This document shows positions 1 through 64,000 of a DNA stretch of 64,000 nucleotides, piece after piece. The stretch comes from Cyanophyceae cyanobacterium (GTDB lineage Bacteria > Cyanobacteriota > Cyanobacteriia > Cyanobacteriales > JBHJGN01). The DNA lies in NCBI GenBank assembly GCA_050331735.1, contig JBHJGN010000024.1, forward strand, positions 1 through 64,000. Reading direction: 5' to 3'. The notes under the pieces were generated by a model. The model was not told the DNA's origin and ran no database searches. It saw nothing but the letters and a program-made list of their open reading frames with translations. Within the stretch, counting starts at the first letter, position 1. Each line of letters opens with the position of its first letter. The translations under genes and the position numbers were made by a program.

Positions 1-139
1 ACTACTAAAGACGGAGGGAACACCCGTCTCTGCTAGTGGAGGAAATGTCAGACCAACTCGCGGTCGCAAGACTAAGACAAGGCAATTTCCTGCGAAGCTA
101 GAAACCCCTGCTTCAACGAAGTAAGCAGGGGTAGTTCAT
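1..139 (+). mobile_element. Right end of an IS200/IS605-family element (tnpB 3' end and subterminal hairpin), cut by the window edge
   Basis: Frame 2..124 reads LLKTEGTPVSASGGNVRPTRGRKTKTRQFPAKLETPASTK*, resembling cyanobacterial TnpB tails. Hairpin ACCCCTGCTT/AAGCAGGGGT (104-132) is followed by AGTTCA, like IS605-group right ends. Confidence 0.75.
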
Positions 140-839
140 GCAATCGTTTCTGCTCTCGTTGAGCCAAAAAATAGCACTCTCCAGCCGTGGCTTCTAGAGC
201 CTGCCGATCGAGGATGGTAATTTGTCCGCGACTGTAGCGAATGATGCCAGCTTCACGCAGGGGTAAAGCGGCTTCGCTGACGCTCGCGCGCCGGATTCCT
301 AGCATTTCGGCAATCAGCTTTTGCGTCAGGGGAAGCTGTTCTGTCTGCACCCGGTCGTGAATGGCTAACAGCCAATAGGCAAACTGCTGCCGAATCGAGA
401 AATGAGTTTTACATACGACCGTCTGTGAAATCTGGTTTAGGAGGGTCTGAGTATAGCGAAGTAATACCTTCTGTAGCTTGCCGCCTCGGTCGAATTCCTG
501 CTTGATGCGTTGGCTATTGATTTTGACTGCCTGACCAGCAATTTGGACCACGGCTTGATTCATACTGGTAAAGTTTCCGCCCAGCAAAACAGGCAGTCCC
601 ACCATCCCTTCAATACCAATCAGACCAATTTCAGTCGTCGCGCCGTCTTCCAACAGCGACACTAGAGAAACAACGGCTTCGGTCGGAAAATAAACCTCGG
701 TAATCAGTTCGGCCACTTCATAGAGAACTTGTTCTGCCTGAAGAGAGACCTGCTTCAAGTACGGAGCTAGACGCTGATAATCTTCTGAAGACGAAAGGGT
801 TGCCAACAGTTTGTTATCTGACACATCTCGAATAGACAT
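72..839 (-). CDS. Crp/Fnr family transcriptional regulator; the last ~22 codons read through the IS end
   Basis: cNMP-binding-like domain (TTEIGLIGIEGMVG), HTH LTQKLIAEMLGIRRASVSE, C-terminal GECY. Confidence 0.9.
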   Translation of the reverse strand: MSIRDVSDNKLLATLSSSEDYQRLAPYLKQVSLQAEQVLYEVAELITEVYFPTEAVVSLVSLLEDGATTEIGLIGIEGMVGLPVLLGGNFTSMNQAVVQIAGQAVKINSQRIKQEFDRGGKLQKVLLRYTQTLLNQISQTVVCKTHFSIRQQFAYWLLAIHDRVQTEQLPLTQKLIAEMLGIRRASVSEAALPLREAGIIRYSRGQITILDRQALEATAGECYFLAQREQKRLHELPLLTSLKQGFLASQEIALS

Positions 840-1249
840 GTAAATATTAAAATTTTAGACAAAAATTAAGAGATTAGTCGGCGTCGCTTGATCGGCCATC
901 AAACAGACACAGGCTTCAAAAGCATAGTTCGCTCGGTCGACAATCAATTTGAGGAGGACAAAGCTGAATTAGCAAAGATGAGTATGGTTATTACTAAACA
1001 TTCATTCTTAAAAAGAGCATTTGTCGGTACGATTTCGGATTTACAAACCAAAGCTGTTCAACTATGTTTAACGTTTATGTACACCTTGAAAAAAACGATC
1101 AGGTTTTTAATCAGCCGTAATAAAAGTTGATAAATACTGCTTCTCCTGGTGTGCTCGCGTTGTTGTCAACGCTTGTAAGAGGAGGTTGCTTCTATTGCTA
1201 GCGCCTCATTTTGTATTCATTTGCTGCTAGCAGAAGTTTGTTGCGATAG

Positions 1250-2469
1250 ATGCAGAACAGAGAACGGTATCGCCTATTAATAGCCGCCGAGGAAGTCCCC
1301 TTGGCCAAGGCGATGACTCAGAGTTTGTGGAATCTAGGCTATGAAGTCGCCGGTCCTGTTAGGCAAGCAAATCTACGGTGTCATGGCTCAAACTCGACCA
1401 TACTTAGTGCTGATCGAGCTTTCGCTATCTAGCAGTCTTGATGCTATCAACACAGCCGTTCAGATTCGCGTTCAGTCGGGCCTGCCTGTAGTTTATTTGG
1501 TGGCGAACACTAATAGTCAGTTAATCGAGAAAGCCAAATTAACCTTTCCTGCAGGCTATGTCTTTACTCCCTTCAAAGCAGCAGAACTTCGCGCCATCGT
1601 CGAACTCGCTCTGCATCAGCATCAGTGCCAGTCTTCGCCCCAAGAACGCGAGCACCAACCGCACATACAAAAGACTTGCCATCTCCATCCTCAGTTAGGT
1701 CATCTGCTGCAGTCTTTTTTGACGAGCGCCGCTCAATCGCTGCTGCTTCTGAGGCTTCGCTGGCAGGGAGGTTATCAAGAGCGGCAGCTACTTAGATCAA
1801 GCCCAAACAACGATCAAGCGCTTGATTACCTCTATTGGCAACGTACTCACGCTAGAACACTTAGAGGACTATCATTGTACGCCAACGTTGCTCGATCTCA
1901 ATCAGTTCTGTCGTCAATTCATCCTCGATCTCCAAACCAAAGAAGAACTTCAGCAAGAAATAGAGTTCACTCAAATCCATCCTCTAATTCCGGCAAACTG
2001 GCCCAGCGGTGACAGCCAGACACTTACGAGTACCACCGAGGCAAGCAGGCAGTCACCAGTCAGTTCCAGCGACGCTCCCGCAGCCGCTCACAACAATCTT
2101 GGTGCTTGGCTGTGTTTAGACAAGCACCTAGTTGCCATTATTTTGAACAACCTTTTAATCAATGCCAGTCATTTTTCTCGCCGCAGCACGACGATCTATC
2201 TTGATTTAGATTGCGAACACGAAGAAGTCATTTTCCGAGTTCACGACCGAGGACTTGGCATTCCCAGCCGAGACCGCCTGCGTCTCTTTGAACCCTATTG
2301 CCGCGGCAGCAACACCCAAAATTTCGGACTCGGCGTGGGGTTGGCTTTGGTGAAACACTGTGTCAATCTCCACAGAGGGACGATAGTGATTGAATCAGAA
2401 GAAGGAGCCGGCACAACGGTCATTGTTCGTCTTCCTTCATCGGGACTCATTCCTGAGAGCGAAAGTTAG
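1250..2469 (+). pseudogene. Hybrid receiver/histidine-kinase gene split by two frameshifts (about 1360 and about 1790)
   Basis: Receiver N-terminus in ORF 1250 (RLLIAAEE...LGYEVAG). The receiver continues in ORF 1341 (RPYLVLIEL...GYVFTPFKAAELRAIVELAL). HATPase in ORF 1822 (NNLLINA, DRGLGIP, FEPYCRG, GLGVGLALVK). Confidence 0.7.
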
Positions 2470-2478
2470 CCAAAATCG

Positions 2479-2922
2479 CTACGTTCCTGACTTCACGTTC
2501 CGTGGAAAACTAGGAACAATCGAAGCCTGCTGAGGGTTATCGTCTGGTTTGGTATACCAGTAGGCCCAGGAAACTAACACAAACTGAAACGGTAGACGAA
2601 TGGCTTGAAACCACAGAGAGTCTGGCACTCCATCGAGGTGAATGTGATTGACTGCCATGTTGATATTCGACGGATAAACAGCAATGAACAAAGCGACAAG
2701 CCCCCAAGCAGCCGCGCGACTAACAGGAGGTGTTAGGAGACCAATCCCGCCGAGAATCTCAAAAACGCCACTAATGTAAACCAAAGCCAGAGGAGAAGGT
2801 AAGAAATCTGGTACGATTTTAACGAACGGCTCGGGAGCAATAAAGTGTAGCGCCCCGGCAACCACGATACAAATTGCGAGAATAACTCTCAGTAATTCTT
2901 TGTTTTGTTGAATCAGTAACAT
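2479..2922 (-). CDS. DoxX-like membrane protein
   Basis: Four hydrophobic segments; AGALHF, SGVFEILGG, VYPSNINMA and RLPFQ motifs. Confidence 0.8.
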   Translation of the reverse strand: MLLIQQNKELLRVILAICIVVAGALHFIAPEPFVKIVPDFLPSPLALVYISGVFEILGGIGLLTPPVSRAAAWGLVALFIAVYPSNINMAVNHIHLDGVPDSLWFQAIRLPFQFVLVSWAYWYTKPDDNPQQASIVPSFPRNVKSGT

Positions 2923-3159
2923 ACTGTTGGGGAGGTTTCGTTCAAGGGTGGCGGCTCATTCTCATTTTAGTGAAAGAAAAAGGTTTAAACGGGCTTCCAG
3001 TCAATAGGCTAAACCTTACCTGAGACATTGCGCTTTTCCTTGGCTAGCTGCGAACATAGGATACTATTGTAGACAATAGACCAATATTTAAAAAAAAGCG
3101 GAAGCTTTCTCTAAATGTTGCTCAAATCCGTTTGGCAACAGTAGCTGTGTGCTTCATCT

Positions 3160-5763
3160 ATGCTTAAAAGTTCCCAGAAGCTCCTCGGTACCCTCTTAGA
3201 AGAGGCTGGCTTAGTTACAGCTCAGCAGCTTCAAATTGCTCTTGACGAGCAGTCTCAGGAGCAGCGACGCCTCGGAGAAATCTTAGTACTGCACGGCTGG
3301 ATCCAGCCAAAAACTGCCGAGTTCTTCGCTCAGAAATGGGGAGAAATTCTCCACTCTGGTCAGAAAAAGCCCCTGGAAAAATATTTGAAGGAAGCGGCTC
3401 TGCTCAATGACGTACAGATTTTAGCCATTATCAAAGAGCAGCGGCGGACTGGCCGGAAATTTGGAGAAGTGGCCGTCCTTAGAGGGTGGTTAAATCCTAA
3501 AACCATAGACTTTTTTACTCGGCATCTATCTTCTAAACCTAAACCAAAAAAAACGATCGAAAGCATTATCAAAAATTGGTCTACTGGTAACTTTAGTGCA
3601 GATATTCAAGCAATTCGCACTAGCCTACTCTCTAATACTCAGTGCAATCCGTTTTGGCTACTCAAGCTCTACCAGCAAATTTTGCAGCAGGGAGCAGTGA
3701 CGGCGGATGACACTCCGGAACAGACGGAGCTACGGCAGCTCGGTTTAGTGGTTAATGACCAGGGACGCTTGAAGGTGGCTAGTCCCTATTACCAGAAAGT
3801 ATTTAATCAAAGCTGGGTAGAAGAAGAACTGGCCCAACTGCGGCCCTACAGAAAAATTCGGCTGCCGCTCCAGCTAGAAGAAAAGGCTAGTTCTCCCGAA
3901 AGAGTGCTGCAAGAGGTGCTAGCAAGAACTAAAGGAGAACCCTTTCTCTCTCAACAGCTTTGTCAGTTGATTTGTCACCACCCCTCTTTTATTCGTCAGG
4001 GAGAAGAATCGGACCAGGTTGAGCAGCTAGTGCAGACTTACCTCATTCAAGACTGGCAACAAGGAGTGGCGGCAGAACATCTACACAGGATTGGCGACCA
4101 CCTGTTGCAAAAAGATCGTCAGACAGGTCAGCTCCTCCGACTCTACCAGCAAATTTTGCAGGGAGGCGCGATCGCCGACGGCAGTCTGCCCCAGTCAGAA
4201 CTTCTCCAGACAGGACTAGTGGTTCAGCAGTATGATCGCCTCCAGGTCGCCAATCCGATTTATCAAGCAGTCTTCAATGAGCGCTGGGTCGTCAGCCAGC
4301 TAGCTCAACTATCTAGCCCCAGGCAACCGCACCGGATTTCGTCGCCGTCGCCATCAGCAACGGCGACCCTCCCGCGCCTGGTATTAGAAAAAAAAGCGGA
4401 GTCTCCCTATATCGTTCTGCAAACAATCCTTACCTGGACAGAGCGACAGCCTTTTCTGACTCAAAAACTGTACCAGCTTGTCTATGAATCTGACGCTTAT
4501 ATCATCGCTGGTCAAGAGGCCACCGTTGTTGAGCGATTAGTCCGGGCCAAGCTGATTGACAACTGGCAAGAGGGCGTAGCGGCAGCGCATTTTCAAGCTT
4601 TACATGATCGCCTGTTGGCTAAAGATGGCGGCACTGGTCGTCTGCTCAGACTTTATCAGGATTTGCTCCAGAATCAACCCGTCCGCTCGAGTAGCCAACA
4701 GCAGGACTTGCTGGAGATTGGTTTAGTCAAAGTTAACCGCGGCCTTTGTACCGTTCACAACCCGATTTACCAAGAAATCTTTAGCTTGGCGTGGGTAGAG
4801 CAGGCCTTAGCCCTCCTCGCTACAGGGGAGGCAGACACGAACGCCAAACCGCTGTATCTCTCCTCCTCGGACCCTAAGCCTCGGTTTAAATTAGCGCCCA
4901 AAGTCATGCTGCTGCTAGGAACTGGATTAATCGCTGGCTTATTGCTCGTCGCTAAAATTTTCTCTCGGCATACGCAGATAGACAGTCTCTTTACCGCTGG
5001 AAATCGACACATTAGTGCCGGAAATTATGAAGCAGCCCTAGCAAGCTATCAGGAGCTCCTCAAAATCGATGCGAACTATTATCAAGCTTGGACAAATCGG
5101 GGCTACGCTTTGGCGGGCCTGCAGCAGTATCGTCAGATGCTAAACTCCTGCAAAACCGCTACTCTCATCGAACCGGAGGCTACCTACGCCTGGAACTGCC
5201 AAGGAGAAGCCCATCACAATCTCGCTCAGTATCAAGAAGCAGTAACCGCCTTCGATCGGGCGACCGCCCTCGATGTCACCGATCCGATTTTTCTGCTCAA
5301 CAAGGGAGAAGCGTTACTGGCCCTCGGGCAGCTAACGCCAGCCCTGGACGCGACCGAACAGGCTATTACTCTGTACCAGCAACAGCCGAATCACGATGGC
5401 CGAGAAGTGGCGGTGGCCTTAAGCTTGCAGGGACGCATCCATCGAGAGCAGCAGCAGTACGAAGCAGCCCTAGCCGACTACGAACGGGCGTTAAGTTATG
5501 CCCCGACTTATTTCCCGGCCCAGCGGGACCGGGCCTTAACCCTCAGAGATTTAGGCCGATACGCCGAGGCGCAAACCGAGTTGACAACCATACTTAATTC
5601 CCCGCGGCTCACTGAAGAGCAAAGAGCCGAAACCTGGTTCTATCAGGGACTTACCTTGTGTGATTTGTTGCAGCCCCAGGCGGGAAAAGCGGCTTTTGAG
5701 CAAGCGTTGCTCCTCAAGCCAGACTACGAAGCCGCCGCCGCCGCTCGCAGAAGCTGCGGTTAG
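3160..5763 (+). CDS. Membrane-anchored protein: two MshEN/T2SSE_N-like domains, three helical repeats, one TM helix, C-terminal TPRs
   Basis: LLGTLLEEAGLVT...RRLGEILVLHGWI and KFGEVAVLRGWL; repeated LLxLYQQIL...GLV...NPIYQxVF..WV; TM VMLLLGTGLIAGLLLV; TPRs (AWTNRGYAL, AWNCQGEAH). Confidence 0.75.
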   Translation: MLKSSQKLLGTLLEEAGLVTAQQLQIALDEQSQEQRRLGEILVLHGWIQPKTAEFFAQKWGEILHSGQKKPLEKYLKEAALLNDVQILAIIKEQRRTGRKFGEVAVLRGWLNPKTIDFFTRHLSSKPKPKKTIESIIKNWSTGNFSADIQAIRTSLLSNTQCNPFWLLKLYQQILQQGAVTADDTPEQTELRQLGLVVNDQGRLKVASPYYQKVFNQSWVEEELAQLRPYRKIRLPLQLEEKASSPERVLQEVLARTKGEPFLSQQLCQLICHHPSFIRQGEESDQVEQLVQTYLIQDWQQGVAAEHLHRIGDHLLQKDRQTGQLLRLYQQILQGGAIADGSLPQSELLQTGLVVQQYDRLQVANPIYQAVFNERWVVSQLAQLSSPRQPHRISSPSPSATATLPRLVLEKKAESPYIVLQTILTWTERQPFLTQKLYQLVYESDAYIIAGQEATVVERLVRAKLIDNWQEGVAAAHFQALHDRLLAKDGGTGRLLRLYQDLLQNQPVRSSSQQQDLLEIGLVKVNRGLCTVHNPIYQEIFSLAWVEQALALLATGEADTNAKPLYLSSSDPKPRFKLAPKVMLLLGTGLIAGLLLVAKIFSRHTQIDSLFTAGNRHISAGNYEAALASYQELLKIDANYYQAWTNRGYALAGLQQYRQMLNSCKTATLIEPEATYAWNCQGEAHHNLAQYQEAVTAFDRATALDVTDPIFLLNKGEALLALGQLTPALDATEQAITLYQQQPNHDGREVAVALSLQGRIHREQQQYEAALADYERALSYAPTYFPAQRDRALTLRDLGRYAEAQTELTTILNSPRLTEEQRAETWFYQGLTLCDLLQPQAGKAAFEQALLLKPDYEAAAAARRSCG

Positions 5764-5764
5764 T

Positions 5765-6301
5765 CTAAAACAGCAGTTGCCATAGGGAGGCGAGAGCAGA
5801 CTGGTTAATGCTTGTATAGAGACGGCTGGAGGTTCTCGTCGCGGCTGGCTGAGTCTGTTTGAGTTTGGAGCCTAGCATGTCGTATAGCGCCAGATTTGGA
5901 TTAATCTCTGGGTCAAACGTTATCAGTACATGGGCGCTGTAGCTATCGCATCCCACTCCCCGCCGTTCTACAGCACAGATCGCGGATTGGTTGTTAAGGT
6001 GATCGCTGACTAAATATTGAACTTCGTCGTTTTGGTAGAGTGACTGTAGGGTTTCAGCAGTTTGCCAGCAGTGGCGCACGGCCTCTTCAGGAGAAAAGTA
6101 TTCCGGCAGAAAACTTAACAGCGGCACACTTTGAGTCTGCTCCTGCACAGAAAGAGTGGCCATAATCGTCGGTACGCGGGCAGACAGCTTACAGGCAATC
6201 TCAGGAGTCCTAGCTGTCGCGGGGGCCGCCACCAGATTTGCCAATCCGAGGGCAATGGGGGTAAGTAACAGAGTTAAACGTCGATTGCTCATATTTTCCA
6301 A
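5765..6301 (-). CDS. Secreted COP23-like domain protein
   Basis: Signal peptide; C...VPT, FSPEEAVRHC, LNNQSAICAV...C pattern resembling COP23. Confidence 0.6.
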   Translation of the reverse strand: MENMSNRRLTLLLTPIALGLANLVAAPATARTPEIACKLSARVPTIMATLSVQEQTQSVPLLSFLPEYFSPEEAVRHCWQTAETLQSLYQNDEVQYLVSDHLNNQSAICAVERRGVGCDSYSAHVLITFDPEINPNLALYDMLGSKLKQTQPAATRTSSRLYTSINQSALASLWQLLF

Positions 6302-6427
6302 TTTGTCAAGACCTCATTTCAGGTGCGATGAACGCCAAATCTGTCGGCACCGTCCTCGCCTATAATTTTTGAAGATTTAGATTGAATTTGCTTTTTTTGG
6401 ACAGTAACAATTTAACGTAACACAATA

Positions 6428-9271
6428 ATGAAACCACTATATCGATTACTGCTGCTTACTGGCAATATCTTTTTAGGGATGGTGATCAGTCGTTCCGTTT
6501 CTGCTCAAGTTGCCGCCGATGGCAGTCTTCCTACTCAGGTCAGAAGTTCAGGGCAAGACATTGAAATTACTGGCGGAGCGCAAGTTGGAGACAATCTATT
6601 TCACAGCTTTGAGGAATTTTCTGTCCCGACCAACCACACGGCCTTTTTTAACAACGCGGCCAGCATTGACAATATCATTAGTCGCGTGACGGGCGGCCAG
6701 GTTTCGACCATTGATGGGCTGATTCGAGCAAATGGTGGCGCTAATTTGTTTTTGCTCAATCCGAGCGGCATTCTGTTTGGACCCAATGCGCGTTTAGATA
6801 TCGGCGGCTCGTTTCTCGCTAGTACGGCAGCCAGTCTGCGCTTCGCAGATGGCACTGAATTCATTGCTGCCGCTGGACAGACTCCCGGTCTTACGGTGAG
6901 CGTTCCCGTCGGTTTGCAGATGAGCGATACCGGAGGGGCAATTCAGGTGCAGGGACCAGGACCGTCGCTGACAGTCGCCCAGCCACCGTCGCCCATCCTG
7001 AGAGGAACGAGTGGCGGACTCCAGGTGCAGCCCGGACAAACGTTGGCTCTTGTCGGTGGTCGCGTATCCTCAGAAGCAGGTATCCTAGCGGCACCAGGAG
7101 GTCGAGTCGAGCTGGGGAGCGTCGCCGCTGGCACTGTCGGGCTACAGCCAGCCGCCACAGGTTGGACATTAGACTATCAGGAGGTCCAGAGCTTCCAGGA
7201 TATTCAGCTCACTCGTTCGCTGCTAGATGCGAGCGATACTGGTAGGGTAGGTGGGTCCATTCAGCTTCAGGGACGACAGCTTGAGCTTCAGAATGGTTCT
7301 CTAGCGTTAATTCAAAACTTGGGCAACCAGCCTGCTGGAACCCTGAGCGCTATTGCCTCAGAATCTATTGTCTTAACAGGAACGAATGCTGACGGAACCA
7401 TCCGCAGCGGACTGATCAACGAAGCTTTAGGCAGCGGCGACGGCGGCAATATTTTCGTAACAACCGAGCAGTTAAGCGTTCGAGATGGAGCGACCATTGC
7501 GGCTCAAACTTTTGGTCCGGCAGCTAGCGGCAGTCTTCAGATAGACGCTGCTAGTGTAGATCTTAGCGGAACCAACCGCATCAATCCTGGTATCACCAGC
7601 TCCATTACGGCAACAACATTAGCAGCCAACGGGGGTGAGGCCGGAGACTTAACCATTAATACCGAGCGACTGACTCTCGGCAACGGGGCTTTAATCTCGA
7701 CAGCCACCCTCGGAAGCGCCACCGGAGGAGATATTACCATTCGGGCCTCTGAATCAGTAGAGTTGACTGGTACAGGATTTGAAGAGTTTCAAGGTCTGAT
7801 CCTCACTGGGTTAGATGGCACCGTCGAGCTAGCTGACTTGAGAAGCGGTATTTTGACCGGGACGAGAGCGGGTCAGGCCGGAAACCTGACTATTATCACG
7901 CCCCAGTTAAGCCTGCGAGAAGGAGCCATTGTGACCACGGCGACCCTCGGAGCTGGAAGCGGCGGAGATCTCTTCGTAAACGCCTCTGAGCAGGTGGAAC
8001 TAACGAGTTCTGGGTTGGTCAGTACGGCGTTGGGCAGTGGCAATGCTGGAGATGTCAGTATTGAGACAGGAACCCTAACAGTGCGCGATGGAGCCGTGAT
8101 TTCTACCTCTACGTTGGGTAGCGGTGCGGGAGGAAAATTGACGGTTGAGGCTTTATCCGTAGAGCTGCTGCGAACTCCTGCTGGGGCAGTGATTCCTACA
8201 GGATTATTTACCAACTCTCTCGATGCCCAGAATGAAGGAATCGCTGGCGATCTCACCATTACCACTCAACAGTTAAGCGTTCGCGAAGGAGCGCGCGTCG
8301 CCTCTCAAAGTGGGGGTCAGGTCAACCGACCGGGCGCTCCGCCAATCATTTCGGCGGGAGGGAACGGAGGAGAGCTAACGGTGAATGCCTCAGATTCGGT
8401 TGAAGTTGCCGGAATTTCTCCGGACGGCCAATTTACTAGTGTATTGAGCACGGCGACCTTTAGCGATGCTCCAGCGGGAGACCTAGAGCTAACTACCGGG
8501 CGACTAGTGGTGGAAAATCAGGCAGAGGTCGCCGTTAATAGTTTAGGCTCAGGAGCGGCTGGAGAACTGCTCGTTGAGGCGGATTCGGTGCTGGTTAACA
8601 ATGAAGCGGCAATTAACGCCACTACCTTTTCTGGTCGAGGAGGTACCATTACCATTCTTGCTGATGATGTCCGGTGGCGCAGAAATAGCGAAACGACAGT
8701 CAGAGCGTTGGGCACAGGCAGCGGCGGTAATGTTTTTATTGAGGCAGATACGGTGATTGCGCTTGAAGATAGCGATATTAACGCTAGTGCGGTCGAGGGG
8801 GACGGCGGCAATATTCAAATTACGGCCCAGGGCATTTTTCTGTGTGCAGAATGTGAAGTGATCGCTAGTTCTGAACTAGGTGTTGATGGTGTCGTCGAAA
8901 TCAATGTCCCGGAGACAGAAACTCAGCTCGAATTTCTGGAACTGCCCCAAGAAGTGATTCGCCCCGAACAGGTCATTGCCCTCTCCTGTGCTGCTAACGG
9001 TGACGAGACAGCAAGCCAGTTCACCATCACCGGACGCGGTGGTTTGCCCCCTCGACCGAGCGACCCCCTCAGTCCGCAAGCGTTAGTGACCTTTGAGGCG
9101 GAGGCAGCCGCCGATTCCCCAGAGCCGGCGATCGCTGCTGATGGCGATGCTGCTAGTCTGCCGCCTCCGGCTCAAGGATGGTATCGCAATGAACAAGGAG
9201 TCGTCGTGCTGGCTGCTGAGGGAACGGCCCGTCGCTCCAGCCTCACGCCGCCTGATTGCCATACCCCCTAA
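6428..9271 (+). CDS. Filamentous haemagglutinin-like TpsA exoprotein
   Basis: Signal peptide, TPS domain (NLFHSFEEFSV, NPSGILFG), many G-x-G-G-x-I-x-I beta-helix repeats. Confidence 0.92.
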   Translation: MKPLYRLLLLTGNIFLGMVISRSVSAQVAADGSLPTQVRSSGQDIEITGGAQVGDNLFHSFEEFSVPTNHTAFFNNAASIDNIISRVTGGQVSTIDGLIRANGGANLFLLNPSGILFGPNARLDIGGSFLASTAASLRFADGTEFIAAAGQTPGLTVSVPVGLQMSDTGGAIQVQGPGPSLTVAQPPSPILRGTSGGLQVQPGQTLALVGGRVSSEAGILAAPGGRVELGSVAAGTVGLQPAATGWTLDYQEVQSFQDIQLTRSLLDASDTGRVGGSIQLQGRQLELQNGSLALIQNLGNQPAGTLSAIASESIVLTGTNADGTIRSGLINEALGSGDGGNIFVTTEQLSVRDGATIAAQTFGPAASGSLQIDAASVDLSGTNRINPGITSSITATTLAANGGEAGDLTINTERLTLGNGALISTATLGSATGGDITIRASESVELTGTGFEEFQGLILTGLDGTVELADLRSGILTGTRAGQAGNLTIITPQLSLREGAIVTTATLGAGSGGDLFVNASEQVELTSSGLVSTALGSGNAGDVSIETGTLTVRDGAVISTSTLGSGAGGKLTVEALSVELLRTPAGAVIPTGLFTNSLDAQNEGIAGDLTITTQQLSVREGARVASQSGGQVNRPGAPPIISAGGNGGELTVNASDSVEVAGISPDGQFTSVLSTATFSDAPAGDLELTTGRLVVENQAEVAVNSLGSGAAGELLVEADSVLVNNEAAINATTFSGRGGTITILADDVRWRRNSETTVRALGTGSGGNVFIEADTVIALEDSDINASAVEGDGGNIQITAQGIFLCAECEVIASSELGVDGVVEINVPETETQLEFLELPQEVIRPEQVIALSCAANGDETASQFTITGRGGLPPRPSDPLSPQALVTFEAEAAADSPEPAIAADGDAASLPPPAQGWYRNEQGVVVLAAEGTARRSSLTPPDCHTP

Positions 9272-9492
9272 CAAAGGGGAAGCGCCGCAGGCGCAGGGAA
9301 AAGGGCAAAGGGGAAGGGGAAAAGGGAGGAATAAATCAGCTTATTCCCTGGGCTTGTGTTTTTTTGCCGTCGCGAGCGCGACAGTTCCCCTTTCCCCGTT
9401 CCGCCAGGGACAGATTTCCCTTTCCCCTTTCCCCGTCCCAACGGGACAAGTTCCCCTTTCCCCGTTCCGCAGGAACTATTTCCCTTTTCTTC
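9272..9492. repeat. Family C repeat: AAAGGGG / TTCCCCT heptamer arms around a TGTGTT core, with embedded mini-hairpins
   Basis: Related copies at about 14048, 18125, 40370 and 44004. Confidence 0.85.
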
Positions 9493-9560
9493 TCAATCAA
9501 CAGAGTGCTGACGGAAGAAGAACGTATAATCTTTTTTGTGCTATTTAATACAGTCTCCGC

Positions 9561-11354
9561 ATGACTGCCTATTTTTTGTTGCGATCGCGCAGCGGTAATT
9601 TACTGCTGAGAATTTTTTTCGTGGGGCTTTGTTGGCTGCTGGCTGCTGTCGGCCATCGGGGGCAGGCGCAAACCCCGATTCCCGTTCCGCCCGAAGAGAT
9701 TGAGCCACAACCGCGGCCTCCGATTCTTCCCATTCCGCCCGAAGAGACTGAGCCACAACTGCTGCCCCCGGTAGACGTGCCCCTTGACGAGGATGTTCCT
9801 CCCGTCACTCCTGACCCTGGCAGTGAAATTCCAGGGACAATTACGGTACAAGAATTTGAGATCATTGGTGGTACTGTGTTCAGTCGAGCAGAACTACAGC
9901 AGGCCATCGCCGAGTTTACGAACGCTAACCTGACCTTTGCCCAGCTTCTTCAGGCGGCTGAGCGGATCACGCAACTTTATCTCGACCAGGGATACATCAC
10001 TTCTGGAGCCTACATTCCCAGTCAAGAACTGCGCGGCGATACCGTGACGATTCAGGTGGTGGAAGGCCGGATCGAAGAAATTAACGTTAATGTTCTTGAA
10101 GAAAGACTGAACCCAAACTACATCCGCGATCGCCTCGCTCTCGGTACAGCCACTCCTCTCAACATTAATGACCTCCAGGAAGCCCTTCAGCTCTTGCAGC
10201 TCAATCCTTTAATCGAGAGTATCAACGCGGATCTGACCGCTGGCACCCAAGCCGGAACCAACATTTTGGACGTGACCGTGACTGGGGCCGAAACCTTTAA
10301 TATGCGAGTCGCTCTCAACAACAACCGCAACCCGAGCGTCGGCAGTTTTGAACGCCGCACCGAAATAACAGAAGCGAATTTACTCGGATGGGGAGCTCGA
10401 GCCAGCATTGCCTACAGCAACACCGACGGCAGCGATCGCGCTGAATTGAGCTACACTCTGCCGCTAAATGCTCGCAACGGCACTCTTAGCGTTAACTACA
10501 GCTTGGCCGATAACTACATTGTCGAAGCCCCGTTTGACCCGCTAGATATTGAAATCGATATCCGCGATCTCAACATCACCTACGCTCAACCGATTATTCA
10601 AAAAGCCACTCCAGAAAGAAGTCAAGAACTGGTGCTGGCTCTCTCCGCTACTCGCCGAGCCAGCGATTCTCAAGTAGAAGGAGTCGAGACCCGCATCTTT
10701 GCCGGAGCCGATGCAGACGGAGAAACCCGCATTTCAGCCCTCCGCTTTTCCCAAGAGTGGACGCAGCGGGAACGCCGTCAGGTGTTGGCGGCGCGGTCCC
10801 AGTTTAGCGTGGGAATTGATGCCTTTGAGGCCACCGTGAATGAAAATGCGCCAGACAGCCAGTTTTTTGCCTGGCGCGGTCAATTACTTTATCTGCTGCT
10901 GCTCGATGCGACCGCTGATGCCTCCGGGGGACCGACCCTGCTGCTGCGCTCGGATCTTCAGCTCGCCACAGACTCTCTGCTGTCGCTCGAGCAGTTTGCC
11001 CTCGGTGGTCAGTTTACGGTGCGGGGGTATCGACAGAATGCGCTGCTGAGCGATAATGGCGTTTTGGCTGCGGCTGAAGTTCGCCTGCCCATCGCTCAAG
11101 CGGAATCGTTAAGGAGCACCTTACAGGTGGTTCCGTTTGTCGATTTTGGCTATGCCTGGAATACTAACCGAGCGGACCCCGAAACAGATACTTTAATTGG
11201 CATTGGTCTCGGTTTACTATGGCAAGGGGAAAACTTGTCGGCTCGCCTAGATTTTGGCATTCCTTTGACAGATACTGATAGCGTGGGAGATGAAAGTACG
11301 TGGCAAGAAAATGGCGTTTATTTTCAGGTCGAGTACAACTTCAATCCGTTTTGA
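9561..11354 (+). CDS. ShlB/FhaC/HecB family TpsB outer-membrane transporter
   Basis: POTRA region (LYLDQGYITS...VVEG), VRGY motif, aromatic C-terminus. Confidence 0.92.
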   Translation: MTAYFLLRSRSGNLLLRIFFVGLCWLLAAVGHRGQAQTPIPVPPEEIEPQPRPPILPIPPEETEPQLLPPVDVPLDEDVPPVTPDPGSEIPGTITVQEFEIIGGTVFSRAELQQAIAEFTNANLTFAQLLQAAERITQLYLDQGYITSGAYIPSQELRGDTVTIQVVEGRIEEINVNVLEERLNPNYIRDRLALGTATPLNINDLQEALQLLQLNPLIESINADLTAGTQAGTNILDVTVTGAETFNMRVALNNNRNPSVGSFERRTEITEANLLGWGARASIAYSNTDGSDRAELSYTLPLNARNGTLSVNYSLADNYIVEAPFDPLDIEIDIRDLNITYAQPIIQKATPERSQELVLALSATRRASDSQVEGVETRIFAGADADGETRISALRFSQEWTQRERRQVLAARSQFSVGIDAFEATVNENAPDSQFFAWRGQLLYLLLLDATADASGGPTLLLRSDLQLATDSLLSLEQFALGGQFTVRGYRQNALLSDNGVLAAAEVRLPIAQAESLRSTLQVVPFVDFGYAWNTNRADPETDTLIGIGLGLLWQGENLSARLDFGIPLTDTDSVGDESTWQENGVYFQVEYNFNPF

Positions 11355-14047
11355 GCTGGTGCGGGAGCGCTACTGGAAATTTAAGAAGGCGGAAACGGCG
11401 AATTTGGGGAGTAATGCTAGCGGCGTTATTGGGGCTGCTGTCTGTGCTGAGTCTTCCGGTGCTTTCTCAGTCACCGTCTCCGTCCACGGGAGGATTAGCC
11501 CTCGCCCGAGCAGCCCAGCAACGCTATAGCGTCGGGCAATTCGACGAAGCGGCCAAGCTTTGGCAGCAGGCGGCGGAGCAGTACGAGCAGGCAGGCGATC
11601 GCCAAGGGACGACTAAAAGCCTGATCGACAGGTCGCAAGCGCTCCAAAATCTCGGACTGTATCCCAAAGCCTGCGATACTCTGCTCCAGGCGTTTGCGGT
11701 CGATACGCTGGAGTGTCGCCCACCACAGCTAGCCGCTCTCTGGGAACAGGTGTTTCCCCAGGCTCTTTCGCTCACCGAAGCCGTAGGGCTACGCAGCCTC
11801 GGTCACGTACTGCGTCGGCAAGGCTTTTTAGACCAGTCTCAAGACTTTTTACGGCTCAGCCTCGCCGCTACCCGAGGAACTCCCCAAGAAAGCGCTACGC
11901 TGCTAAGTTTAGGAAATACAGAACGAGCGCTCGCCCATCGCCTCCGCGATCGCCTCGACTACGAGCAGATTACCGCCATTATCGACCGCCAATCGGTGTC
12001 AGCGGCGCTCGAGCCTTACCAAGAAACGGTTCGCCTCTATCGGACGGCGGCGCGTTCTGCCTCACCGCTGATTTCCGTCCAGGCACAGCTCAACCATCTA
12101 AGCCTCCTGTTAAATATTCAGCAGTGGTGGAGCGAGCAGATTAGCCGACGCACCAACTCCTGGTCGCGGCTGAAACAGACAAAGCTCAGCAAGCGCGCCG
12201 CCAGTTTTTCATCCCAGCTAGACAGGCAGCTCGACAGCAGCACTCAGCGGTTGCAGCGGCAACTTTGGGCTAGCGTTGCGTCTTTACCCTCCAGTCGGGC
12301 CGCTATTAATGCTCGGATCAACTATGCTAATTGTCTCATTCGGCTTCAGCAGCTCGACCGAGCAAAAGCGATGCTAGCAACGGCTCAAGAACAGGCCAGA
12401 GCGATCGCCGACTGGCAAGCCCAGAGTTATACTTTAGGCTATTTAGGCAGAATTAGCTTTCTCCAGGGACAAATCGAGCCCGCTCTTGACCTCACCCGAC
12501 AGGCGCTGCTGCTTGCCCAGGAACATCAGCTTGTCGGAGACTCGCGTGAAATTTCCTATTTGTGGCAGTTTCAGCTCGGGCGCTTGCTCCAAGAACAGAA
12601 TCCATCAGAGGCGATCGCGGCCTATGCCGCTGCTTACAACACGCTCCAGTCTCTGCGGAGCGATCTTAACGCCAATAATCAAGACCTTCAGTTCGACTTT
12701 CGGGAGGAAGTCAAGCCCGTTTACCTCGGTCTCGTCGATCTGCTGCTTCAGGCAGAGCTGACGGAGGCTGAATTAGCGTCTTTAGTCTTGCTCGACACGG
12801 TCCAAGATGAACTGGGACGACAAGAAGTCACGGCCACCAGTAAGCTCAAGCTGGCGCGAAACATCATCGAATCTCTTCAGCTTGCAGAGTTAGACAACTT
12901 CTTTCAAGATCCCTGTGTTGAGGAGAGCGCCGTCGCGGTGCAGCTTGACGACCTCGACCCGCGAGCAGCGGTTCTCTATCCAATCGTTTTACCAGACCGG
13001 GTGGCCGTGATTCTTTCCTTACCGGATCGGACTCTACGCGCTAGTGCCACTCCCATCGGTGAAACAGCCGTAAACGCTACCCTCGATACTCTTTACGATC
13101 GCCTCGATAACCCCACGGTAGATAACTCAGCCCGCAACATTCTCTCCACCTCTAATCCGATCCAGGGAGAGCTAGCCGAAAACCTCCAAAGCCTGTTGCC
13201 GATGCTAACGCAAGTATACGACTGGCTAATTCGACCGTTTGAAACCGAGCTAGCGACGAGTCAAATTGAAACTCTGGTGTTCGTGCTCAACGGTCAGCTT
13301 CAGAAAGTTCCCATGGCGGCACTCTACGATGGCCAACACTATTTGCTGGAAAATTACCAGATTGCGCTCGCTCCTAGCCTACAGCTTCTCAATCCCAATC
13401 CTCTAGACAGCCAGCGGCTGAGAGTGTTGGCGGCTGGAGTGAGTCAGCCAGCGCAGGTGCGCGGAGAAACGTTTCCGGCTCTAGATAACGTCCCGGAAGA
13501 ACTGAATCAGATTCAATCCGTTTTCCCCCGTTCTCGACAGCTTCTTAACGAGGAGTTTACCGTTTCGTCTCTTCAGACTCAGCTTCAAGAAGACTTTCCC
13601 GTGGTTCATTTTGCCACCCATGCTCAGTTTAGCTCTAATCCCGAACAGAATTTTATCGTAACGGGACAAGACAGCAGTCTTGGCATCGAGCAGTTGAGTA
13701 ATCTTTTTCAAGCTGAATCTGCTCCTGAATTGTTAGTCCTGAGTGCCTGTCAAACCGCCACCGGAGACGAGCAGGCAGTCTTAGGTTTGGCAGGAGTCGC
13801 TGTGCGTTCGGGAATCCGCAGTACGCTCGCGACTCTCTGGCCCGTTGAAGACGTTTCTACGGCTCAATTGATGGGACAGTTTTATCAGGAGTTAGCCCAG
13901 CCGACAACACAATCGGAGGCGCTTAGAAGTGCTCAGCTATCGCTCCTAGACAGGCTGAAAGTCAACCCCCCCATGCCTGAGCTGCAAGGCTTGCCTCCTC
14001 ATCCCTACTATTGGGCACCCTACGTTCTCGTCGGTAATTGGCAGTAA
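11351..14047 (+). CDS. TPR + CHAT (caspase-like) domain protein; start uncertain (TTG 11351 overlapping the tpsB stop, or ATG 11414)
   Basis: VVHFATHAQF and LLVLSACQTA (His/Cys dyad), TLWPVED, HPYYWAPYVLVGNW. Confidence 0.9.
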   Translation: MSWCGSATGNLRRRKRRIWGVMLAALLGLLSVLSLPVLSQSPSPSTGGLALARAAQQRYSVGQFDEAAKLWQQAAEQYEQAGDRQGTTKSLIDRSQALQNLGLYPKACDTLLQAFAVDTLECRPPQLAALWEQVFPQALSLTEAVGLRSLGHVLRRQGFLDQSQDFLRLSLAATRGTPQESATLLSLGNTERALAHRLRDRLDYEQITAIIDRQSVSAALEPYQETVRLYRTAARSASPLISVQAQLNHLSLLLNIQQWWSEQISRRTNSWSRLKQTKLSKRAASFSSQLDRQLDSSTQRLQRQLWASVASLPSSRAAINARINYANCLIRLQQLDRAKAMLATAQEQARAIADWQAQSYTLGYLGRISFLQGQIEPALDLTRQALLLAQEHQLVGDSREISYLWQFQLGRLLQEQNPSEAIAAYAAAYNTLQSLRSDLNANNQDLQFDFREEVKPVYLGLVDLLLQAELTEAELASLVLLDTVQDELGRQEVTATSKLKLARNIIESLQLAELDNFFQDPCVEESAVAVQLDDLDPRAAVLYPIVLPDRVAVILSLPDRTLRASATPIGETAVNATLDTLYDRLDNPTVDNSARNILSTSNPIQGELAENLQSLLPMLTQVYDWLIRPFETELATSQIETLVFVLNGQLQKVPMAALYDGQHYLLENYQIALAPSLQLLNPNPLDSQRLRVLAAGVSQPAQVRGETFPALDNVPEELNQIQSVFPRSRQLLNEEFTVSSLQTQLQEDFPVVHFATHAQFSSNPEQNFIVTGQDSSLGIEQLSNLFQAESAPELLVLSACQTATGDEQAVLGLAGVAVRSGIRSTLATLWPVEDVSTAQLMGQFYQELAQPTTQSEALRSAQLSLLDRLKVNPPMPELQGLPPHPYYWAPYVLVGNWQ

Positions 14048-14232
14048 GTCGCTGCGCGACGGGGAGAATCGCTCGCGATGGGGAAAGGGGGAAACTGTCC
14101 CTATCGGGACGGGGAAAGAACACAGAAGCGAGTAATCGGCTGAGTCCTCCTTCCTTTCCCCTTTACCCCTTCCCCTTTACCCGTTGCGGAGCAACTTTTC
14201 CCGGCACCTGCGGTGCCCGCAGCGAAGCTGCG
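14048..14232. repeat. Family C repeat, inverted relative to the 9272 copy
   Basis: GGGGAAA arm, AGAACACAGA core, CCCCTT arm, hairpins GTCCCtatcGGGAC and GTTGCggaGCAAC. Confidence 0.85.
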
Positions 14233-15201
14233 TTAGTATTTTTCTCCGGCTTCTTCTTCGTAATATTCTGGCTCTTTCCGCTTTTCAGGAATGTTGATGC
14301 GGGGAGGATCGTAGGGTTCGGGTTCTACGTCGTCATCCCAAACGTCATTGTGAACATCACCGTACTCGTAAGCTTCCTCGTCAGCGGGTTCGTATTCAAG
14401 CTGAGCTTCATAGCGAGCGGGAGGTTCACTTCTGACCTCGCCCCAGTTATCCTCTTCTCCTTCATACTGCTCATAGCGAGCTTCAGCTCTCTGCGGTGGC
14501 GGTACGCGGCGAGATTCTTCCCACGCATCTTCATCCCAGCGCTCTTCAACAACGGGGCGCGCTTCAACCGGAGTCCGTACCGGAATTCCTGTCCCGAGCT
14601 GATTTTCCGGCTTGACCGTGGGAGGATAGTACATTTCTTCTTCGTCTTTTTCCCAAGGAGGTCTGCCAATACCAACGCGCTCTAGAACACCAACCGTAAG
14701 CTGAGAGAGGGTATTTTCGGCATCCTCAAACACGATGAGGCGATTTGGTCCGCTACTGACAATCTGCTCGACCGGAAGCTCGTAGGTGCTAATGACCTGG
14801 TCGGGAATTTGGGGCACCCCAATAGAAGCCAGGATCAGCGAGGAAACCGTGCCGTTCTCAAGGTTGAACTGAAAGTCTCTCACTTTGCCCAAGGGTTCTC
14901 CGGTTTCGGTAATGACTTCACACCCAATGAGCTGATTGTAGGCCTCAACATCAACATCTTCAATTACGTCCTCATCCTCGACGAGAACCACATCACCGCT
15001 TTGACGAATGCTGGTGAGGTACATATATTTGGGAATTCCAGAAAGAGCAAGTCGATTATCGCGGAGACCTAACGCCACGACCTCCCGGCGATCAATATCG
15101 ACTAATACTTCTCGGACAACTCCTAACCGCTTTCCGGTGTTGCGAGTAATCACTTGAGTATTAAGAAATTCGTTACGAAGACGGATATAGTCAGTTGTCA
15201 T
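14233..15201 (-). CDS. PRC-barrel domain protein
   Basis: Two PRC barrels (TQVITRNTGKRLGVV; LIGCEVITETGEPLGKVRDF) and an acidic tail. Confidence 0.9.
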   Translation of the reverse strand: MTTDYIRLRNEFLNTQVITRNTGKRLGVVREVLVDIDRREVVALGLRDNRLALSGIPKYMYLTSIRQSGDVVLVEDEDVIEDVDVEAYNQLIGCEVITETGEPLGKVRDFQFNLENGTVSSLILASIGVPQIPDQVISTYELPVEQIVSSGPNRLIVFEDAENTLSQLTVGVLERVGIGRPPWEKDEEEMYYPPTVKPENQLGTGIPVRTPVEARPVVEERWDEDAWEESRRVPPPQRAEARYEQYEGEEDNWGEVRSEPPARYEAQLEYEPADEEAYEYGDVHNDVWDDDVEPEPYDPPRINIPEKRKEPEYYEEEAGEKY

Positions 15202-15883
15202 AGTGTCCTGTTTTGTGGGAAGGCTTTTACATCCAGTAGAAATATAAAGATTTTCTTAAGCAACACGTTTTTAACTTAATTCATAGATGATAGCTTAAGA
15301 TTTACATTATTTAATAATTGAGGTTTAAATACAGCAGCTTTCACTTTAATGAGGTATGGTTTAACGTCTTAGTTTTTTGTTAATTGTGAGGGCGTAGTTC
15401 CGAGGTTTTCAACTCCTGCGGAGACGCTTCGCGAACGGAACGTAAGACCGTCCGAATGGTTGATGGTTCCTCGCATCCTTCGATGGCGTCCCTCACTCGT
15501 TCAAAAAACTCTATACATTCATTCAGCATTCAGCGATTTTAAAACCGCAGTCTCGAGCAGTAAACAGCCTGCGAGCACTAAAAATAGTTGAGTAAGCTTA
15601 CTGACTTTTTCTATTTTAGCTAATCGCTCTGCGCTGGCTGTACTCGCTGAGCAATAAACTCCGTCGCGACTAAACCCTGAGCTACTCATAGCATGGAATC
15701 GTGTTAAGACCACCGAGCGTAGCAGACCCCAAAATTAGCTTCAATGGTATTCCCGCTGAAGGCGAAGCCTGCCCAGATTACCTGCATGAAATGAGCTTCT
15801 CGGTGAATGTGTACCCTTTGGTGCTGACAGTTAATCAGTTACCTGTCACGATCGAGCTATCTCTTTAGAAATGCCCGTTAATT

Positions 15884-16573
15884 TTGTCTCTTTCTCAGCC
15901 TAACCAGATACTAGCTGCCCTACCCAACGCAGAATATCAGCGCCTTGCTCCTCATCTCACTGCCAGTGAGCTATCTGCCAATCAAAACCTCTTTAAACCC
16001 AAGCAAAAGACTTTCTCGGCGTATTTCCCTACTCAAGGAGTTGTTTCATTAGTCACGGTGATGCAGAACGGCTCCACAACAGAAATTGGTTTGATTGGTC
16101 GAGATGGACTCGTCGGCATTTTTCAAACCTTGGGAGAGGACCATATTAATAGTCGCGCTACTGTTCAAATTGCCGGAGAAGCCTTGCAGATCGATGCCGA
16201 TACGCTGCGAGCTGAATTTGAGCGAGGCGGCATGTTGCAAAAACTGCTGTTGCGCTACAGCCTGACGCTATTTAATCAGGTCAGTCAGTGTTCTGCCTGT
16301 AACAATCATCATACCGTTGAGCAGCGCTTCGCCCGCTGGCTGCTGATGGTTCAAGACCGCCTCGACCGGGAGGAATGCATTCCCTTTACTCAGCAATTTC
16401 TATCTCGGATGCTCGGAACGCGCCGTGCCAGCATTACTGAAGTTGCTCAAGACGTTCAGCGCCAGGGAGCGATCGCCTACCATCGCGGTCGGATTGAAAT
16501 TACTGACCGCCCTGCTCTCGAAGCGATCGCCTGCGAGTGTTATCAGATTGTCAAAGCTGAGCTGACTCCTTAA
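15884..16573 (+). CDS. Crp/Fnr family transcriptional regulator
   Basis: TTEIGLIGRDGLVG, CNNHHTVEQRFARWLL, HTH, ACECY. Confidence 0.92.
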   Translation: MSLSQPNQILAALPNAEYQRLAPHLTASELSANQNLFKPKQKTFSAYFPTQGVVSLVTVMQNGSTTEIGLIGRDGLVGIFQTLGEDHINSRATVQIAGEALQIDADTLRAEFERGGMLQKLLLRYSLTLFNQVSQCSACNNHHTVEQRFARWLLMVQDRLDREECIPFTQQFLSRMLGTRRASITEVAQDVQRQGAIAYHRGRIEITDRPALEAIACECYQIVKAELTP

Positions 16574-16755
16574 TTAAGTCTTCTCCCTCGTGCTGAATTT
16601 TTCGATCAGTTGGTACGGCAACTGACCAAACTTTACTACCCCATCAGCTACTGTAAAGAGTATTCCTTGAGAACGAGCACATAAGAGGCGAATCGTGCTG
16701 ACTTGTCTGGCAACGCGGTGCTCTTGTTCACTAGCGTACTAAGTAAGTTACAGAG

Positions 16756-17502
16756 ATGTCCCAACCAAAGTTTGACAATCCCGTTAATCAGCTTTTGGCT
16801 GCTTTACCCCAGGCAGACTACCAGCGTCTTTGCCCTCATTTCCAAGCTGTGCAGCTCTCTCAAAACAAAATTCTTTACAGCGCTGGGGAAGACTATAATT
16901 TTGCTTACTTTCCCAGCCACTCGGTAATTTCTAGCATTGCTATTTTAGAGAATGGCGCGACAACGGAGATTGGAGTGGTTGGTAATGAGGGCATGGTTGG
17001 ACTGCCAATTATTTTGGATAGCAGTTTTACCCAGACGACAGCGATTGTGCAGGTGGGTAACAGTGCCTGGAAAATTCCTGCCGCCGCGCTCAAAGCCGAG
17101 TTTGATCGGGACGGTGCGCTCCAAAAGCTTCTGCTGCGCTACATTCAAGCACGGCTAGTCCAGCTCGGTCAAACTGCTGCCTGCAACCGTCACCACTCAA
17201 TCGAGCAGCGATTTGCCCGCTGGCTGTTAACGGTTCGTGACAGTACCCAGAGGCATGAATTTCGGCTGACTCAGGAATTTATCTCCCAGATGCTTGGTGT
17301 ACGTCGCGCTGGCGTTTCAGAGGTAGCTAGCGAGTTTCAAAAGGCAGAGATTATTCGCTATCATCGCGGCTGGATTAAAATTGTCGATCAGATGAGGCTA
17401 GAATTAGCAAGCTGTGAGTGTTACCCGCTCATCGCTCAAGAGTTCTCCCGCCTAGTAGGCAGCCGCTCAAAAGTACTAAGCAGCAACAAGTTAAGCAACT
17501 GA
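16756..17502 (+). CDS. Crp/Fnr family transcriptional regulator
   Basis: TTEIGVVGNEGMVG, CNRHHSIEQRFARWLL, HTH LTQEFISQMLGVRRAGVS, SCECY. Confidence 0.92.
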   Translation: MSQPKFDNPVNQLLAALPQADYQRLCPHFQAVQLSQNKILYSAGEDYNFAYFPSHSVISSIAILENGATTEIGVVGNEGMVGLPIILDSSFTQTTAIVQVGNSAWKIPAAALKAEFDRDGALQKLLLRYIQARLVQLGQTAACNRHHSIEQRFARWLLTVRDSTQRHEFRLTQEFISQMLGVRRAGVSEVASEFQKAEIIRYHRGWIKIVDQMRLELASCECYPLIAQEFSRLVGSRSKVLSSNKLSN

Positions 17503-17668
17503 AGAAGGCAAGGTTATGCTCTAACTACTTTCTTGGCGCGAAGCCTTGTCGCTCCTGATTTTCCACCTCCACAAGCGTAGCTAGTCATTTTAGTTCAGTT
17601 CCGTATAGATGAACCAGGGGCATCGCTCTAGACTCTACGTATAGTCGAGCAATGAACGGAGGCTGATC

Positions 17669-18124
17669 GTGTCCCTGCCCCAATTTTCCCAGCTTTTAGA
17701 GGCCAACCTCCTTGCTAATCTGGCATTGCTGATTGTCGATAACAGTAGTGACGAAAGAGAACTGTTGTCGATGCTATTCCAAGAGTACGGAGCGCAGACC
17801 ATTGCCGTTTACTCAGCCAGCGAGGCGCTGGCAGTATTGGAATGGTCTCGACCCGATGTGATTATTAGCGAACTCGTACTCAAGCCAGAGGATGGCTACT
17901 CGCTGATTGCTGATATTAGAAGTCGCTCGACCTCCATCAGCCGAATTCCGATACTCTCCTTTACTACAGCAGCAAAGGAAAGCGATCGCGCTGCGGCCCT
18001 CTCAGCCGGATTTGATGCGCACTTACCCAAACCCACCGATATTGATACTATTGTGGCCACCGTCGCTCACCTCGCTCGTTCTCAACAGCCAATTTTCGAT
18101 TGCTCCTCGAATGCGTATAACTAG
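17669..18124 (+). CDS. Single-domain response regulator with Glu at the phosphoacceptor position
   Basis: LIVDN, PDVIISEL, DGYSLI, AGFDAHLPKP. Confidence 0.85.
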   Translation: MSLPQFSQLLEANLLANLALLIVDNSSDERELLSMLFQEYGAQTIAVYSASEALAVLEWSRPDVIISELVLKPEDGYSLIADIRSRSTSISRIPILSFTTAAKESDRAAALSAGFDAHLPKPTDIDTIVATVAHLARSQQPIFDCSSNAYN

Positions 18125-18320
18125 GTTGCTGCGGGACGGGAAAATCGCTGCGCGATGGGGAAAGGGGAAAGGAAAAGTTGTCGCGTTCGCGACGGGCCAA
18201 GAACACAGAAGAGAGGGAATCGGCTGAGTCACCCCCCTTTACCCGTTCCCCCTTCCCCTTTTCCCGTTGCGGAGCAACTTCCCCTTTACCCGCGCCCACG
18301 GCGCTATGCCTGCGGAGCTT
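18125..18320. repeat. Family C repeat, inverted
   Basis: Shares AAGAACACAGAAG...AATCGGCTGAGTC and GTTGCGGAGCAAC with the 14048 copy. Confidence 0.85.
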
Positions 18321-18376
18321 CCGTTCTCTTCATTGCTTGTGTTAGCGTGAGGAATGACTTGAGGTGCTATGGGTCA

Positions 18377-19870
18377 ATGAAATTTGATGTAGTTGTTATT
18401 GGAAGCGGGATTGGGGGCTTAACCGCTGGCGCTTTGTTAGCAAGGTACGGCAAAACAGTTCTGGTTTGCGAAAGTCATACTATTCCTGGTGGTGCTGCCC
18501 ATAGTTTTTCCCAGCGGGGCTTTCATTTCGATTCTGGTCCTTCCTTTTACTGTGGTTTGGGCAGTGAGCCGAGTTTGAATCCTCTCAAGCAGGTACTTGA
18601 TGCCTTAGAAGAGTCTTTAGAAGTCGTTCGCTACGATCCGCTTGGGCATTACCACTTTCCGGAAGGAACGCTGCCAATCTGGAGCAATCTGCACCAGTAT
18701 CGTCAAGCGATCGCTCAGTTTACCTCTCAAGGAGCTATAGAACTCGAACGGTTTGAACAGCGGCTGCTCTCTCTCTACGACTGCCTTAAAGAGATTCCAA
18801 CGATTACCCTAAGAGCAGATTGGCAGGTGGTTCCAGTGCTGTTATCGCGTTTTCCGGCTTTAGTGAAAATGCTGCCTCAGCTTGGCGTTGTTAACAGTTC
18901 TGTCGGAGACATCATGGATCGGGAGGTTCACGATCCGTGGGTTCGCCGACTGATCGATTTAGAATGTTTTTTGCTGTCGGGACTCAAAGCCCACGGAACG
19001 ATCGCCCCAGAAGTGGCTTTTATGTTGGGAGAGCGCCATCGGGCCGGAGTCGAATATCCAGTGGGCGGTAGCGGAGCGATTGTCAAAGCTTTGGTATCAG
19101 GACTAGAACGGTGGGGCGGAAAGCTCCGTCTGCGATCGCACGTCGAGCAAATTCTGGTCGCATCCGGCCAGGTGACGGGCGTACAGTTACGCTCTGGGGA
19201 AGTGATTGAAGCTCCGATCGTCATCTCTAACGCGACGGTTTGGGATACCTACGGTAAGCTGTTGCGCCCGGAAGATTTACCGACCGCTTGTCAACAGCAG
19301 CTAGCAACGCCCGCCATCGATAGCTTTATGCACCTCCACCTCGGCATTACAGCAGACGGGCTTGACCGCTTAAGCGGACATCACGTCGTCGTTCACAGCA
19401 GCGAACGGGATCTTACTGAACCGGGCAATACCTGCATGATCTCCATTCCTTCGGTTTGGGATCGTTCTTTAGCCCCGACTGGGCATCACGTGGTTCATGC
19501 CTATACCCTCGAACCCTATCAGGGCTGGCAGCAAGCCGGGTATGAAGAGAGAAAGCAACAGCGAGCGCAACCTTTATATCGGGCTTTAGAAACAGTGATT
19601 CCCGATTTGAGCGATCGCATTAGCTTAGAATTAATCGGCACTCCGCTCACTCATGCTCGTTTCCTGCGTCGTCATCAGGGAACTTACGGTCCAGCCATTC
19701 CAGCCGGACAGGGATTGTTCCCGAGTTGCCATACTCCGATTTCTGGCTTATACCGTGTGGGAGACAGTACTTTACCTGGAATTGGAGTTCCCGCAGTTGC
19801 TGCCTCTGGCATTTTGTGCGCGAATACGCTCGTTCCACTGCGGCAAACAAAGAAGATGCTGAATCATTAA
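18377..19870 (+). CDS. FAD-dependent oxidoreductase of the phytoene desaturase / carotenoid isomerase family
   Basis: MKFDVVVIGSGIGG dinucleotide-binding motif, FDSGPS, GLYRVGDSTLPGIGVPAV. The ORF-track extension upstream of 18377 is repeat DNA. Confidence 0.85.
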   Translation: MKFDVVVIGSGIGGLTAGALLARYGKTVLVCESHTIPGGAAHSFSQRGFHFDSGPSFYCGLGSEPSLNPLKQVLDALEESLEVVRYDPLGHYHFPEGTLPIWSNLHQYRQAIAQFTSQGAIELERFEQRLLSLYDCLKEIPTITLRADWQVVPVLLSRFPALVKMLPQLGVVNSSVGDIMDREVHDPWVRRLIDLECFLLSGLKAHGTIAPEVAFMLGERHRAGVEYPVGGSGAIVKALVSGLERWGGKLRLRSHVEQILVASGQVTGVQLRSGEVIEAPIVISNATVWDTYGKLLRPEDLPTACQQQLATPAIDSFMHLHLGITADGLDRLSGHHVVVHSSERDLTEPGNTCMISIPSVWDRSLAPTGHHVVHAYTLEPYQGWQQAGYEERKQQRAQPLYRALETVIPDLSDRISLELIGTPLTHARFLRRHQGTYGPAIPAGQGLFPSCHTPISGLYRVGDSTLPGIGVPAVAASGILCANTLVPLRQTKKMLNH

Positions 19871-20121
19871 AAATGCCAAGTCAACAATACTTGTTCAATT
19901 TTTGGCATTGCTGCCAATCGTCATGACAGCCTAGACTAAACCAGATTGAAATTGACCGTAAACGACTAATCTCTATTCATCCTCATCATTCCCTATCTAG
20001 CAACCCCTGATTTTTCCGTCTGCTCAAGCTCTCTGTAGGATGCAGCTAGGAGCTAGCCTTGTGGCATCTCGGTCATTCTCGTTCTTGGGTGTAAACTGCT
20101 ATCTATGAACCGCTACCGTGC

Positions 20122-21060
20122 ATGAAAGCTCTAAAAGTTATTAAGCCCTATCTACGCTGGTTTATTTTAGGCGGAACGCTCTTTTTCCTGCTCAAAGCCT
20201 TTAAAGACCGCTGGCAAGACGTGCTGGCGGTACAGATTAATTCTCAGGGCTGGCTCGTTCTGGCGATCGCCTTACTCGTGACTTTCTGTGCTCATGCGTG
20301 GTCTGGCTGGGTATGGACGTGGATTCTCAAAGCGTTTCGGCAACCCCTCCGCGGTTGGCCAGCCGTTCGGGTTTATTTGGTGACGAATATTGCTAAATAC
20401 CTTCCAGGCAACGTTTGGCATTTCTACGGACGCATAGCGGCAGTGACCAAAACTGGAGGCTCTATTGGGGTCGCCAGCCTGAGTGTGTTGCTCGAGCCTC
20501 TCCTCATGGCGGCAGCGGCTTTATTAGTTGCCCTGCTTTGTGGAGCTTCAAGTTGGGTGAGACTGGCCACAGCTCAAAGCCTCGGACTACAAATTCTCAG
20601 TCTTGTCTTTGTCTTGGGAGGAATCCATCCGCGCCTCCTTAATCCAGTTGTTCATGCCCTCAGCCGTTCTAAAACAGCGAGTGCCGAGACAGTCGTCCTC
20701 CAGCAATATCCCTTTGTCCCTTTACTCGGAGAAGTTGGTTTTGTCCTGCTGCGAGGCGCGGGCTTTCTGTTAACGGTGGGAGCATTAATGTCTATCACGC
20801 CTCAACAGCTCCCTTCATTGCTCAGTGCCTTTAGCTTTGCCTGGTTACTTGGACTAATTGTCCCAGGCGCACCAGGAGGTCTAGGCGTTTTTGAAGCCAC
20901 AATTATTGCTCTTTTAAACGATCAGGTTCCGGCAGAAATTATTCTAAGCACGGTAGCAATCTTTCGCTTTATTAGTATTGTTGCAGAAGCGATCGCCGCC
21001 GGAATTTCCTGGCTTGGATCTTCAGGCAATCGCGCCAGTCAGCAGGCGGACCACCCCTAG
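20122..21060 (+). CDS. UPF0104 / lysylphosphatidylglycerol-synthase TM domain membrane protein
   Basis: Multi-TM; KYLPGNVW and PGAPGGLGVFE motifs. Confidence 0.8.
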   Translation: MKALKVIKPYLRWFILGGTLFFLLKAFKDRWQDVLAVQINSQGWLVLAIALLVTFCAHAWSGWVWTWILKAFRQPLRGWPAVRVYLVTNIAKYLPGNVWHFYGRIAAVTKTGGSIGVASLSVLLEPLLMAAAALLVALLCGASSWVRLATAQSLGLQILSLVFVLGGIHPRLLNPVVHALSRSKTASAETVVLQQYPFVPLLGEVGFVLLRGAGFLLTVGALMSITPQQLPSLLSAFSFAWLLGLIVPGAPGGLGVFEATIIALLNDQVPAEIILSTVAIFRFISIVAEAIAAGISWLGSSGNRASQQADHP

Positions 21061-21686
21061 GAATTGGGAGCTGTATCATTGCTGCTGAAAACAACATTGT
21101 CAATCAATTTGCCAACGAAATCTGTATCGCTTTGATTAGCAATAACAATTTTTGTGATCAAATCGGCGTCAAAAATAACCCCAAAAAAAGTCGGCTGCTG
21201 AGCCAATTCTACCGTTTCTGTTGCCAAGAGTCCGCTGTCTCCGAAAATTTTTACTTCGACAGTTCCCGAGGCTAGATCGGCTAGCAGATCAAAGCCTGCT
21301 TGACTAACTGGCTCAGTAAAATTGATAGCCAGATCGCTTAAAAAAGAGCTGGGACCAATTACATCCGAAGGGACTCCTAAAACACCTTGAGCCAGCAGAT
21401 CTAATTCGTTAATATTAGCCCCGACAGCAGAAAACCGAATTCCTGTTTCAATATCGCCTGGGGAAAAAGCAGAATTTTTGGTCGTACTATCTAGATATCC
21501 CGAGAAACTAACAATATTGTTTTCTGTCAGGTTATTGTCTTCAAAGTCTTCTAGTCTTGGCTGGGAAGCCACGGCCAGAAACGCCTCTCGCTCTCTAAAG
21601 AATAAAATTTTAGCACAAACAGTCCCCTTAACTCCTAGAGCGATTAATGCAGCTCCAGCAGCAGCAATGATTTTTTTCATGGTCAT
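21057..21686 (-). CDS. Secreted hypothetical beta-rich protein
   Basis: MKKII signal peptide; LEDFE...AGFD...FFGV...IDNVVF pattern. Confidence 0.6.
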   Translation of the reverse strand: MTMKKIIAAAGAALIALGVKGTVCAKILFFREREAFLAVASQPRLEDFEDNNLTENNIVSFSGYLDSTTKNSAFSPGDIETGIRFSAVGANINELDLLAQGVLGVPSDVIGPSSFLSDLAINFTEPVSQAGFDLLADLASGTVEVKIFGDSGLLATETVELAQQPTFFGVIFDADLITKIVIANQSDTDFVGKLIDNVVFSSNDTAPNS

Positions 21687-22295
21687 AAAAGTCGTTGCTG
21701 TTATTTCAGATGAAAAGACAGCAGGTCGAGCCGAAACTAAATAAATTTTTGTGTGTTTTTTGGGCTTGCTCAAAGAGTCAAGCCGCTAGTTTTAAGTAAA
21801 TCAAGAAGATTTAATCTTTTAATAATCAATTGATAACATAGCGGTCTGAGGAGTCGTCAATGCGCTTGTGACTTCTTCATTAAATTAATAAACAAAAGAT
21901 TTTCAATATAAAGGTTTTATGAAGAAGCTATGAGGCTAGATAAGAATGACATGAAAGAAAAATAAGTCACTAAATAAGTCACTTCTTTCACAAGTTTATT
22001 GAAAACAAGATTTTTTTTGCTAGGTAGCTCAATCAGGATGAAAGAGAAAACGGTAATTGACAGGAACTAAGTATCCGCTCGTTTTTCTGCCTGCTAACCG
22101 AGAAAATTGGTCAAGGCACAGTTTGAAGACGATCCACTAAATAAGGGCTAAACATCCACAAAACTCTGGCTACTTTCGTAAAAATTTTGCTAGCAATAAG
22201 AACGGAGGCTTCATAGCCTTTGCTAGTTCTAATGATTGATGAGGGTTTGCTTTTTGCTAAACTGACCAATAGTATTGACAGTTGGAGATGAAAAG

Positions 22296-23594
22296 ATGGT
22301 CGCTGCTCAAGCTTCGCTCACAGAAATTGCGCAAGCAACTCGCCAAGGCGTACGCCAGCTAGCGGTATTGCCGACAGATCATAAAAACCAGGCGATAGAG
22401 GCGATCGCCCAGGCGCTAGAGGCGGCTGCCCCCGAAATTTTGGCGGCCAATGAAGCTGATTGTCAGGCAGCACAAACTAGCGGCATTGCTCACTCCCTGT
22501 ACGCTCGGCTGAAGCTGGGAGAAACGAAGCTTAAGGCGGCGATCGCTGGCGTGAGAGATGTCGGCAAATTGAGCGATCCGGTAGGTCATACTCAAATTCA
22601 CCGTCAACTGGACGAGGGCTTAATTTTGAAGCGAGTCACCTGTCCTCTCGGAGTTTTAGGCATCATTTTTGAAGCTCGTCCCGATGCATTGATTCAAATT
22701 ACGAGCCTTGCCATCAAATCGGGGAATGGCGTGATTCTCAAAGGTGGCAAAGAAGCGACCCGTTCCTGTCAAGCCTTGACCAAGGCGATTCACAAGGGAC
22801 TGGCCACCACACAAGTTTCTCCTCGTGTGGTCCAGCTACTGACAACCAGAGAAGAAACTCGGGCCTTGCTAGCGCTAGATGAGTACGTCGATTTAATTAT
22901 CCCGAGAGGTTCTAATGCTTTTGTTCGCTACGTGCAGGAGAACACGCGCATTCCCGTTCTCGGACATGCAGACGGAATTTGCCACCTTTATGTAGATAGG
23001 GCGGCTGAGGTGGAAAAGGCCGTTGCCCTAGCAGTAGATGCAAAAACGCACTATCCCGCTGCCTGCAACGCCATCGAGACGTTGCTGGTGCATCAGGACA
23101 TTGCTGCCCAGTTTTTACCGCAGGCGGCAGCCGCTTTGCAAGCCGCAGGAACTCAACTATTGGGGGATGCTCAAGTTCGCCAGCTTGTGCCGATGACAGC
23201 GGCAATAGAAGCGGACTGGAGTACCGAGTATAGCGATTTAGTTTTAGCGATCAAAGTGGTTCCTTCCTTAGAAGCGGCGATCGCCCACATCAATACCTAC
23301 GGTTCTAAACATACTGACGCGATCGCCACTGAAGATCGAGCCGCTGCCCACACTTTTTTGAACCAGGTCGATGCTGCCGGAGTCTTTCATAACTGTTCGA
23401 CTCGCTTCGCCGATGGCTTCCGCTATGGGTTGGGGGCAGAAGTGGGCATCAGCACCCAAAAAATGCCGCCTCGCGGTCCTGTCGGCTTAGAAGGGCTAGT
23501 CACCTACAAATACCAGGTAGTGGGGAACGGACACATCGCCGCTACCTACACAGGCACAACTGCCAAACCCTTTACTCACCAAGATTTAGCATAG
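22296..23594 (+). CDS. proA: Glutamate-5-semialdehyde dehydrogenase
   Basis: [55 protein letters not shown]. Confidence 0.97.
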
Positions 23595-23596
23595 CG

Positions 23597-23953
23597 TTGG
23601 ATTCTATTCAGGTGACAGGCATTCGCTGCTACGGCTACACCGGCTACCTCAGCGAAGAACAGATTCTCGGACAGTGGTTTGAGGTCAATCTGACCCTCTG
23701 GCTCGATCTAGCACCAGCGGGGAGGAGCGATCACATCGAACACACTCTGGATTATCGGGCGGCGATCGCCATTGTTAAGGAGTTAGTAGAGACCCAAAAG
23801 TTTGCCCTCGTCGAAAAATTAGCGACGGCGATCGCTCAGCAATTATTACAGCTAGATCTGGTGCAGAAAGTCCGTGTCCAGCTCACTAAACCGGCTGCCC
23901 CGATTCCTGACTTCGGCGGCAAAATTACCATCGACATCACCCGCACTCGGTGA
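23597..23953 (+). CDS. folB: Dihydroneopterin aldolase
   Basis: YGYTG...EEQILGQWFEV, TLDY, LVEKLA, KPAAPI. Confidence 0.95.
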   Translation: MDSIQVTGIRCYGYTGYLSEEQILGQWFEVNLTLWLDLAPAGRSDHIEHTLDYRAAIAIVKELVETQKFALVEKLATAIAQQLLQLDLVQKVRVQLTKPAAPIPDFGGKITIDITRTR

Positions 23954-24204
23954 GTCCAAGTCCCCTGCCTAGACCTAAGACAGATGTAGCGCTTTTGTGT
24001 CGAATCCTACAATGAACCTAAAATTGCCTTCAGTTATCTACTTAGCGATACGGATTCTTGAACTCGTCCTAGATTTCCGTAATTTCACTAGGGAGATTGC
24101 TGTCTCTATTTGGGAAGTTTGTATTAAGAGGCTAAGCGTTAGAGCCATTTTAATGCAATAAGCCAAAGCTTAGTAATCTAAACCTGTTTTTTGAATTAAG
24201 GCTG

Positions 24205-24378
24205 ATGAATGCGAAAATTAGGCTAGCTGTTCACTGTTTTTGGCTGTATCTCAACCAACCCGTCTTTGATTCCCAATCTTTATCAGTTTGGAGTATTTAT
24301 CGCTTTTGGTATCTATATAAAGTTCAGTGGCTAGAAGATTGTTTAGCGAAAGACTTACCTTCAAAAAGCCACCATTGA
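24205..24378 (+). CDS. Small (57 aa) hypothetical protein, absent from the ORF track
   Basis: MNAKIRLAVHCFWLYLNQPVFDSQSLSVWSIYRFWYLYKVQWLEDCLAKDLPSKSHH*, standing alone in a ~670 bp gap. Confidence 0.55.
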   Translation: MNAKIRLAVHCFWLYLNQPVFDSQSLSVWSIYRFWYLYKVQWLEDCLAKDLPSKSHH

Positions 24379-24627
24379 TAGCAGTTGTCTCTTTGAGAAG
24401 GTACAGTCCTAAGTTTTAGTATTTGTTGATGGTTAATAGTTCATTGTTCTTTAAACTACTACAAGGGCACCCTCAATAGCTTAGGAATTTCTGTCTATAG
24501 GCTTTAGGATAAGTTAATCTATTATTCTTGCTCCTGAGCCTATTGCATACGTCTACTAGGGGACAATTTGCTATTAACCACTAACAAAAACTGTACTTGT
24601 TACTCTCTCCGCGTTAATCTAAAAATA

Positions 24628-26136
24628 CTATTTGATGTCGTAGCCAAACAAGTTAGCATCAACGTCGCCTAACTTTAAGTCATCCAGTCCGTATTCGGCC
24701 CAGCGCCTTTCTACCATTGCAGCAACTTCCGCATCGGACTCTAGCGGTTCTCCCCATTCGTGTTCGGTTTCGGGAGGAATTTTTGTGGTAGCATCGATCC
24801 CCATGCGTCCCCCTAAGCCAAGTTTTTGACTAGCAAAATCTAACGTATCAAAGGGCGTATGGGGCAAAATAAACACATCTCGGGAAGGATCAACCTTAGA
24901 ACTGATGGCCCAAACCACCTGACGCGGGTCGCGGATGTTGATATTTTTGTCAACAACGATGACAAATTTAGTGTAGGTAAATTGGGGCAAGGCGCTCCAA
25001 AACGCCAAGGCTGCCCGTCTTGCCTGCCCTGGATAGGCTTTATCAATGGAGATGATGGCCGCTTTATAGCTGAGGGCTTCCATCGGCAGAAAGAAATCGA
25101 CGATTTCAGACACCTGCTGGCGCAGGATCGGGGTATAAATGCGGTTAAGAGCGATCGCCATCATCGCTTCTTCTTTCGGCGGACGACCGCTAAACGTGGT
25201 TAAATAAACCGGGTCTTTGCGGTGGGTCAGGCAGTGGAAGCGAATCAGCGGGGAATCTTCAACTCCGCCGTAGTATCCCATATGGTCGCCAAAGGGACCA
25301 TCTGGCAGCACTTCCCCTGGGGTAATCGTTCCTTCTAACACCAATTCTGAGTCGGCTGGCACTTCGAGATCCAGCGTCTTACAGTTTGCCAACTGTACGC
25401 CAGAACCGCCATAGAGTCCGGCAAACAGCCATTCAGATAAATCGACAGGAATGGGGGTGGCGGCGGCCATAATAATGAGAGGATCGACACCAAGGGCGAT
25501 CGCAATTTCTAATTTTTTCCCCGCTTGTGCCGCTTTCCGCAGATGCCTAGCTCCGCCCCGAACCGACAGCCAATGTACCGTCATGGTATTTTTAGACTGG
25601 AGCTGCAAGCGATAGACTCCGACGTTAGGAGTGCCTGTTTCGACATCTTTGGTAATTACCAACCCCAGCGTGATAATTTTGCCCGCATCTCCCGGATAGG
25701 GCCGAATGAGCGGGAGTTTGGTCAAATCTAGTTCATCCCCGGTAATCACCACCTGCTGACAGGCTGGAAAAAAACTTTTCCCTGGCTTGGCCTTCACTAC
25801 GTCAAACAGCACTTTTCCAAAGTCTACGGCTTGGGAAATTTTCTTCGGCGGTTTGGGCTGTTGCAGCATGCCGAGCTTTTTACCCAGAGTTTCTAATTCC
25901 TCTGGCCGATCCATGTTCATCGCCCAGCAGATTCGTTCCACTGTTCCCATGAGGTTAATGGCCACCGGAAAATCAGCTCCTTTAACGTTTTCAAACAGCA
26001 GTCCCGGACCGCCTGCTTGCAGCATCCGGTTAGCAATCTCGGCAATTTCTAAATCCGGATCGACAAGGGCATTGATGCGTCGTAGTTGCCCTCTTGTTTC
26101 CAACAGTTGAATAAATCCCCGTAGATCTCTTGCCAT
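24628..26136 (-). CDS. ubiD: UbiD family decarboxylase (probably plastoquinone pathway)
   Basis: MARDLRGFI, NVGVYRLQ, DGPFGDHMGYY, GRPPKEE, GGRMGIDAT. Confidence 0.95.
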   Translation of the reverse strand: MARDLRGFIQLLETRGQLRRINALVDPDLEIAEIANRMLQAGGPGLLFENVKGADFPVAINLMGTVERICWAMNMDRPEELETLGKKLGMLQQPKPPKKISQAVDFGKVLFDVVKAKPGKSFFPACQQVVITGDELDLTKLPLIRPYPGDAGKIITLGLVITKDVETGTPNVGVYRLQLQSKNTMTVHWLSVRGGARHLRKAAQAGKKLEIAIALGVDPLIIMAAATPIPVDLSEWLFAGLYGGSGVQLANCKTLDLEVPADSELVLEGTITPGEVLPDGPFGDHMGYYGGVEDSPLIRFHCLTHRKDPVYLTTFSGRPPKEEAMMAIALNRIYTPILRQQVSEIVDFFLPMEALSYKAAIISIDKAYPGQARRAALAFWSALPQFTYTKFVIVVDKNINIRDPRQVVWAISSKVDPSRDVFILPHTPFDTLDFASQKLGLGGRMGIDATTKIPPETEHEWGEPLESDAEVAAMVERRWAEYGLDDLKLGDVDANLFGYDIK

Positions 26137-26283
26137 TACCCATTTAATTTAGCTTTGCTTCTCTATTATCTCTTCTTTTCAGGGGAAACTGAAGCAGTTA
26201 AAGAAGCGCTTAACTCTTAGCTGTTAGCTATTTGAGAAATTTTCTACCATGTGAAGTGTTGAGAGTCTAAATTAAGCTCAGAG

Positions 26284-26847
26284 CTATTCTAGTCCAGACG
26301 CTAAAACCTGTTTGACGGCGACAGCAAGCTCTAGCTGGTTAGAAATGATGCGGTCTTCACCCGTAAATACCATCTCGTCGTATAGACCCTCGTTCAATAT
26401 TAGAACCGTTACTCGCTTCTCCAGCGGATCGACAATCCAATACTCAGGAACACCTGAAGCTGCATACTCCGAACGCTTATAACGGTAGTCTCGCGTTACT
26501 GAGTCAGGGCTAACAATTTCTACCACTAATTGGGGAACCGTCTGAAAAATTGCCGTTTGATCTAACAGTTCTAGTGCCGCTTCTCTAGGAATAATTAATA
26601 AATCGGCAAGGCGCGATTTCTGCCATCCTGTTCTCACCCCAGCTTCTTTAAAGCAGACCCAAGGTAAAGCTCTGCGTTCTATTTCAGCATCAAAACATTG
26701 CTCTAAATACTTAGCGATCAATAGATGTCTGACTCTTGGTGGGTTCATCAATTCCAACTTGCCATCCACCAATTCATAACGGTTTTCTGTTCCGTTATCG
26801 TATTGGCAATACTCCTCAAAACTGTAGATTGCTTCAGTCTCAATCAT
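26284..26847 (-). CDS. Uma2 family endonuclease
   Basis: RYELVDG, PQLVVEIVSP, RDYRYKRSEYA, VPEYWIVDP. Confidence 0.92.
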   Translation of the reverse strand: MIETEAIYSFEEYCQYDNGTENRYELVDGKLELMNPPRVRHLLIAKYLEQCFDAEIERRALPWVCFKEAGVRTGWQKSRLADLLIIPREAALELLDQTAIFQTVPQLVVEIVSPDSVTRDYRYKRSEYAASGVPEYWIVDPLEKRVTVLILNEGLYDEMVFTGEDRIISNQLELAVAVKQVLASGLE

Positions 26848-27052
26848 CAGTTTCCATTCCTGTTTTGGTCTAGTGCTGATTGTTGTTACGTGAGGTCAAC
26901 GCTTTCAGTTCCTGTCATTATTATTCTGCCAGCTTGACTTAAATGAGCTGTGGTGATACTCGGTAGAAAGCGCTCACTAAAGTTTTTCACTCCAGGGTGA
27001 ATCTATTTTTGGTGCTGCTTCCTATCTGATTTAACTCGTTAATGCTTTAAAA

Positions 27053-27124
27053 CTCCCCAGGTAGGATTCGAACCTACGACCAATCGGTTAACAGCCGACC
27101 GCTCTACCACTGAGCTACTGAGGA
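27053..27124 (-). tRNA. tRNA-Asn (GTT)
   Basis: Reverse complement TCCTCAGTAGCTCAGTGGTAGAGCGGTCGGCT-GTT-AACCGATTGGTCGTAGGTTCGAATCCTACCTGGGGAG folds as a cloverleaf; CCA not encoded. Confidence 0.98.
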
Positions 27125-27267
27125 TTGCTGACAACAGTTATTTATTATAGCAACAGAAAACGTGTTTAGGCAAGGATATTTAGATTTTACCACAGACGCT
27201 TCCTGGGCGCTGGAAAGCCAACGTTTTTACCGCTATTTTAGAAAGTGTTCTCCACCTTGAGCGGCTC

Positions 27268-27732
27268 ATGCTGGCACATCACCGTAAATCCGTTTGCCTA
27301 TCTTTGCTTTCTACAGATTTGCCTATCCTAGCCTCTTTAGAATCGGCAGCGACTATTTATCAAAAAGATCGGGAACGGTTTCATTTACTATTGAGTCAGC
27401 CATTTGGGGCAGAATCGACAGATGATTGTCATCAGTCATCTCGTCAGCAATTATTGTGGCTAGAACTCTCTCCCTATCGAGTCTTGATGACGATGCAGGA
27501 AAACGGTCGCTTGGGGTATCGCCACTTCTGGGAAGAAGGAATTTATGGCAGCAGTCGCTACTGGCTGCACAGTTATGCCGAAGACAGCAGCTCTTTTCGC
27601 TTACGCAACTTTACCCGCAGCCTTAAGCTCCAGGGCAATCCTTTTCCTCAAAATCTACGACTTGACTATGAACTGTGGTCAGACCAAGTTCAGTTAGGAC
27701 ACTACGTTCTGCATCTTGAAATTCACCAATGA
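27268..27732 (+). CDS. Hypothetical protein
   Basis: Clean 154-aa ORF upstream of map (LWLELSPYRV, YRHFWEEG, LDYELW). Confidence 0.75.
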   Translation: MLAHHRKSVCLSLLSTDLPILASLESAATIYQKDRERFHLLLSQPFGAESTDDCHQSSRQQLLWLELSPYRVLMTMQENGRLGYRHFWEEGIYGSSRYWLHSYAEDSSSFRLRNFTRSLKLQGNPFPQNLRLDYELWSDQVQLGHYVLHLEIHQ

Positions 27733-27806
27733 CGCGGAGCGAGAGTGAGCTGGAGGTAACGAGGAAAGGTTTATGATGAAAGAAGCGTTGGTCAATTACT
27801 TAAATA

Positions 27807-28583
27807 ATGGGAAGCGAAACACTTACTCTTCTTTCAAGCCGAGAAATCGCAAAAATGCGTCAGGCGGGACTTTTAGCTGCTCAATTGTTAGATCATTTAG
27901 CCCCGCTAGTCAAGCCCGGGGTTAGTACCCTAGAGCTAAATGAAGAAGCCGAACGCTGGACGCAAGCCCACGGAGCCAAAAGTGCTCCTCTTGGCTATCC
28001 TGGTGCGGTGATCGACTTCCCAAAATCTATCTGTACCAGCGTCAATGAAGTCATTTGTCACGGTATTCCCAACGCGCAGCAAATTCTCCGCGATGGTGAC
28101 ATTATTAACATCGACGTTACCCCCATCGTTGATGGCTATCATGGCGATACCTCTCGCACCTTCTTTGTTGGAGAGCCGACACCGCAAACGCGCAAATTAG
28201 TCGAAGTTACCGAAGAATGCTTGAGACGAGGCATTGCCGCCGTACAGCCAGGAGGAAAAATCGGCGATATTGGTGCAGCTATTCAAGAATATGCCGAAGC
28301 GAACGGATTTAGCGTGGTCAGAGATTTTGTTGGTCACGGCGTTGGCCGCATTTTCCATACAGCACCGCAAATTCCTCACTACGGAACGCGAGGCAAAGGC
28401 AAGCGGATTCGTCCCGGTATGGTGTTTACAATTGAACCGATGATTAACGAGGGAACCTATGAAGCGGAGGTTCTCGAAGATGGCTGGACGGCAGTAACAA
28501 AAGACCGCAAGCTTTCAGCACAGTTTGAACATACCATTGCAGTGACGAAAGAGGGAGTGGAAATTTTAACTCGCAGAGATTAA
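27807..28583 (+). CDS. map: Type I methionyl aminopeptidase
   Basis: SVNEVICHGIP, DIINIDVT, GHGVG..FH, FTIEPMIN, SAQFEHT. Confidence 0.97.
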   Translation: MGSETLTLLSSREIAKMRQAGLLAAQLLDHLAPLVKPGVSTLELNEEAERWTQAHGAKSAPLGYPGAVIDFPKSICTSVNEVICHGIPNAQQILRDGDIINIDVTPIVDGYHGDTSRTFFVGEPTPQTRKLVEVTEECLRRGIAAVQPGGKIGDIGAAIQEYAEANGFSVVRDFVGHGVGRIFHTAPQIPHYGTRGKGKRIRPGMVFTIEPMINEGTYEAEVLEDGWTAVTKDRKLSAQFEHTIAVTKEGVEILTRRD

Positions 28584-28591
28584 ATAGATAC

Positions 28592-28617
28592 TTGTCCCCA
28601 GGTGTGCCTGGGGACAA
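28592..28617. terminator. Hairpin between convergent map and fbaB
   Basis: Perfect 11-bp stem TTGTCCCCAGG-tgtg-CCTGGGGACAA. Confidence 0.7.
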
Positions 28618-28622
28618 CAGGA

Positions 28623-29705
28623 TTAAGCAATGGTCACTTCAGACGATAGGTACACATCCTGAATCAGGTGGAAAATCTTCACGCCTTCTTTCAAAGGACG
28701 CTGGAACGTTTTCCGACCAGAAATCAAGCCACAGCCGCCAGCGCGTTTGTTAATCACAGCAGTACGAACCGCTTCAGCAAAATCATTTTTTCCGGAAGCT
28801 CCCCCAGAGTTGATTAAACCGCTGCGTCCAGCGTAGCAGTTGAGCACCTGATAGCGAGTGAGATCAATGGGATGGTCGGTTGTCAGTTCTGTATAAACGC
28901 GGTCGTCGGTTCTGCCATACTTTTTACCAGTCGCTTTCGCCACCGCTTCATAGCCACCGTTGCACAGTGGGAGTTTTTGCTTAATGATGTCGGCTTGAAT
29001 CGTTACGCCCAGGTGATTCGCTTGTCCGGTTAAGTCCGCCGCTACATGGTAGTCCTGGTCTTGCTTGAAAGCGCTGTTACGCAGATAACACCAGAGAATC
29101 GTCGCCATTCCGAGTTCGTGTGCTAGTTCAAAGGCGCGGCTCACTTCTTGAATTTGACGGTCCGATTCAGGGGAACCGAAGTAAATAGTGGCTCCCACCG
29201 CGACAGCCCCCAAATTCCAAGCCTGTTCAACACTACCAAACATGATTTGATCGTGCTTGTTGGGGTAAGTGAGTAGTTCATTGTGATTCAGCTTAACAAT
29301 AAAGGGGATGCGGTGAGCATACTGGCGAGACACTATACCGAGAACGCCTAGAGTGGTGGCAACGGCGTTACAGCCTCCTTCGAGAGCCAGTTTAATGATG
29401 TTTTCTGGGTCAAAGTAGGCGGGGTTGGGCGCAAAAGAGGCGGCTCCTGAATGTTCAATGCCCTGATCGACAGGCAGAATGGAAAGATAGCCCGTATTGG
29501 CTAGTCGTCCGGTAGAATAGAGCTGCTGAAGGCTACGCAGCACTTGAGGCGAGCGATCGCTTTTGGCAAACACTCGCTCGATAAAATCAGGACTAGGTAA
29601 ATTGAGCCTGTCTTGAGAAACTTTTGCCTGATAGGTGAGCAGGCTTTCTGCCTCATTGCCCAACCAAGATTCAATCGATTGTGGAGCAGATAAAGTAGTT
29701 GTCAT
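28623..29705 (-). CDS. fbaB: Class I fructose-bisphosphate aldolase
   Basis: [42 protein letters not shown]. Confidence 0.95.
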
Positions 29706-29799
29706 CGTTAAAATTCTTAAATTCTCATAAGAGTCATTATATTTTTTATACGCTAGGCAAGTCTTTTAAAACTCCCGCCGGTGTCAGAGTTTAGTTCAG

Positions 29800-30168
29800 A
29801 TGATTAAATATACTGATGCGTTTGTCACGTTAGCTGCCGCCGATAGCACAGTACTTGTTAATTTTTATCGCCAACTGTTAGGCAAAGAGCCTCATCCACA
29901 TATTCCGAATGTCTATGCTGAGTTTCGGCTGAGCGGGCTACGCCTCGGCATTTTTCAGCCCCGGGCCGATCGTCAGTCGGAGTTTGCTGATTCGACTCAG
30001 AGTGGCATGAGCTTATGCTTAGAAGTAGAAGATTTAGAGGCGGTGATCGCCCATCTCACTCAAATCGGTGCGTCACCGCCGGGAAAAATGACCGTTGCCT
30101 CTCACGGTCGAGAAATCTATGCCTACGATCCGGCAGGCAATCGCCTGATTCTGCACCAGTCTCCCTGA
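29800..30168 (+). CDS. VOC / glyoxalase family protein
   Basis: FYRQLLG, LCLEVEDLE, YAYDPAGNRL. Confidence 0.85.
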   Translation: MIKYTDAFVTLAAADSTVLVNFYRQLLGKEPHPHIPNVYAEFRLSGLRLGIFQPRADRQSEFADSTQSGMSLCLEVEDLEAVIAHLTQIGASPPGKMTVASHGREIYAYDPAGNRLILHQSP

Positions 30169-30235
30169 GAGAGCGTGTTGTCAACCAGCCACCACCGCTA
30201 TAAGCTAGACCTTACTCGTTGTTAGTCGTGCCTTT

Positions 30236-30655
30236 ATGTCTCCGCTACCCGACCATCGACCCGCTCAACTGTCCTTGGGCCCTTTAGAAGCAGAAATCCT
30301 GAGCATTATTTGGGAGTTAGGTTCTGCTACAACCAAAGAAATTCACGAACAAATCTTAAGCAACCCAGAGCGAGAACTCGCCTACGCCTCGGTTTCAACC
30401 GTCCTGCGTCGTCTAGCTCAAAAGGAGTGGATTAGCTGCGATAAACAGGAGCGAGCGTTTGTCTGGCGAGCACTCGTTTCTCCACAAGAAGCCAAGATGC
30501 TTCAGGCCCACAGTCGCTTACAGCAGTTTCTCGATGTGGGCAATCCCGATGTGGTCGCTGCCTTTGCCGACCGCTTAGACAGAGCGAGCATCGAGAAAAT
30601 AGAGGCGATCGCGCAACGCTTACAGGCCATTCGTCAACAGCGGGAGGAAGAATAA
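30236..30655 (+). CDS. BlaI/MecI/CopY family repressor
   Basis: LGPLEAEILSIIW, LAYASVSTVLRRL. Confidence 0.9.
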   Translation: MSPLPDHRPAQLSLGPLEAEILSIIWELGSATTKEIHEQILSNPERELAYASVSTVLRRLAQKEWISCDKQERAFVWRALVSPQEAKMLQAHSRLQQFLDVGNPDVVAAFADRLDRASIEKIEAIAQRLQAIRQQREEE

Positions 30656-31479
30656 TGCATCTAAGCTTAATGGCGATCGCCATTGCTGGAGCGCTTCTGT
30701 TCAGACTAACCTGGACTAAAACCAGAAACTGGCAGCAGAGATGGCAAAGAGCGTTAGGAGCGTTCGTTATTCCTCCCCTACTGCTGTTAACGTCCTCTCT
30801 AGCGGTTCTGTTCATGGGAACGCAAGGCACCATGCTTGGGTTAAAGGTCGGCAATGGCGGCTATTTCATCGCGGGGAGTTTCCTCAGCTTTGCCGGAGGA
30901 ATGCTGCTTCATCTCGGCGGGCAAGGGTGGCGTTCTCTTCAGCAGGTGCAGAATTTTGCTTGGGTAGAAGTGCAAGGAAGCCGGGGACGCTTGCTAAACT
31001 CTGACAGCCTGTTTGCCGCTCAGATTGGCTTTTGGCACTCGGAATTAGTTATTAGTCAAGGTCTGCTGCGATCTTTCGACTCTGCTCATCTAGGGGCAGT
31101 TATTGCTCACGAACAGGCTCACAGCCACTACCGGGACACCTTTTGGTTTTTCTGGTTAGGCTGGTGTCGTCGCCTCAGCGCCCTGCTTCCTCAAACTGAA
31201 CCGTTATGGCAAGAGCTATTGCTGTTACGGGAATTGCGAGCCGATCGTCGGGCAGCGCAGCAGGTAGATTCGTTACTCCTCGCTGAATCGCTGCTGCTGA
31301 TGGTTAAAGCTCCTCTAGTCGAATCAGGATTAGCTACCTGTAGTGCCGCGGCAGCTTCTACCAGTCGCCTAGAGGAGCGCATCGAGGCTTTACTTTCCCC
31401 AGAAGAAATCACACCCAAGCGTCAGCTATGGTGGCTAGTCGGACTATTGCCGCTTCTCACGATGTTGCTTCATCGCTAA
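30655..31479 (+). CDS. M56 (BlaR1-like) membrane metallopeptidase
   Basis: TM helices, HEQAH zinc motif, RELRADR; start overlaps the blaI stop. Confidence 0.88.
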   Translation: MHLSLMAIAIAGALLFRLTWTKTRNWQQRWQRALGAFVIPPLLLLTSSLAVLFMGTQGTMLGLKVGNGGYFIAGSFLSFAGGMLLHLGGQGWRSLQQVQNFAWVEVQGSRGRLLNSDSLFAAQIGFWHSELVISQGLLRSFDSAHLGAVIAHEQAHSHYRDTFWFFWLGWCRRLSALLPQTEPLWQELLLLRELRADRRAAQQVDSLLLAESLLLMVKAPLVESGLATCSAAAASTSRLEERIEALLSPEEITPKRQLWWLVGLLPLLTMLLHR

Positions 31480-31585
31480 AAAACAGTGATAGCGGTCATT
31501 GAGTTAGAGAGGAATATCCCAAGGCAGTCCAGGAATTATCTATCAACAATTAACCATCAACAAAATACAGGGTAAAACCTTGTCT

Positions 31586-32494
31586 TCAGTGAGAAACGGA
31601 CTCCCCAAGGGTTTGTGCTAGCCAATCGATGATTAAAGAGTTAACCCGGTCTGGTTTCTCGTCGTGAGGACAATGACCAGCATGAGGAATCGAATAAAAG
31701 TTCGTATCACTATCGTTTTCTTCAGCTAGTCGTTGATAAATTTCTGCCCCTTTAATCGGAGTCCAGGGATCGTTTTCTCCCCAGAGTACTAACAACGGAT
31801 GCTGAAGCTTTGCTAGCAGTGCTTGCGGCTTGGGGCCTGCTGGTGCTGTGAGTACAGAGGCAAACACTTTTTGCGCTCCGCGATCGCACGAAGGCGCATA
31901 GAGTAGCTCTACCAGTTCGTCGGTGACGGCATTGCGGTCTTGGTACACTTGGTAAAGCGAACGACGAATTTGGGATTTCCGACGGACGGCATTAAAAACA
32001 AAGCCACCAATTCCTGGCGCACTAACCAGTTTCGTGAACGCTCCCATGATGGTTCGGAGGGGCAGATTGAGTTCGTCAGGACGATGATTGAGTCCGCCAG
32101 CACTGTTAAGCAGCACTCCACCTGCGGCAATTTCAGGAAATTCCGTCATCACCATCAGGCACAGCAAGCCGCCAATCGAGTTGCCAACGAAGACGGTTGG
32201 TTCTTGAATGTGAGCGTCCCAAAAGTCTTTGATCTGCTGCTGCCACAGTTCTAGTCGGTAGTCCAGCGCTGGCTTATCAGAACCACCAAACCCTAAGAGA
32301 TCTAGGGCAAAGACGCGATAGCCAGCTTCAGCGAGGACAGGAATATTTTTCCGCCAGTGACCAATCGAAGCCCCAAAGCCATGTACCAGAAGCAGAGGGA
32401 AGCCTTCTCCCCTGACGGTGTATTGAATTGAATGTCCTTGCCACGTCCAGGACAGTTTTTCCAATGGTTCTACAATTGGTTGTGTTGTTGCCAT
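31586..32494 (-). CDS. Alpha/beta fold hydrolase
   Basis: LVHGFGAS, GNSIGG nucleophile elbow, GHCPHDE. Confidence 0.92.
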   Translation of the reverse strand: MATTQPIVEPLEKLSWTWQGHSIQYTVRGEGFPLLLVHGFGASIGHWRKNIPVLAEAGYRVFALDLLGFGGSDKPALDYRLELWQQQIKDFWDAHIQEPTVFVGNSIGGLLCLMVMTEFPEIAAGGVLLNSAGGLNHRPDELNLPLRTIMGAFTKLVSAPGIGGFVFNAVRRKSQIRRSLYQVYQDRNAVTDELVELLYAPSCDRGAQKVFASVLTAPAGPKPQALLAKLQHPLLVLWGENDPWTPIKGAEIYQRLAEENDSDTNFYSIPHAGHCPHDEKPDRVNSLIIDWLAQTLGESVSH

Positions 32495-32647
32495 ACTGTG
32501 AAGTTTTATTAACTCTTTTCATGATACAAAACATCTTTATGAATAGAGACTACCCGGGCGCAGAAAACAAAGCTGTAGCGATCGCTCTCTAGGCTAGCAA
32601 ACAAGCTGTCCCACTCTGTTTCTTCGCTCTCTCCTTCGCGTACCTCA

Positions 32648-32759
32648 TCCCATTTCTTAATGGTGATGCGACACAAAAAGAGAGGCTCGCTCCTTTCCCC
32701 CTTCCCCTTGCCCCTTTTCCCCTCCTACACATCTGTAGCTTTACTTGTCAGAAATGGTA
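32648..32759 (-). mobile_element. MITE family A (112 bp)
   Basis: Inverted near-copy of 36840-36951. Confidence 0.8.
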
Positions 32760-32821
32760 TCCAGCGTTGGTTGCATGAACCCTAAATACTAAATTCCATT
32801 AGTCTCTTTCCTGATGTAGGT

Positions 32822-34618
32822 TTAAGAGCTCTGTCCTCTTAACCCCGTTTGGACACGCCATAGATTGGCATAGATGCCCTGCTGCTGCACCAAATCTTCG
32901 TGGGTGCCCTGCTCGACAATTTTCCCCTGTTCCATGACGTAGATACAGTCTGCGTGACGAATGGTAGACAGACGATGGGCGATCGCAATGGTTGTGCGGT
33001 TCTGGGTAATGCGCTCTAGGGAGCGAGCGATCGCCGCTTCCGTTTCGTTGTCAACAGCAGAGGTTGCTTCATCTAAAATCAAAATTGGCGGAGCTTTGAG
33101 CACGGCTCGGGCGATCGCAATCCGCTGTCGCTGTCCTCCCGATAGTTTCTGACCTCTCTCCCCTACAATCGTGTCGTATTGGTCGGGTAAGCGCTCGATA
33201 AAGTCGTGTGCTTCGGCTACTTGCGCCGCGGCCACAATCTCTGTGAGATCTGCTCGGGGGCTACCGTAGGCGATATTCTCCCGCACCGTCCCGTGAAAGA
33301 GAAACACATCCTGACTAACTAAGCCAATGCTGCGCCGCAGGTCGTACAGTAAAATATCGCGAATGTTAGTGCCGTCGAGGGTAATCGTTCCCTGCTGAAC
33401 TTCGTAAAGCCTCAGCAGCAGCTTAACGAGGGTACTTTTTCCAGAACCTGTTGAGCCGACGATGGCAATAGTTTTACCCGCCGGAATATGCAGCGAGAAG
33501 TTCTCAATCACAGGGTGGCCTGACCGATAGGCAAAGGTAATATCGCGCAGATGTAGCTCGCCGCGCACGGTCGTGATGGGCAAAGATTTTTTTCCCGAGT
33601 GAATCGTGATGGGGGTATCGAGAAGATTCATGACTCGGCGGGTCGAGGCAATCGCCCGCTGATATAGATCTAAGGTTTGCCCGAGGCGGGTCAGGGGCCA
33701 CAGTAAGCGCTGCGTGAGGAAGACGAGGACGCTATAGGTTCCTACTGCCAAGTTACCGTCGATCACTGCCATGCCTCCGTAGAGAAGAGTGGCGGTAAAA
33801 GCAAACAAAATTAAGATCCGAATCAGCGGGATAAAGGCGGCACTGAGGGCGATCGCTCGCTGGTTACTGTGGCGGTAGGCTTCACTATCCTGCCGTAAGC
33901 GCTCAATTTCATACGCTTCAGCGGTAAAGCTTTTGATGGTGGTTATACCGCTCAGGTTGTTTGCCAGTCGGCTATTGAGTAATCCTACCTTATCTCGCAT
34001 ATCTGCGTAGCGAGAGGCTAAGAGCTTTTGGAACGCGATCGATCCCCAGATAATAAACGGAATCGGCAGAACAGCGAGCCAAGCGATATTGGGAGCCAGC
34101 ACAAAAAAAGCGGCGCTAATAATGATGGCCGTTGTTAGTACCTGAAGAATTTCGTTGACTCCGACATCCAAAAATCTCTCTAGCTGATTCACATCATCAT
34201 TAAGAATCGCTAGCAGCGTTCCCGTTGAGCGTTCTTCAAAATAGGCGAGCTCTAGTTCCTGGACGTGGCTGTAGGCATCCAGACGGAGGTTATGCTGAAT
34301 GTTTTGGGCTAGGTTGCGCCACAGGCGATCGTAGGCATACTGAAAGGCCGATTCTAACCCCCACAGAATCAGAGAGAGAAAGGCAAGCACCACCAGTTGC
34401 CCAAAGACATCGGTGAGGCCTAAATTGGCAATAATTGAATCCTGCTGTTGCACAACAACGTCTATCGCCGCGCCAATGAGCAGTGGCGGAGTCAGATCGA
34501 AAACTTTGTTAAGAATCGAACAGATAATAGCTTGCCAGATTAACGGGCGATATTTGCGTCCATATTGGAAGAGACGCACCAGGGGGTGTTGAGATTGGGA
34601 TTGCTGGGGCAAAGTCAA
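32822..34618 (-). CDS. ABC exporter, fused permease and ATPase
   Basis: N-terminal TM domain, [25 protein letters not shown]. Confidence 0.95.
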
Positions 34619-34862
34619 GAGGGAGGAGGAAGGTATGCTGCTTTTTATTGTCGCTCATCATTAGGCATAACGAACTCAAGGATTTGTCTTCGTCAGTCTC
34701 GAATCGTGTTCAGTATCCTGCTGCTCCCAACCAAGCCAACTATCATTCCTAAGCGAGTCATAAAAACCTCGAAGTGCCACCGAAATTTTTTCTAGAGGCT
34801 ACTTTGAGCAGGCAATCGCTAACAATCAGCTACCCTCGTCGCACCTTATTTAGCAACACAAT

Positions 34863-35036
34863 CTAACTAATTACTTCTTTAATCATGCTGAGAATATCGT
34901 CATTAATATTGCGGGGACTTTTCAAGTACAGCTTATCCTTTTCAATCTGCAAGACTCGTTCAATAATTTGCCGCACTTCCGGGTCTGCACTGGTAATCGG
35001 TTCTTGAACTTTGTCGATGTTTTGCTCTTGGTTCAT
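34863..35036 (-). CDS. Small (57 aa) protein downstream of the helicase, absent from the ORF track
   Basis: MNQEQNIDKVQEPITSADPEVRQIIERVLQIEKDKLYLKSPRNINDDILSMIKEVIS*; same strand, 77 bp after the helicase. Confidence 0.7.
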   Translation of the reverse strand: MNQEQNIDKVQEPITSADPEVRQIIERVLQIEKDKLYLKSPRNINDDILSMIKEVIS

Positions 35037-35113
35037 AGGTTTGTAGTAGTTTCTACGTTAATGAGGAGAAGGCTCGGGTTCTAGTTTTTTGTTCATTGTT
35101 CTCTCATGATTGC

Positions 35114-36595
35114 CTACAGTAACTGATATTTCTCTTGCAGTCCTAACAGCGCTGTTTTGGCTTCATCAGCGTTGTCCGCTAAATTAGCAAACTCGATAAA
35201 CCGCTTCAGTTCCTTGTTCAATAAATTCCGTTCTACTTCCCTGGTTTCGCGCTCTAGCTCTGGCGGCATTACAATCATGTCAAACAGAGTGGCGCCGGTT
35301 TTACCCGCGTGAGGGCGTAAAATCCTGCCGCGTCGCTGAATAAACTGACGCGGATTGCCAGTACTCGCTAAAATTACAGCCGTTTGAATTGACGGAATAT
35401 CGACCCCTTCATCTAAGCAGCGGATGGCGACTAACCCCTGCAATTCTCCCCGTTCAAACTGCTGCCGCATCGCTTCGCGTTCGGCGAGAGGCGTTTGGGC
35501 AGTATAGGTATTGACTCGGTAGCCTAATTCCTTGCCCAAAAGACGAGTCACGGCTTCTAGCTGACGACGTTCGTAAGCCTCAGCCGTCACTAGCCCATCG
35601 CCGCAGTAAAACAGGGTATGATGAGTGTGCAAACGGTTTGCCATGAGCTGTCGTAGGGCGTTAAGCTTGTTGGCCGCAGCCCCAATCAGGCGCGATCGCT
35701 GCATCAATAGCGCCGTTAAAGCGGCGTTGGTTTTCCAGTTGTCATTTTCCGCCATTGCCCAGCCAATTCGCTGAGTGAGCTTAGCGTAGGCAAACGCTTC
35801 GGCGGTCGTCAGCTCTACTAGAACTGGATAGTAACGGTAGTGAACTAATGCCCCCTGCTGAATCGCATCGGCCAAAGTAAATTCCGGCTGCAACACTGCC
35901 CCAAAATAATGTAGCAAGGTATCTGTTCCCTCCTCATCGAAGTATCTTTCTGGAGTAGCTGATAGAGCTAATCGAAGGCCGATACTGCGCGGCAAGCTCG
36001 CTTCTAGGCGAGGAGAACCAAGATTATGGGCCTCGTCGCCGACAATTAACGTTTTTTCTGGAAAAAACCGAAGCTGAGACTGAAATCCTTCCCCGATGAG
36101 CGTTGAGTTCGTAGTAATAATCGTCAGGAAAGGTTGGCTATTGGAAGTGACGTTGTATAATTCCGTAGAAAGTTGGCTTTGCCAGTGACGAACGTTTTCA
36201 AACGCCAAGACTGGTTTTAGAGCAAATTTCTCGCACTCTCTAGCCCACTGAGTGACGAGATGGCGATGCGGACAGAGAACGAGGAGCACCTGTAAACCGA
36301 TTTTCTGGTACAGTTCTGTGGCAATAGCGAGGGCAGTGATGGTTTTACCACTCCCCGTGGCCATCTTTAACGTTCCCCGTCCCCGGTTTTTGAACCAACT
36401 AACAACGGCTTGCTGCTGATACGGACGCAGGGCGATCACCGCCGGAAATCTTGGCCGTCCTGACGGTTTGTGCTGGTAATACCCACCTAACTCGGCAACT
36501 TTTGTCGGTCGTTGAGCAACATCCCGGGCTAGCCGATCCCAGTCTAGCTCAGCGATCCGATTGAACTGAAGACGAGCAACGAGGTCTTGGTTCAT
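35114..36595 (-). CDS. SF2 helicase resembling the 'DNA phosphorothioation system restriction enzyme' (ResIII-like) family
   Basis: LRPYQ, GTLKMATGSGKT, DEAH, LSATPER, CLDEGVDIP, QRRGRILR. Confidence 0.8.
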   Translation of the reverse strand: MNQDLVARLQFNRIAELDWDRLARDVAQRPTKVAELGGYYQHKPSGRPRFPAVIALRPYQQQAVVSWFKNRGRGTLKMATGSGKTITALAIATELYQKIGLQVLLVLCPHRHLVTQWARECEKFALKPVLAFENVRHWQSQLSTELYNVTSNSQPFLTIITTNSTLIGEGFQSQLRFFPEKTLIVGDEAHNLGSPRLEASLPRSIGLRLALSATPERYFDEEGTDTLLHYFGAVLQPEFTLADAIQQGALVHYRYYPVLVELTTAEAFAYAKLTQRIGWAMAENDNWKTNAALTALLMQRSRLIGAAANKLNALRQLMANRLHTHHTLFYCGDGLVTAEAYERRQLEAVTRLLGKELGYRVNTYTAQTPLAEREAMRQQFERGELQGLVAIRCLDEGVDIPSIQTAVILASTGNPRQFIQRRGRILRPHAGKTGATLFDMIVMPPELERETREVERNLLNKELKRFIEFANLADNADEAKTALLGLQEKYQLL

Positions 36596-36839
36596 TTTTT
36601 CTGAGGATAACGATAGCTTCTAGCCCCCTTGGAGATGTAAGCCAGAAAAAACGTCGTTAAACCCGCCATGCCGAAACTAAACGAGTGCGTGAGGGCGATC
36701 GCCGTACCAGCGAGCAGTATCCCTGGCAAATAGGCTGATAGCCTGTCAGTAGAAGATTTCATAAAAATAAAGCTATATCCAGCAATTTAGCAATTGATTA
36801 GCGTCTTTTCAAGCCATTTTTCTTCTAGCCTTAGTTTAA

Positions 36840-36951
36840 TACCATTTCTGACAAGTAAAGCTACAGATGTGTAGGAGGGGAAAAGGGGCAAGGGGAAGGG
36901 GGAAAGGGTCAAGTCTCTCTTTTTGTGTCGCATCATCATTAAGAGATGGTT
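36840..36951 (+). mobile_element. MITE family A (112 bp)
   Basis: TAA|TACCATTTCT...AGAGATGGTT|TAA with an internal AAGGGG tract; copies at 32648 and 60057. Confidence 0.8.
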
Positions 36952-37049
36952 TAACTTCATTAAAGCAGCGAAGCTGCGGGAAAAGGGGAAAGGGTTAAGG
37001 GAAAAGGTCTTGACAGTTATCAGTTAACAGTTATCAAATCAGCTAGTTA

Positions 37050-37184
37050 TACCATTTACCGAAAGTAGTCAGATAGTTCCTTAAACTCACCAAGCATTGG
37101 AGGTTCAAGGGCAAAGAGCTGCTGTGCTTCCCTTTCCCCTTTCCCCCAACTCATCAAGTCTCCTATTACTTTTTCTAATTGGTA
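37050..37184 (+). mobile_element. MITE family B
   Basis: TTA|TACCATTTACCGAAAGTA...TACTTTTTCTAATTGGTA|TTA; near-identical to 63783-63924. Confidence 0.85.
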
Positions 37185-37226
37185 TTAGTTTGGTCACTGT
37201 TTCCCCTTTCCCCGTCCCGCAGGAAC

Positions 37227-40200
37227 TTACAAAGCTTGCCTAATCCACTGATGGGCTCGGTTTGGTCTTGCTTGGAACCCAAAACGATGCAGGAGCTCAA
37301 CGATTTTGCTTTCTGTCACTCCTGTGCTCATGGCGGCACGTTTCACGTCGAAGCGAACCTGAATCGGCAAATGCTGCCGTTGCTGGGCCAAGAGTTCGTT
37401 CATCTCATCACGGAGCGAATCGCGAACGGCAATATACTGATTTGTGAGCGGGCTTTTGATGCGTTCTACTGCCGTCTGGACAGCCTGCTCAATTGCGCCA
37501 GTATTATCTACCATTGTCAATTCGTGCTTTGCTCCCATCGCGATGAGGCGATCGTAGATGCAGCGAATCATCTCAAAATGGTCCTGATAGCGCTTGGCAT
37601 CTCGATGCACGGCTGTTTGGGCGCGGCGAGCAAAATGTTGATAATGCTGGTGACGTTCGACTTGAACCACTAGCCAGTCGATATTGAGCAGCTCAAACAG
37701 TCTCTCTGCGAGTAATCCTGGCATCAGTACCACTCCTTCTAGAAGAGCAGAGGTATTTTGTTTGTGTAAGCGTTTGACTAACCCGGCAACCCCAATGGTG
37801 GTGAGAATCGCTTGGCAGTAGTAGGACTCCAGGCTGCCCTCAAACGAAGATTGGTAGAGACCGGGAAAAGCGCGAGCCGCCTCCTCTCCAAATAGAAACT
37901 CCAAAATTGCTTTAGTATTAGCTCGTCCCGCCTCATCGGTAGAAAAGACCTTCTGTATATTGAAGCGCTGTGCGAGGTGCGTACACAGAGTTGATTTGCC
38001 CGATCCGGTAGCTCCGCTTACCAAAACAATCGTTGGTTTTGTAATGTCTTTCCAGCGCGGCAGATCGTAGACCCGCAGCATCACCCCCCGAACGAGCTGG
38101 TAGAGGTCTGCGGCTGAAAATTGATCGCGCATCGGGTCGAGAAGTGCATGGCGATAGAGCGTCGTTTCTAAGCGGTCTTTCAGCGATTTCCAGCGGTGGT
38201 ATTGCTGAAAGTAGGTACTTTCTAAGTGATTAATGTCTTCCTCCCACTCAGCCACCATATTTTCTAGCGGGACTAAATCGAGCGCTGGTTGTTGGGCTTC
38301 GTGTTGAAGCTCGTGATACCAGCGATTGAGCCGCTGAGATGAAGGGGGGTCAGCTTCAGTTTGCCGCAGGTCTTCAAAACAGCGTTCTACGGCTTGCCAC
38401 GGTACCACTCGTACCGACTGCAAAACGAGAAGCTGTTGCAGCAGTTGCTGCATAAATTGCTTGAGTGAAGGCAAATCGTTGACCTTAGTGTGCAGCAGAT
38501 GGAGCAGTGCCTGCACAATTTGCTGATGAGAGACTTCCAAAGCGTTGATGTAGTCGCCAATTTTCCGCTTTAGCTCTGGCAAGAGTTTTTTCTTGAGAAA
38601 AGATTTGCTGTCGTGAAGATTTCCTAAATCAGCAGTCAGTTCCTGCGGCACCTCGGTTTCCTGCCAGGGATAGAGATCCCGATTCTGATCGAGAAACAGG
38701 GCGGAGGTTTCAAAGAGTTCTAGCACCACCTGACGTGCCGTATCGTAGGTATATTCGGGTAAAACAGCCAGGCGATCGATCAGAGCATACTGGCGCTCCA
38801 CGAGCTGACCGAGTTTGAAATGAGTGGTGTACAGTTGTTTGTAATGTTGCTGAATTAGCGTGTAAATGTGCTGATCGGTGAGCAGTTCGCTGATGGATGG
38901 ATGTTGAGCCTGCGCCTGCCAAATCAGCTTTTCATGACGAATGCGAAACGGCATTAGCCGCTCTAGAACCTGCTGAGCCTTCGCGGCTAGAGGCGTTTGA
39001 GAGGCTGTGAGTTCTCGGAGGGTGCGCACAACGTGTTTAAGCTGTTCCTGTTCCAGCAGCTCTTGCACCACACTTTGCTCCTCTAGAGTCTGCCCCCGAT
39101 TCGCATCGTAGTGAATGCCCATGATGCCTTCGCAGGCAAAGGCGCGATCTAGATTTCTCGTTTTGTCATCGATAAAAATGGTTTGCTGAGCAATCTGCTC
39201 GTAGTGCTGCGTCCAAAAGTCGTCCCATTGCTGACGAAAAGAAGCCAAGGCCACCGGAGCATGACCAAGTTCCTTGAGAAAGTGATTGTACTGGGTGAGG
39301 GCCGCTTGAGAGTCGGGGCGATCGCCTGAGGCAAAAGTCGCTCGCCAGAGCTGATGCAGCATCGGATTGGGAAAGTTGACCCCAAGCACCTCTTGAGCAA
39401 ACCGATCGAGGAAAACGTGCTGTTTAAAGGAGCGATAAATTTTAGGATCGGGTTTACTGGCTCCAAAGGTTTCAGAAACAATCGCGACTAGCCCCTGGAG
39501 GTAGTCAAACTCATGCTGGCCGAGGAAGTATTCAATTTTTGCCATAAAGTTGTTGGTTAACCCGTACTGACGAATTCCCAAAAGATTGATGCGGTGCAGA
39601 ACCGAGCGGTTCTCGTGCTTGGCATCGTAATGGCTATAGTAGAGGGTGAGGAAATGACGAATTTCGGCATCCGTAATCTGAATCTGCTTTCCGATTTCGG
39701 CAAAAGCGGTATTAAAGGTTTCAATGGCGTGACGAGCAAACTGTTCGGGAGTGGCCTGACCGATTTTAAGAGCATCATAGTTGACTCCTGGAACCGGCTC
39801 GCCTTTAAAAATGGTGCGCCAAATCTGCGTTAATTGCTCTTGGGGTAACTCACCCCCCTTGTCGTGAGCGTAAAGCTCCACAAAAAATTGATTATGGCCA
39901 TCCATCAACACCCCACCAAAATCCCAGGCGATCGCCGCAGGACTGTGAACGCGCAGCAGCGTTTGTTCTATTCGTTCTAGAGCGTACCGCCTTACCTCCT
40001 CAGGTCCATTCTTGACAAGCTCTAAATATCCAGCAATATATTCTAGTCTGTCGCAATCGTCTTGCTGATAATCAGGTTCTGTCTGTTCTTCGAGCTTGTA
40101 CATTAAGGTCTCAGCCTCGACAACTGGGTTCTGACTCCAATGGCTTAAGAGCCGCTCAACTCTTTGAGCTAGTGGCGGGAGTTGCTGTTGACGTTTGTGA

Positions 40201-40331
40201 TGTAGATAATCCTTCAGCAAGTCCTGAGGAGTTTGCCGTGTCGTTTGCTGCCGCTCGTGGGTTAACAATCGAATTGCCAATATTTGTGGAACCATCACCA
40301 AGCCTGCTCTAAGTATCTCTCTCATTGTCAT
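37227..40331 (-). CDS. 1034-aa fusion: HAD-like phosphatase, long helical region, 2-phosphoglycerate-kinase-like P-loop domain
   Basis: HAD motifs WDFGGVL, LTNN, SKPDPKIY, FIDDK; C-terminal IVLVSGATGSGKST...VFSTD, LLEGVVLMPG, VDN. Confidence 0.75.
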   Translation of the reverse strand: MTMREILRAGLVMVPQILAIRLLTHERQQTTRQTPQDLLKDYLHHKRQQQLPPLAQRVERLLSHWSQNPVVEAETLMYKLEEQTEPDYQQDDCDRLEYIAGYLELVKNGPEEVRRYALERIEQTLLRVHSPAAIAWDFGGVLMDGHNQFFVELYAHDKGGELPQEQLTQIWRTIFKGEPVPGVNYDALKIGQATPEQFARHAIETFNTAFAEIGKQIQITDAEIRHFLTLYYSHYDAKHENRSVLHRINLLGIRQYGLTNNFMAKIEYFLGQHEFDYLQGLVAIVSETFGASKPDPKIYRSFKQHVFLDRFAQEVLGVNFPNPMLHQLWRATFASGDRPDSQAALTQYNHFLKELGHAPVALASFRQQWDDFWTQHYEQIAQQTIFIDDKTRNLDRAFACEGIMGIHYDANRGQTLEEQSVVQELLEQEQLKHVVRTLRELTASQTPLAAKAQQVLERLMPFRIRHEKLIWQAQAQHPSISELLTDQHIYTLIQQHYKQLYTTHFKLGQLVERQYALIDRLAVLPEYTYDTARQVVLELFETSALFLDQNRDLYPWQETEVPQELTADLGNLHDSKSFLKKKLLPELKRKIGDYINALEVSHQQIVQALLHLLHTKVNDLPSLKQFMQQLLQQLLVLQSVRVVPWQAVERCFEDLRQTEADPPSSQRLNRWYHELQHEAQQPALDLVPLENMVAEWEEDINHLESTYFQQYHRWKSLKDRLETTLYRHALLDPMRDQFSAADLYQLVRGVMLRVYDLPRWKDITKPTIVLVSGATGSGKSTLCTHLAQRFNIQKVFSTDEAGRANTKAILEFLFGEEAARAFPGLYQSSFEGSLESYYCQAILTTIGVAGLVKRLHKQNTSALLEGVVLMPGLLAERLFELLNIDWLVVQVERHQHYQHFARRAQTAVHRDAKRYQDHFEMIRCIYDRLIAMGAKHELTMVDNTGAIEQAVQTAVERIKSPLTNQYIAVRDSLRDEMNELLAQQRQHLPIQVRFDVKRAAMSTGVTESKIVELLHRFGFQARPNRAHQWIRQAL

Positions 40332-40369
40332 ATACAGACTTCAGACTCGAACAAGTTTCTTCGCCCAAG

Positions 40370-40588
40370 GGAGAAGCCGCTTTCGCGGCGGGAAAAGGGC
40401 AAAGGGGAAGGGGGAAAGGGAGGAATGAATGAGCTTGTTCCTCGGCTCTGTGTTCTTTCCCCGTCCCAGAGGGACTTTCCCTTTCCCCGTTCCGGAGGAA
40501 CAGTTTCCCCTTTCCCCATCCCAGAGGGACTTTCCCTTTCCCGTCGCGTACTTCCTGCGGAAGAACTGCGTAAACGCGACATTTCCTT
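40370..40588. repeat. Family C repeat in the divergent promoter region of the HAD-kinase gene and treS
   Basis: AAAGGGG arm, CTGTGTTCTT core, hairpins GTCCCagaGGGAC and GTTCCggaGGAAC. Confidence 0.85.
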
Positions 40589-40699
40589 GTCAGTATAATT
40601 GGCAAGGGCAGATTAATAGCGTAAGCTAGCGGGTTTTCCTGCTAAATTTGTGTCAGTATCTATTCCTGTGACACTCAATCCTCCAGCAACCAGACAGCT

Positions 40700-43600
40700 A
40701 TGCAACACTCGCTTCTCAAAGACGATCCCCTGTGGTTTAAAGATGCCGTGATTTATGAAGCGCCAGTTCGGGCATTTGCCGACAGCAATGGCGACGGTAT
40801 TGGCGATTTTCGGGGCTTGACAGAAAAGCTTGACTACCTCAGAGATTTAGGCGTGACAGCCGTCTGGATACTGCCCTTTTTTCCTTCTCCGCTGCGAGAT
40901 GACGGCTACGATATCGCTGATTACGGCAACGTTAATGCCATCTACGGTAATTTAGATGACTTTCAAGCGTTTCTCGATGCGGCCCACGAGCGAGGCATCC
41001 GCGTCATTATTGAGTTAATTGTTAACCATACATCCGATCAGCACCCCTGGTTTCAACGGGCGAGAAAAGCTCCCCCCGGCAGTAAGGAGAGAGATTTTTA
41101 TGTGTGGAGCGATACGCCAGATAAGTTTCCAGACGTGCGCATTATTTTCCAGGATTACGAAACCTCTAACTGGGCGTGGGATCCAGTAGCGAAAGCGTAT
41201 TACTGGCATCGCTTCTACTCTCATCAGCCTGATTTGAACTACGACTCTCCAGAGGTCCAGCAGGCAGTACTTAATATTGTTGATTTCTGGCTTCAGATGG
41301 GGGTAGATGGTATGCGTCTAGATGCGGTCCCCTACCTGTGCGTTGAAGAAGGAACGAATTGCGAAAATCTTCCCGGGACTCATGCCTTTCTCAAGAGTTT
41401 GAGAGCGCATATTGACCAGAAATTCCCGAACCGGATGTTGCTCGCGGAAGCGAATCAGTGGCCCGAAGATGCCGCCGCCTACTATGGAGAAGGCGATGAG
41501 TGCCACATGAACTTTCATTTTCCCCTGATGCCGCGCCTGTTTATGGCGCTGCGCATGGAAAACAGCTTTCCGATCATTGATATTTTGCAGCAAACGCCTG
41601 CTATTCCCGATAACTGTCAGTGGGCGCTGTTTTTACGGAACCACGACGAATTGACCCTAGAAATGGTCAGCGATGAGGACCGGGACTATATGTACCGGGT
41701 GTATGCTCAAGATCCCGATGCCCGTCTCAATTTGGGCATTCGCCGTCGGTTAGCTCCCCTACTGGGCAACGATCGCCGACAAATCGAGCTGATGAACGGG
41801 CTGCTGCTGTCTTTACCGGGAACTCCGGTGCTGTACTACGGTGACGAAATCGGCATGGGCGATAATATATACCTTGGCGATCGCAACGGAGTGCGGACGC
41901 CGATGCAGTGGAGCGCCGACCGCAATGCCGGGTTTAGTCGTGCCAATCCCCATCGGCTCTACTTCCCCGTAATTTTAGAATCAGAGTATCACTACGAAGC
42001 AGTCAACGTGGAGGCGCAGCAAAGCAACACTAATTCGCTGTGGTGGTGGATGAAGCGCCTGCTGGCCACGCGGGCGCGGTTCAAAGCCTTTGGTCGCGGC
42101 ACCTTTGAACTCCTGCATCCAGAAAATCGCAAAGTGCTTGCGTTTGTTCGCACCTACGAGGGCGAACACATTTTGGTAGTAGCCAATTTGTCGCGCTTTG
42201 CCCAAACCGTCGAACTTGACTTGACTCCCTTCAAAGGAATGATTCCGGTGGAGATCTTCGGACAAACGAAGTTTCCCGCCATTGACGAATCGAGCTATTT
42301 TCTCAGCATTAGTCCGCACGCGTTTTACTGGTTTACGCTTCAGTTCCAAGATCTCTACCAGCTTCCTTACCCGAAAGCTGAGCCACCGCTGATTACCGTC
42401 AACGGCAAGTGGCAGAACGTGTTTGCCCAAAGCGAAGCTCAAAAGTCTTTAGAATCGAGCCTGTCAGCTTATCTATACTCCTGTAGCTGGTTTGGACGCC
42501 ACCGAACCATCCAATCTACTCACATCATCGAAGCGATTCCCATTGCCTACAAAGATCGAGAAGCGGTGCTGACGCTTGTTCGGGTAGAATACACCGAAGG
42601 AACGCCAGAAATTTACGTGTTGCCTTTCGCCTATGGCACCGCTCATCCAGAAGGGGAAATTGCCAAAATTCAAACGAGCGAAGAGACGGGTGTGTTGTTT
42701 GATGCCTTGGCAGACAAAGACTTTTTAACCATTCCCCTAGAGGCGGTTGCTAAAGAACGAACGTATCAGGGGAAATCCGGTGAACTCAGAGCAGCGGCGA
42801 CGGAAACCTTTGCGTCTCTATCGCAAGCGGTTAGCAATATCACCCCCCATCTGTTCCGAGGAGAGCAAGATAATAGCTCAATCGTTTATGGTGATCGCTT
42901 TATTCTTAAAGTTTATCGTCGAGTGGAAGCGGGCATCAATCCAGACTGGGAACTCGGTCGCTTTTTGACCGAAACCGCTGGCGACCTCGTCGCTCCAGCC
43001 GCGGGCGTGATTCGCTATCATCCCCGACAGGGAGACTGGATCACCGTCGCGGTGCTGCAAGGATATGTTTCCGATACCATCGATGCCTGGTCCTATACAC
43101 TCGATAATTTGCGGGATTATTTCAACCGGATTATGGTCGAACAGACCGCGCTGGATGAGGTTTATCTCCCCGACTCCATGAGAACTGTTCAATCTTTGGA
43201 AATTCCCGATTTTGTCTACGAAAGTATTGGCTCTTATCTCGTTTCGGCCCAGCAGTTAGGACAGCAAACCGCACAGCTCCATATGACTTTGGCCGCTGAA
43301 ACGGACAATCCAAATTTTAAGCCAGAGCCGTTTACCTCTTTCTACCAGCGCTCTATCTACCAATACAGCCGCAATCTTGCCGGACAGGTCTTGCTCTCGC
43401 TCAAAAACCAGCTCGACCAGCTTCCAGAGGCGACGCAGCAGTTAGCTCAAATCGTTCTCAATCGGCAAGCTCAAATTCTAGAGGGCTTTCGCGCTGTGCT
43501 AGATTATAAAATTGCCGCGATGAGAACCCGCTGTCACGGGAAATACCATTTAGGTCAGGTGCTGTATACGGGCAAAGATTTTTTGATCACCGACTTTAAA

Positions 43601-43999
43601 GGCGAAACTAATCGGCCCTTAAGCGAACGGCGGATGAAGCGATCGCCTTTGCGAGACGTAGCGGGTATGCTTCAGTCATTCAACTTTGCTGCTAGACTGG
43701 CTCTGCGTCGAGAACTAGAAAGCGGCATCATGCGTCCAGATAATCTACCGCTAATGGAGCAGTGGAGTCACTTTTGGTATAGCTGGGTGAGCGCAGCCTT
43801 TCTCAATGCCTATCTAACGACTGCCGATCAAGCGGCCTTCTTGCCCAAGTCAGATGCCGAACTCCAGGTGTTGCTGGATGCCTACCTTTTGGAGAAAGCG
43901 ATTCAAGAGTTAAATAGCCAACTCCAGAATCCCCATCCTGAGTGGTTAGACATTGCTCTGCAATGGATTTCTCAACTGCTAGGAGCGGAAAGCGTCTAG
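40700..43999 (+). CDS. treS: Trehalose synthase (maltose alpha-D-glucosyltransferase) fused to a maltokinase-like domain
   Basis: WFKDAVIYE, NHTSDQHPWF, RLDAVPYL, EANQWPED, FLRNHDELTLE; C-terminal EQDNSS, KRSPLRDVAGMLQSF. Confidence 0.95.
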   Translation: MQHSLLKDDPLWFKDAVIYEAPVRAFADSNGDGIGDFRGLTEKLDYLRDLGVTAVWILPFFPSPLRDDGYDIADYGNVNAIYGNLDDFQAFLDAAHERGIRVIIELIVNHTSDQHPWFQRARKAPPGSKERDFYVWSDTPDKFPDVRIIFQDYETSNWAWDPVAKAYYWHRFYSHQPDLNYDSPEVQQAVLNIVDFWLQMGVDGMRLDAVPYLCVEEGTNCENLPGTHAFLKSLRAHIDQKFPNRMLLAEANQWPEDAAAYYGEGDECHMNFHFPLMPRLFMALRMENSFPIIDILQQTPAIPDNCQWALFLRNHDELTLEMVSDEDRDYMYRVYAQDPDARLNLGIRRRLAPLLGNDRRQIELMNGLLLSLPGTPVLYYGDEIGMGDNIYLGDRNGVRTPMQWSADRNAGFSRANPHRLYFPVILESEYHYEAVNVEAQQSNTNSLWWWMKRLLATRARFKAFGRGTFELLHPENRKVLAFVRTYEGEHILVVANLSRFAQTVELDLTPFKGMIPVEIFGQTKFPAIDESSYFLSISPHAFYWFTLQFQDLYQLPYPKAEPPLITVNGKWQNVFAQSEAQKSLESSLSAYLYSCSWFGRHRTIQSTHIIEAIPIAYKDREAVLTLVRVEYTEGTPEIYVLPFAYGTAHPEGEIAKIQTSEETGVLFDALADKDFLTIPLEAVAKERTYQGKSGELRAAATETFASLSQAVSNITPHLFRGEQDNSSIVYGDRFILKVYRRVEAGINPDWELGRFLTETAGDLVAPAAGVIRYHPRQGDWITVAVLQGYVSDTIDAWSYTLDNLRDYFNRIMVEQTALDEVYLPDSMRTVQSLEIPDFVYESIGSYLVSAQQLGQQTAQLHMTLAAETDNPNFKPEPFTSFYQRSIYQYSRNLAGQVLLSLKNQLDQLPEATQQLAQIVLNRQAQILEGFRAVLDYKIAAMRTRCHGKYHLGQVLYTGKDFLITDFKGETNRPLSERRMKRSPLRDVAGMLQSFNFAARLALRRELESGIMRPDNLPLMEQWSHFWYSWVSAAFLNAYLTTADQAAFLPKSDAELQVLLDAYLLEKAIQELNSQLQNPHPEWLDIALQWISQLLGAESV

Positions 44000-44003
44000 C
44001 TTA

Positions 44004-44193
44004 ACGCCTGCGGCGTTGGGGAAAAGGGCAAAGGGGAAGGGGGAACGGGATGAACTAGACAGCTTGTTCCTTAACCCTGTGTTCTTGACCTGTCCCGTGC
44101 TTCCTGCGGAAAAACTGCGTAAACGCGACATTTCCCTTGCCCCTTTCCCCGTTCCGGAGGAACAGTTTCCCCCTTCCCCGTCCCTACGGAACA
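44004..44193. repeat. Family C repeat, same orientation as the 40370 copy
   Basis: Shares CTTCCTGCGGAAxAACTGCGTAAACGCGAC and GTTCCGGAGGAAC with the 40370 copy. Confidence 0.85.
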
Positions 44194-45063
44194 CTAAACG
44201 ATTTTCCGAACAATTGGGAAGCCCACACTCACCCGAGTGCCTTGAGCGGAGGACCGAAGCTCTAGCCTGCCTCCGTGGGCTTCTACGATCTGTTGAGCGA
44301 TCGCTAAACCGAGTCCGTTGCCGTCTGGTTTAGTGGTCAAAAATGGCTCGGTGATGTGGGGCAATAGCTCTGGAGCGATCGGCTGGCCGCCGTTCGAGAT
44401 GCTGACCCACGCTTGCGCTGCGTTGATGTCAATGCGCCAGCTAACGTCTTCTCCCGGGGAAATCGCTTCACAGGCGTTGCTGGCCAAATTGATGAACACC
44501 TGCTTGAGCTTGTCGCGATCGCCTTTGACCCAAACTGCCGTCGAGGGACTGACAAAACGCATGTTGCGCTCTGAGGCCACTGGTAAGGTCAAAACCAGGT
44601 TCAGAGTGTCTCTGATGAGCTTGTTGAGTTCGAGCTCGTGACGCTGAAGCACCAGCGGTCTAGCATAGAGCAAAATCTCGTCTACGAGTCTTTGTAAGCG
44701 TTCTGCTTCTTCTAAGGCGAGCGCCAGTCGGTCTTTTGCTGCTTCTGGCAAGGTTAACTTTTGGCAGGCGGACAGTCCCAGTAAAATCGTTGTCAGAGGA
44801 CTCCGCATTTCATGAACAATTGTGGTTGCCTTAGCCCCAATTTTCGCTAAACGGGCAGTGGAATCAGGAGCTTCTAATTCCACATCTGGTGCGTGTTCTG
44901 GTTGCTGAGTCCTCTCTGGGTAGAATTGTTCGTCTAAGTGAGCTGGCACACCGGAGCTGCCTCCGGTGTGCCAGTTGTTTCCCGCCGTCTCACGGCGGGA
45001 AAGGTTGGCACCGGAACTTTGAGCTTTGGCTGCCCTTTGCTGATCTGGCATTCGGTTCTTCAA
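44194..45063 (-). CDS. Histidine kinase without a recognisable sensor domain
   Basis: VHEMRSPL H-box, KLKQVFINLASNACEA, EPFLTTKPDGNGLGLAI. Confidence 0.88.
   Translation of the reverse strand: MKNRMPDQQRAAKAQSSGANLSRRETAGNNWHTGGSSGVPAHLDEQFYPERTQQPEHAPDVELEAPDSTARLAKIGAKATTIVHEMRSPLTTILLGLSACQKLTLPEAAKDRLALALEEAERLQRLVDEILLYARPLVLQRHELELNKLIRDTLNLVLTLPVASERNMRFVSPSTAVWVKGDRDKLKQVFINLASNACEAISPGEDVSWRIDINAAQAWVSISNGGQPIAPELLPHITEPFLTTKPDGNGLGLAIAQQIVEAHGGRLELRSSAQGTRVSVGFPIVRKIV
44941..45024. repeat. 84-nt palindromic repeat (family D) lying in-frame within the kinase ORF
   Basis: Two hairpins; inverted near-copy at 46263-46351. Confidence 0.85.
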
Positions 45064-45217
45064 CGCTGTCTAAACAGCCTAGGAAACTGTGTTACTCCGA
45101 CCAGAGGACGGCAAGCCTACTTGACATCGACGATCGAGAGTTCTCTTTGCCAGATATCCTACCAAAGTCTCCTTTAAAAACAAAGCTTTTAATAATACCA
45201 AAATTACTTGATCTAGA

Positions 45218-45829
45218 TCAAGCTACTGAGGAAGTATTTAGCCTAATAGAGCGTCCTGAACGAGTGATGCTGCCTTCCTGCTCTAGACGCTTAAGGGCAC
45301 GAGAGAGGGTTTCAGGAGTGAAACCTAGTTCGGTCGCGACATCTTTTAGGGGGCTATCCAAGGTAATAACGTTGTCGTTGGAGCGAGCCAGATAACGCAA
45401 GTACTGATGAACCCGTCGATGAGCTGTGCGCATATCTTGTAACTCCAGCCGCACATAGAGAGCCTGAATTTTGAAGGCGAGTTTGGCGATGAGATCTTCT
45501 GCCAATTCTGGGTAGTCGCGGAGGGTAGGGAGTAAAACTGGCTTAGGATAAACAATCACCTGAGACTCGGTATCGGCGATCGCTGTACAAGAGTAGCTAT
45601 CCGCGACGAGGGCTTCTTCTCCTAAACTGTCACTCTGGCGAGCAACTTGTAACAAAGCGACTCGCTCTTCCAAGGTATTGCGAATGAGCCTGACTCGTCC
45701 AGTGTTTAACATGAAAAAAGCAGTAGCTACATCCCCCTGGCAAAAAAGAGATTGTCCGTCGACAAGGTTTTGGATAGTAACAGCTTGGCGTAAAGTAAGC
45801 GGGAGGCTGGCCGGACTCAAAAGATCCAT
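45218..45829 (-). CDS. Crp/Fnr family transcriptional regulator (different subfamily from the CECY group)
   Basis: LFCQGD, GRVRL, SLGEEAL, HTH KDVATELGFTPETLSRALKRLEQEG. Confidence 0.92.
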   Translation of the reverse strand: MDLLSPASLPLTLRQAVTIQNLVDGQSLFCQGDVATAFFMLNTGRVRLIRNTLEERVALLQVARQSDSLGEEALVADSYSCTAIADTESQVIVYPKPVLLPTLRDYPELAEDLIAKLAFKIQALYVRLELQDMRTAHRRVHQYLRYLARSNDNVITLDSPLKDVATELGFTPETLSRALKRLEQEGSITRSGRSIRLNTSSVA

Positions 45830-46059
45830 AAATTTAACAAGTAGCTAGTGATTGCAAAAGCAGTAGCAGACGCGCTTTCCATCGCCGATCCAAAGACGCT
45901 GGTTGTTTGTAGTCTCTTGCTTAATTGTGCTGGTTCTTTAATTATTAAAGGGCGTTTCTGAGAGATAGCTGATTTTTTGGCGAGATCCTGCCCAAAATTG
46001 GCGATTTTACTGCTTATCTATGGCTGATTTGGCCTTCATTTACCCCCACACGAAATCTT

Positions 46060-46174
46060 AGTTGGGGGAAAGGGGAAGGGGTAAAGGGGAAAGGGAAGCA
46101 CAGCAGCTCTTTGCCCTTGAACCTCCAACTCTTGGTTAGTTTGGGAACTATCTGACTACTTTCGGTAAATGGTA
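46060..46174 (-). mobile_element. Truncated, inverted MITE family B copy
   Basis: GAAGCACAGCAGCTCTTTGCCCTTGAACCTCC...CTACTTTCGGTAAATGGTA|TTA is the reverse complement of the 37050 element's left part. Confidence 0.82.
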
Positions 46175-46225
46175 TTATCCAGCAAAGCAATTGTCTCCTA
46201 AGTTTTACCCCCTGCTATACCTGCA

Positions 46226-46258
46226 CAAAAAACTGGCACTTCTTGTATAAGAAGTGCC
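46226..46258 (-). terminator. Intrinsic terminator downstream of the 46444-46881 gene
   Basis: GGCACTTCTT-gtat-AAGAAGTGCC stem with a U-tract on the minus strand. Confidence 0.7.
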
Positions 46259-46262
46259 GACT

Positions 46263-46351
46263 GCTCAAAGTTCCGGTGCCAGTTGTTTCCCGCCGTCTCA
46301 CGGCGGGAAACAACTGGCACACCGGAGGCAGCTCCGGCGGCTGCTTTGAGC
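46263..46351. repeat. Palindromic repeat family D, intergenic copy
   Basis: GCTCAAAG...GTGCCAGTTGTTTCCCGCCGT-ctc-ACGGCGGGAAACAACTGGCAC...CTTTGAGC. Confidence 0.85.
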
Positions 46352-46443
46352 AAGCTTAACCTTGGATATAGCTAGTTTTCTCTAGTAGAGCAAAACCGGG
46401 CCTGACGTACAATACTTTTTGTCTAGGCGACAGGAACAACCGC

Positions 46444-46881
46444 TCACCGACTCATCACTAAAGCTAAATTGCGGAGCTGTAGATCGACAGCTCCTAGGTA
46501 GGTTTCATCTTCTGCTGCTTCAGGGGCTAAATCTCCAGATGCTACTGCCGCCTGTACCAGAGAATCTGAGTCAATTTCTCCAGAACGAACCCCCTCGGCG
46601 AATTGGGCAAAAGCGGGAATTCCCTGCTCTGTATACTCCCCTCCGTAGGCAGAGCGAACGAGACTGAACGCCTCTGTCATCGGAACGTTAAATTCCATCA
46701 TCATCATTTCCATCATCATCATCTGCATCATCAGAGACATCTCTCGGTCTCTGAGTCTCTCAGTAAACTGAGCAATGCGCGTCTCCTCTGTTTGCTCTTG
46801 TTTTAGCTCTGCCATTGCCGAGGGTGCAAAGGCAGTAGACGCTAATAAAACAGACAAACCACCAACAAATAATTTTTTCAT
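46444..46881 (-). CDS. Secreted protein with a poly-Met tract
   Basis: Signal peptide MKKLFVGGLS...AMA; MMQMMMMEMMMM; C-terminal domain AFSLVRSAYGG..QGIP..LVQAAV. Confidence 0.75.
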   Translation of the reverse strand: MKKLFVGGLSVLLASTAFAPSAMAELKQEQTEETRIAQFTERLRDREMSLMMQMMMMEMMMMEFNVPMTEAFSLVRSAYGGEYTEQGIPAFAQFAEGVRSGEIDSDSLVQAAVASGDLAPEAAEDETYLGAVDLQLRNLALVMSR

Positions 46882-47136
46882 TGTTTAACCTTTGACTGAT
46901 TCAAATACGTTGTCGAAACTTGACGAGTTTTAGAATCTCGTTTGCTTCAAGCCTAATATTGGCTTATAAGTTCAGCGAGAGCAACCACTCCTGCCAAGAA
47001 AAGTTTATTGATTGGCAGTAAGAAGCAGAATACAGCATTGGGGATAAATTTGAAAAGCTGCATCTTCATTGAGACAATGCTTGGCAAGTTTAGGAGAACA
47101 AACTGAAAAAACGCTGAGAAATATGCCACTTTTTCT

Positions 47137-49137
47137 TTAAGATTCTCGTCCAGTAGCCCAGCGATCGCGCCACTTAACCGTTCCTTCACTAGCGATTACC
47201 CAGCGGCGACAGACCAAGTTTTCCCGCAGCGGAGATTGTCCGGCTCGCCAGATGGCATATTTGTAGGCAATCAGTTGACCGACACTTTCTTCAAAGGGAA
47301 TCTCACCGAACCAGGTATTGGAGTTGATGTATTCTAGCGGATAAGCTTTAGCAATATCCCAGTTCCCTAATTCTGGGCAGTCTCCGGTGACGACGACGGT
47401 TTCTCCCGGTTGAGTCTGTACGCCGTTAAGCTGAACGCGCACAATCGTTTGTCCTTTCACCCGTTCTCCCACATGACTGAGAACAATCACCTGTTTCGAG
47501 TCGAGGGCCAAATTGTAGAGATGTCCGTCCTCTACTTCCAGCTTGTTCACCGACATTACATCCGTGTGTTCTCCATTCGGTAACTCGGTGTCAACGGCTT
47601 CAACGGTGGTTGGTTCTCCCCGGTTCATCGCCACAAATAGCACCGAATCTCGATAGCGACGCACATAGCAGTACACGTCAGGAGTAATGTATTTTTGCCA
47701 CTGACCGCCCATAGAAACGGCGGGATTCAGTCGCCGCAACCCAGAAAGGAGGCGAATCTCCCGATAGATATCGGTATCAGCATCCCAGGTCTCCATCATT
47801 GGGCGGTTGTAGGGATCGTTATTGCCGTAGGGATTGCTGTCGCCATTGGTATCGTTGTGCAAGTACTGTTCTGTACCGTAGTACAGACAGGGAATCCCGC
47901 GAGCCGTCATCACGAAAGCTACGGCCAAACGCAACGCGTCTGGGTCGGGGTTGAGGGTTTGGAACCGATGCATGTCATGATTGTCGATAAAAGTGACGAG
48001 TTCAGTCGCGCCGTCGTAGCGATCATCAAGATCGAGAATGTCCTGAACTAAGTAGAAACCTTGCTCATCGTAAGTGCCCAAAGCCTGACGAACGGCCATC
48101 GCCAAGCCAAAATCCAAGAGCGTAATCCCAGCATTGTTGGCAAATTCTACAGAACGCTCGTCTTCAGGATGGTTGTAGATCCATTCCCCAAACATAAACA
48201 CGTCTGGTCGATGGGACTGAATATCGGCGCTGAACTCTTGCCAGAACCAGATTGGCATGTGTTTGACAGTATCAATCCTCAGGGCATCTACGCCCCGGTC
48301 TAGCCACTGCTTGATGGCCGATTTAATATAGTTGCGATACTCAGTATTATTTTCATTGAACGTTGCTAACCCAGAGAGTTCGCCGTTTTGCACCTGCCAC
48401 TCGTCTTCCCAATTCGTGATGATGCCGTAGTGGTGATACCAGCCGTTGTTGTCGTTGTTAAAGTCGGCAATTTTCACGCCATCGTCGTAGAGTTCGCCTT
48501 TTTTGCCGCTGAAATCAGGATTACTATGGTTACAAACGATGTCTAAAATTAGCTTCATGTTCCGCTGATGTAGTTCATCAATCAGGCGGTCGAAGACAGT
48601 ATTTCGGGTTTCCTGTGTTTTGTTGAGGGAAGGCTCTTCTCCTTTGGCAATGTAGCGCTGGTTGAGACGTTTAAAATCTTTGGTCCAGTAACCGTGAATG
48701 GCGGCTTGCTCAATAAATAAAGCTTCGACTTGTTCAAACAAGGGCGTTAACCATAAGGCGGTCACGCCCAAGTTTTTTAAATAGTCCAGCTTATCGATGA
48801 TTCCTTGCAAATCTCCGCCCCAGTATTTACCCCAATCTTGCTGTTCTGGATCGTATAGTTCCGGGTTTGGTCCCTCGCTATTATTGGGGTCTCCATCGTA
48901 GAAACGGTCTACCACCACAAAATAAATGGTTTCTTGGCGAAACTCAATATCTCTGGTGTAGAGAAAGTCAAGGTCTACATCGCTTTCTGGTGGGGGTTCG
49001 GTAACGAGCGTTTCTACCTTCGCGTCCGCTTCTGGTTGAGGAACTTCGTACTGAGAGCGGGACGATCTCAGAGTGGGGTCTGCTGTGGATGGGCTAGCCT
49101 GAGCTTGAGAAGGATCGGAGGGAGGATGTGCAACCAT
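47137..49137 (-). CDS. GH13 alpha-amylase / CGTase-like enzyme with C-terminal CBM20
   Basis: IYFVVVDRF, GGDLQGII, LRIDTVKH, FGEW, FIDNHD; GDCPELGNW starch-binding domain. Confidence 0.9.
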   Translation of the reverse strand: MVAHPPSDPSQAQASPSTADPTLRSSRSQYEVPQPEADAKVETLVTEPPPESDVDLDFLYTRDIEFRQETIYFVVVDRFYDGDPNNSEGPNPELYDPEQQDWGKYWGGDLQGIIDKLDYLKNLGVTALWLTPLFEQVEALFIEQAAIHGYWTKDFKRLNQRYIAKGEEPSLNKTQETRNTVFDRLIDELHQRNMKLILDIVCNHSNPDFSGKKGELYDDGVKIADFNNDNNGWYHHYGIITNWEDEWQVQNGELSGLATFNENNTEYRNYIKSAIKQWLDRGVDALRIDTVKHMPIWFWQEFSADIQSHRPDVFMFGEWIYNHPEDERSVEFANNAGITLLDFGLAMAVRQALGTYDEQGFYLVQDILDLDDRYDGATELVTFIDNHDMHRFQTLNPDPDALRLAVAFVMTARGIPCLYYGTEQYLHNDTNGDSNPYGNNDPYNRPMMETWDADTDIYREIRLLSGLRRLNPAVSMGGQWQKYITPDVYCYVRRYRDSVLFVAMNRGEPTTVEAVDTELPNGEHTDVMSVNKLEVEDGHLYNLALDSKQVIVLSHVGERVKGQTIVRVQLNGVQTQPGETVVVTGDCPELGNWDIAKAYPLEYINSNTWFGEIPFEESVGQLIAYKYAIWRAGQSPLRENLVCRRWVIASEGTVKWRDRWATGRES

Positions 49138-49341
49138 AGATTTTTTAAAGTACCTGGAACACAAAACGATGTCTCCTAAGATTACAAAATTTTACAAATT
49201 ACCGAAATACATCTTTGGATAGGAGAATAGGCAGTCGCCACCAGTCGGCTCAACCCCCCAGTGATGAATAGATTTTCATTAAGATTAAGATAGTAGAGGA
49301 ACCAGCTCTCGTCGCCGATTAGGGCTACTCGGAGTCTTTCT

Positions 49342-50910
49342 ATGAAGTCTGCTGCTCCTGTCCTCTGGGAATGTTCCGGTGCGCCTCCGCAGTGGAAAGC
49401 CCATTTCCCAATCGTGAACTATAGCGAGACTTGCTATATTTGCGGTTGCCCTAAACCGGAATTGAAGACGCCGCCTCTCCTCGCTCCAACTGCTCTGTTC
49501 TCTAAAAGGACGATAGCCCTGGGAGTTTTGCTGAGCGCTGTTGTTGTCGGTAGCGGAGTGTGGTGGATCAATCAACGAGAAACTCGTCTTCAAACGATTA
49601 ATTTGGTCACGCCGCTGAACAGAGTTTCTCCCAGTCATTCGTCTTCTGTGCCCGCCACAGCTTCTCCCGAACGATTTTCTCAAGGAGAGCGCCGTCTGCT
49701 CCGGAATCAGTCGAACAGTAGTGCCGATCGCGGGACGAATGCTTACGCTCAAGGAGACTACGAAAGAGCCAAAGTATTCTTTGAGCGAGCCGTTGCTGGC
49801 GATCGCCGCAACCCCGAAATCCAGATTTACCTGAACAATGCGCTAGCCCGTCTCTCCAACGAGATTCCGTTGCGGATTGGGGTAGTCGTGCCCGTTGAAT
49901 CGAATCTCTCTTCAGCCGAAGAAATGTTGCGAGGCATTGCTGATGCTCAGACCGAGTTTAATCAGTCTGGAGGAAGCGGCGATCGCCTGCTAGAAATTGT
50001 CATTGCCAACGATGGGAACGATCCTCAGCTCTCTCCAGAAGTAGCCAGAACCTTAGCTGCTGATGCAGATATTCTTGGCGTGATTGGGCATAATTCTAGC
50101 GGTGCGACAGCAGCAGCCATTGAGGAATACGAGCAGGCTAATTTGCCGATCATTTCACCAACAAGTACTAGCTCGTTAATTGATAGTCCCGTTTTTTTTA
50201 GAACAACGGCTGAGTCTAAGGTGTTAGCAGCCGCATTAGCTCAGTACGTCCGCCAAGACTTAGACTTAGAACAAATAGCCATCTTTTATATCCCGACAGA
50301 TCCCAACAGTAAAGGGTGGCAAGAGGCATTTCTGCGTCGCTTTAGAGAGTTAGGAGGGCAAACCGCTCAACTAATCGATATGAGTACTCCTGACTTTCAG
50401 CCGCAACAGATTAAATCTCTGCCCTTTGAAGGGGCGATTTTGCTGCCCAGTACCGACCATCTGACCGTTGCTCTCAGCATTGCTGCCAGTAATCAGGAGT
50501 TGCCGACACAACAGCAGCTCAAACTGTTGGGAAATACGGCGTTATTTACCCCCCGAACCTTAACCTCTGGGGGAAGTGCGGTGGAGAATCTGATTGTTTC
50601 TGTTCCTTGGGTAGCTCAAACTCCCTACGCTCAAAGAGCGGCTCGCCGCTGGGGTGGACAAGTAAACTGGCGAACCGCCATGAGCTACGATGCTCTCCAG
50701 GCGATGGTCGCCGCTTTTGCCAAGGATGCCTCTCGCAGCACTGTTTTAAACAGCCTTAAATCTGTTCGCCTTACTCCTGAGCAAACCTCCGGAAGAGCGC
50801 TAGAGTTTTTACCCTCGGGCGAGCGGGCTAGTCGATCTATTCTAGTCCAGGTTGTGCCGGGAGAAGGAGGTCCACAGAGCTCTAAGCTGACCTTTCGCTC
50901 GCTTGAGTAG
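49342..50910 (+). CDS. Membrane-anchored LivJ-like (type I periplasmic-binding) protein with N-terminal Cys/His motif and TPR-like segment
   Basis: WEC..H..N..CYICG, TM helix, NPEIQIYLNNA, IANDGND, GVIGHNSS, VNWRTAMSYDA. Confidence 0.8.
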   Translation: MKSAAPVLWECSGAPPQWKAHFPIVNYSETCYICGCPKPELKTPPLLAPTALFSKRTIALGVLLSAVVVGSGVWWINQRETRLQTINLVTPLNRVSPSHSSSVPATASPERFSQGERRLLRNQSNSSADRGTNAYAQGDYERAKVFFERAVAGDRRNPEIQIYLNNALARLSNEIPLRIGVVVPVESNLSSAEEMLRGIADAQTEFNQSGGSGDRLLEIVIANDGNDPQLSPEVARTLAADADILGVIGHNSSGATAAAIEEYEQANLPIISPTSTSSLIDSPVFFRTTAESKVLAAALAQYVRQDLDLEQIAIFYIPTDPNSKGWQEAFLRRFRELGGQTAQLIDMSTPDFQPQQIKSLPFEGAILLPSTDHLTVALSIAASNQELPTQQQLKLLGNTALFTPRTLTSGGSAVENLIVSVPWVAQTPYAQRAARRWGGQVNWRTAMSYDALQAMVAAFAKDASRSTVLNSLKSVRLTPEQTSGRALEFLPSGERASRSILVQVVPGEGGPQSSKLTFRSLE

Positions 50911-50967
50911 CGATCGCTAGAGTATTTCATGGGCTGCCCGTCAGCTTTCGGAGAAAACTCTGACTCT

Positions 50968-52794
50968 TTACGGCTGAGTGGGGACGAGCTGAACTTTGAC
51001 TTTAACTCGCTTGTTGGTCCTTGGGAGCTTGACCGTCAATTTTTCCGCATCATAGTGCGTATAGGTTTCTCCGTCGATTTCGCACCGACCAATTTGAATA
51101 CTGCCGGGGGGCAAAATATCGGGAGACACTCTGAGAATCCCGTCAGGAAAACCCTGGGGAAGAGGCTTGAAGTAAAAGTCTAGCGGTTGTTTAGTAATGA
51201 GTAGGTTGGTATAAACCGCCGCTAGGTAACACAGCTCGGTAGAGTGATAGCTACTCATGGAGTGACTGCCTTTGGTGCGTTCGTTGCCGTTTGCTAAGTA
51301 GGGAATTCCGTTCGCCAGCACGTTGAAATACACTCCTCCATCTTCAGTATCTAGAAACCAAGCATTATAGAAAGCGGCGGCTTCGCGAGCTAGCTTGAGG
51401 TAGGCTTGATTTTGCTGACTGCCCGCGAGGATTAGATAAGCTAAGATTGCCTGTTCCTGCTGCCACCAAGCTTTGCGATCGTGCCAAACAAAGCGATGCT
51501 GCTTTTCCCCAGGTTTAAGCAACCGCTCCACTACGTCATACCAGCCACCGCGTCGGCGATCGCAGCCCACAGACGGCAATAGCTCGGCCAGTTGCTGAGC
51601 TAAAGTTAGATACTGCTCTTTGGGTCGGAGATGGTACATTCTCATCAGATTCCAAACAAGCTTCAGATTGTGACCGACGACAGCGCGATTTTGCTGCCAG
51701 CCCCAAGCAAGATCGCTGGACCAATCCTCATTGAATCGTTCCTGAATAAACGGACTCTGCTCTCGGTTAGGAAAATAGGTGCCGAGCAGATCGAAGGTGT
51801 CCTCTAGCATCTCGGCGTATTCAGGGTTGCCAGTCGCTAACCACAGGTTGATCAAATACGCCGGGGCATGGTCACCGATGGAGTTCCAGTTTTTTTTGGC
51901 CCGATTGCACCCCAAAGCCTCGCTGCGGGGATCGAGCGTGACCGGATCGAGGTGAGAAAAATAGCCGCCGGAAGCGCTGCGATCGCGGAAAAACCGATTA
52001 AAGAGTTGCAGGGTCAGTTCGGCATCGTGCAAAATCTGCGGGTCGCCCGTTAGTCTGTAGGTCTGTACTGGTCCCGCCAGGGCATAAATCTGTTCGTAGG
52101 CCGGGATAGCATCGTAGTCATCGCCAAATTCCGAAGTAAAAAACTTGTGCTCTTGCTCTCCTTCAATATCAATTCCGTGATACCAGTAAACAACATTTTC
52201 GTCTAAGTCTAGAAACCGCATGTGGTCTCGCAGATACTCGACCCCTTTCTCGGCAGCGTCTAAAAAGCGTTCCTCTCCGGTCATTAAGTAAGTTGTGGCT
52301 AATCCGTAGACGAGACGAGAAATCGTGCCAGTTTCCTGGCGAAAGTTAACCGACGATTTGGCTCCCAATAAATTGAGAACCGTGCGATAGCTGGAGTAAT
52401 CAATTTCTCGAAGACCCAACTGAGATCTCAGGTAGAAGTTTCCCAGCGAGTGAAGCTGGTCGAGCCACCAGTTGGGAGCTTCAAACCGGTAGTTATCCGC
52501 TTGACGACCAACAAACACAATTTTTTTGACTTCAAACTGGACGCTGTCTGGATAGAAAATGCCGTAGGCAAACAGATAGCGGGGAGCAACCAGCATGGCT
52601 CTTAGAGAAGCTGTCGCATCCGGACAAGCCTCATCAAGATTCTGCAAGAGCTGAGCGGAGGTCATCGGGCTAAGAACGCACTGAAATTTCCGTCCGTCTG
52701 AGGTTTCAAGCCCAAAGATGTCGTTGTCTCCGTCGTAGTGGGTCACGTAACCAGAAACGAGGTCAGAAAAGGCACAATCTATGTTGATTCCCAC
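50968..52794 (-). CDS. AGE family epimerase/isomerase
   Basis: SRLVYG, YEQIYALAG, NWNSIGDHAPAY, GHNLK, WWQQEQ, KGSHSMSSYH. Confidence 0.85.
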   Translation of the reverse strand: MGINIDCAFSDLVSGYVTHYDGDNDIFGLETSDGRKFQCVLSPMTSAQLLQNLDEACPDATASLRAMLVAPRYLFAYGIFYPDSVQFEVKKIVFVGRQADNYRFEAPNWWLDQLHSLGNFYLRSQLGLREIDYSSYRTVLNLLGAKSSVNFRQETGTISRLVYGLATTYLMTGEERFLDAAEKGVEYLRDHMRFLDLDENVVYWYHGIDIEGEQEHKFFTSEFGDDYDAIPAYEQIYALAGPVQTYRLTGDPQILHDAELTLQLFNRFFRDRSASGGYFSHLDPVTLDPRSEALGCNRAKKNWNSIGDHAPAYLINLWLATGNPEYAEMLEDTFDLLGTYFPNREQSPFIQERFNEDWSSDLAWGWQQNRAVVGHNLKLVWNLMRMYHLRPKEQYLTLAQQLAELLPSVGCDRRRGGWYDVVERLLKPGEKQHRFVWHDRKAWWQQEQAILAYLILAGSQQNQAYLKLAREAAAFYNAWFLDTEDGGVYFNVLANGIPYLANGNERTKGSHSMSSYHSTELCYLAAVYTNLLITKQPLDFYFKPLPQGFPDGILRVSPDILPPGSIQIGRCEIDGETYTHYDAEKLTVKLPRTNKRVKVKVQLVPTQP

Positions 52795-52948
52795 TTATTA
52801 GTAACTCCAGCTAGGTAGAACAAATTACGCAGGAAAAGCCGAGCGATGATGGTCCATGATGATGGGGACATAGAACCAACTCAAAGGAGCAAATAGCGGC
52901 ATAGTGTTTAGATAAGACGGATGACGCTTTTAGGGAGGCAGCATCGGT

Positions 52949-53572
52949 TTAAAGTGCAGAAGCAGCCAGTTGATTGGGTTTTTCTAGCTGCTTCAAAAAA
53001 ACCTGCATAAATTCTTCGACAACGCCGGGATGCCTTCCTGAGATTAAATTGCCGTCAATATGAGTAGCTACTGTTTCGCCCTCTCGGTAAACGACAATTC
53101 CGCCAGCATTTTCTACATCACAGATAATGTTATGAGCACAGGTTACGCAACGTCCCCGGAGCAGAACTGGATCGGCGCAAAATAACCACAGGCTATGGCA
53201 AATAGTTCCAATTTTAAGACCGCCTGCGTCCATCAGCTTGACGGCTTGGCGAAGAAATTCTACTGCTGGAGAATCATTAGGCTGACGAGGACGCGGACTA
53301 ACCTGATAGCGGAGGCGATCCATAGCATAGCCACCGATTAAAATCAACCCCTGATAGGCCGCTGGAGTAACGCTCTTGAAATCAACGGTGACGGTGACTT
53401 GTTCTTTCCGCTCGTTGCCCTCAAAGATCAGTTGTCTCTGACCCCAAAGATGCGAGAGATATTCTACTTGGTAGCCATTTTGGGGGAAGAACTGATTAAA
53501 TCTCTGATATTCAGCGTCATCAAAATGAGCTTCAATCAGTACTCCAATCTTGCCCTTTTTGAGATGAGTCAT
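52949..53572 (-). CDS. DJ-1/PfpI family protein
   Basis: IGVLIE, LIGGYAMDRLR, TICHSLW (catalytic Cys), DGNLISGR. Confidence 0.88.
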   Translation of the reverse strand: MTHLKKGKIGVLIEAHFDDAEYQRFNQFFPQNGYQVEYLSHLWGQRQLIFEGNERKEQVTVTVDFKSVTPAAYQGLILIGGYAMDRLRYQVSPRPRQPNDSPAVEFLRQAVKLMDAGGLKIGTICHSLWLFCADPVLLRGRCVTCAHNIICDVENAGGIVVYREGETVATHIDGNLISGRHPGVVEEFMQVFLKQLEKPNQLAASAL

Positions 53573-54163
53573 TCTTGTTCAGCTCCTGCATCTACGGCTT
53601 TTTCTGGTCAAAGGTTAATCGGCATCAAAAAAATCTGACGCTTATTTAGACAATAAAGAAAGTTAGCGTTTTTTAAGCAGTTTTTTAACCGATGCTGGTT
53701 AGTGTTTAGCCATGAATATCAGCAGACCAGAAAAGTCCTCTTCTTAGAGATTAAATTCCTTAAGGCTGAGTTTTTCCTGAGAGTGTCTCATCAATTTAAA
53801 TTGTTTCCTCTAGCGACCCTAGAGTAGAGATGAACAGTAGCCATACATAGAAGTCTTGGCCAAAGTCAAGGTTTGAAGATGGCTAACTAACTCGAACAGC
53901 ACAGACGCTCACGGTGGTACATCGAATTGGCCACTTCTGTTCTCAATAGCAAGCAAACTTGCGCACACATTGCTTAGCTTGCAACCAAACAGCTTCTATA
54001 GAGGCAACGCGCCATTGACGAAGTCAACGCAAGCGAGAAACTTTTGCACCAGCATCGCCAGATGAGCAAAATACTGAAAAGCACTATTTAGTAAAAATAG
54101 AAACAATATTCTTCCTTCTCCCCCTGTACTCTCATCTTCATTAGTAAGAGAGGAGGCAGAGTA

Positions 54164-54328
54164 TTGTTAGGCCAACCGAAGAAGACAGCGATAACAATCA
54201 CTATTCCAGCAGCATTTCTTGACTTTTCCTCTAAACCAGCTAGCGCGACTGTGTTTCAGCTAGAAGAGGCAATGATCGCAGAAATTGACCAGGCGTTCAA
54301 CGCTGGGGCGTTGTCTTCCGAAGAGTGA
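54164..54328 (+). pseudogene. Truncated 5' copy of a PEP-CTERM amidase gene (54 codons)
   Basis: MLGQPKKTAITITIPAAFLDFSSKPASATVFQLEEAMIAEIDQAFNAGALSSEE* aligns with the N-terminus of the 56274 gene; upstream DNA is also similar. Confidence 0.8.
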
Positions 54329-54393
54329 GTGCAGCCCTACCTCGCAAAAAGATGAGCCAAACAACTGCCCTACAATTTTTGAGAAGAAACTCA

Positions 54394-56028
54394 ATGAAAC
54401 TCCTGCCTACAACAACGCTGATTGCCACTCAAGCTGCTGTTTTTGGCATTGCAGCGACAGCGCAAGCTGTGACGTTTAATTTAGTTGAAGCGACAATTCC
54501 AGAAATTCAAGAGGCCTTTGAATCTGACTTACTCACCTCAGAGGAATTAGTGCAGCTCTATTTAGACCGTATTGAAGCTTACGATAACCAAGGTCCGACC
54601 ATCAATTCGTTCATCGAGCTTAATCCCGATGCCCTAGAGCAAGCTAGAGAATTAGACCGCGAACGAGACCGCACGGAAGCGAGAGGACCGCTATTTGGCC
54701 TTCCTGTCATGCTCAAAGACAACATCGATACCTTCGATTTGCCAACCACTGCCGGAGCAATTCTTCTCGAAGATTCAGTACCGCCGGACGATGCATTTAT
54801 TACGCAACAACTGCGCGAAGAAGGAGCCATTGTTTTGGGAAAGGGCAATCTGACAGAATGGGCTAATTTTATTGCCTTCGATATGCCTAATGGCTTTAGT
54901 GCTCTCGGCGGCCAAACGTTAAATCCTTACGGTCCCGGTACTTTTGATGTTGGCGGATCTAGTTCTGGACCGGGTGCGGCAGTGGCCGCTAATCTGGTGA
55001 CGGTGGCGGTAGGCACTGAAACCTCTGGTTCAATTCTGAGCCCTTCGAGCCGAAACTCGATAGTCGGCATTAAGCCAACCGTTGGATTGGTCAGTCGTGA
55101 CGGAGTTATCCCCATTGCGGCTAGTCAAGATACCGCAGGTCCAATGGCTCGTACCGTTACCGATGCTGCTATCTTGCTTGGCGCTCTAACCGGAGTCGAT
55201 TCCAGCGATCCGGCAACCGCCGCGAGCGCAGGGCAATTCCTGACAGACTACACACCATTTCTAGACCCGGAAGGTCTTGAAGGAGCGCGAATTGGAGTGT
55301 TTCGCAATATTTTTACTTCTCGCCTGTCTCCGGACGAACTAATCTTAGCCGAGACAGCCTTTGCAGAGCTAGAACGTTTAGGCGCAACAGTCATCGATCC
55401 CGTTACAATTGAATCGGCAAGCGAGATTTCTGGGTTTGATGTTCTTCTTTACGAGTTCAACGACGGAGTTGAAAACTACCTAGAAAGTTTAGGACCAGAC
55501 GCGCCCGCTGATTCTTTAGAAGACATCATTGCATTTAACCGAGAAAATCCAGATGAGAGAATTCCTTTTGGTCAAGGAATATTCCTACTATCAGAGGAAA
55601 CGGGCGGAGACCTAAGCGATCCAGAATACCTTGAAGCTAGGGCAACAGATATTCGCTTAGCAAGAACAGAAGGCATTGATGCCTTGCTAGAGGAACTCGA
55701 GCTAGATGCCATCTTGCTTCCCAACAATAGCGAAGCAGGCATTGGTGCGCGGGCTGGATATCCGAGCATTACCGTTCCGGCTGGCTATGGAGAAACGGGA
55801 GAGCCGTTTGGGTTGACCTTCCTTGGCGATGCTTTTAGCGAACCTGAATTAATTCAGTATGCCTACGCTTACGAACAGGGAACTTTGCTTCGCACTCCTC
55901 CAGAAAGCACCCCTCCACTGTCAGGAGATACGATAACGGTTCCAGAGGCTGATACCGCTACTCCTCTGCCAATCCTTGCTCTAATCGGCATCGGCTATCG
56001 TTTTCTTCGACGGGGAGCGAGTATTTAG
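54394..56028 (+). CDS. Secreted amidase-signature enzyme with a PEP-CTERM-like tail
   Basis: LKDNIDT, GGSSSG, GTETSGSI; tail VPEAD, TM, RR. Confidence 0.9.
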   Translation: MKLLPTTTLIATQAAVFGIAATAQAVTFNLVEATIPEIQEAFESDLLTSEELVQLYLDRIEAYDNQGPTINSFIELNPDALEQARELDRERDRTEARGPLFGLPVMLKDNIDTFDLPTTAGAILLEDSVPPDDAFITQQLREEGAIVLGKGNLTEWANFIAFDMPNGFSALGGQTLNPYGPGTFDVGGSSSGPGAAVAANLVTVAVGTETSGSILSPSSRNSIVGIKPTVGLVSRDGVIPIAASQDTAGPMARTVTDAAILLGALTGVDSSDPATAASAGQFLTDYTPFLDPEGLEGARIGVFRNIFTSRLSPDELILAETAFAELERLGATVIDPVTIESASEISGFDVLLYEFNDGVENYLESLGPDAPADSLEDIIAFNRENPDERIPFGQGIFLLSEETGGDLSDPEYLEARATDIRLARTEGIDALLEELELDAILLPNNSEAGIGARAGYPSITVPAGYGETGEPFGLTFLGDAFSEPELIQYAYAYEQGTLLRTPPESTPPLSGDTITVPEADTATPLPILALIGIGYRFLRRGASI

Positions 56029-56273
56029 GCTCTTCAAAAGAACGAAATCTCAGCCTAAACCCTTAGCTTTTGCCTTAAAACTAATTTAAGTCAAGACAAC
56101 TCTTACTACCAAGGTCTAGGCACAAAATTGGCATTTTGCCAAACCTAGGAATTTCTCAGCATGAAAGATTCGAGTTCCCAAACCGATTAAAGATGAGATT
56201 GTTTAGTAACAAGCAAAACAGTCTTCCTTCTTCCCCTTTACTGTTGTCGCCATTAAGTTGAGGAGTCAGAGCA

Positions 56274-57980
56274 GTGTTGAGCTACCCACAAAAAACAGCA
56301 ATAACGATCGCAATTCCGGCAGCAATTTTTGCCTATTCTTCTCAACCAACGACCGCGGCTGTATTTCGGCTAGAAGAGGCGACCGTTGCTGAGATTAATG
56401 AAGCTTTCGATGCCGAAGCGCTGACCTCCGAGCAGTTAATCCAGCTTTATCTCAATCGAATAGAAGCTTACGACGAACAGGGTCCGAGTCTTAACTCCAT
56501 TATTACGATTAATCCAAATGCTCTCGAACGGGCAGCCGCCCTAGACAGAGAACGTCAAACCACTGGTCGGCGCAGTCCTCTCCACGGGATTCCGGTAATT
56601 CTTAAAGACAACTACGATACCTTCGATTTGCCAACCACAGCCGGATCGGCGGTACTGGAAGACTCGATTCCTCCCGACGATGCTTTTATTGTTGAACAAT
56701 TTCGGGAGGCGGGAGCTATCATCTTCGCCAAAGCAAATATGAGCGAGTTTGCCTCCCAGGTTCCCGGAGGTTCACTGATCGGACTGACTCGTAACCCCTA
56801 CCAGCTAGACCGCAGCCCGTCTGGTTCCAGCGGCGGAAGTGCCGCGGCGATCGCCGCGAACTTTGGCGTGATTGGGACAGGAAGCGATACGGGAGGGTCG
56901 ATTCGCGGTCCCGCTGCTGCTAACGGTCTTGTCGGAATCAAGCCGACCTTGGGGCTAACGAGTCGAGACGGCATTATTCCCTTGGCTCTCTCGTTTGATG
57001 TTGGCGGTCCTTTTGCTCGCACCGTTGAAGATGCGGCGATCGCCCTAAGCGTTATAGCCGGAGTCGATCCGGCTGACCCCGCTACTTTAGATAGCGCCGG
57101 GAGAATCCCCGCCGACTACACCGAGTTCCTCGATCTAGAAGCCCTCGAAGGAGCGCGGATTGGAGTTGCTCGCGATTTTTTTGGTCGCAACCCAGAAGTA
57201 GATCAACTGATCAACGAGGCCATTGCCGAAATGGAGGCGGAGGGGGCCACCATCGTTGATTCGCTATTTTTTCCAGAAGAGGTCATTGAGTCGAAAGATT
57301 CTATCTACACCCGCATTCGCTGGCCGGAGTTTAAGGCACAGATTCCCGATTATCTAGCCACCCTAGAACCTCAGTATCCAGATAATCTGGCAGAAATTAT
57401 TGAAGTCGCTGAAACAATTGACTTTTTCGAGACCTATCCCGACCGCCTAGAGTTGTTCAGACAAGAGCAGGCGAGCGTTCCCTTAACTGACCCCGACTAC
57501 CTGGATGCCCTGACTAATGGACGAGCGTTAGTTCGCAATGCAACGGTAGATCTCTTTGCCAGTAATGAACTCGATGCTCTAATTTATCCAACTTCTGCCT
57601 GTCCGCCTGGTCCTCTCCCAAATTTGGAAGAGCCGGACTATGTGTGCGAACCGGGGCCGTTTGCCTCAAACATCGCTAATATTACGGGCTTTCCAGATAT
57701 TCAGGTTCCGGCGGGCTTGACCTCAGAAGGTCTGCCAGTCACCGTCTCCTTTTTAGGAGAAGCCTATAGCGAACCTGAACTACTAGGATTCGCCTACGAC
57801 TACGAGCAAGAAACTCAGCTTCGCCGTCCGCCAGCGACGACTCCTTCCTTACCGGGGGAAGTGATCGAATACGAAGTTGAAACCGTCCCCGAACCTAGCT
57901 CGATTCTCGGTTTACTCGCTTTCGGTCTCAGTTCATTCGGAATGGGGTTTGCTAAACGGTGGAAAGACTCAGGACAGTAA
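56274..57980 (+). CDS. Secreted amidase-signature enzyme with PEP-CTERM tail
   Basis: LKDNYDT, SGSSGG, GSDTGGSIR; VPEPSSILGLL...KRWK. Confidence 0.92.
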   Translation: MLSYPQKTAITIAIPAAIFAYSSQPTTAAVFRLEEATVAEINEAFDAEALTSEQLIQLYLNRIEAYDEQGPSLNSIITINPNALERAAALDRERQTTGRRSPLHGIPVILKDNYDTFDLPTTAGSAVLEDSIPPDDAFIVEQFREAGAIIFAKANMSEFASQVPGGSLIGLTRNPYQLDRSPSGSSGGSAAAIAANFGVIGTGSDTGGSIRGPAAANGLVGIKPTLGLTSRDGIIPLALSFDVGGPFARTVEDAAIALSVIAGVDPADPATLDSAGRIPADYTEFLDLEALEGARIGVARDFFGRNPEVDQLINEAIAEMEAEGATIVDSLFFPEEVIESKDSIYTRIRWPEFKAQIPDYLATLEPQYPDNLAEIIEVAETIDFFETYPDRLELFRQEQASVPLTDPDYLDALTNGRALVRNATVDLFASNELDALIYPTSACPPGPLPNLEEPDYVCEPGPFASNIANITGFPDIQVPAGLTSEGLPVTVSFLGEAYSEPELLGFAYDYEQETQLRRPPATTPSLPGEVIEYEVETVPEPSSILGLLAFGLSSFGMGFAKRWKDSGQ

Positions 57981-58095
57981 ACGAAAACGATTGCCGCTAC
58001 GGTGGAATGCTAGCGCTAGCCAGCAATTTAATTTCTCGTGAAATATTTAACCAACTACAGATGAAGACCGATCCTATTGTGCTGAGGAGCTAGTT

Positions 58096-59796
58096 ATGTT
58101 GAAACTGCAACCATCGACACCATTCATTTTCGGAATGACTACCCTGCTAGCCTGTACTGCCTCACCGACGACGGCAGCTACTTTTGAATTAGAAGAAGCG
58201 ACGGTGGCTGATGTTAACCGTGCTTTTGAGGCCGGAGCGCTCACCTCCGAGCAACTGGTTCAGCTTTACATTAACCGCATCCAAACCTACGACAAAACCG
58301 GGGAGCAGCCGCTGAACTCGATTATTGAAATTAATCCTGACGCAGTGGCAGCAGCCCGCGCCCTCGACCAGGAACGCCAGCAATCAGGACCGAGAGGCCC
58401 ACTCCACGGCATGCCAGTGATTGTTAAAGACAACTACGATACTTTCAACCAGCCGACCACGGCGGGTTCTCTCTCTTTAGCTGGCTCCATCCCGCCCAAT
58501 GATTCCTATCAGGTGCGCCAGCTTCGGGAAGCCGGAGCGATTGTTTTGGCTAAGTCCAACATGGCAGAATTTGCCTGGAGTCCCAACGTAACCGAGAGTT
58601 CCATTCTCGGCACCACTCGCAATCCTTACAACCTAGACCGGGTTCCGGCAGGCTCTAGTGGCGGGACTGCCGCAGCGGTAGCCGCTAACTTCGGCACCCT
58701 CGGCTTGGGAACCGATACCGGAAATTCGATTCGCGGTCCTTCTTCTCATACTGCCCTCGTCGGATTGAGATCGACCATTGGGCTAACGAGTCGGGATGGC
58801 ATTGTGCCGCTCTTTCTCAACCGGGACATTGGCGGACCAATGGTAAAGTCCGTCGAAGATGCAGCACTAGTTCTTAATGCCATAGCCGGATACGATCCTG
58901 CCGATCCGGTGACGGCAGCCGTCCAGGGCGTAGACTTGCCAGATTACACTACTTTTCTCGATGAAAGCGGTCTTCTAGATGCTCGGCTGGGAGTCGTGCA
59001 GCAGTTGTTTAGAACCGATACCGCCGATGCCGAAGTAGTGGCGCTGATGGAGCAGGCAATTTCGGAACTGACGAGTCAAGGAGCGATCGTCGAACCCGTA
59101 ACGATTCCAAACCTAGACAGTTTAGTAGGGCGAGTGTGGAGCGGAGCCAACACCTTTGCCTTCGACATTAATAATTACTTGGAGAGTCTCGGACCTGATG
59201 CTCCGGTTCAGTCTCTCGAGGAGATTATCGCGTCCGGGCAATACGCTGACTACATCGAGTCAAGAATGCTGAATGCTGCCGCGATTGGAGACGTACCTCC
59301 GGAGAGCCGAGAAGACTTTTTAGCAAGTGAAGCAGCCCGAGAAGAAATGCGGCAGGTGGTGCTATCGATTATGGATGCTGGCGAGTATGATGCCCTAATT
59401 TATCCCACCTGGAGCAATCCGCCGCGTCTGATTGGAGACCTAGACAGCCCGACTGGAAATAACAGTTTCCAGCTTTCTCCGCCAACGGGATTTCCAGCCA
59501 TTACCGTGCCGATGGGCTATACGGTCAACGATACTCTTCCAGCAGGTCTTCAGCTCCTCGGACGACCTTTCGACGAGTCGACGTTGCTGGAGCTGGCTTA
59601 TGATTACGAGCAAGAGACACAGTCCCGTCGCCCTCCGGCACTTTTCCCACCTTTACCGGGGGAGGTGATTGAATACGAATCTGTTCCCGAACCCAGCACT
59701 CTTCCCGCTCTGAGTGTTCTAGCTTTAGGTGCCATTTTTGTTAAGCGAGGTCAGCGACATTCTCAGCAAGCTGTTGAACCCTTTATCAAAGAATGA
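58096..59796 (+). CDS. Secreted amidase-signature enzyme with PEP-CTERM tail
   Basis: [32 protein letters not shown]...KRGQR. Confidence 0.92.
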
Positions 59797-59848
59797 ATTC
59801 AGCTTTCAGCGTATGAGAGCAATAGTTGACAATTGTTGTTACATCCGT

Positions 59849-59953
59849 GGTTTTGAGGTGATGCACGAGCGCAATGCCCACAACTTCCCCTTAGACTTAG
59901 CTAGTGCTGAGGCCTAGACAGTCGCTCTGACGGCTCCGGCTATCAACGGCTAA
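59849..59953 (+). pseudogene. psbA: Isolated 3' fragment of psbA (photosystem II D1) with an internal stop
   Basis: Translates [33 protein letters not shown], the D1 C-terminus with its cleavable extension. Confidence 0.93.
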
Positions 59954-59980
59954 TTCTTAGCTAGCTTTTTCTCTCACTTG

Positions 59981-60009
59981 GCTCTCCCTTTACCGGGAGG
60001 GCTTTTTTT
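59981..60009 (+). terminator. Intrinsic terminator after the psbA fragment
   Basis: GCTCTCCC-tttacc-GGGAGGGC followed by TTTTTTT. Confidence 0.85.
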
Positions 60010-60056
60010 GTGCTTGATTAAACATCTACATAGTTTATTGACTGAGGCAAGTATTA

Positions 60057-60177
60057 TACCATCTCTGGAAAGTAAAGCGACAGATGCTTAGTAGGGGAAA
60101 AAGGGGAAATCGTTCTCATCAGAACGGGTAAAGGTTTCAGCTCTCTTTTGTTTATGTAGCATCACTAAGAAATGGTA
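60057..60177 (+). mobile_element. MITE family A, diverged copy carrying an extra hairpin
   Basis: TTA|TACCATCTCTGGAAAGTAAAGCGACAGATG...AAGAAATGGTA|TTA. Confidence 0.75.
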
Positions 60178-60255
60178 TTACAGGCTGGCTGATTAATCTT
60201 AAGATCGCCGATGATAGAGTTATTAAGTTGCTCGCTCCCCAACCACTAATCTTAT

Positions 60256-62886
60256 ATGAATAGTCTCAAGCGTATTCGGACCTTGTTTAGTACTCGCTAC
60301 TTAACTAAACGGTCTTTGGATGTTCGCTATGCTTTGGTAGAAGCTTGTGGGATCGGGCTATTTTCGGCACTGGCAGCTCTATTTCTCAAAGAAGGTATTC
60401 GCTGGTTAGGAGGCTGGCGAATTCAGGCGGCTAACGCTGTTGGGGATGGTTTGGCACTGCCGATTGCAGGACTACTGTTTGGGGGATTAGCCGGACTAAT
60501 CGTAGAACAGCTATCGCCAGAGGCAGCAGGAGGAGGAATTCCTCAAGTTAAGGCAGTTTTAGCCCGTTTTTCGCTGCCGCTCAATTTACGGGTCGCGATT
60601 GTTAAAACTGTCAGCACCGTTTTACTGCTCGGAGGAGCCGGTTTAACGCTGGGTCGTCGCGGTCCTACCGTTCATATTGGAGCGGCGCTAGCAGCGCAGC
60701 TTAGCCGCTGGGTTCCGACTTCCCCAGAACACCGTCGTCAGATGATTGCGTCCGGTGCGGCGGCAGGATTAGCGGCTGGGTTTAATACACCTATCGCTGG
60801 TGTTTTATTTGTGGTTGAAGAATTGATGCGGGATATTTCAGGCTTGACCCTGGAAACGGCAATTCTGGCCTCTTTTGTGGGAGCAGTCGTCTCTCGGAGG
60901 ATATTAGGAACTCCAGACGAGATGAATCTCCCCGTTACCATGCTCGATGCCGCTGTGCAGCGTGGTTTCTCGGCTCAGGAAATTCCTTTCTATATTCTCC
61001 TGGGCGTTTTAGCGGGTGTTTTGGGAGGACTGTTTAATCGGGGCGTTCTCTTTAGCATAGCGGTGAATCGTCGTTTGCGTTTGGGAATGCCCTGGCGAAT
61101 TGGGCTTGCAGGTCTTATTTCTGGAGCCGTTATTGCCGCTTTGCCGCCGGTATTCCGGGATAATGCGGGATTGCGGGAGTTCTTGATGATGAGCGAAGGA
61201 GATTGGCAAATCACGGTACTCGTCTTTGTGGTGCATTTCTTGCTAACTCTGCTAGCTTATGGTTCGGGAGCACCGGGAGGATTGTTCGCTCCGGCTTTAG
61301 TCCTCGGCTCGGCTCTGGGCTTTTTGGTCGGGAATGTCCAAGAATTGCTGTTAGGTGTTGGCTCGTCAAATACCTATGCCTTGGCAGGAATGGGCGCTTT
61401 TTTTACGGCTGTCGTGCGAGTGCCGGTGACGGCGATTGTAATCGTTTTTGAGATGACAACAGATTTTAATCTGGTTCTGCCTCTGATGATCGTCTCGGCG
61501 GTGGCTTATGTGGTGGCAGAAAGCGTTTCCAGTGGTTCGCTGTACGAACACCTGTTAGAGCCGAGCGGCATTCAGCTCGATAGCGAGATTCCCAACAATA
61601 TGCTGACTCGCCTAAAAGCAGATGACGTGATGCAGTCTCAGGTAGAGGTTCTCGCCAGCGATTTAACCATCGACGATGTGCTCCAGACAATCTCCCGTTC
61701 TCCCCATCGCGGCTTTCCGGTCGTTGAAGAGGGCAAATTGGTCGGCATAGTAGACCAAGAAAATTTGACGGCGCTGGCACAAAAGTCAGGACAAACTCTC
61801 AAAGAGGTGATGACGCCGCAGCCGATTACAATTTGTCCAACCGCTTCATTAAGCGAAGTGCTGTACTTGCTCAATCGCTATCAGCTCAACCGCCTTCCGG
61901 TGGTCGAAGGTCGAGCCGTGGTTGGAATTATTACCCATAGCGATATTATTCGGGCTGAAGCCAAACAGCTCAGCGGTGATTCTCCCAGCGCCACAGCCCC
62001 CGCTCCTTCCTACGTAGTGTATCAAACTCACTCGCCAGCTACGGGAAAAGGCCGCCTTTTGCTGCCTCTGGCTAATCCGCAAACCGCTGCTGACCTGCTC
62101 GAAATTGCGATCGCCATTGCCTCTTACTATCACTATGAGCTAGAGTGCCTTCAGGTGATCGAAATTCCCAAGCATTGTTTCCCCGACCGGACACCCGTCA
62201 ATACCTTAAACAGCCGTCGTTTGCTGCGGAGAGTAGAAAAGCTCGGTCGAGCGAGGAAAATTCCGGTTCATACTCAAATTAAAGTCGCGCCGGATGCGGC
62301 TGATGCCATTTTAGAAACCATTGCTCAGCGACATATCAACATCGTGCTGACGGGCTGGAAAGGCAGCACGTCTACCCAAGGAGCCGTTTTCGGAAATGTT
62401 GTTGATACTCTCATTCGCAAAGCGGCTTGCGATTTGCTGCTGGTCAAGCCCGGAGAGCCTCTCGATTTTCAGAATATTAGTCAGAAATGGCTCATTCCAA
62501 TTGCTGGAGGTCCAAATGCTCAGCGCGCTCTCGAATTTTTACCAGCTTTAACAGCTCACGACCGCCGCCACGAATCAAACATTTTACTGTGTCAGGTTCA
62601 TTCCCCTGATTCGCCTGCCGATACCACGAATCTGAAGAAAACGGTTGCCTCGCTACAAGAACAGTTAAAATTACCCATTACGCCCGTTCCCATTCGTTCA
62701 CATACCGTGGCCGATGCGGTGATTTGCCTCGCTATGACAGAGAAATGCGATGTCGTGATGCTCGGAGCCAGCCGAGAAGGTTTATTGCAGCAGGTGGTGC
62801 GCGGTAATATTCCACGGGCGATCGCCCGAGAAGTTAGCAGTACCGTAATTTTAGTGCGGGGAGCTTTCACTAAACCTCGCCCCTAA
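60256..62886 (+). CDS. ClC family anion channel/transporter with a CBS pair and USP-like domains
   Basis: GGGIP, GRRGP, GAAAGLAAGFNTP, GGLFAP; CBS (HRGFPVV, RLPVV); C-terminal USP-like folds. Confidence 0.92.
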   Translation: MNSLKRIRTLFSTRYLTKRSLDVRYALVEACGIGLFSALAALFLKEGIRWLGGWRIQAANAVGDGLALPIAGLLFGGLAGLIVEQLSPEAAGGGIPQVKAVLARFSLPLNLRVAIVKTVSTVLLLGGAGLTLGRRGPTVHIGAALAAQLSRWVPTSPEHRRQMIASGAAAGLAAGFNTPIAGVLFVVEELMRDISGLTLETAILASFVGAVVSRRILGTPDEMNLPVTMLDAAVQRGFSAQEIPFYILLGVLAGVLGGLFNRGVLFSIAVNRRLRLGMPWRIGLAGLISGAVIAALPPVFRDNAGLREFLMMSEGDWQITVLVFVVHFLLTLLAYGSGAPGGLFAPALVLGSALGFLVGNVQELLLGVGSSNTYALAGMGAFFTAVVRVPVTAIVIVFEMTTDFNLVLPLMIVSAVAYVVAESVSSGSLYEHLLEPSGIQLDSEIPNNMLTRLKADDVMQSQVEVLASDLTIDDVLQTISRSPHRGFPVVEEGKLVGIVDQENLTALAQKSGQTLKEVMTPQPITICPTASLSEVLYLLNRYQLNRLPVVEGRAVVGIITHSDIIRAEAKQLSGDSPSATAPAPSYVVYQTHSPATGKGRLLLPLANPQTAADLLEIAIAIASYYHYELECLQVIEIPKHCFPDRTPVNTLNSRRLLRRVEKLGRARKIPVHTQIKVAPDAADAILETIAQRHINIVLTGWKGSTSTQGAVFGNVVDTLIRKAACDLLLVKPGEPLDFQNISQKWLIPIAGGPNAQRALEFLPALTAHDRRHESNILLCQVHSPDSPADTTNLKKTVASLQEQLKLPITPVPIRSHTVADAVICLAMTEKCDVVMLGASREGLLQQVVRGNIPRAIAREVSSTVILVRGAFTKPRP

Positions 62887-62982
62887 TTGACACGAACCAC
62901 TCCCTTTAGAAAACTTGGCTCTTGCTGTCTCACCGTTCAAGCGAATGAATCCAATTGAGGTACCATTAACAAGTTTTCCCAA

Positions 62983-63429
62983 TTAGAAGCGAGCAATCAG
63001 AATAACGCCGAGCACGAGAAAAAACGCACCGAGGGAGCGCATAACATTGAGCGGATGCACAGCAAAGCCCAGCCAGCCAAAGTGGTCCAAGGCGATTGAT
63101 AGCAGTAATTGACCCGTCACAAAAAACGAAATCCAAGCCGCTGCTCCAATTTGCGGCGCGACTACCAAAGCGATTGTGACAACTACAGCTCCAATAGCGC
63201 CACCGCAAACCCACAGCCACCAAGGTAGAGCAGACATTTTAGCTGTAGGAGGCAGGGGAACTTGTAAGGTGATAGTGATGCTGATAAGCAAGAACAGCCC
63301 GACGGCAAAAGAGAGCAAGGAAGCTAGCAACGGATTGCCAAGATGACTAGCGACCAGGCTATTGATTCCGGGCTGAATGGCAAAGAGCGCTCCGGCTAAA
63401 AGAGCGGTGATAAGCAAAATAGAGGACAT
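62983..63429 (-). CDS. DMT family (YdcZ-like) transporter
   Basis: QPGINS, PWWLWVCGG, GQLLLSIALDHFGWLG. Confidence 0.88.
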   Translation of the reverse strand: MSSILLITALLAGALFAIQPGINSLVASHLGNPLLASLLSFAVGLFLLISITITLQVPLPPTAKMSALPWWLWVCGGAIGAVVVTIALVVAPQIGAAAWISFFVTGQLLLSIALDHFGWLGFAVHPLNVMRSLGAFFLVLGVILIARF

Positions 63430-63782
63430 TATTGCTTGTAGAAATCAATCACTAAGTCGGTGTAATTACATAAACAATAGACTAATAAACTATTCTTGCG
63501 TGGATTTTGGGATAAAATTACAAACTCAATCATTTTTACTGCTGATTTAAGCAATAAATTGTGGATAATTTCTGATATACGGTACGAGACTTTTACAAGT
63601 CTTAGTAATTAGAAAAATATTTCTAGCCGCACAAATTAGTAAAGACTTTAAGGGTCAAAAGCAGAAATACTGAAGCCAGGAACAAAACTTTTCATTGATC
63701 AGCCTCTCAAGAGTTGGGTGCGGTCGGCGCCAGCATCATTCTTTCTTATCGATTGGTCGAACAGTATCAAAAAGGAAAGTTA

Positions 63783-63924
63783 TACCATTTACCGAAAGTA
63801 GTCAGATAGTTCCTTAAGCTAACCAAGCATTGGAGGTTCAAGGGCAAAGAGCTGCTGTGCTTCCCTTTCCCCTTTACCCCTTCCCCCAACTCATCAAGTC
63901 TCCTATTACTTTTTCTAATTGGTA
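63783..63924 (+). mobile_element. MITE family B
   Basis: Near-identical to 37050-37184 with one extra heptamer unit; TTA on both flanks. Confidence 0.85.
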
Positions 63925-63928
63925 TTAA

Positions 63929-64000
63929 CTAATCAGCTTCCAGCATTTCGATATCTTGAATGGCTCGATTGGCAAGTGCGACAACATCTGAGCCATCAAC
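63929..64000 (-). CDS. Probable 3' end of a gene entering from beyond the window
   Basis: Open frame VDGSDVVALANRAIQDIEMLEAD*; too short to identify. Confidence 0.45.
   Translation of the reverse strand, partial: VDGSDVVALANRAIQDIEMLEAD

Follow-up and report, generated by a model that had tools for sequence, protein, structure and literature searches.

A cyanobacterial protein combining a capped HAD phosphatase-type domain with a kinase domain of the 2-phosphoglycerate kinase family, encoded divergently from treS

The open reading frame at positions 37227-40331 (reverse strand) of contig JBHJGN010000024.1 (assembly GCA_050331735.1, Cyanophyceae cyanobacterium) encodes a five-part protein composed of a helical N-terminus, a HAD-IA domain, a helical domain, a P-loop kinase domain and a C-terminal domain, and the catalytic residues of both the phosphatase-type and the kinase domain are conserved in its homologs. 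Throughout this work, the window is the whole stretch of DNA analysed, that is, positions 1-64,000 of the forward strand of this contig (64,000 nt). We tentatively regard the protein as a cytoplasmic enzyme with two activities, kinase and phosphatase, that would act on small molecules, perhaps a phosphoglycerate-like metabolite, with opposing logic. The gene does not seem to be part of a treS system, and its adjacency to a gene for a TreS-maltokinase fusion looks accidental.

Table 1. Features of the open reading frame and of its surroundings in the window
Feature	Residues	Coordinates	Strand	Basis
Whole ORF	1-1034	37227..40331	-	single frame, 1034 aa from first ATG
N-terminal helical extension	1-130	39942..40331	-	alignment, AF2 helices
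HAD-IA phosphatase-type domain	131-418	39078..39941	-	PF00702, alignment, AF2, Foldseek
All-helical conserved domain before kinase	419-760	38052..39077	-	AF2, BLASTP; no Pfam family
P-loop small-molecule kinase	761-965	37437..38051	-	NCBIfam, conserved columns, Foldseek
C-terminal domain (about 70 aa)	966-1034 + stop codon	37227..37436	-	alignment, AF2
Divergent intergenic region, ORF to treS-mak		40332..40699		repeat and promoter scans
TreS-maltokinase fusion gene		40700..43999	+	TIGR02456 899 bits (cut-off 678), TIGR02457 391 (cut-off 375)
GH13-CBM20 enzyme		47137..49164	-	window ORF scan
AGE-family protein		50968..52794	-	window ORF scan

Reading frame and structural models

The single frame of 1034 aa reported in the preliminary description is a real protein-coding frame. 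Its true start is probably M13 (position 40295, giving 1022 aa), because the database entry for this same protein (P0002, 1022 aa) begins there; in the family alignment, the long-form homologs also begin at the position aligned with M13. Sequence searches against the PDB returned nothing usable, with no match at E ≤ 0.01 for the A1 profile and best E values of 0.2 for the HAD piece and 0.1 for the kinase piece in the searches by domain. The AF2 model of the whole protein was mediocre (pLDDT 68.6, falling below 50 in residues 257-294 of the HAD core), and therefore the HAD domain was refolded alone. With the whole-protein model, Foldseek recovered the kinase fold, together with spurious long helical matches, and nothing else.

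The HAD phosphatase-type domain

The Pfam model PF00702 (cut-off 26.4) scored 25.5 bits on the full-length protein and 29.2 bits on the HAD domain alone. Folded separately, the domain reached a pLDDT of 90.7 and a pTM of 0.86, with all four motifs placed at the ends of core strands, and a Foldseek search with it gave 56 hits in the PDB at E ≤ 0.001, with YihX, soluble epoxide hydrolase (sEH), 3cnh and BT2542 at the top of the list. We assign the domain to the HAD superfamily, phosphatase-type, subfamily IA, within a group formed by YihX and the N-terminal domain of sEH, as judged from sequence and model; the per-domain check with AlphaFold and Foldseek proposed beforehand gave YihX and the sEH phosphatase domain as the nearest solved structures.

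The HAD motifs that the preliminary description called complete are present, comprising D137 in WDFGGVL, T259-N260-N261, K293 in SKP and D388-D389, all of them invariant in 21 of 21 aligned members. The word complete calls for one correction, in that motif I is of the DxG type and not the canonical DxD: the general acid/base aspartate expected two positions after the nucleophile in DxDxT is replaced by G139, which is invariant in the family, and the same position holds G, G or A in the three distant HAD copies. The nucleophile D137 lies at the end of strand 133-137 in the AF2 model and is invariant in 24 of 24 sequences once distant members are added. Constraint is strong: a block of 14 residues around D137 is invariant, and K189, K293 and D388 are still invariant once the distant P0026 and P0032 are included.

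The DxG motif fits the YihX subgroup, because E. coli YihX (HAD4) has the same glycine. The two domains share fold and cap type (Foldseek to 2b0c, E 1.4e-6, TMt 0.70), and an alignment brings all four of their motifs into register, among them D-x-G (motif I) and F-x-D-D-x-x-x-N (motif IV), whereas their identity is only 22%. Moreover, unlike YihX, the domain described here is fused to a kinase, has a cap longer by about 25 residues and contains a four-helix insertion of about 65 residues between motifs III and IV (within residues ~296-383). The extra cap residues bear the family-specific invariant motif NYDALKIG, which includes K189, in a helical C1 cap spanning residues ~147-250. In HAD proteins a large C1 cap goes with a small substrate, so the cap argues for a small substrate here as well. 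That DxG-type HAD proteins include sugar-1-phosphatases, as had been stated, agrees with the type member of the YihX-like group, a specific alpha-glucose-1-phosphatase that is active with its DxG motif (PMC4251788).

The P-loop kinase domain

The claim of a P-loop domain resembling 2-phosphoglycerate kinase (2PGK) stands: the NCBIfam model PRK04220 matches residues 760-964 with E 1.4e-28, at 100.1 bits against an equivalog cut-off of 343. Together, PRK04220, PRK12337 and PRK12338 match residues 760-979 with E values from 1e-28 to 1e-19, PRK12337 attaining 86.5 bits where its equivalog cut-off is 603. At such scores the domain falls outside 2-phosphoglycerate kinase sensu stricto (EC 2.7.2.16), and by sequence we place it, as a member falling far short of the equivalog cut-offs, in the 2PGK family (COG2074) taken broadly. 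The Walker A motif is G773-x-x-G776-x-G778-K779-S-T, followed by S797-T-D799-E and by the Walker-B-like L-L-E865-G-V, so that the GxxGxGK(S/T) signature, the T-D pair after strand 2 and the hhhhEG element, the latter being the Walker B form of COG2074-type kinases (PMC6417671), are all intact. Across 165 kinase domains, 15 of the 17 columns conserved at ≥ 80% are kept, the exceptions being G802 in place of R (with R803 adjacent) and Q858 in place of E.

In the fold check, Foldseek matched this domain to small-molecule P-loop kinases (shikimate, gluconate and adenylate kinases) with probability 1.0. AAA_33 appeared with E 0.077 only, and an Atlas feature search with residues 425-1034 returned only generic P-loop/2PGK clusters at 0.85-0.87, where 0.9 is the meaningful level. 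The protein shares the P-loop kinase core with 2PGK of Methanothermus fervidus and other COG2074 members, its best NCBIfam matches being 2PGK models, but it is bacterial and lacks an ATP-cone N-terminus (the match begins at model position 83), having helical, HAD and C-terminal domains instead. Mevalonate-3-phosphate 5-kinase and the LPA1-type proteins of plants also belong to COG2074, and the known substrates of the family are very few, namely 2-phosphoglycerate (2PG) and mevalonate-3-phosphate.

It could be argued that only one of the two domains is catalytic and that the other, HAD or kinase, serves as a ligand-sensing or regulatory module, which would make the protein a single-activity enzyme under regulation, given that the second aspartate of motif I is missing in all members and in 3/3 distant HAD copies and that two conserved kinase columns are altered. 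We consider this unlikely, since Walker A, T-D and E-G are intact, the other catalytic residues of both domains are invariant in a family whose members share 53-69% overall identity, and YihX works with the same DxG motif (PMC4251788, in the part cited above). The reading of the protein as a phosphatase plus a kinase thus holds at the level of predicted catalytic residues, which both domains keep.

Helical and terminal regions

The region between the two enzymatic domains had been taken for a helical linker of about 300 aa. It is indeed helical in the AF2 model (pLDDT mostly 70-90, length about 330-340 aa), but it is a conserved domain that travels with the kinase and not a mere spacer: of 152 more distant proteins with the kinase, 16 also have a recognisable counterpart of residues 426-690, and Pfam gave no match to it. 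In the N-terminal extension, residues ~1-85 occur in only some members and residues 90-130 are conserved in all; no Pfam match was found, and none of the 152 more distant proteins matches it outside the family. The last 45 residues of the C-terminal domain are predicted to form a strand-helix-helix-strand-strand arrangement, with F994, D995, R998, F1017-G-F1019 and W1029 invariant in the family alignment. Pfam found no match in the C-terminal 80 aa. The domain is specific to the cyanobacterial family, outside which only 1 of 152 proteins, the fragment P0029, matches it. The HAD insertion is, with the helical and C-terminal domains, one of three unannotated conserved regions defined here.

Giant relatives in uncultivated bacteria

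Giant multidomain proteins from uncultivated bacteria, namely P0026, P0027, P0030, P0031, P0037, P0043 and P0048 (2401-6541 aa), contain the module formed by the helical domain and the kinase, at 26-37% identity; BLASTP alignments spanning residues ~424-1015 show 26-30%. For P0027 the source gives the name Candidatus Omnitrophota. Compared with the ORF, these giants have the modules repeated, in other orders and joined to PPDK_N (PEP-synthase-type ATP-binding) domains. P0027 contains two helical-kinase modules and a phosphoglycerate mutase domain (504 bits against an equivalog cut-off of 330.65), a fusion found in 1 of 8 giant relatives, which is a hint, at the sequence level, of a link to phosphoglycerate; a xylose-isomerase-like TIM barrel occurs once among them. 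Domain scans revealed no carbohydrate-active domain in the distant relatives, and we found no giant relative that has been characterised.

The special HAD type, with DxG/A and the cap motif NYxALKIG, is present in only 3 of the 152 more distant proteins (P0026, P0032 and P0043), all three of which also carry the kinase, in different domain orders. Among the 150 best matches from 1.84 billion representatives, no stand-alone close HAD homolog was detected. The predicted HAD and kinase types therefore co-occur recurrently. In P0034 and P0035, a different, IIB-type HAD before the kinase module was suspected by eye from an N-terminal DIDDTL motif and from TIGR01484 (E 9e-5), a lead dropped because Pfam at E ≤ 0.1 gave no support.

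Gene neighbourhood

The neighbours are as first described, with treS-mak divergent from the ORF and the genes for the GH13-CBM20 enzyme and the AGE-family protein within 13 kb. The intergenic region holds copies of a G/A-rich repeat common across the window and no promoter-like match; promoter and terminator scans around the ORF stayed at or below chance level, and Rfam identified only a tRNA at 27053-27124. This arrangement suggested that the protein could be a partner of TreS-maltokinase, that is, a maltose-1-phosphate or glucose-1-phosphate phosphatase with a kinase that would tune trehalose/glycogen flux under stress, and the nearest solved HAD structure, the alpha-glucose-1-phosphate phosphatase YihX with its identical DxG motif, together with the suitability of a HAD devoid of the general acid for glycosyl-1-phosphates, speaks in the same direction. 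Synteny with treS, set beforehand as the point to be examined, told otherwise: in four homolog loci with flanks of 6.8-10 kb, two of them from one genus (a further locus, L002, was left out as too short), TreS, maltokinase, GH13 and AGE were found in none, either by tblastn or by Pfam searches of 26 flanking ORFs. In addition, YihX is only 22% identical, the kinase is not of the sugar-kinase type, and the distant relatives are fused to PEP-synthase-type or mutase domains instead of carbohydrate-active ones. Such a partnership is thus quite improbable, and the proposed coupling to trehalose/glycogen stress metabolism found no support in these loci, which corrects a tempting yet unsupported link. 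At locus L001, UDP-glucose dehydrogenase and epimerase genes lie nearby, pointing to sugar-nucleotide metabolism and not to trehalose/glycogen; taken together, the four neighbourhoods support no pathway.

The next gene downstream on the same strand encodes a helicase-type DNA phosphorothioation restriction protein. A HAD phosphatase and a P-loop kinase are likewise united in one polypeptide in T4 Pnk and mammalian PNKP, and end healing by a HAD 3'-phosphatase and a P-loop 5'-kinase, perhaps together with this helicase-type protein, would suit the domain composition as well as the winged-helix-like order of secondary structure that AF2 predicts in the C-terminal domain. Nevertheless, we regard this as very improbable, since PNKP phosphatases are capless whereas this HAD has a large C1 cap and a second insertion, the kinase falls in the 2PGK family and hardly resembles AAA_33, the helicase-type gene is absent from all homolog loci (tblastn) and, beyond a gap of 630 bp, is served by a promoter-like site of its own, and the PADLOC match is only P-loop-sized. 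Membership of the PNKP group, which calls for a DxDxT HAD lacking a cap and for a PNK-type kinase, was accordingly rejected for a protein with a capped DxG HAD and a 2PGK-family kinase. An anti-phage defence protein was rejected as well, the only PADLOC match being mad8 (25 bits) over residues 760-794, which correspond to the P-loop.

Proposed function

In the two-activity reading that we tentatively favour, the kinase, together with the helical domain, would phosphorylate a small acidic phospho-metabolite at a hydroxyl, with ATP as donor of the gamma-phosphate, the best guess being conversion of 2-phosphoglycerate to 2,3-bisphosphoglycerate (2,3-BPG), or a close analogue. The capped HAD would remove a phosphate with the help of Mg2+, D137 becoming an aspartyl-phosphate, and probably prefers substrates whose leaving group is good (an acetal, anhydride or acyl phosphate), because it lacks the general acid at Asp+2, like YihX. 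Both activities may jointly set the level of the phosphorylated metabolite, and the helical and C-terminal domains may serve assembly or regulation. A comparable logic is known from 6-phosphofructo-2-kinase/fructose-2,6-bisphosphatase, in which one chain combines an adenylate-kinase-like P-loop kinase with a phosphatase and sets the level of fructose-2,6-bisphosphate; the likeness is a works-like analogy only, as the phosphatase of that enzyme is a histidine phosphatase and not a HAD, and the sequences are unrelated. If both domains do act on one metabolite, the protein would represent a new kinase/phosphatase switch of stress-tolerant cyanobacteria, and it would also offer a way to approach the giant multi-kinase proteins, so far unexplained, of Omnitrophota-type bacteria.

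2PG is only a guess, because the 2PGK scores are far below the cut-offs and the family includes mevalonate-3-phosphate 5-kinase. A HAD of this kind fits the alkyl phosphates of 2,3-BPG poorly, and therefore the product of the kinase and the substrate of the phosphatase may differ. Opposing activities in one chain would also be futile unless regulated, which counts against this interpretation, as do the changes at G802 and Q858, the mutase fusion in a single giant and the pathway-neutral neighbourhoods.

The kinase and the phosphatase could instead catalyse different steps of one pathway, for instance by activating a precursor and by dephosphorylating a phosphorylated solute at the end, as in the synthase/phosphatase pairs of compatible-solute synthesis; they would then not work against each other on a single metabolite. 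The HAD is without the general acid expected for the likely alkyl-phosphate product of the kinase, the giants give a multi-step impression by placing the modules among PPDK_N, iPGM and xylose-isomerase-like TIM barrel domains, and the named hosts of the family are cyanobacteria that we take to be benthic or subaerial, all of which would agree with such a sequential enzyme. We nonetheless judge it rather unlikely, for neither in the window nor in the four flanked loci is an enzyme of an intermediate step encoded next to the gene, and literature searches found no cyanobacterial solute that needs a kinase of the 2PGK type.

A bolder extension of the two-activity reading, and an improbable one, is that the HAD-helical-kinase proteins and the giants belong to an unrecognised bacterial route for a di- or poly-phosphorylated glycerate-type metabolite, a counterpart of archaeal 2,3-BPG/cDPG. 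In such a route the kinase would add a phosphate, a labile one (anhydride or acetal) would be cleaved off by the HAD, and the helical domain would play a new part in regulation or assembly. To our knowledge, no cDPG pathway is known in bacteria, and in a scan of 40 other ORFs of the window none was named as a cDPG synthetase partner, although Pfam may contain no cDPGS model.

Distribution of the family

The architecture had been described as unrecognised, and our literature searches indeed found no published characterisation of this phosphatase-kinase fusion, but about 24 close homologs already exist in databases under automatic names. All the named ones, such as that of Pleurocapsa sp. PCC 7327, are from cyanobacteria.

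Domain organization of the fusion protein

The 1034 codons of the preliminary description are present as one open frame at 37227-40331 (-), and the GC content around it (0.48-0.51) is the usual composition within the window. Since P0002, the database copy of the protein (1022 aa, identical to it), begins at M13 and long-form homologs start at the aligned position, sequence comparison indicates that the true start is probably 40295; residues are numbered here on the 1034-aa form.

Residues 1-130 are helical in the AF2 models, with no Pfam family and no match outside the fusion family among 152 more distant proteins. They are followed by the HAD domain, for which PF00702 scored 25.5 bits with the full-length protein, slightly under the cut-off of 26.4, and 29.2 bits with the domain alone. 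The motif residues D137, T259-N-N, K293 and D388-D389 are unchanged in a family alignment of 21 members including the window protein, drawn from the 24 matches of a word-indexed search, leaving out P0002 and the short, probably fragmentary P0023, P0024 and P0025; D137 lies in a 14-residue block, IAWDFGGVLMDGHN, invariant in this alignment. The HAD motifs had been called complete, which holds for these residues but not for motif I, whose canonical second Asp is replaced by Gly.

Folded alone with 24 sequences, the HAD domain gave a confident model (pLDDT 90.7, pTM 0.86), in which every motif is placed where a core strand ends C-terminally. Six helices make up the C1 cap (about residues 147-250), and motifs III and IV are separated by an insertion of four helices (about 296-383), which is unusual. 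Foldseek comparison of this model with the PDB (56 matches at E <= 0.001) bore out a phosphatase-type fold, the best match being E. coli YihX (2b0c, E 1.4e-6, TMt 0.70; also 8pne and 8pno), followed among the leading matches by the soluble epoxide hydrolase (sEH) phosphatase domain, 3cnh and BT2542. Within subfamily IA, the domain belongs to the YihX/sEH-N group and has two additional insertions. YihX of E. coli K-12, 22% identical in the alignment, has the same Gly in its motif I (D-L-G-N-V), and its motifs II-IV align with those of the window HAD. According to PMC4251788, YihX is an active, rather specific alpha-glucose-1-phosphate hydrolase (kcat/KM 565-fold over Glc-6-P), and therefore the absent Asp+2 is no argument for a dead HAD.

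Residues 419-760, for which no Pfam family was found, are all-helical (pLDDT mostly 70-90 in the AF2 model of the whole protein) and had been taken for a linker of about 300 aa. In BLASTP, residues ~425-990, comprising this region and the kinase, align as a single block with 26-37% identity to relatives, often present twice per giant protein, and the helical part alone (426-690) was recognised in 16 of the 152 more distant proteins, the kinase in all 152. On sequence comparison, the supposed linker is thus a domain conserved within a kinase subfamily.

The assignment of a 2PG-kinase-like P-loop domain was confirmed by NCBIfam matches to PRK04220 (E 1.4e-28), PRK12337 (1.4e-24) and PRK12338 (1.4e-19), all far under the equivalog cut-offs; the mevalonate-3-phosphate 5-kinase model matched at E 2e-7. 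When 165 kinase domains of 148 more distant proteins are compared, 17 columns are at least 80% conserved, and the window protein retains 15 of them, including Walker A, T798-D799, R854, G866, P871, H896, R903 and R910, the departures being G802 (R in the family; R803 is adjacent) and Q858 (E in the family). The fold resembles shikimate, gluconate and adenylate kinases (Foldseek). The domain belongs to the broad COG2074 family without being a 2PGK equivalog. Beyond it lies a conserved C-terminal piece; a strand-helix-helix-strand-strand order is predicted for its last 45 residues, and its sole match outside the fusion family, in the 152 proteins searched, is the fragment P0029.

Distribution and relatives

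The 24 proteins of the word-indexed search are 53-100% identical and nearly all full length, and the organisms that their sources name are the cyanobacteria Pleurocapsa, Coleofasciculus, Myxosarcina, Scytonema, Hydrococcus and Brasilonema. Their automatic names are "2-phosphoglycerate kinase", "HAD family hydrolase", "hypothetical protein" and "2-phosphoglycerate kinase/FMN phosphatase YigB".

An exhaustive HMMER scan covering 1.84 billion representatives yielded 460 proteins at E <= 1e-3, 21 of them at E <= 1e-30; past the fusion family's own two representatives, the best matches are giants of 2401-6541 aa and some proteins of 360-1250 aa. The window HAD type occurs in only three of the 152 more distant proteins (P0026, P0032 and P0043), each time with the kinase in the same chain and with differing domain order (kinase then HAD in P0026, kinase-HAD-helical-kinase in P0032). 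Their motif I reads D-L-G-G, D-L-G-Q or D-L-A-G and they share the NYxALKIG cap motif of the window HAD, K189 of which is invariant in all 24 sequences of the alignment including these distant members. Among the best 150 of the 460 matches, no close relative of this HAD occurs as a stand-alone protein.

The giants P0026, P0027, P0030, P0031, P0037, P0043 and P0048 are from uncultivated bacteria; in them, PEP-synthase-type ATP-binding domains are found together with the special DxG HAD and with helical-2PGK-like modules, which number from one to several. Family scans, which took in neither P0030 nor P0043, detected PPDK_N, the domain that binds ATP in PEP synthase/PPDK; in P0026, P0027 and P0037 it ends no more than ~25 residues from where the helical-kinase module begins. 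P0027, according to its source a Candidatus Omnitrophota MAG protein, terminates in a phosphoglycerate mutase domain (TIGR01307, 504 bits; equivalog cut-off 330.65), a fusion seen in one of eight giants. P0048 carries a PEP-utilising mobile domain and a xylose-isomerase-like TIM barrel, and P0026, from a hydrothermal-vent metagenome, has an N-terminus resembling a signal peptide.

Genomic context

Features of the fusion protein, the window and the homolog loci
Feature	Position	Strand	Evidence
HAD domain	residues 131-418	-	PF00702, AF2, Foldseek
P-loop kinase, 2-phosphoglycerate-kinase family	residues 761-965	-	NCBIfam, conserved columns, Foldseek
Conserved C-terminal piece	residues 966-1034	-	alignment, AF2
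Helicase-type DNA phosphorothioation system restriction enzyme (next same-strand gene)	35114-36595	-	TIGR04095
TreS-maltokinase fusion (divergent)	40700-43999	+	TIGR02456, TIGR02457
GH13-CBM20 enzyme	47137-49164	-	scan of window ORFs
AGE-family protein	50968-52794	-	scan of window ORFs
G/A-rich repeat arrays	9296-9463, 14080-14182, 18157-18291, 32691-32722, 36877-37213, 40390-40543, 44018-44179, 46065-46095, 63863-63887		
L001 neighbours: PAS-GGDEF-EAL, tRNA methyltransferase, UDP-glucose dehydrogenase and epimerase, FeoB			Pfam
L003, L004 (both Brasilonema) neighbours: HtpG or fatty-acid desaturase, unknown 318-aa ORF, sigma factor			Pfam
L005 neighbours: aminotransferase, molybdopterin oxidoreductase, PAS-GAF kinase			Pfam

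The carbohydrate genes reported around the ORF are all present, namely the divergent TreS-maltokinase (TIGR02456, 899 bits, cut-off 678; TIGR02457, 391 bits, cut-off 375), the GH13-CBM20 enzyme and the AGE-family protein. A scan of genome contigs gave five homolog loci, of which L002, on a 3.9-kb contig, has no flanks, leaving four for synteny, two of one genus. In tblastn, 19 window proteins matched in the five loci only the fusion protein itself and one generic histidine-kinase ATPase, and Pfam analysis of 26 flanking ORFs revealed a different neighbourhood in each locus. Linkage to TreS, maltokinase, GH13 or AGE genes is therefore found in none of the four flanked loci, so that the proposed treS-coupled system containing the fusion protein is not supported; sugar-nucleotide genes lie near the homolog in one. 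In L001 (Hydrococcus MAG), a frameshift or assembly error divides the UDP-glucose dehydrogenase beside the homolog, at 12993-14292 (-), between two ORFs that overlap, 13699-14292 with the N-terminal domain and 12993-13802 with the central and C-terminal ones.

The restriction enzyme gene (TIGR04095, 655.5 bits, cut-off 600) is separated from the ORF by a 630-bp repeat-rich gap with a promoter-like site, and its product was absent from the other homolog loci by tblastn. It also matches PADLOC PbeA (E 1.6e-159, model positions 241-681 of 682), the N-terminal third being missing and a stop lying upstream at 36620; a scan of nearby ORFs revealed no dnd or pbe partners. The G/A-rich repeat (GGGGAAAGGG and one-mismatch variants, ~7-nt periodicity) forms arrays, often inverted pairs, mostly between listed ORFs, with copies flanking the fusion gene on both sides. 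Its 60 matches in the window (4.6 expected) were reached by none of 100 shuffles, and it resembles a short repeat dispersed over the whole genome, not specific to the fusion gene.

Proposed function

In the protein, two catalytic domains that belong to known superfamilies retain their key residues and a conserved helical domain accompanies the kinase; this HAD type and this kinase type co-occur repeatedly and independently. Because the HAD cap is large and the kinase fold is of the small-molecule type, both domains may act on small molecules. The kinase substrate could be a small hydroxy-phospho-acid, for which 2PG would be the best guess from the family match and the single phosphoglycerate mutase fusion. 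The absent Asp+2 suggests that the HAD substrate may have a good leaving group, and the domain would favour a labile phosphate; 2,3-BPG itself is an ill-suited substrate for a HAD that lacks the general acid. The two activities may be functionally coupled, either at two steps of one route or, as we prefer by analogy with PFK-2/FBPase-2, as opposing reactions on one metabolite.

Knowledge of the kinase family is thin, and comprises archaeal 2PGK, which functions in cDPG synthesis (10.1101/2025.02.21.639460), and plant LPA1, a member with no established substrate (PMC6417671). No description of a HAD-2PGK fusion was found in the accessible literature on 2-phosphoglycerate kinase with haloacid dehalogenase or cyanobacteria. 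The protein is of interest chiefly because its helical-kinase module is conserved and recurs in giant proteins.

Other features of the window

There are four Crp-family regulators in the 64 kb, at 72-839 (-), 15884-16573 (+), 16756-17502 (+) and 45218-45829 (-), the last adjoining a small histidine kinase (44194-45063) directly downstream of treS-mak. A two-partner-secretion pair (a 947-aa TPS-domain protein and a ShlB/FhaC-type transporter with POTRA) and then a 915-aa TPR-CHAT protein are encoded at 6428-9271, 9561-11354 and 11300-14047 (+). A Uma2-family endonuclease-like protein at 26284-26847 (-), matching the PADLOC candidate system PDC-S03 (E 2.1e-70), adjoins a tRNA gene (27053-27124). 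Three tandem paralogous amidase genes lie at 54325-56028, 56274-57980 and 58096-59796 (+) (PF01425, E 8e-85 to 1.5e-104), and 60256-62886 (+) encodes an 876-aa fusion of a CLC chloride-channel protein with CBS and universal-stress-protein domains.
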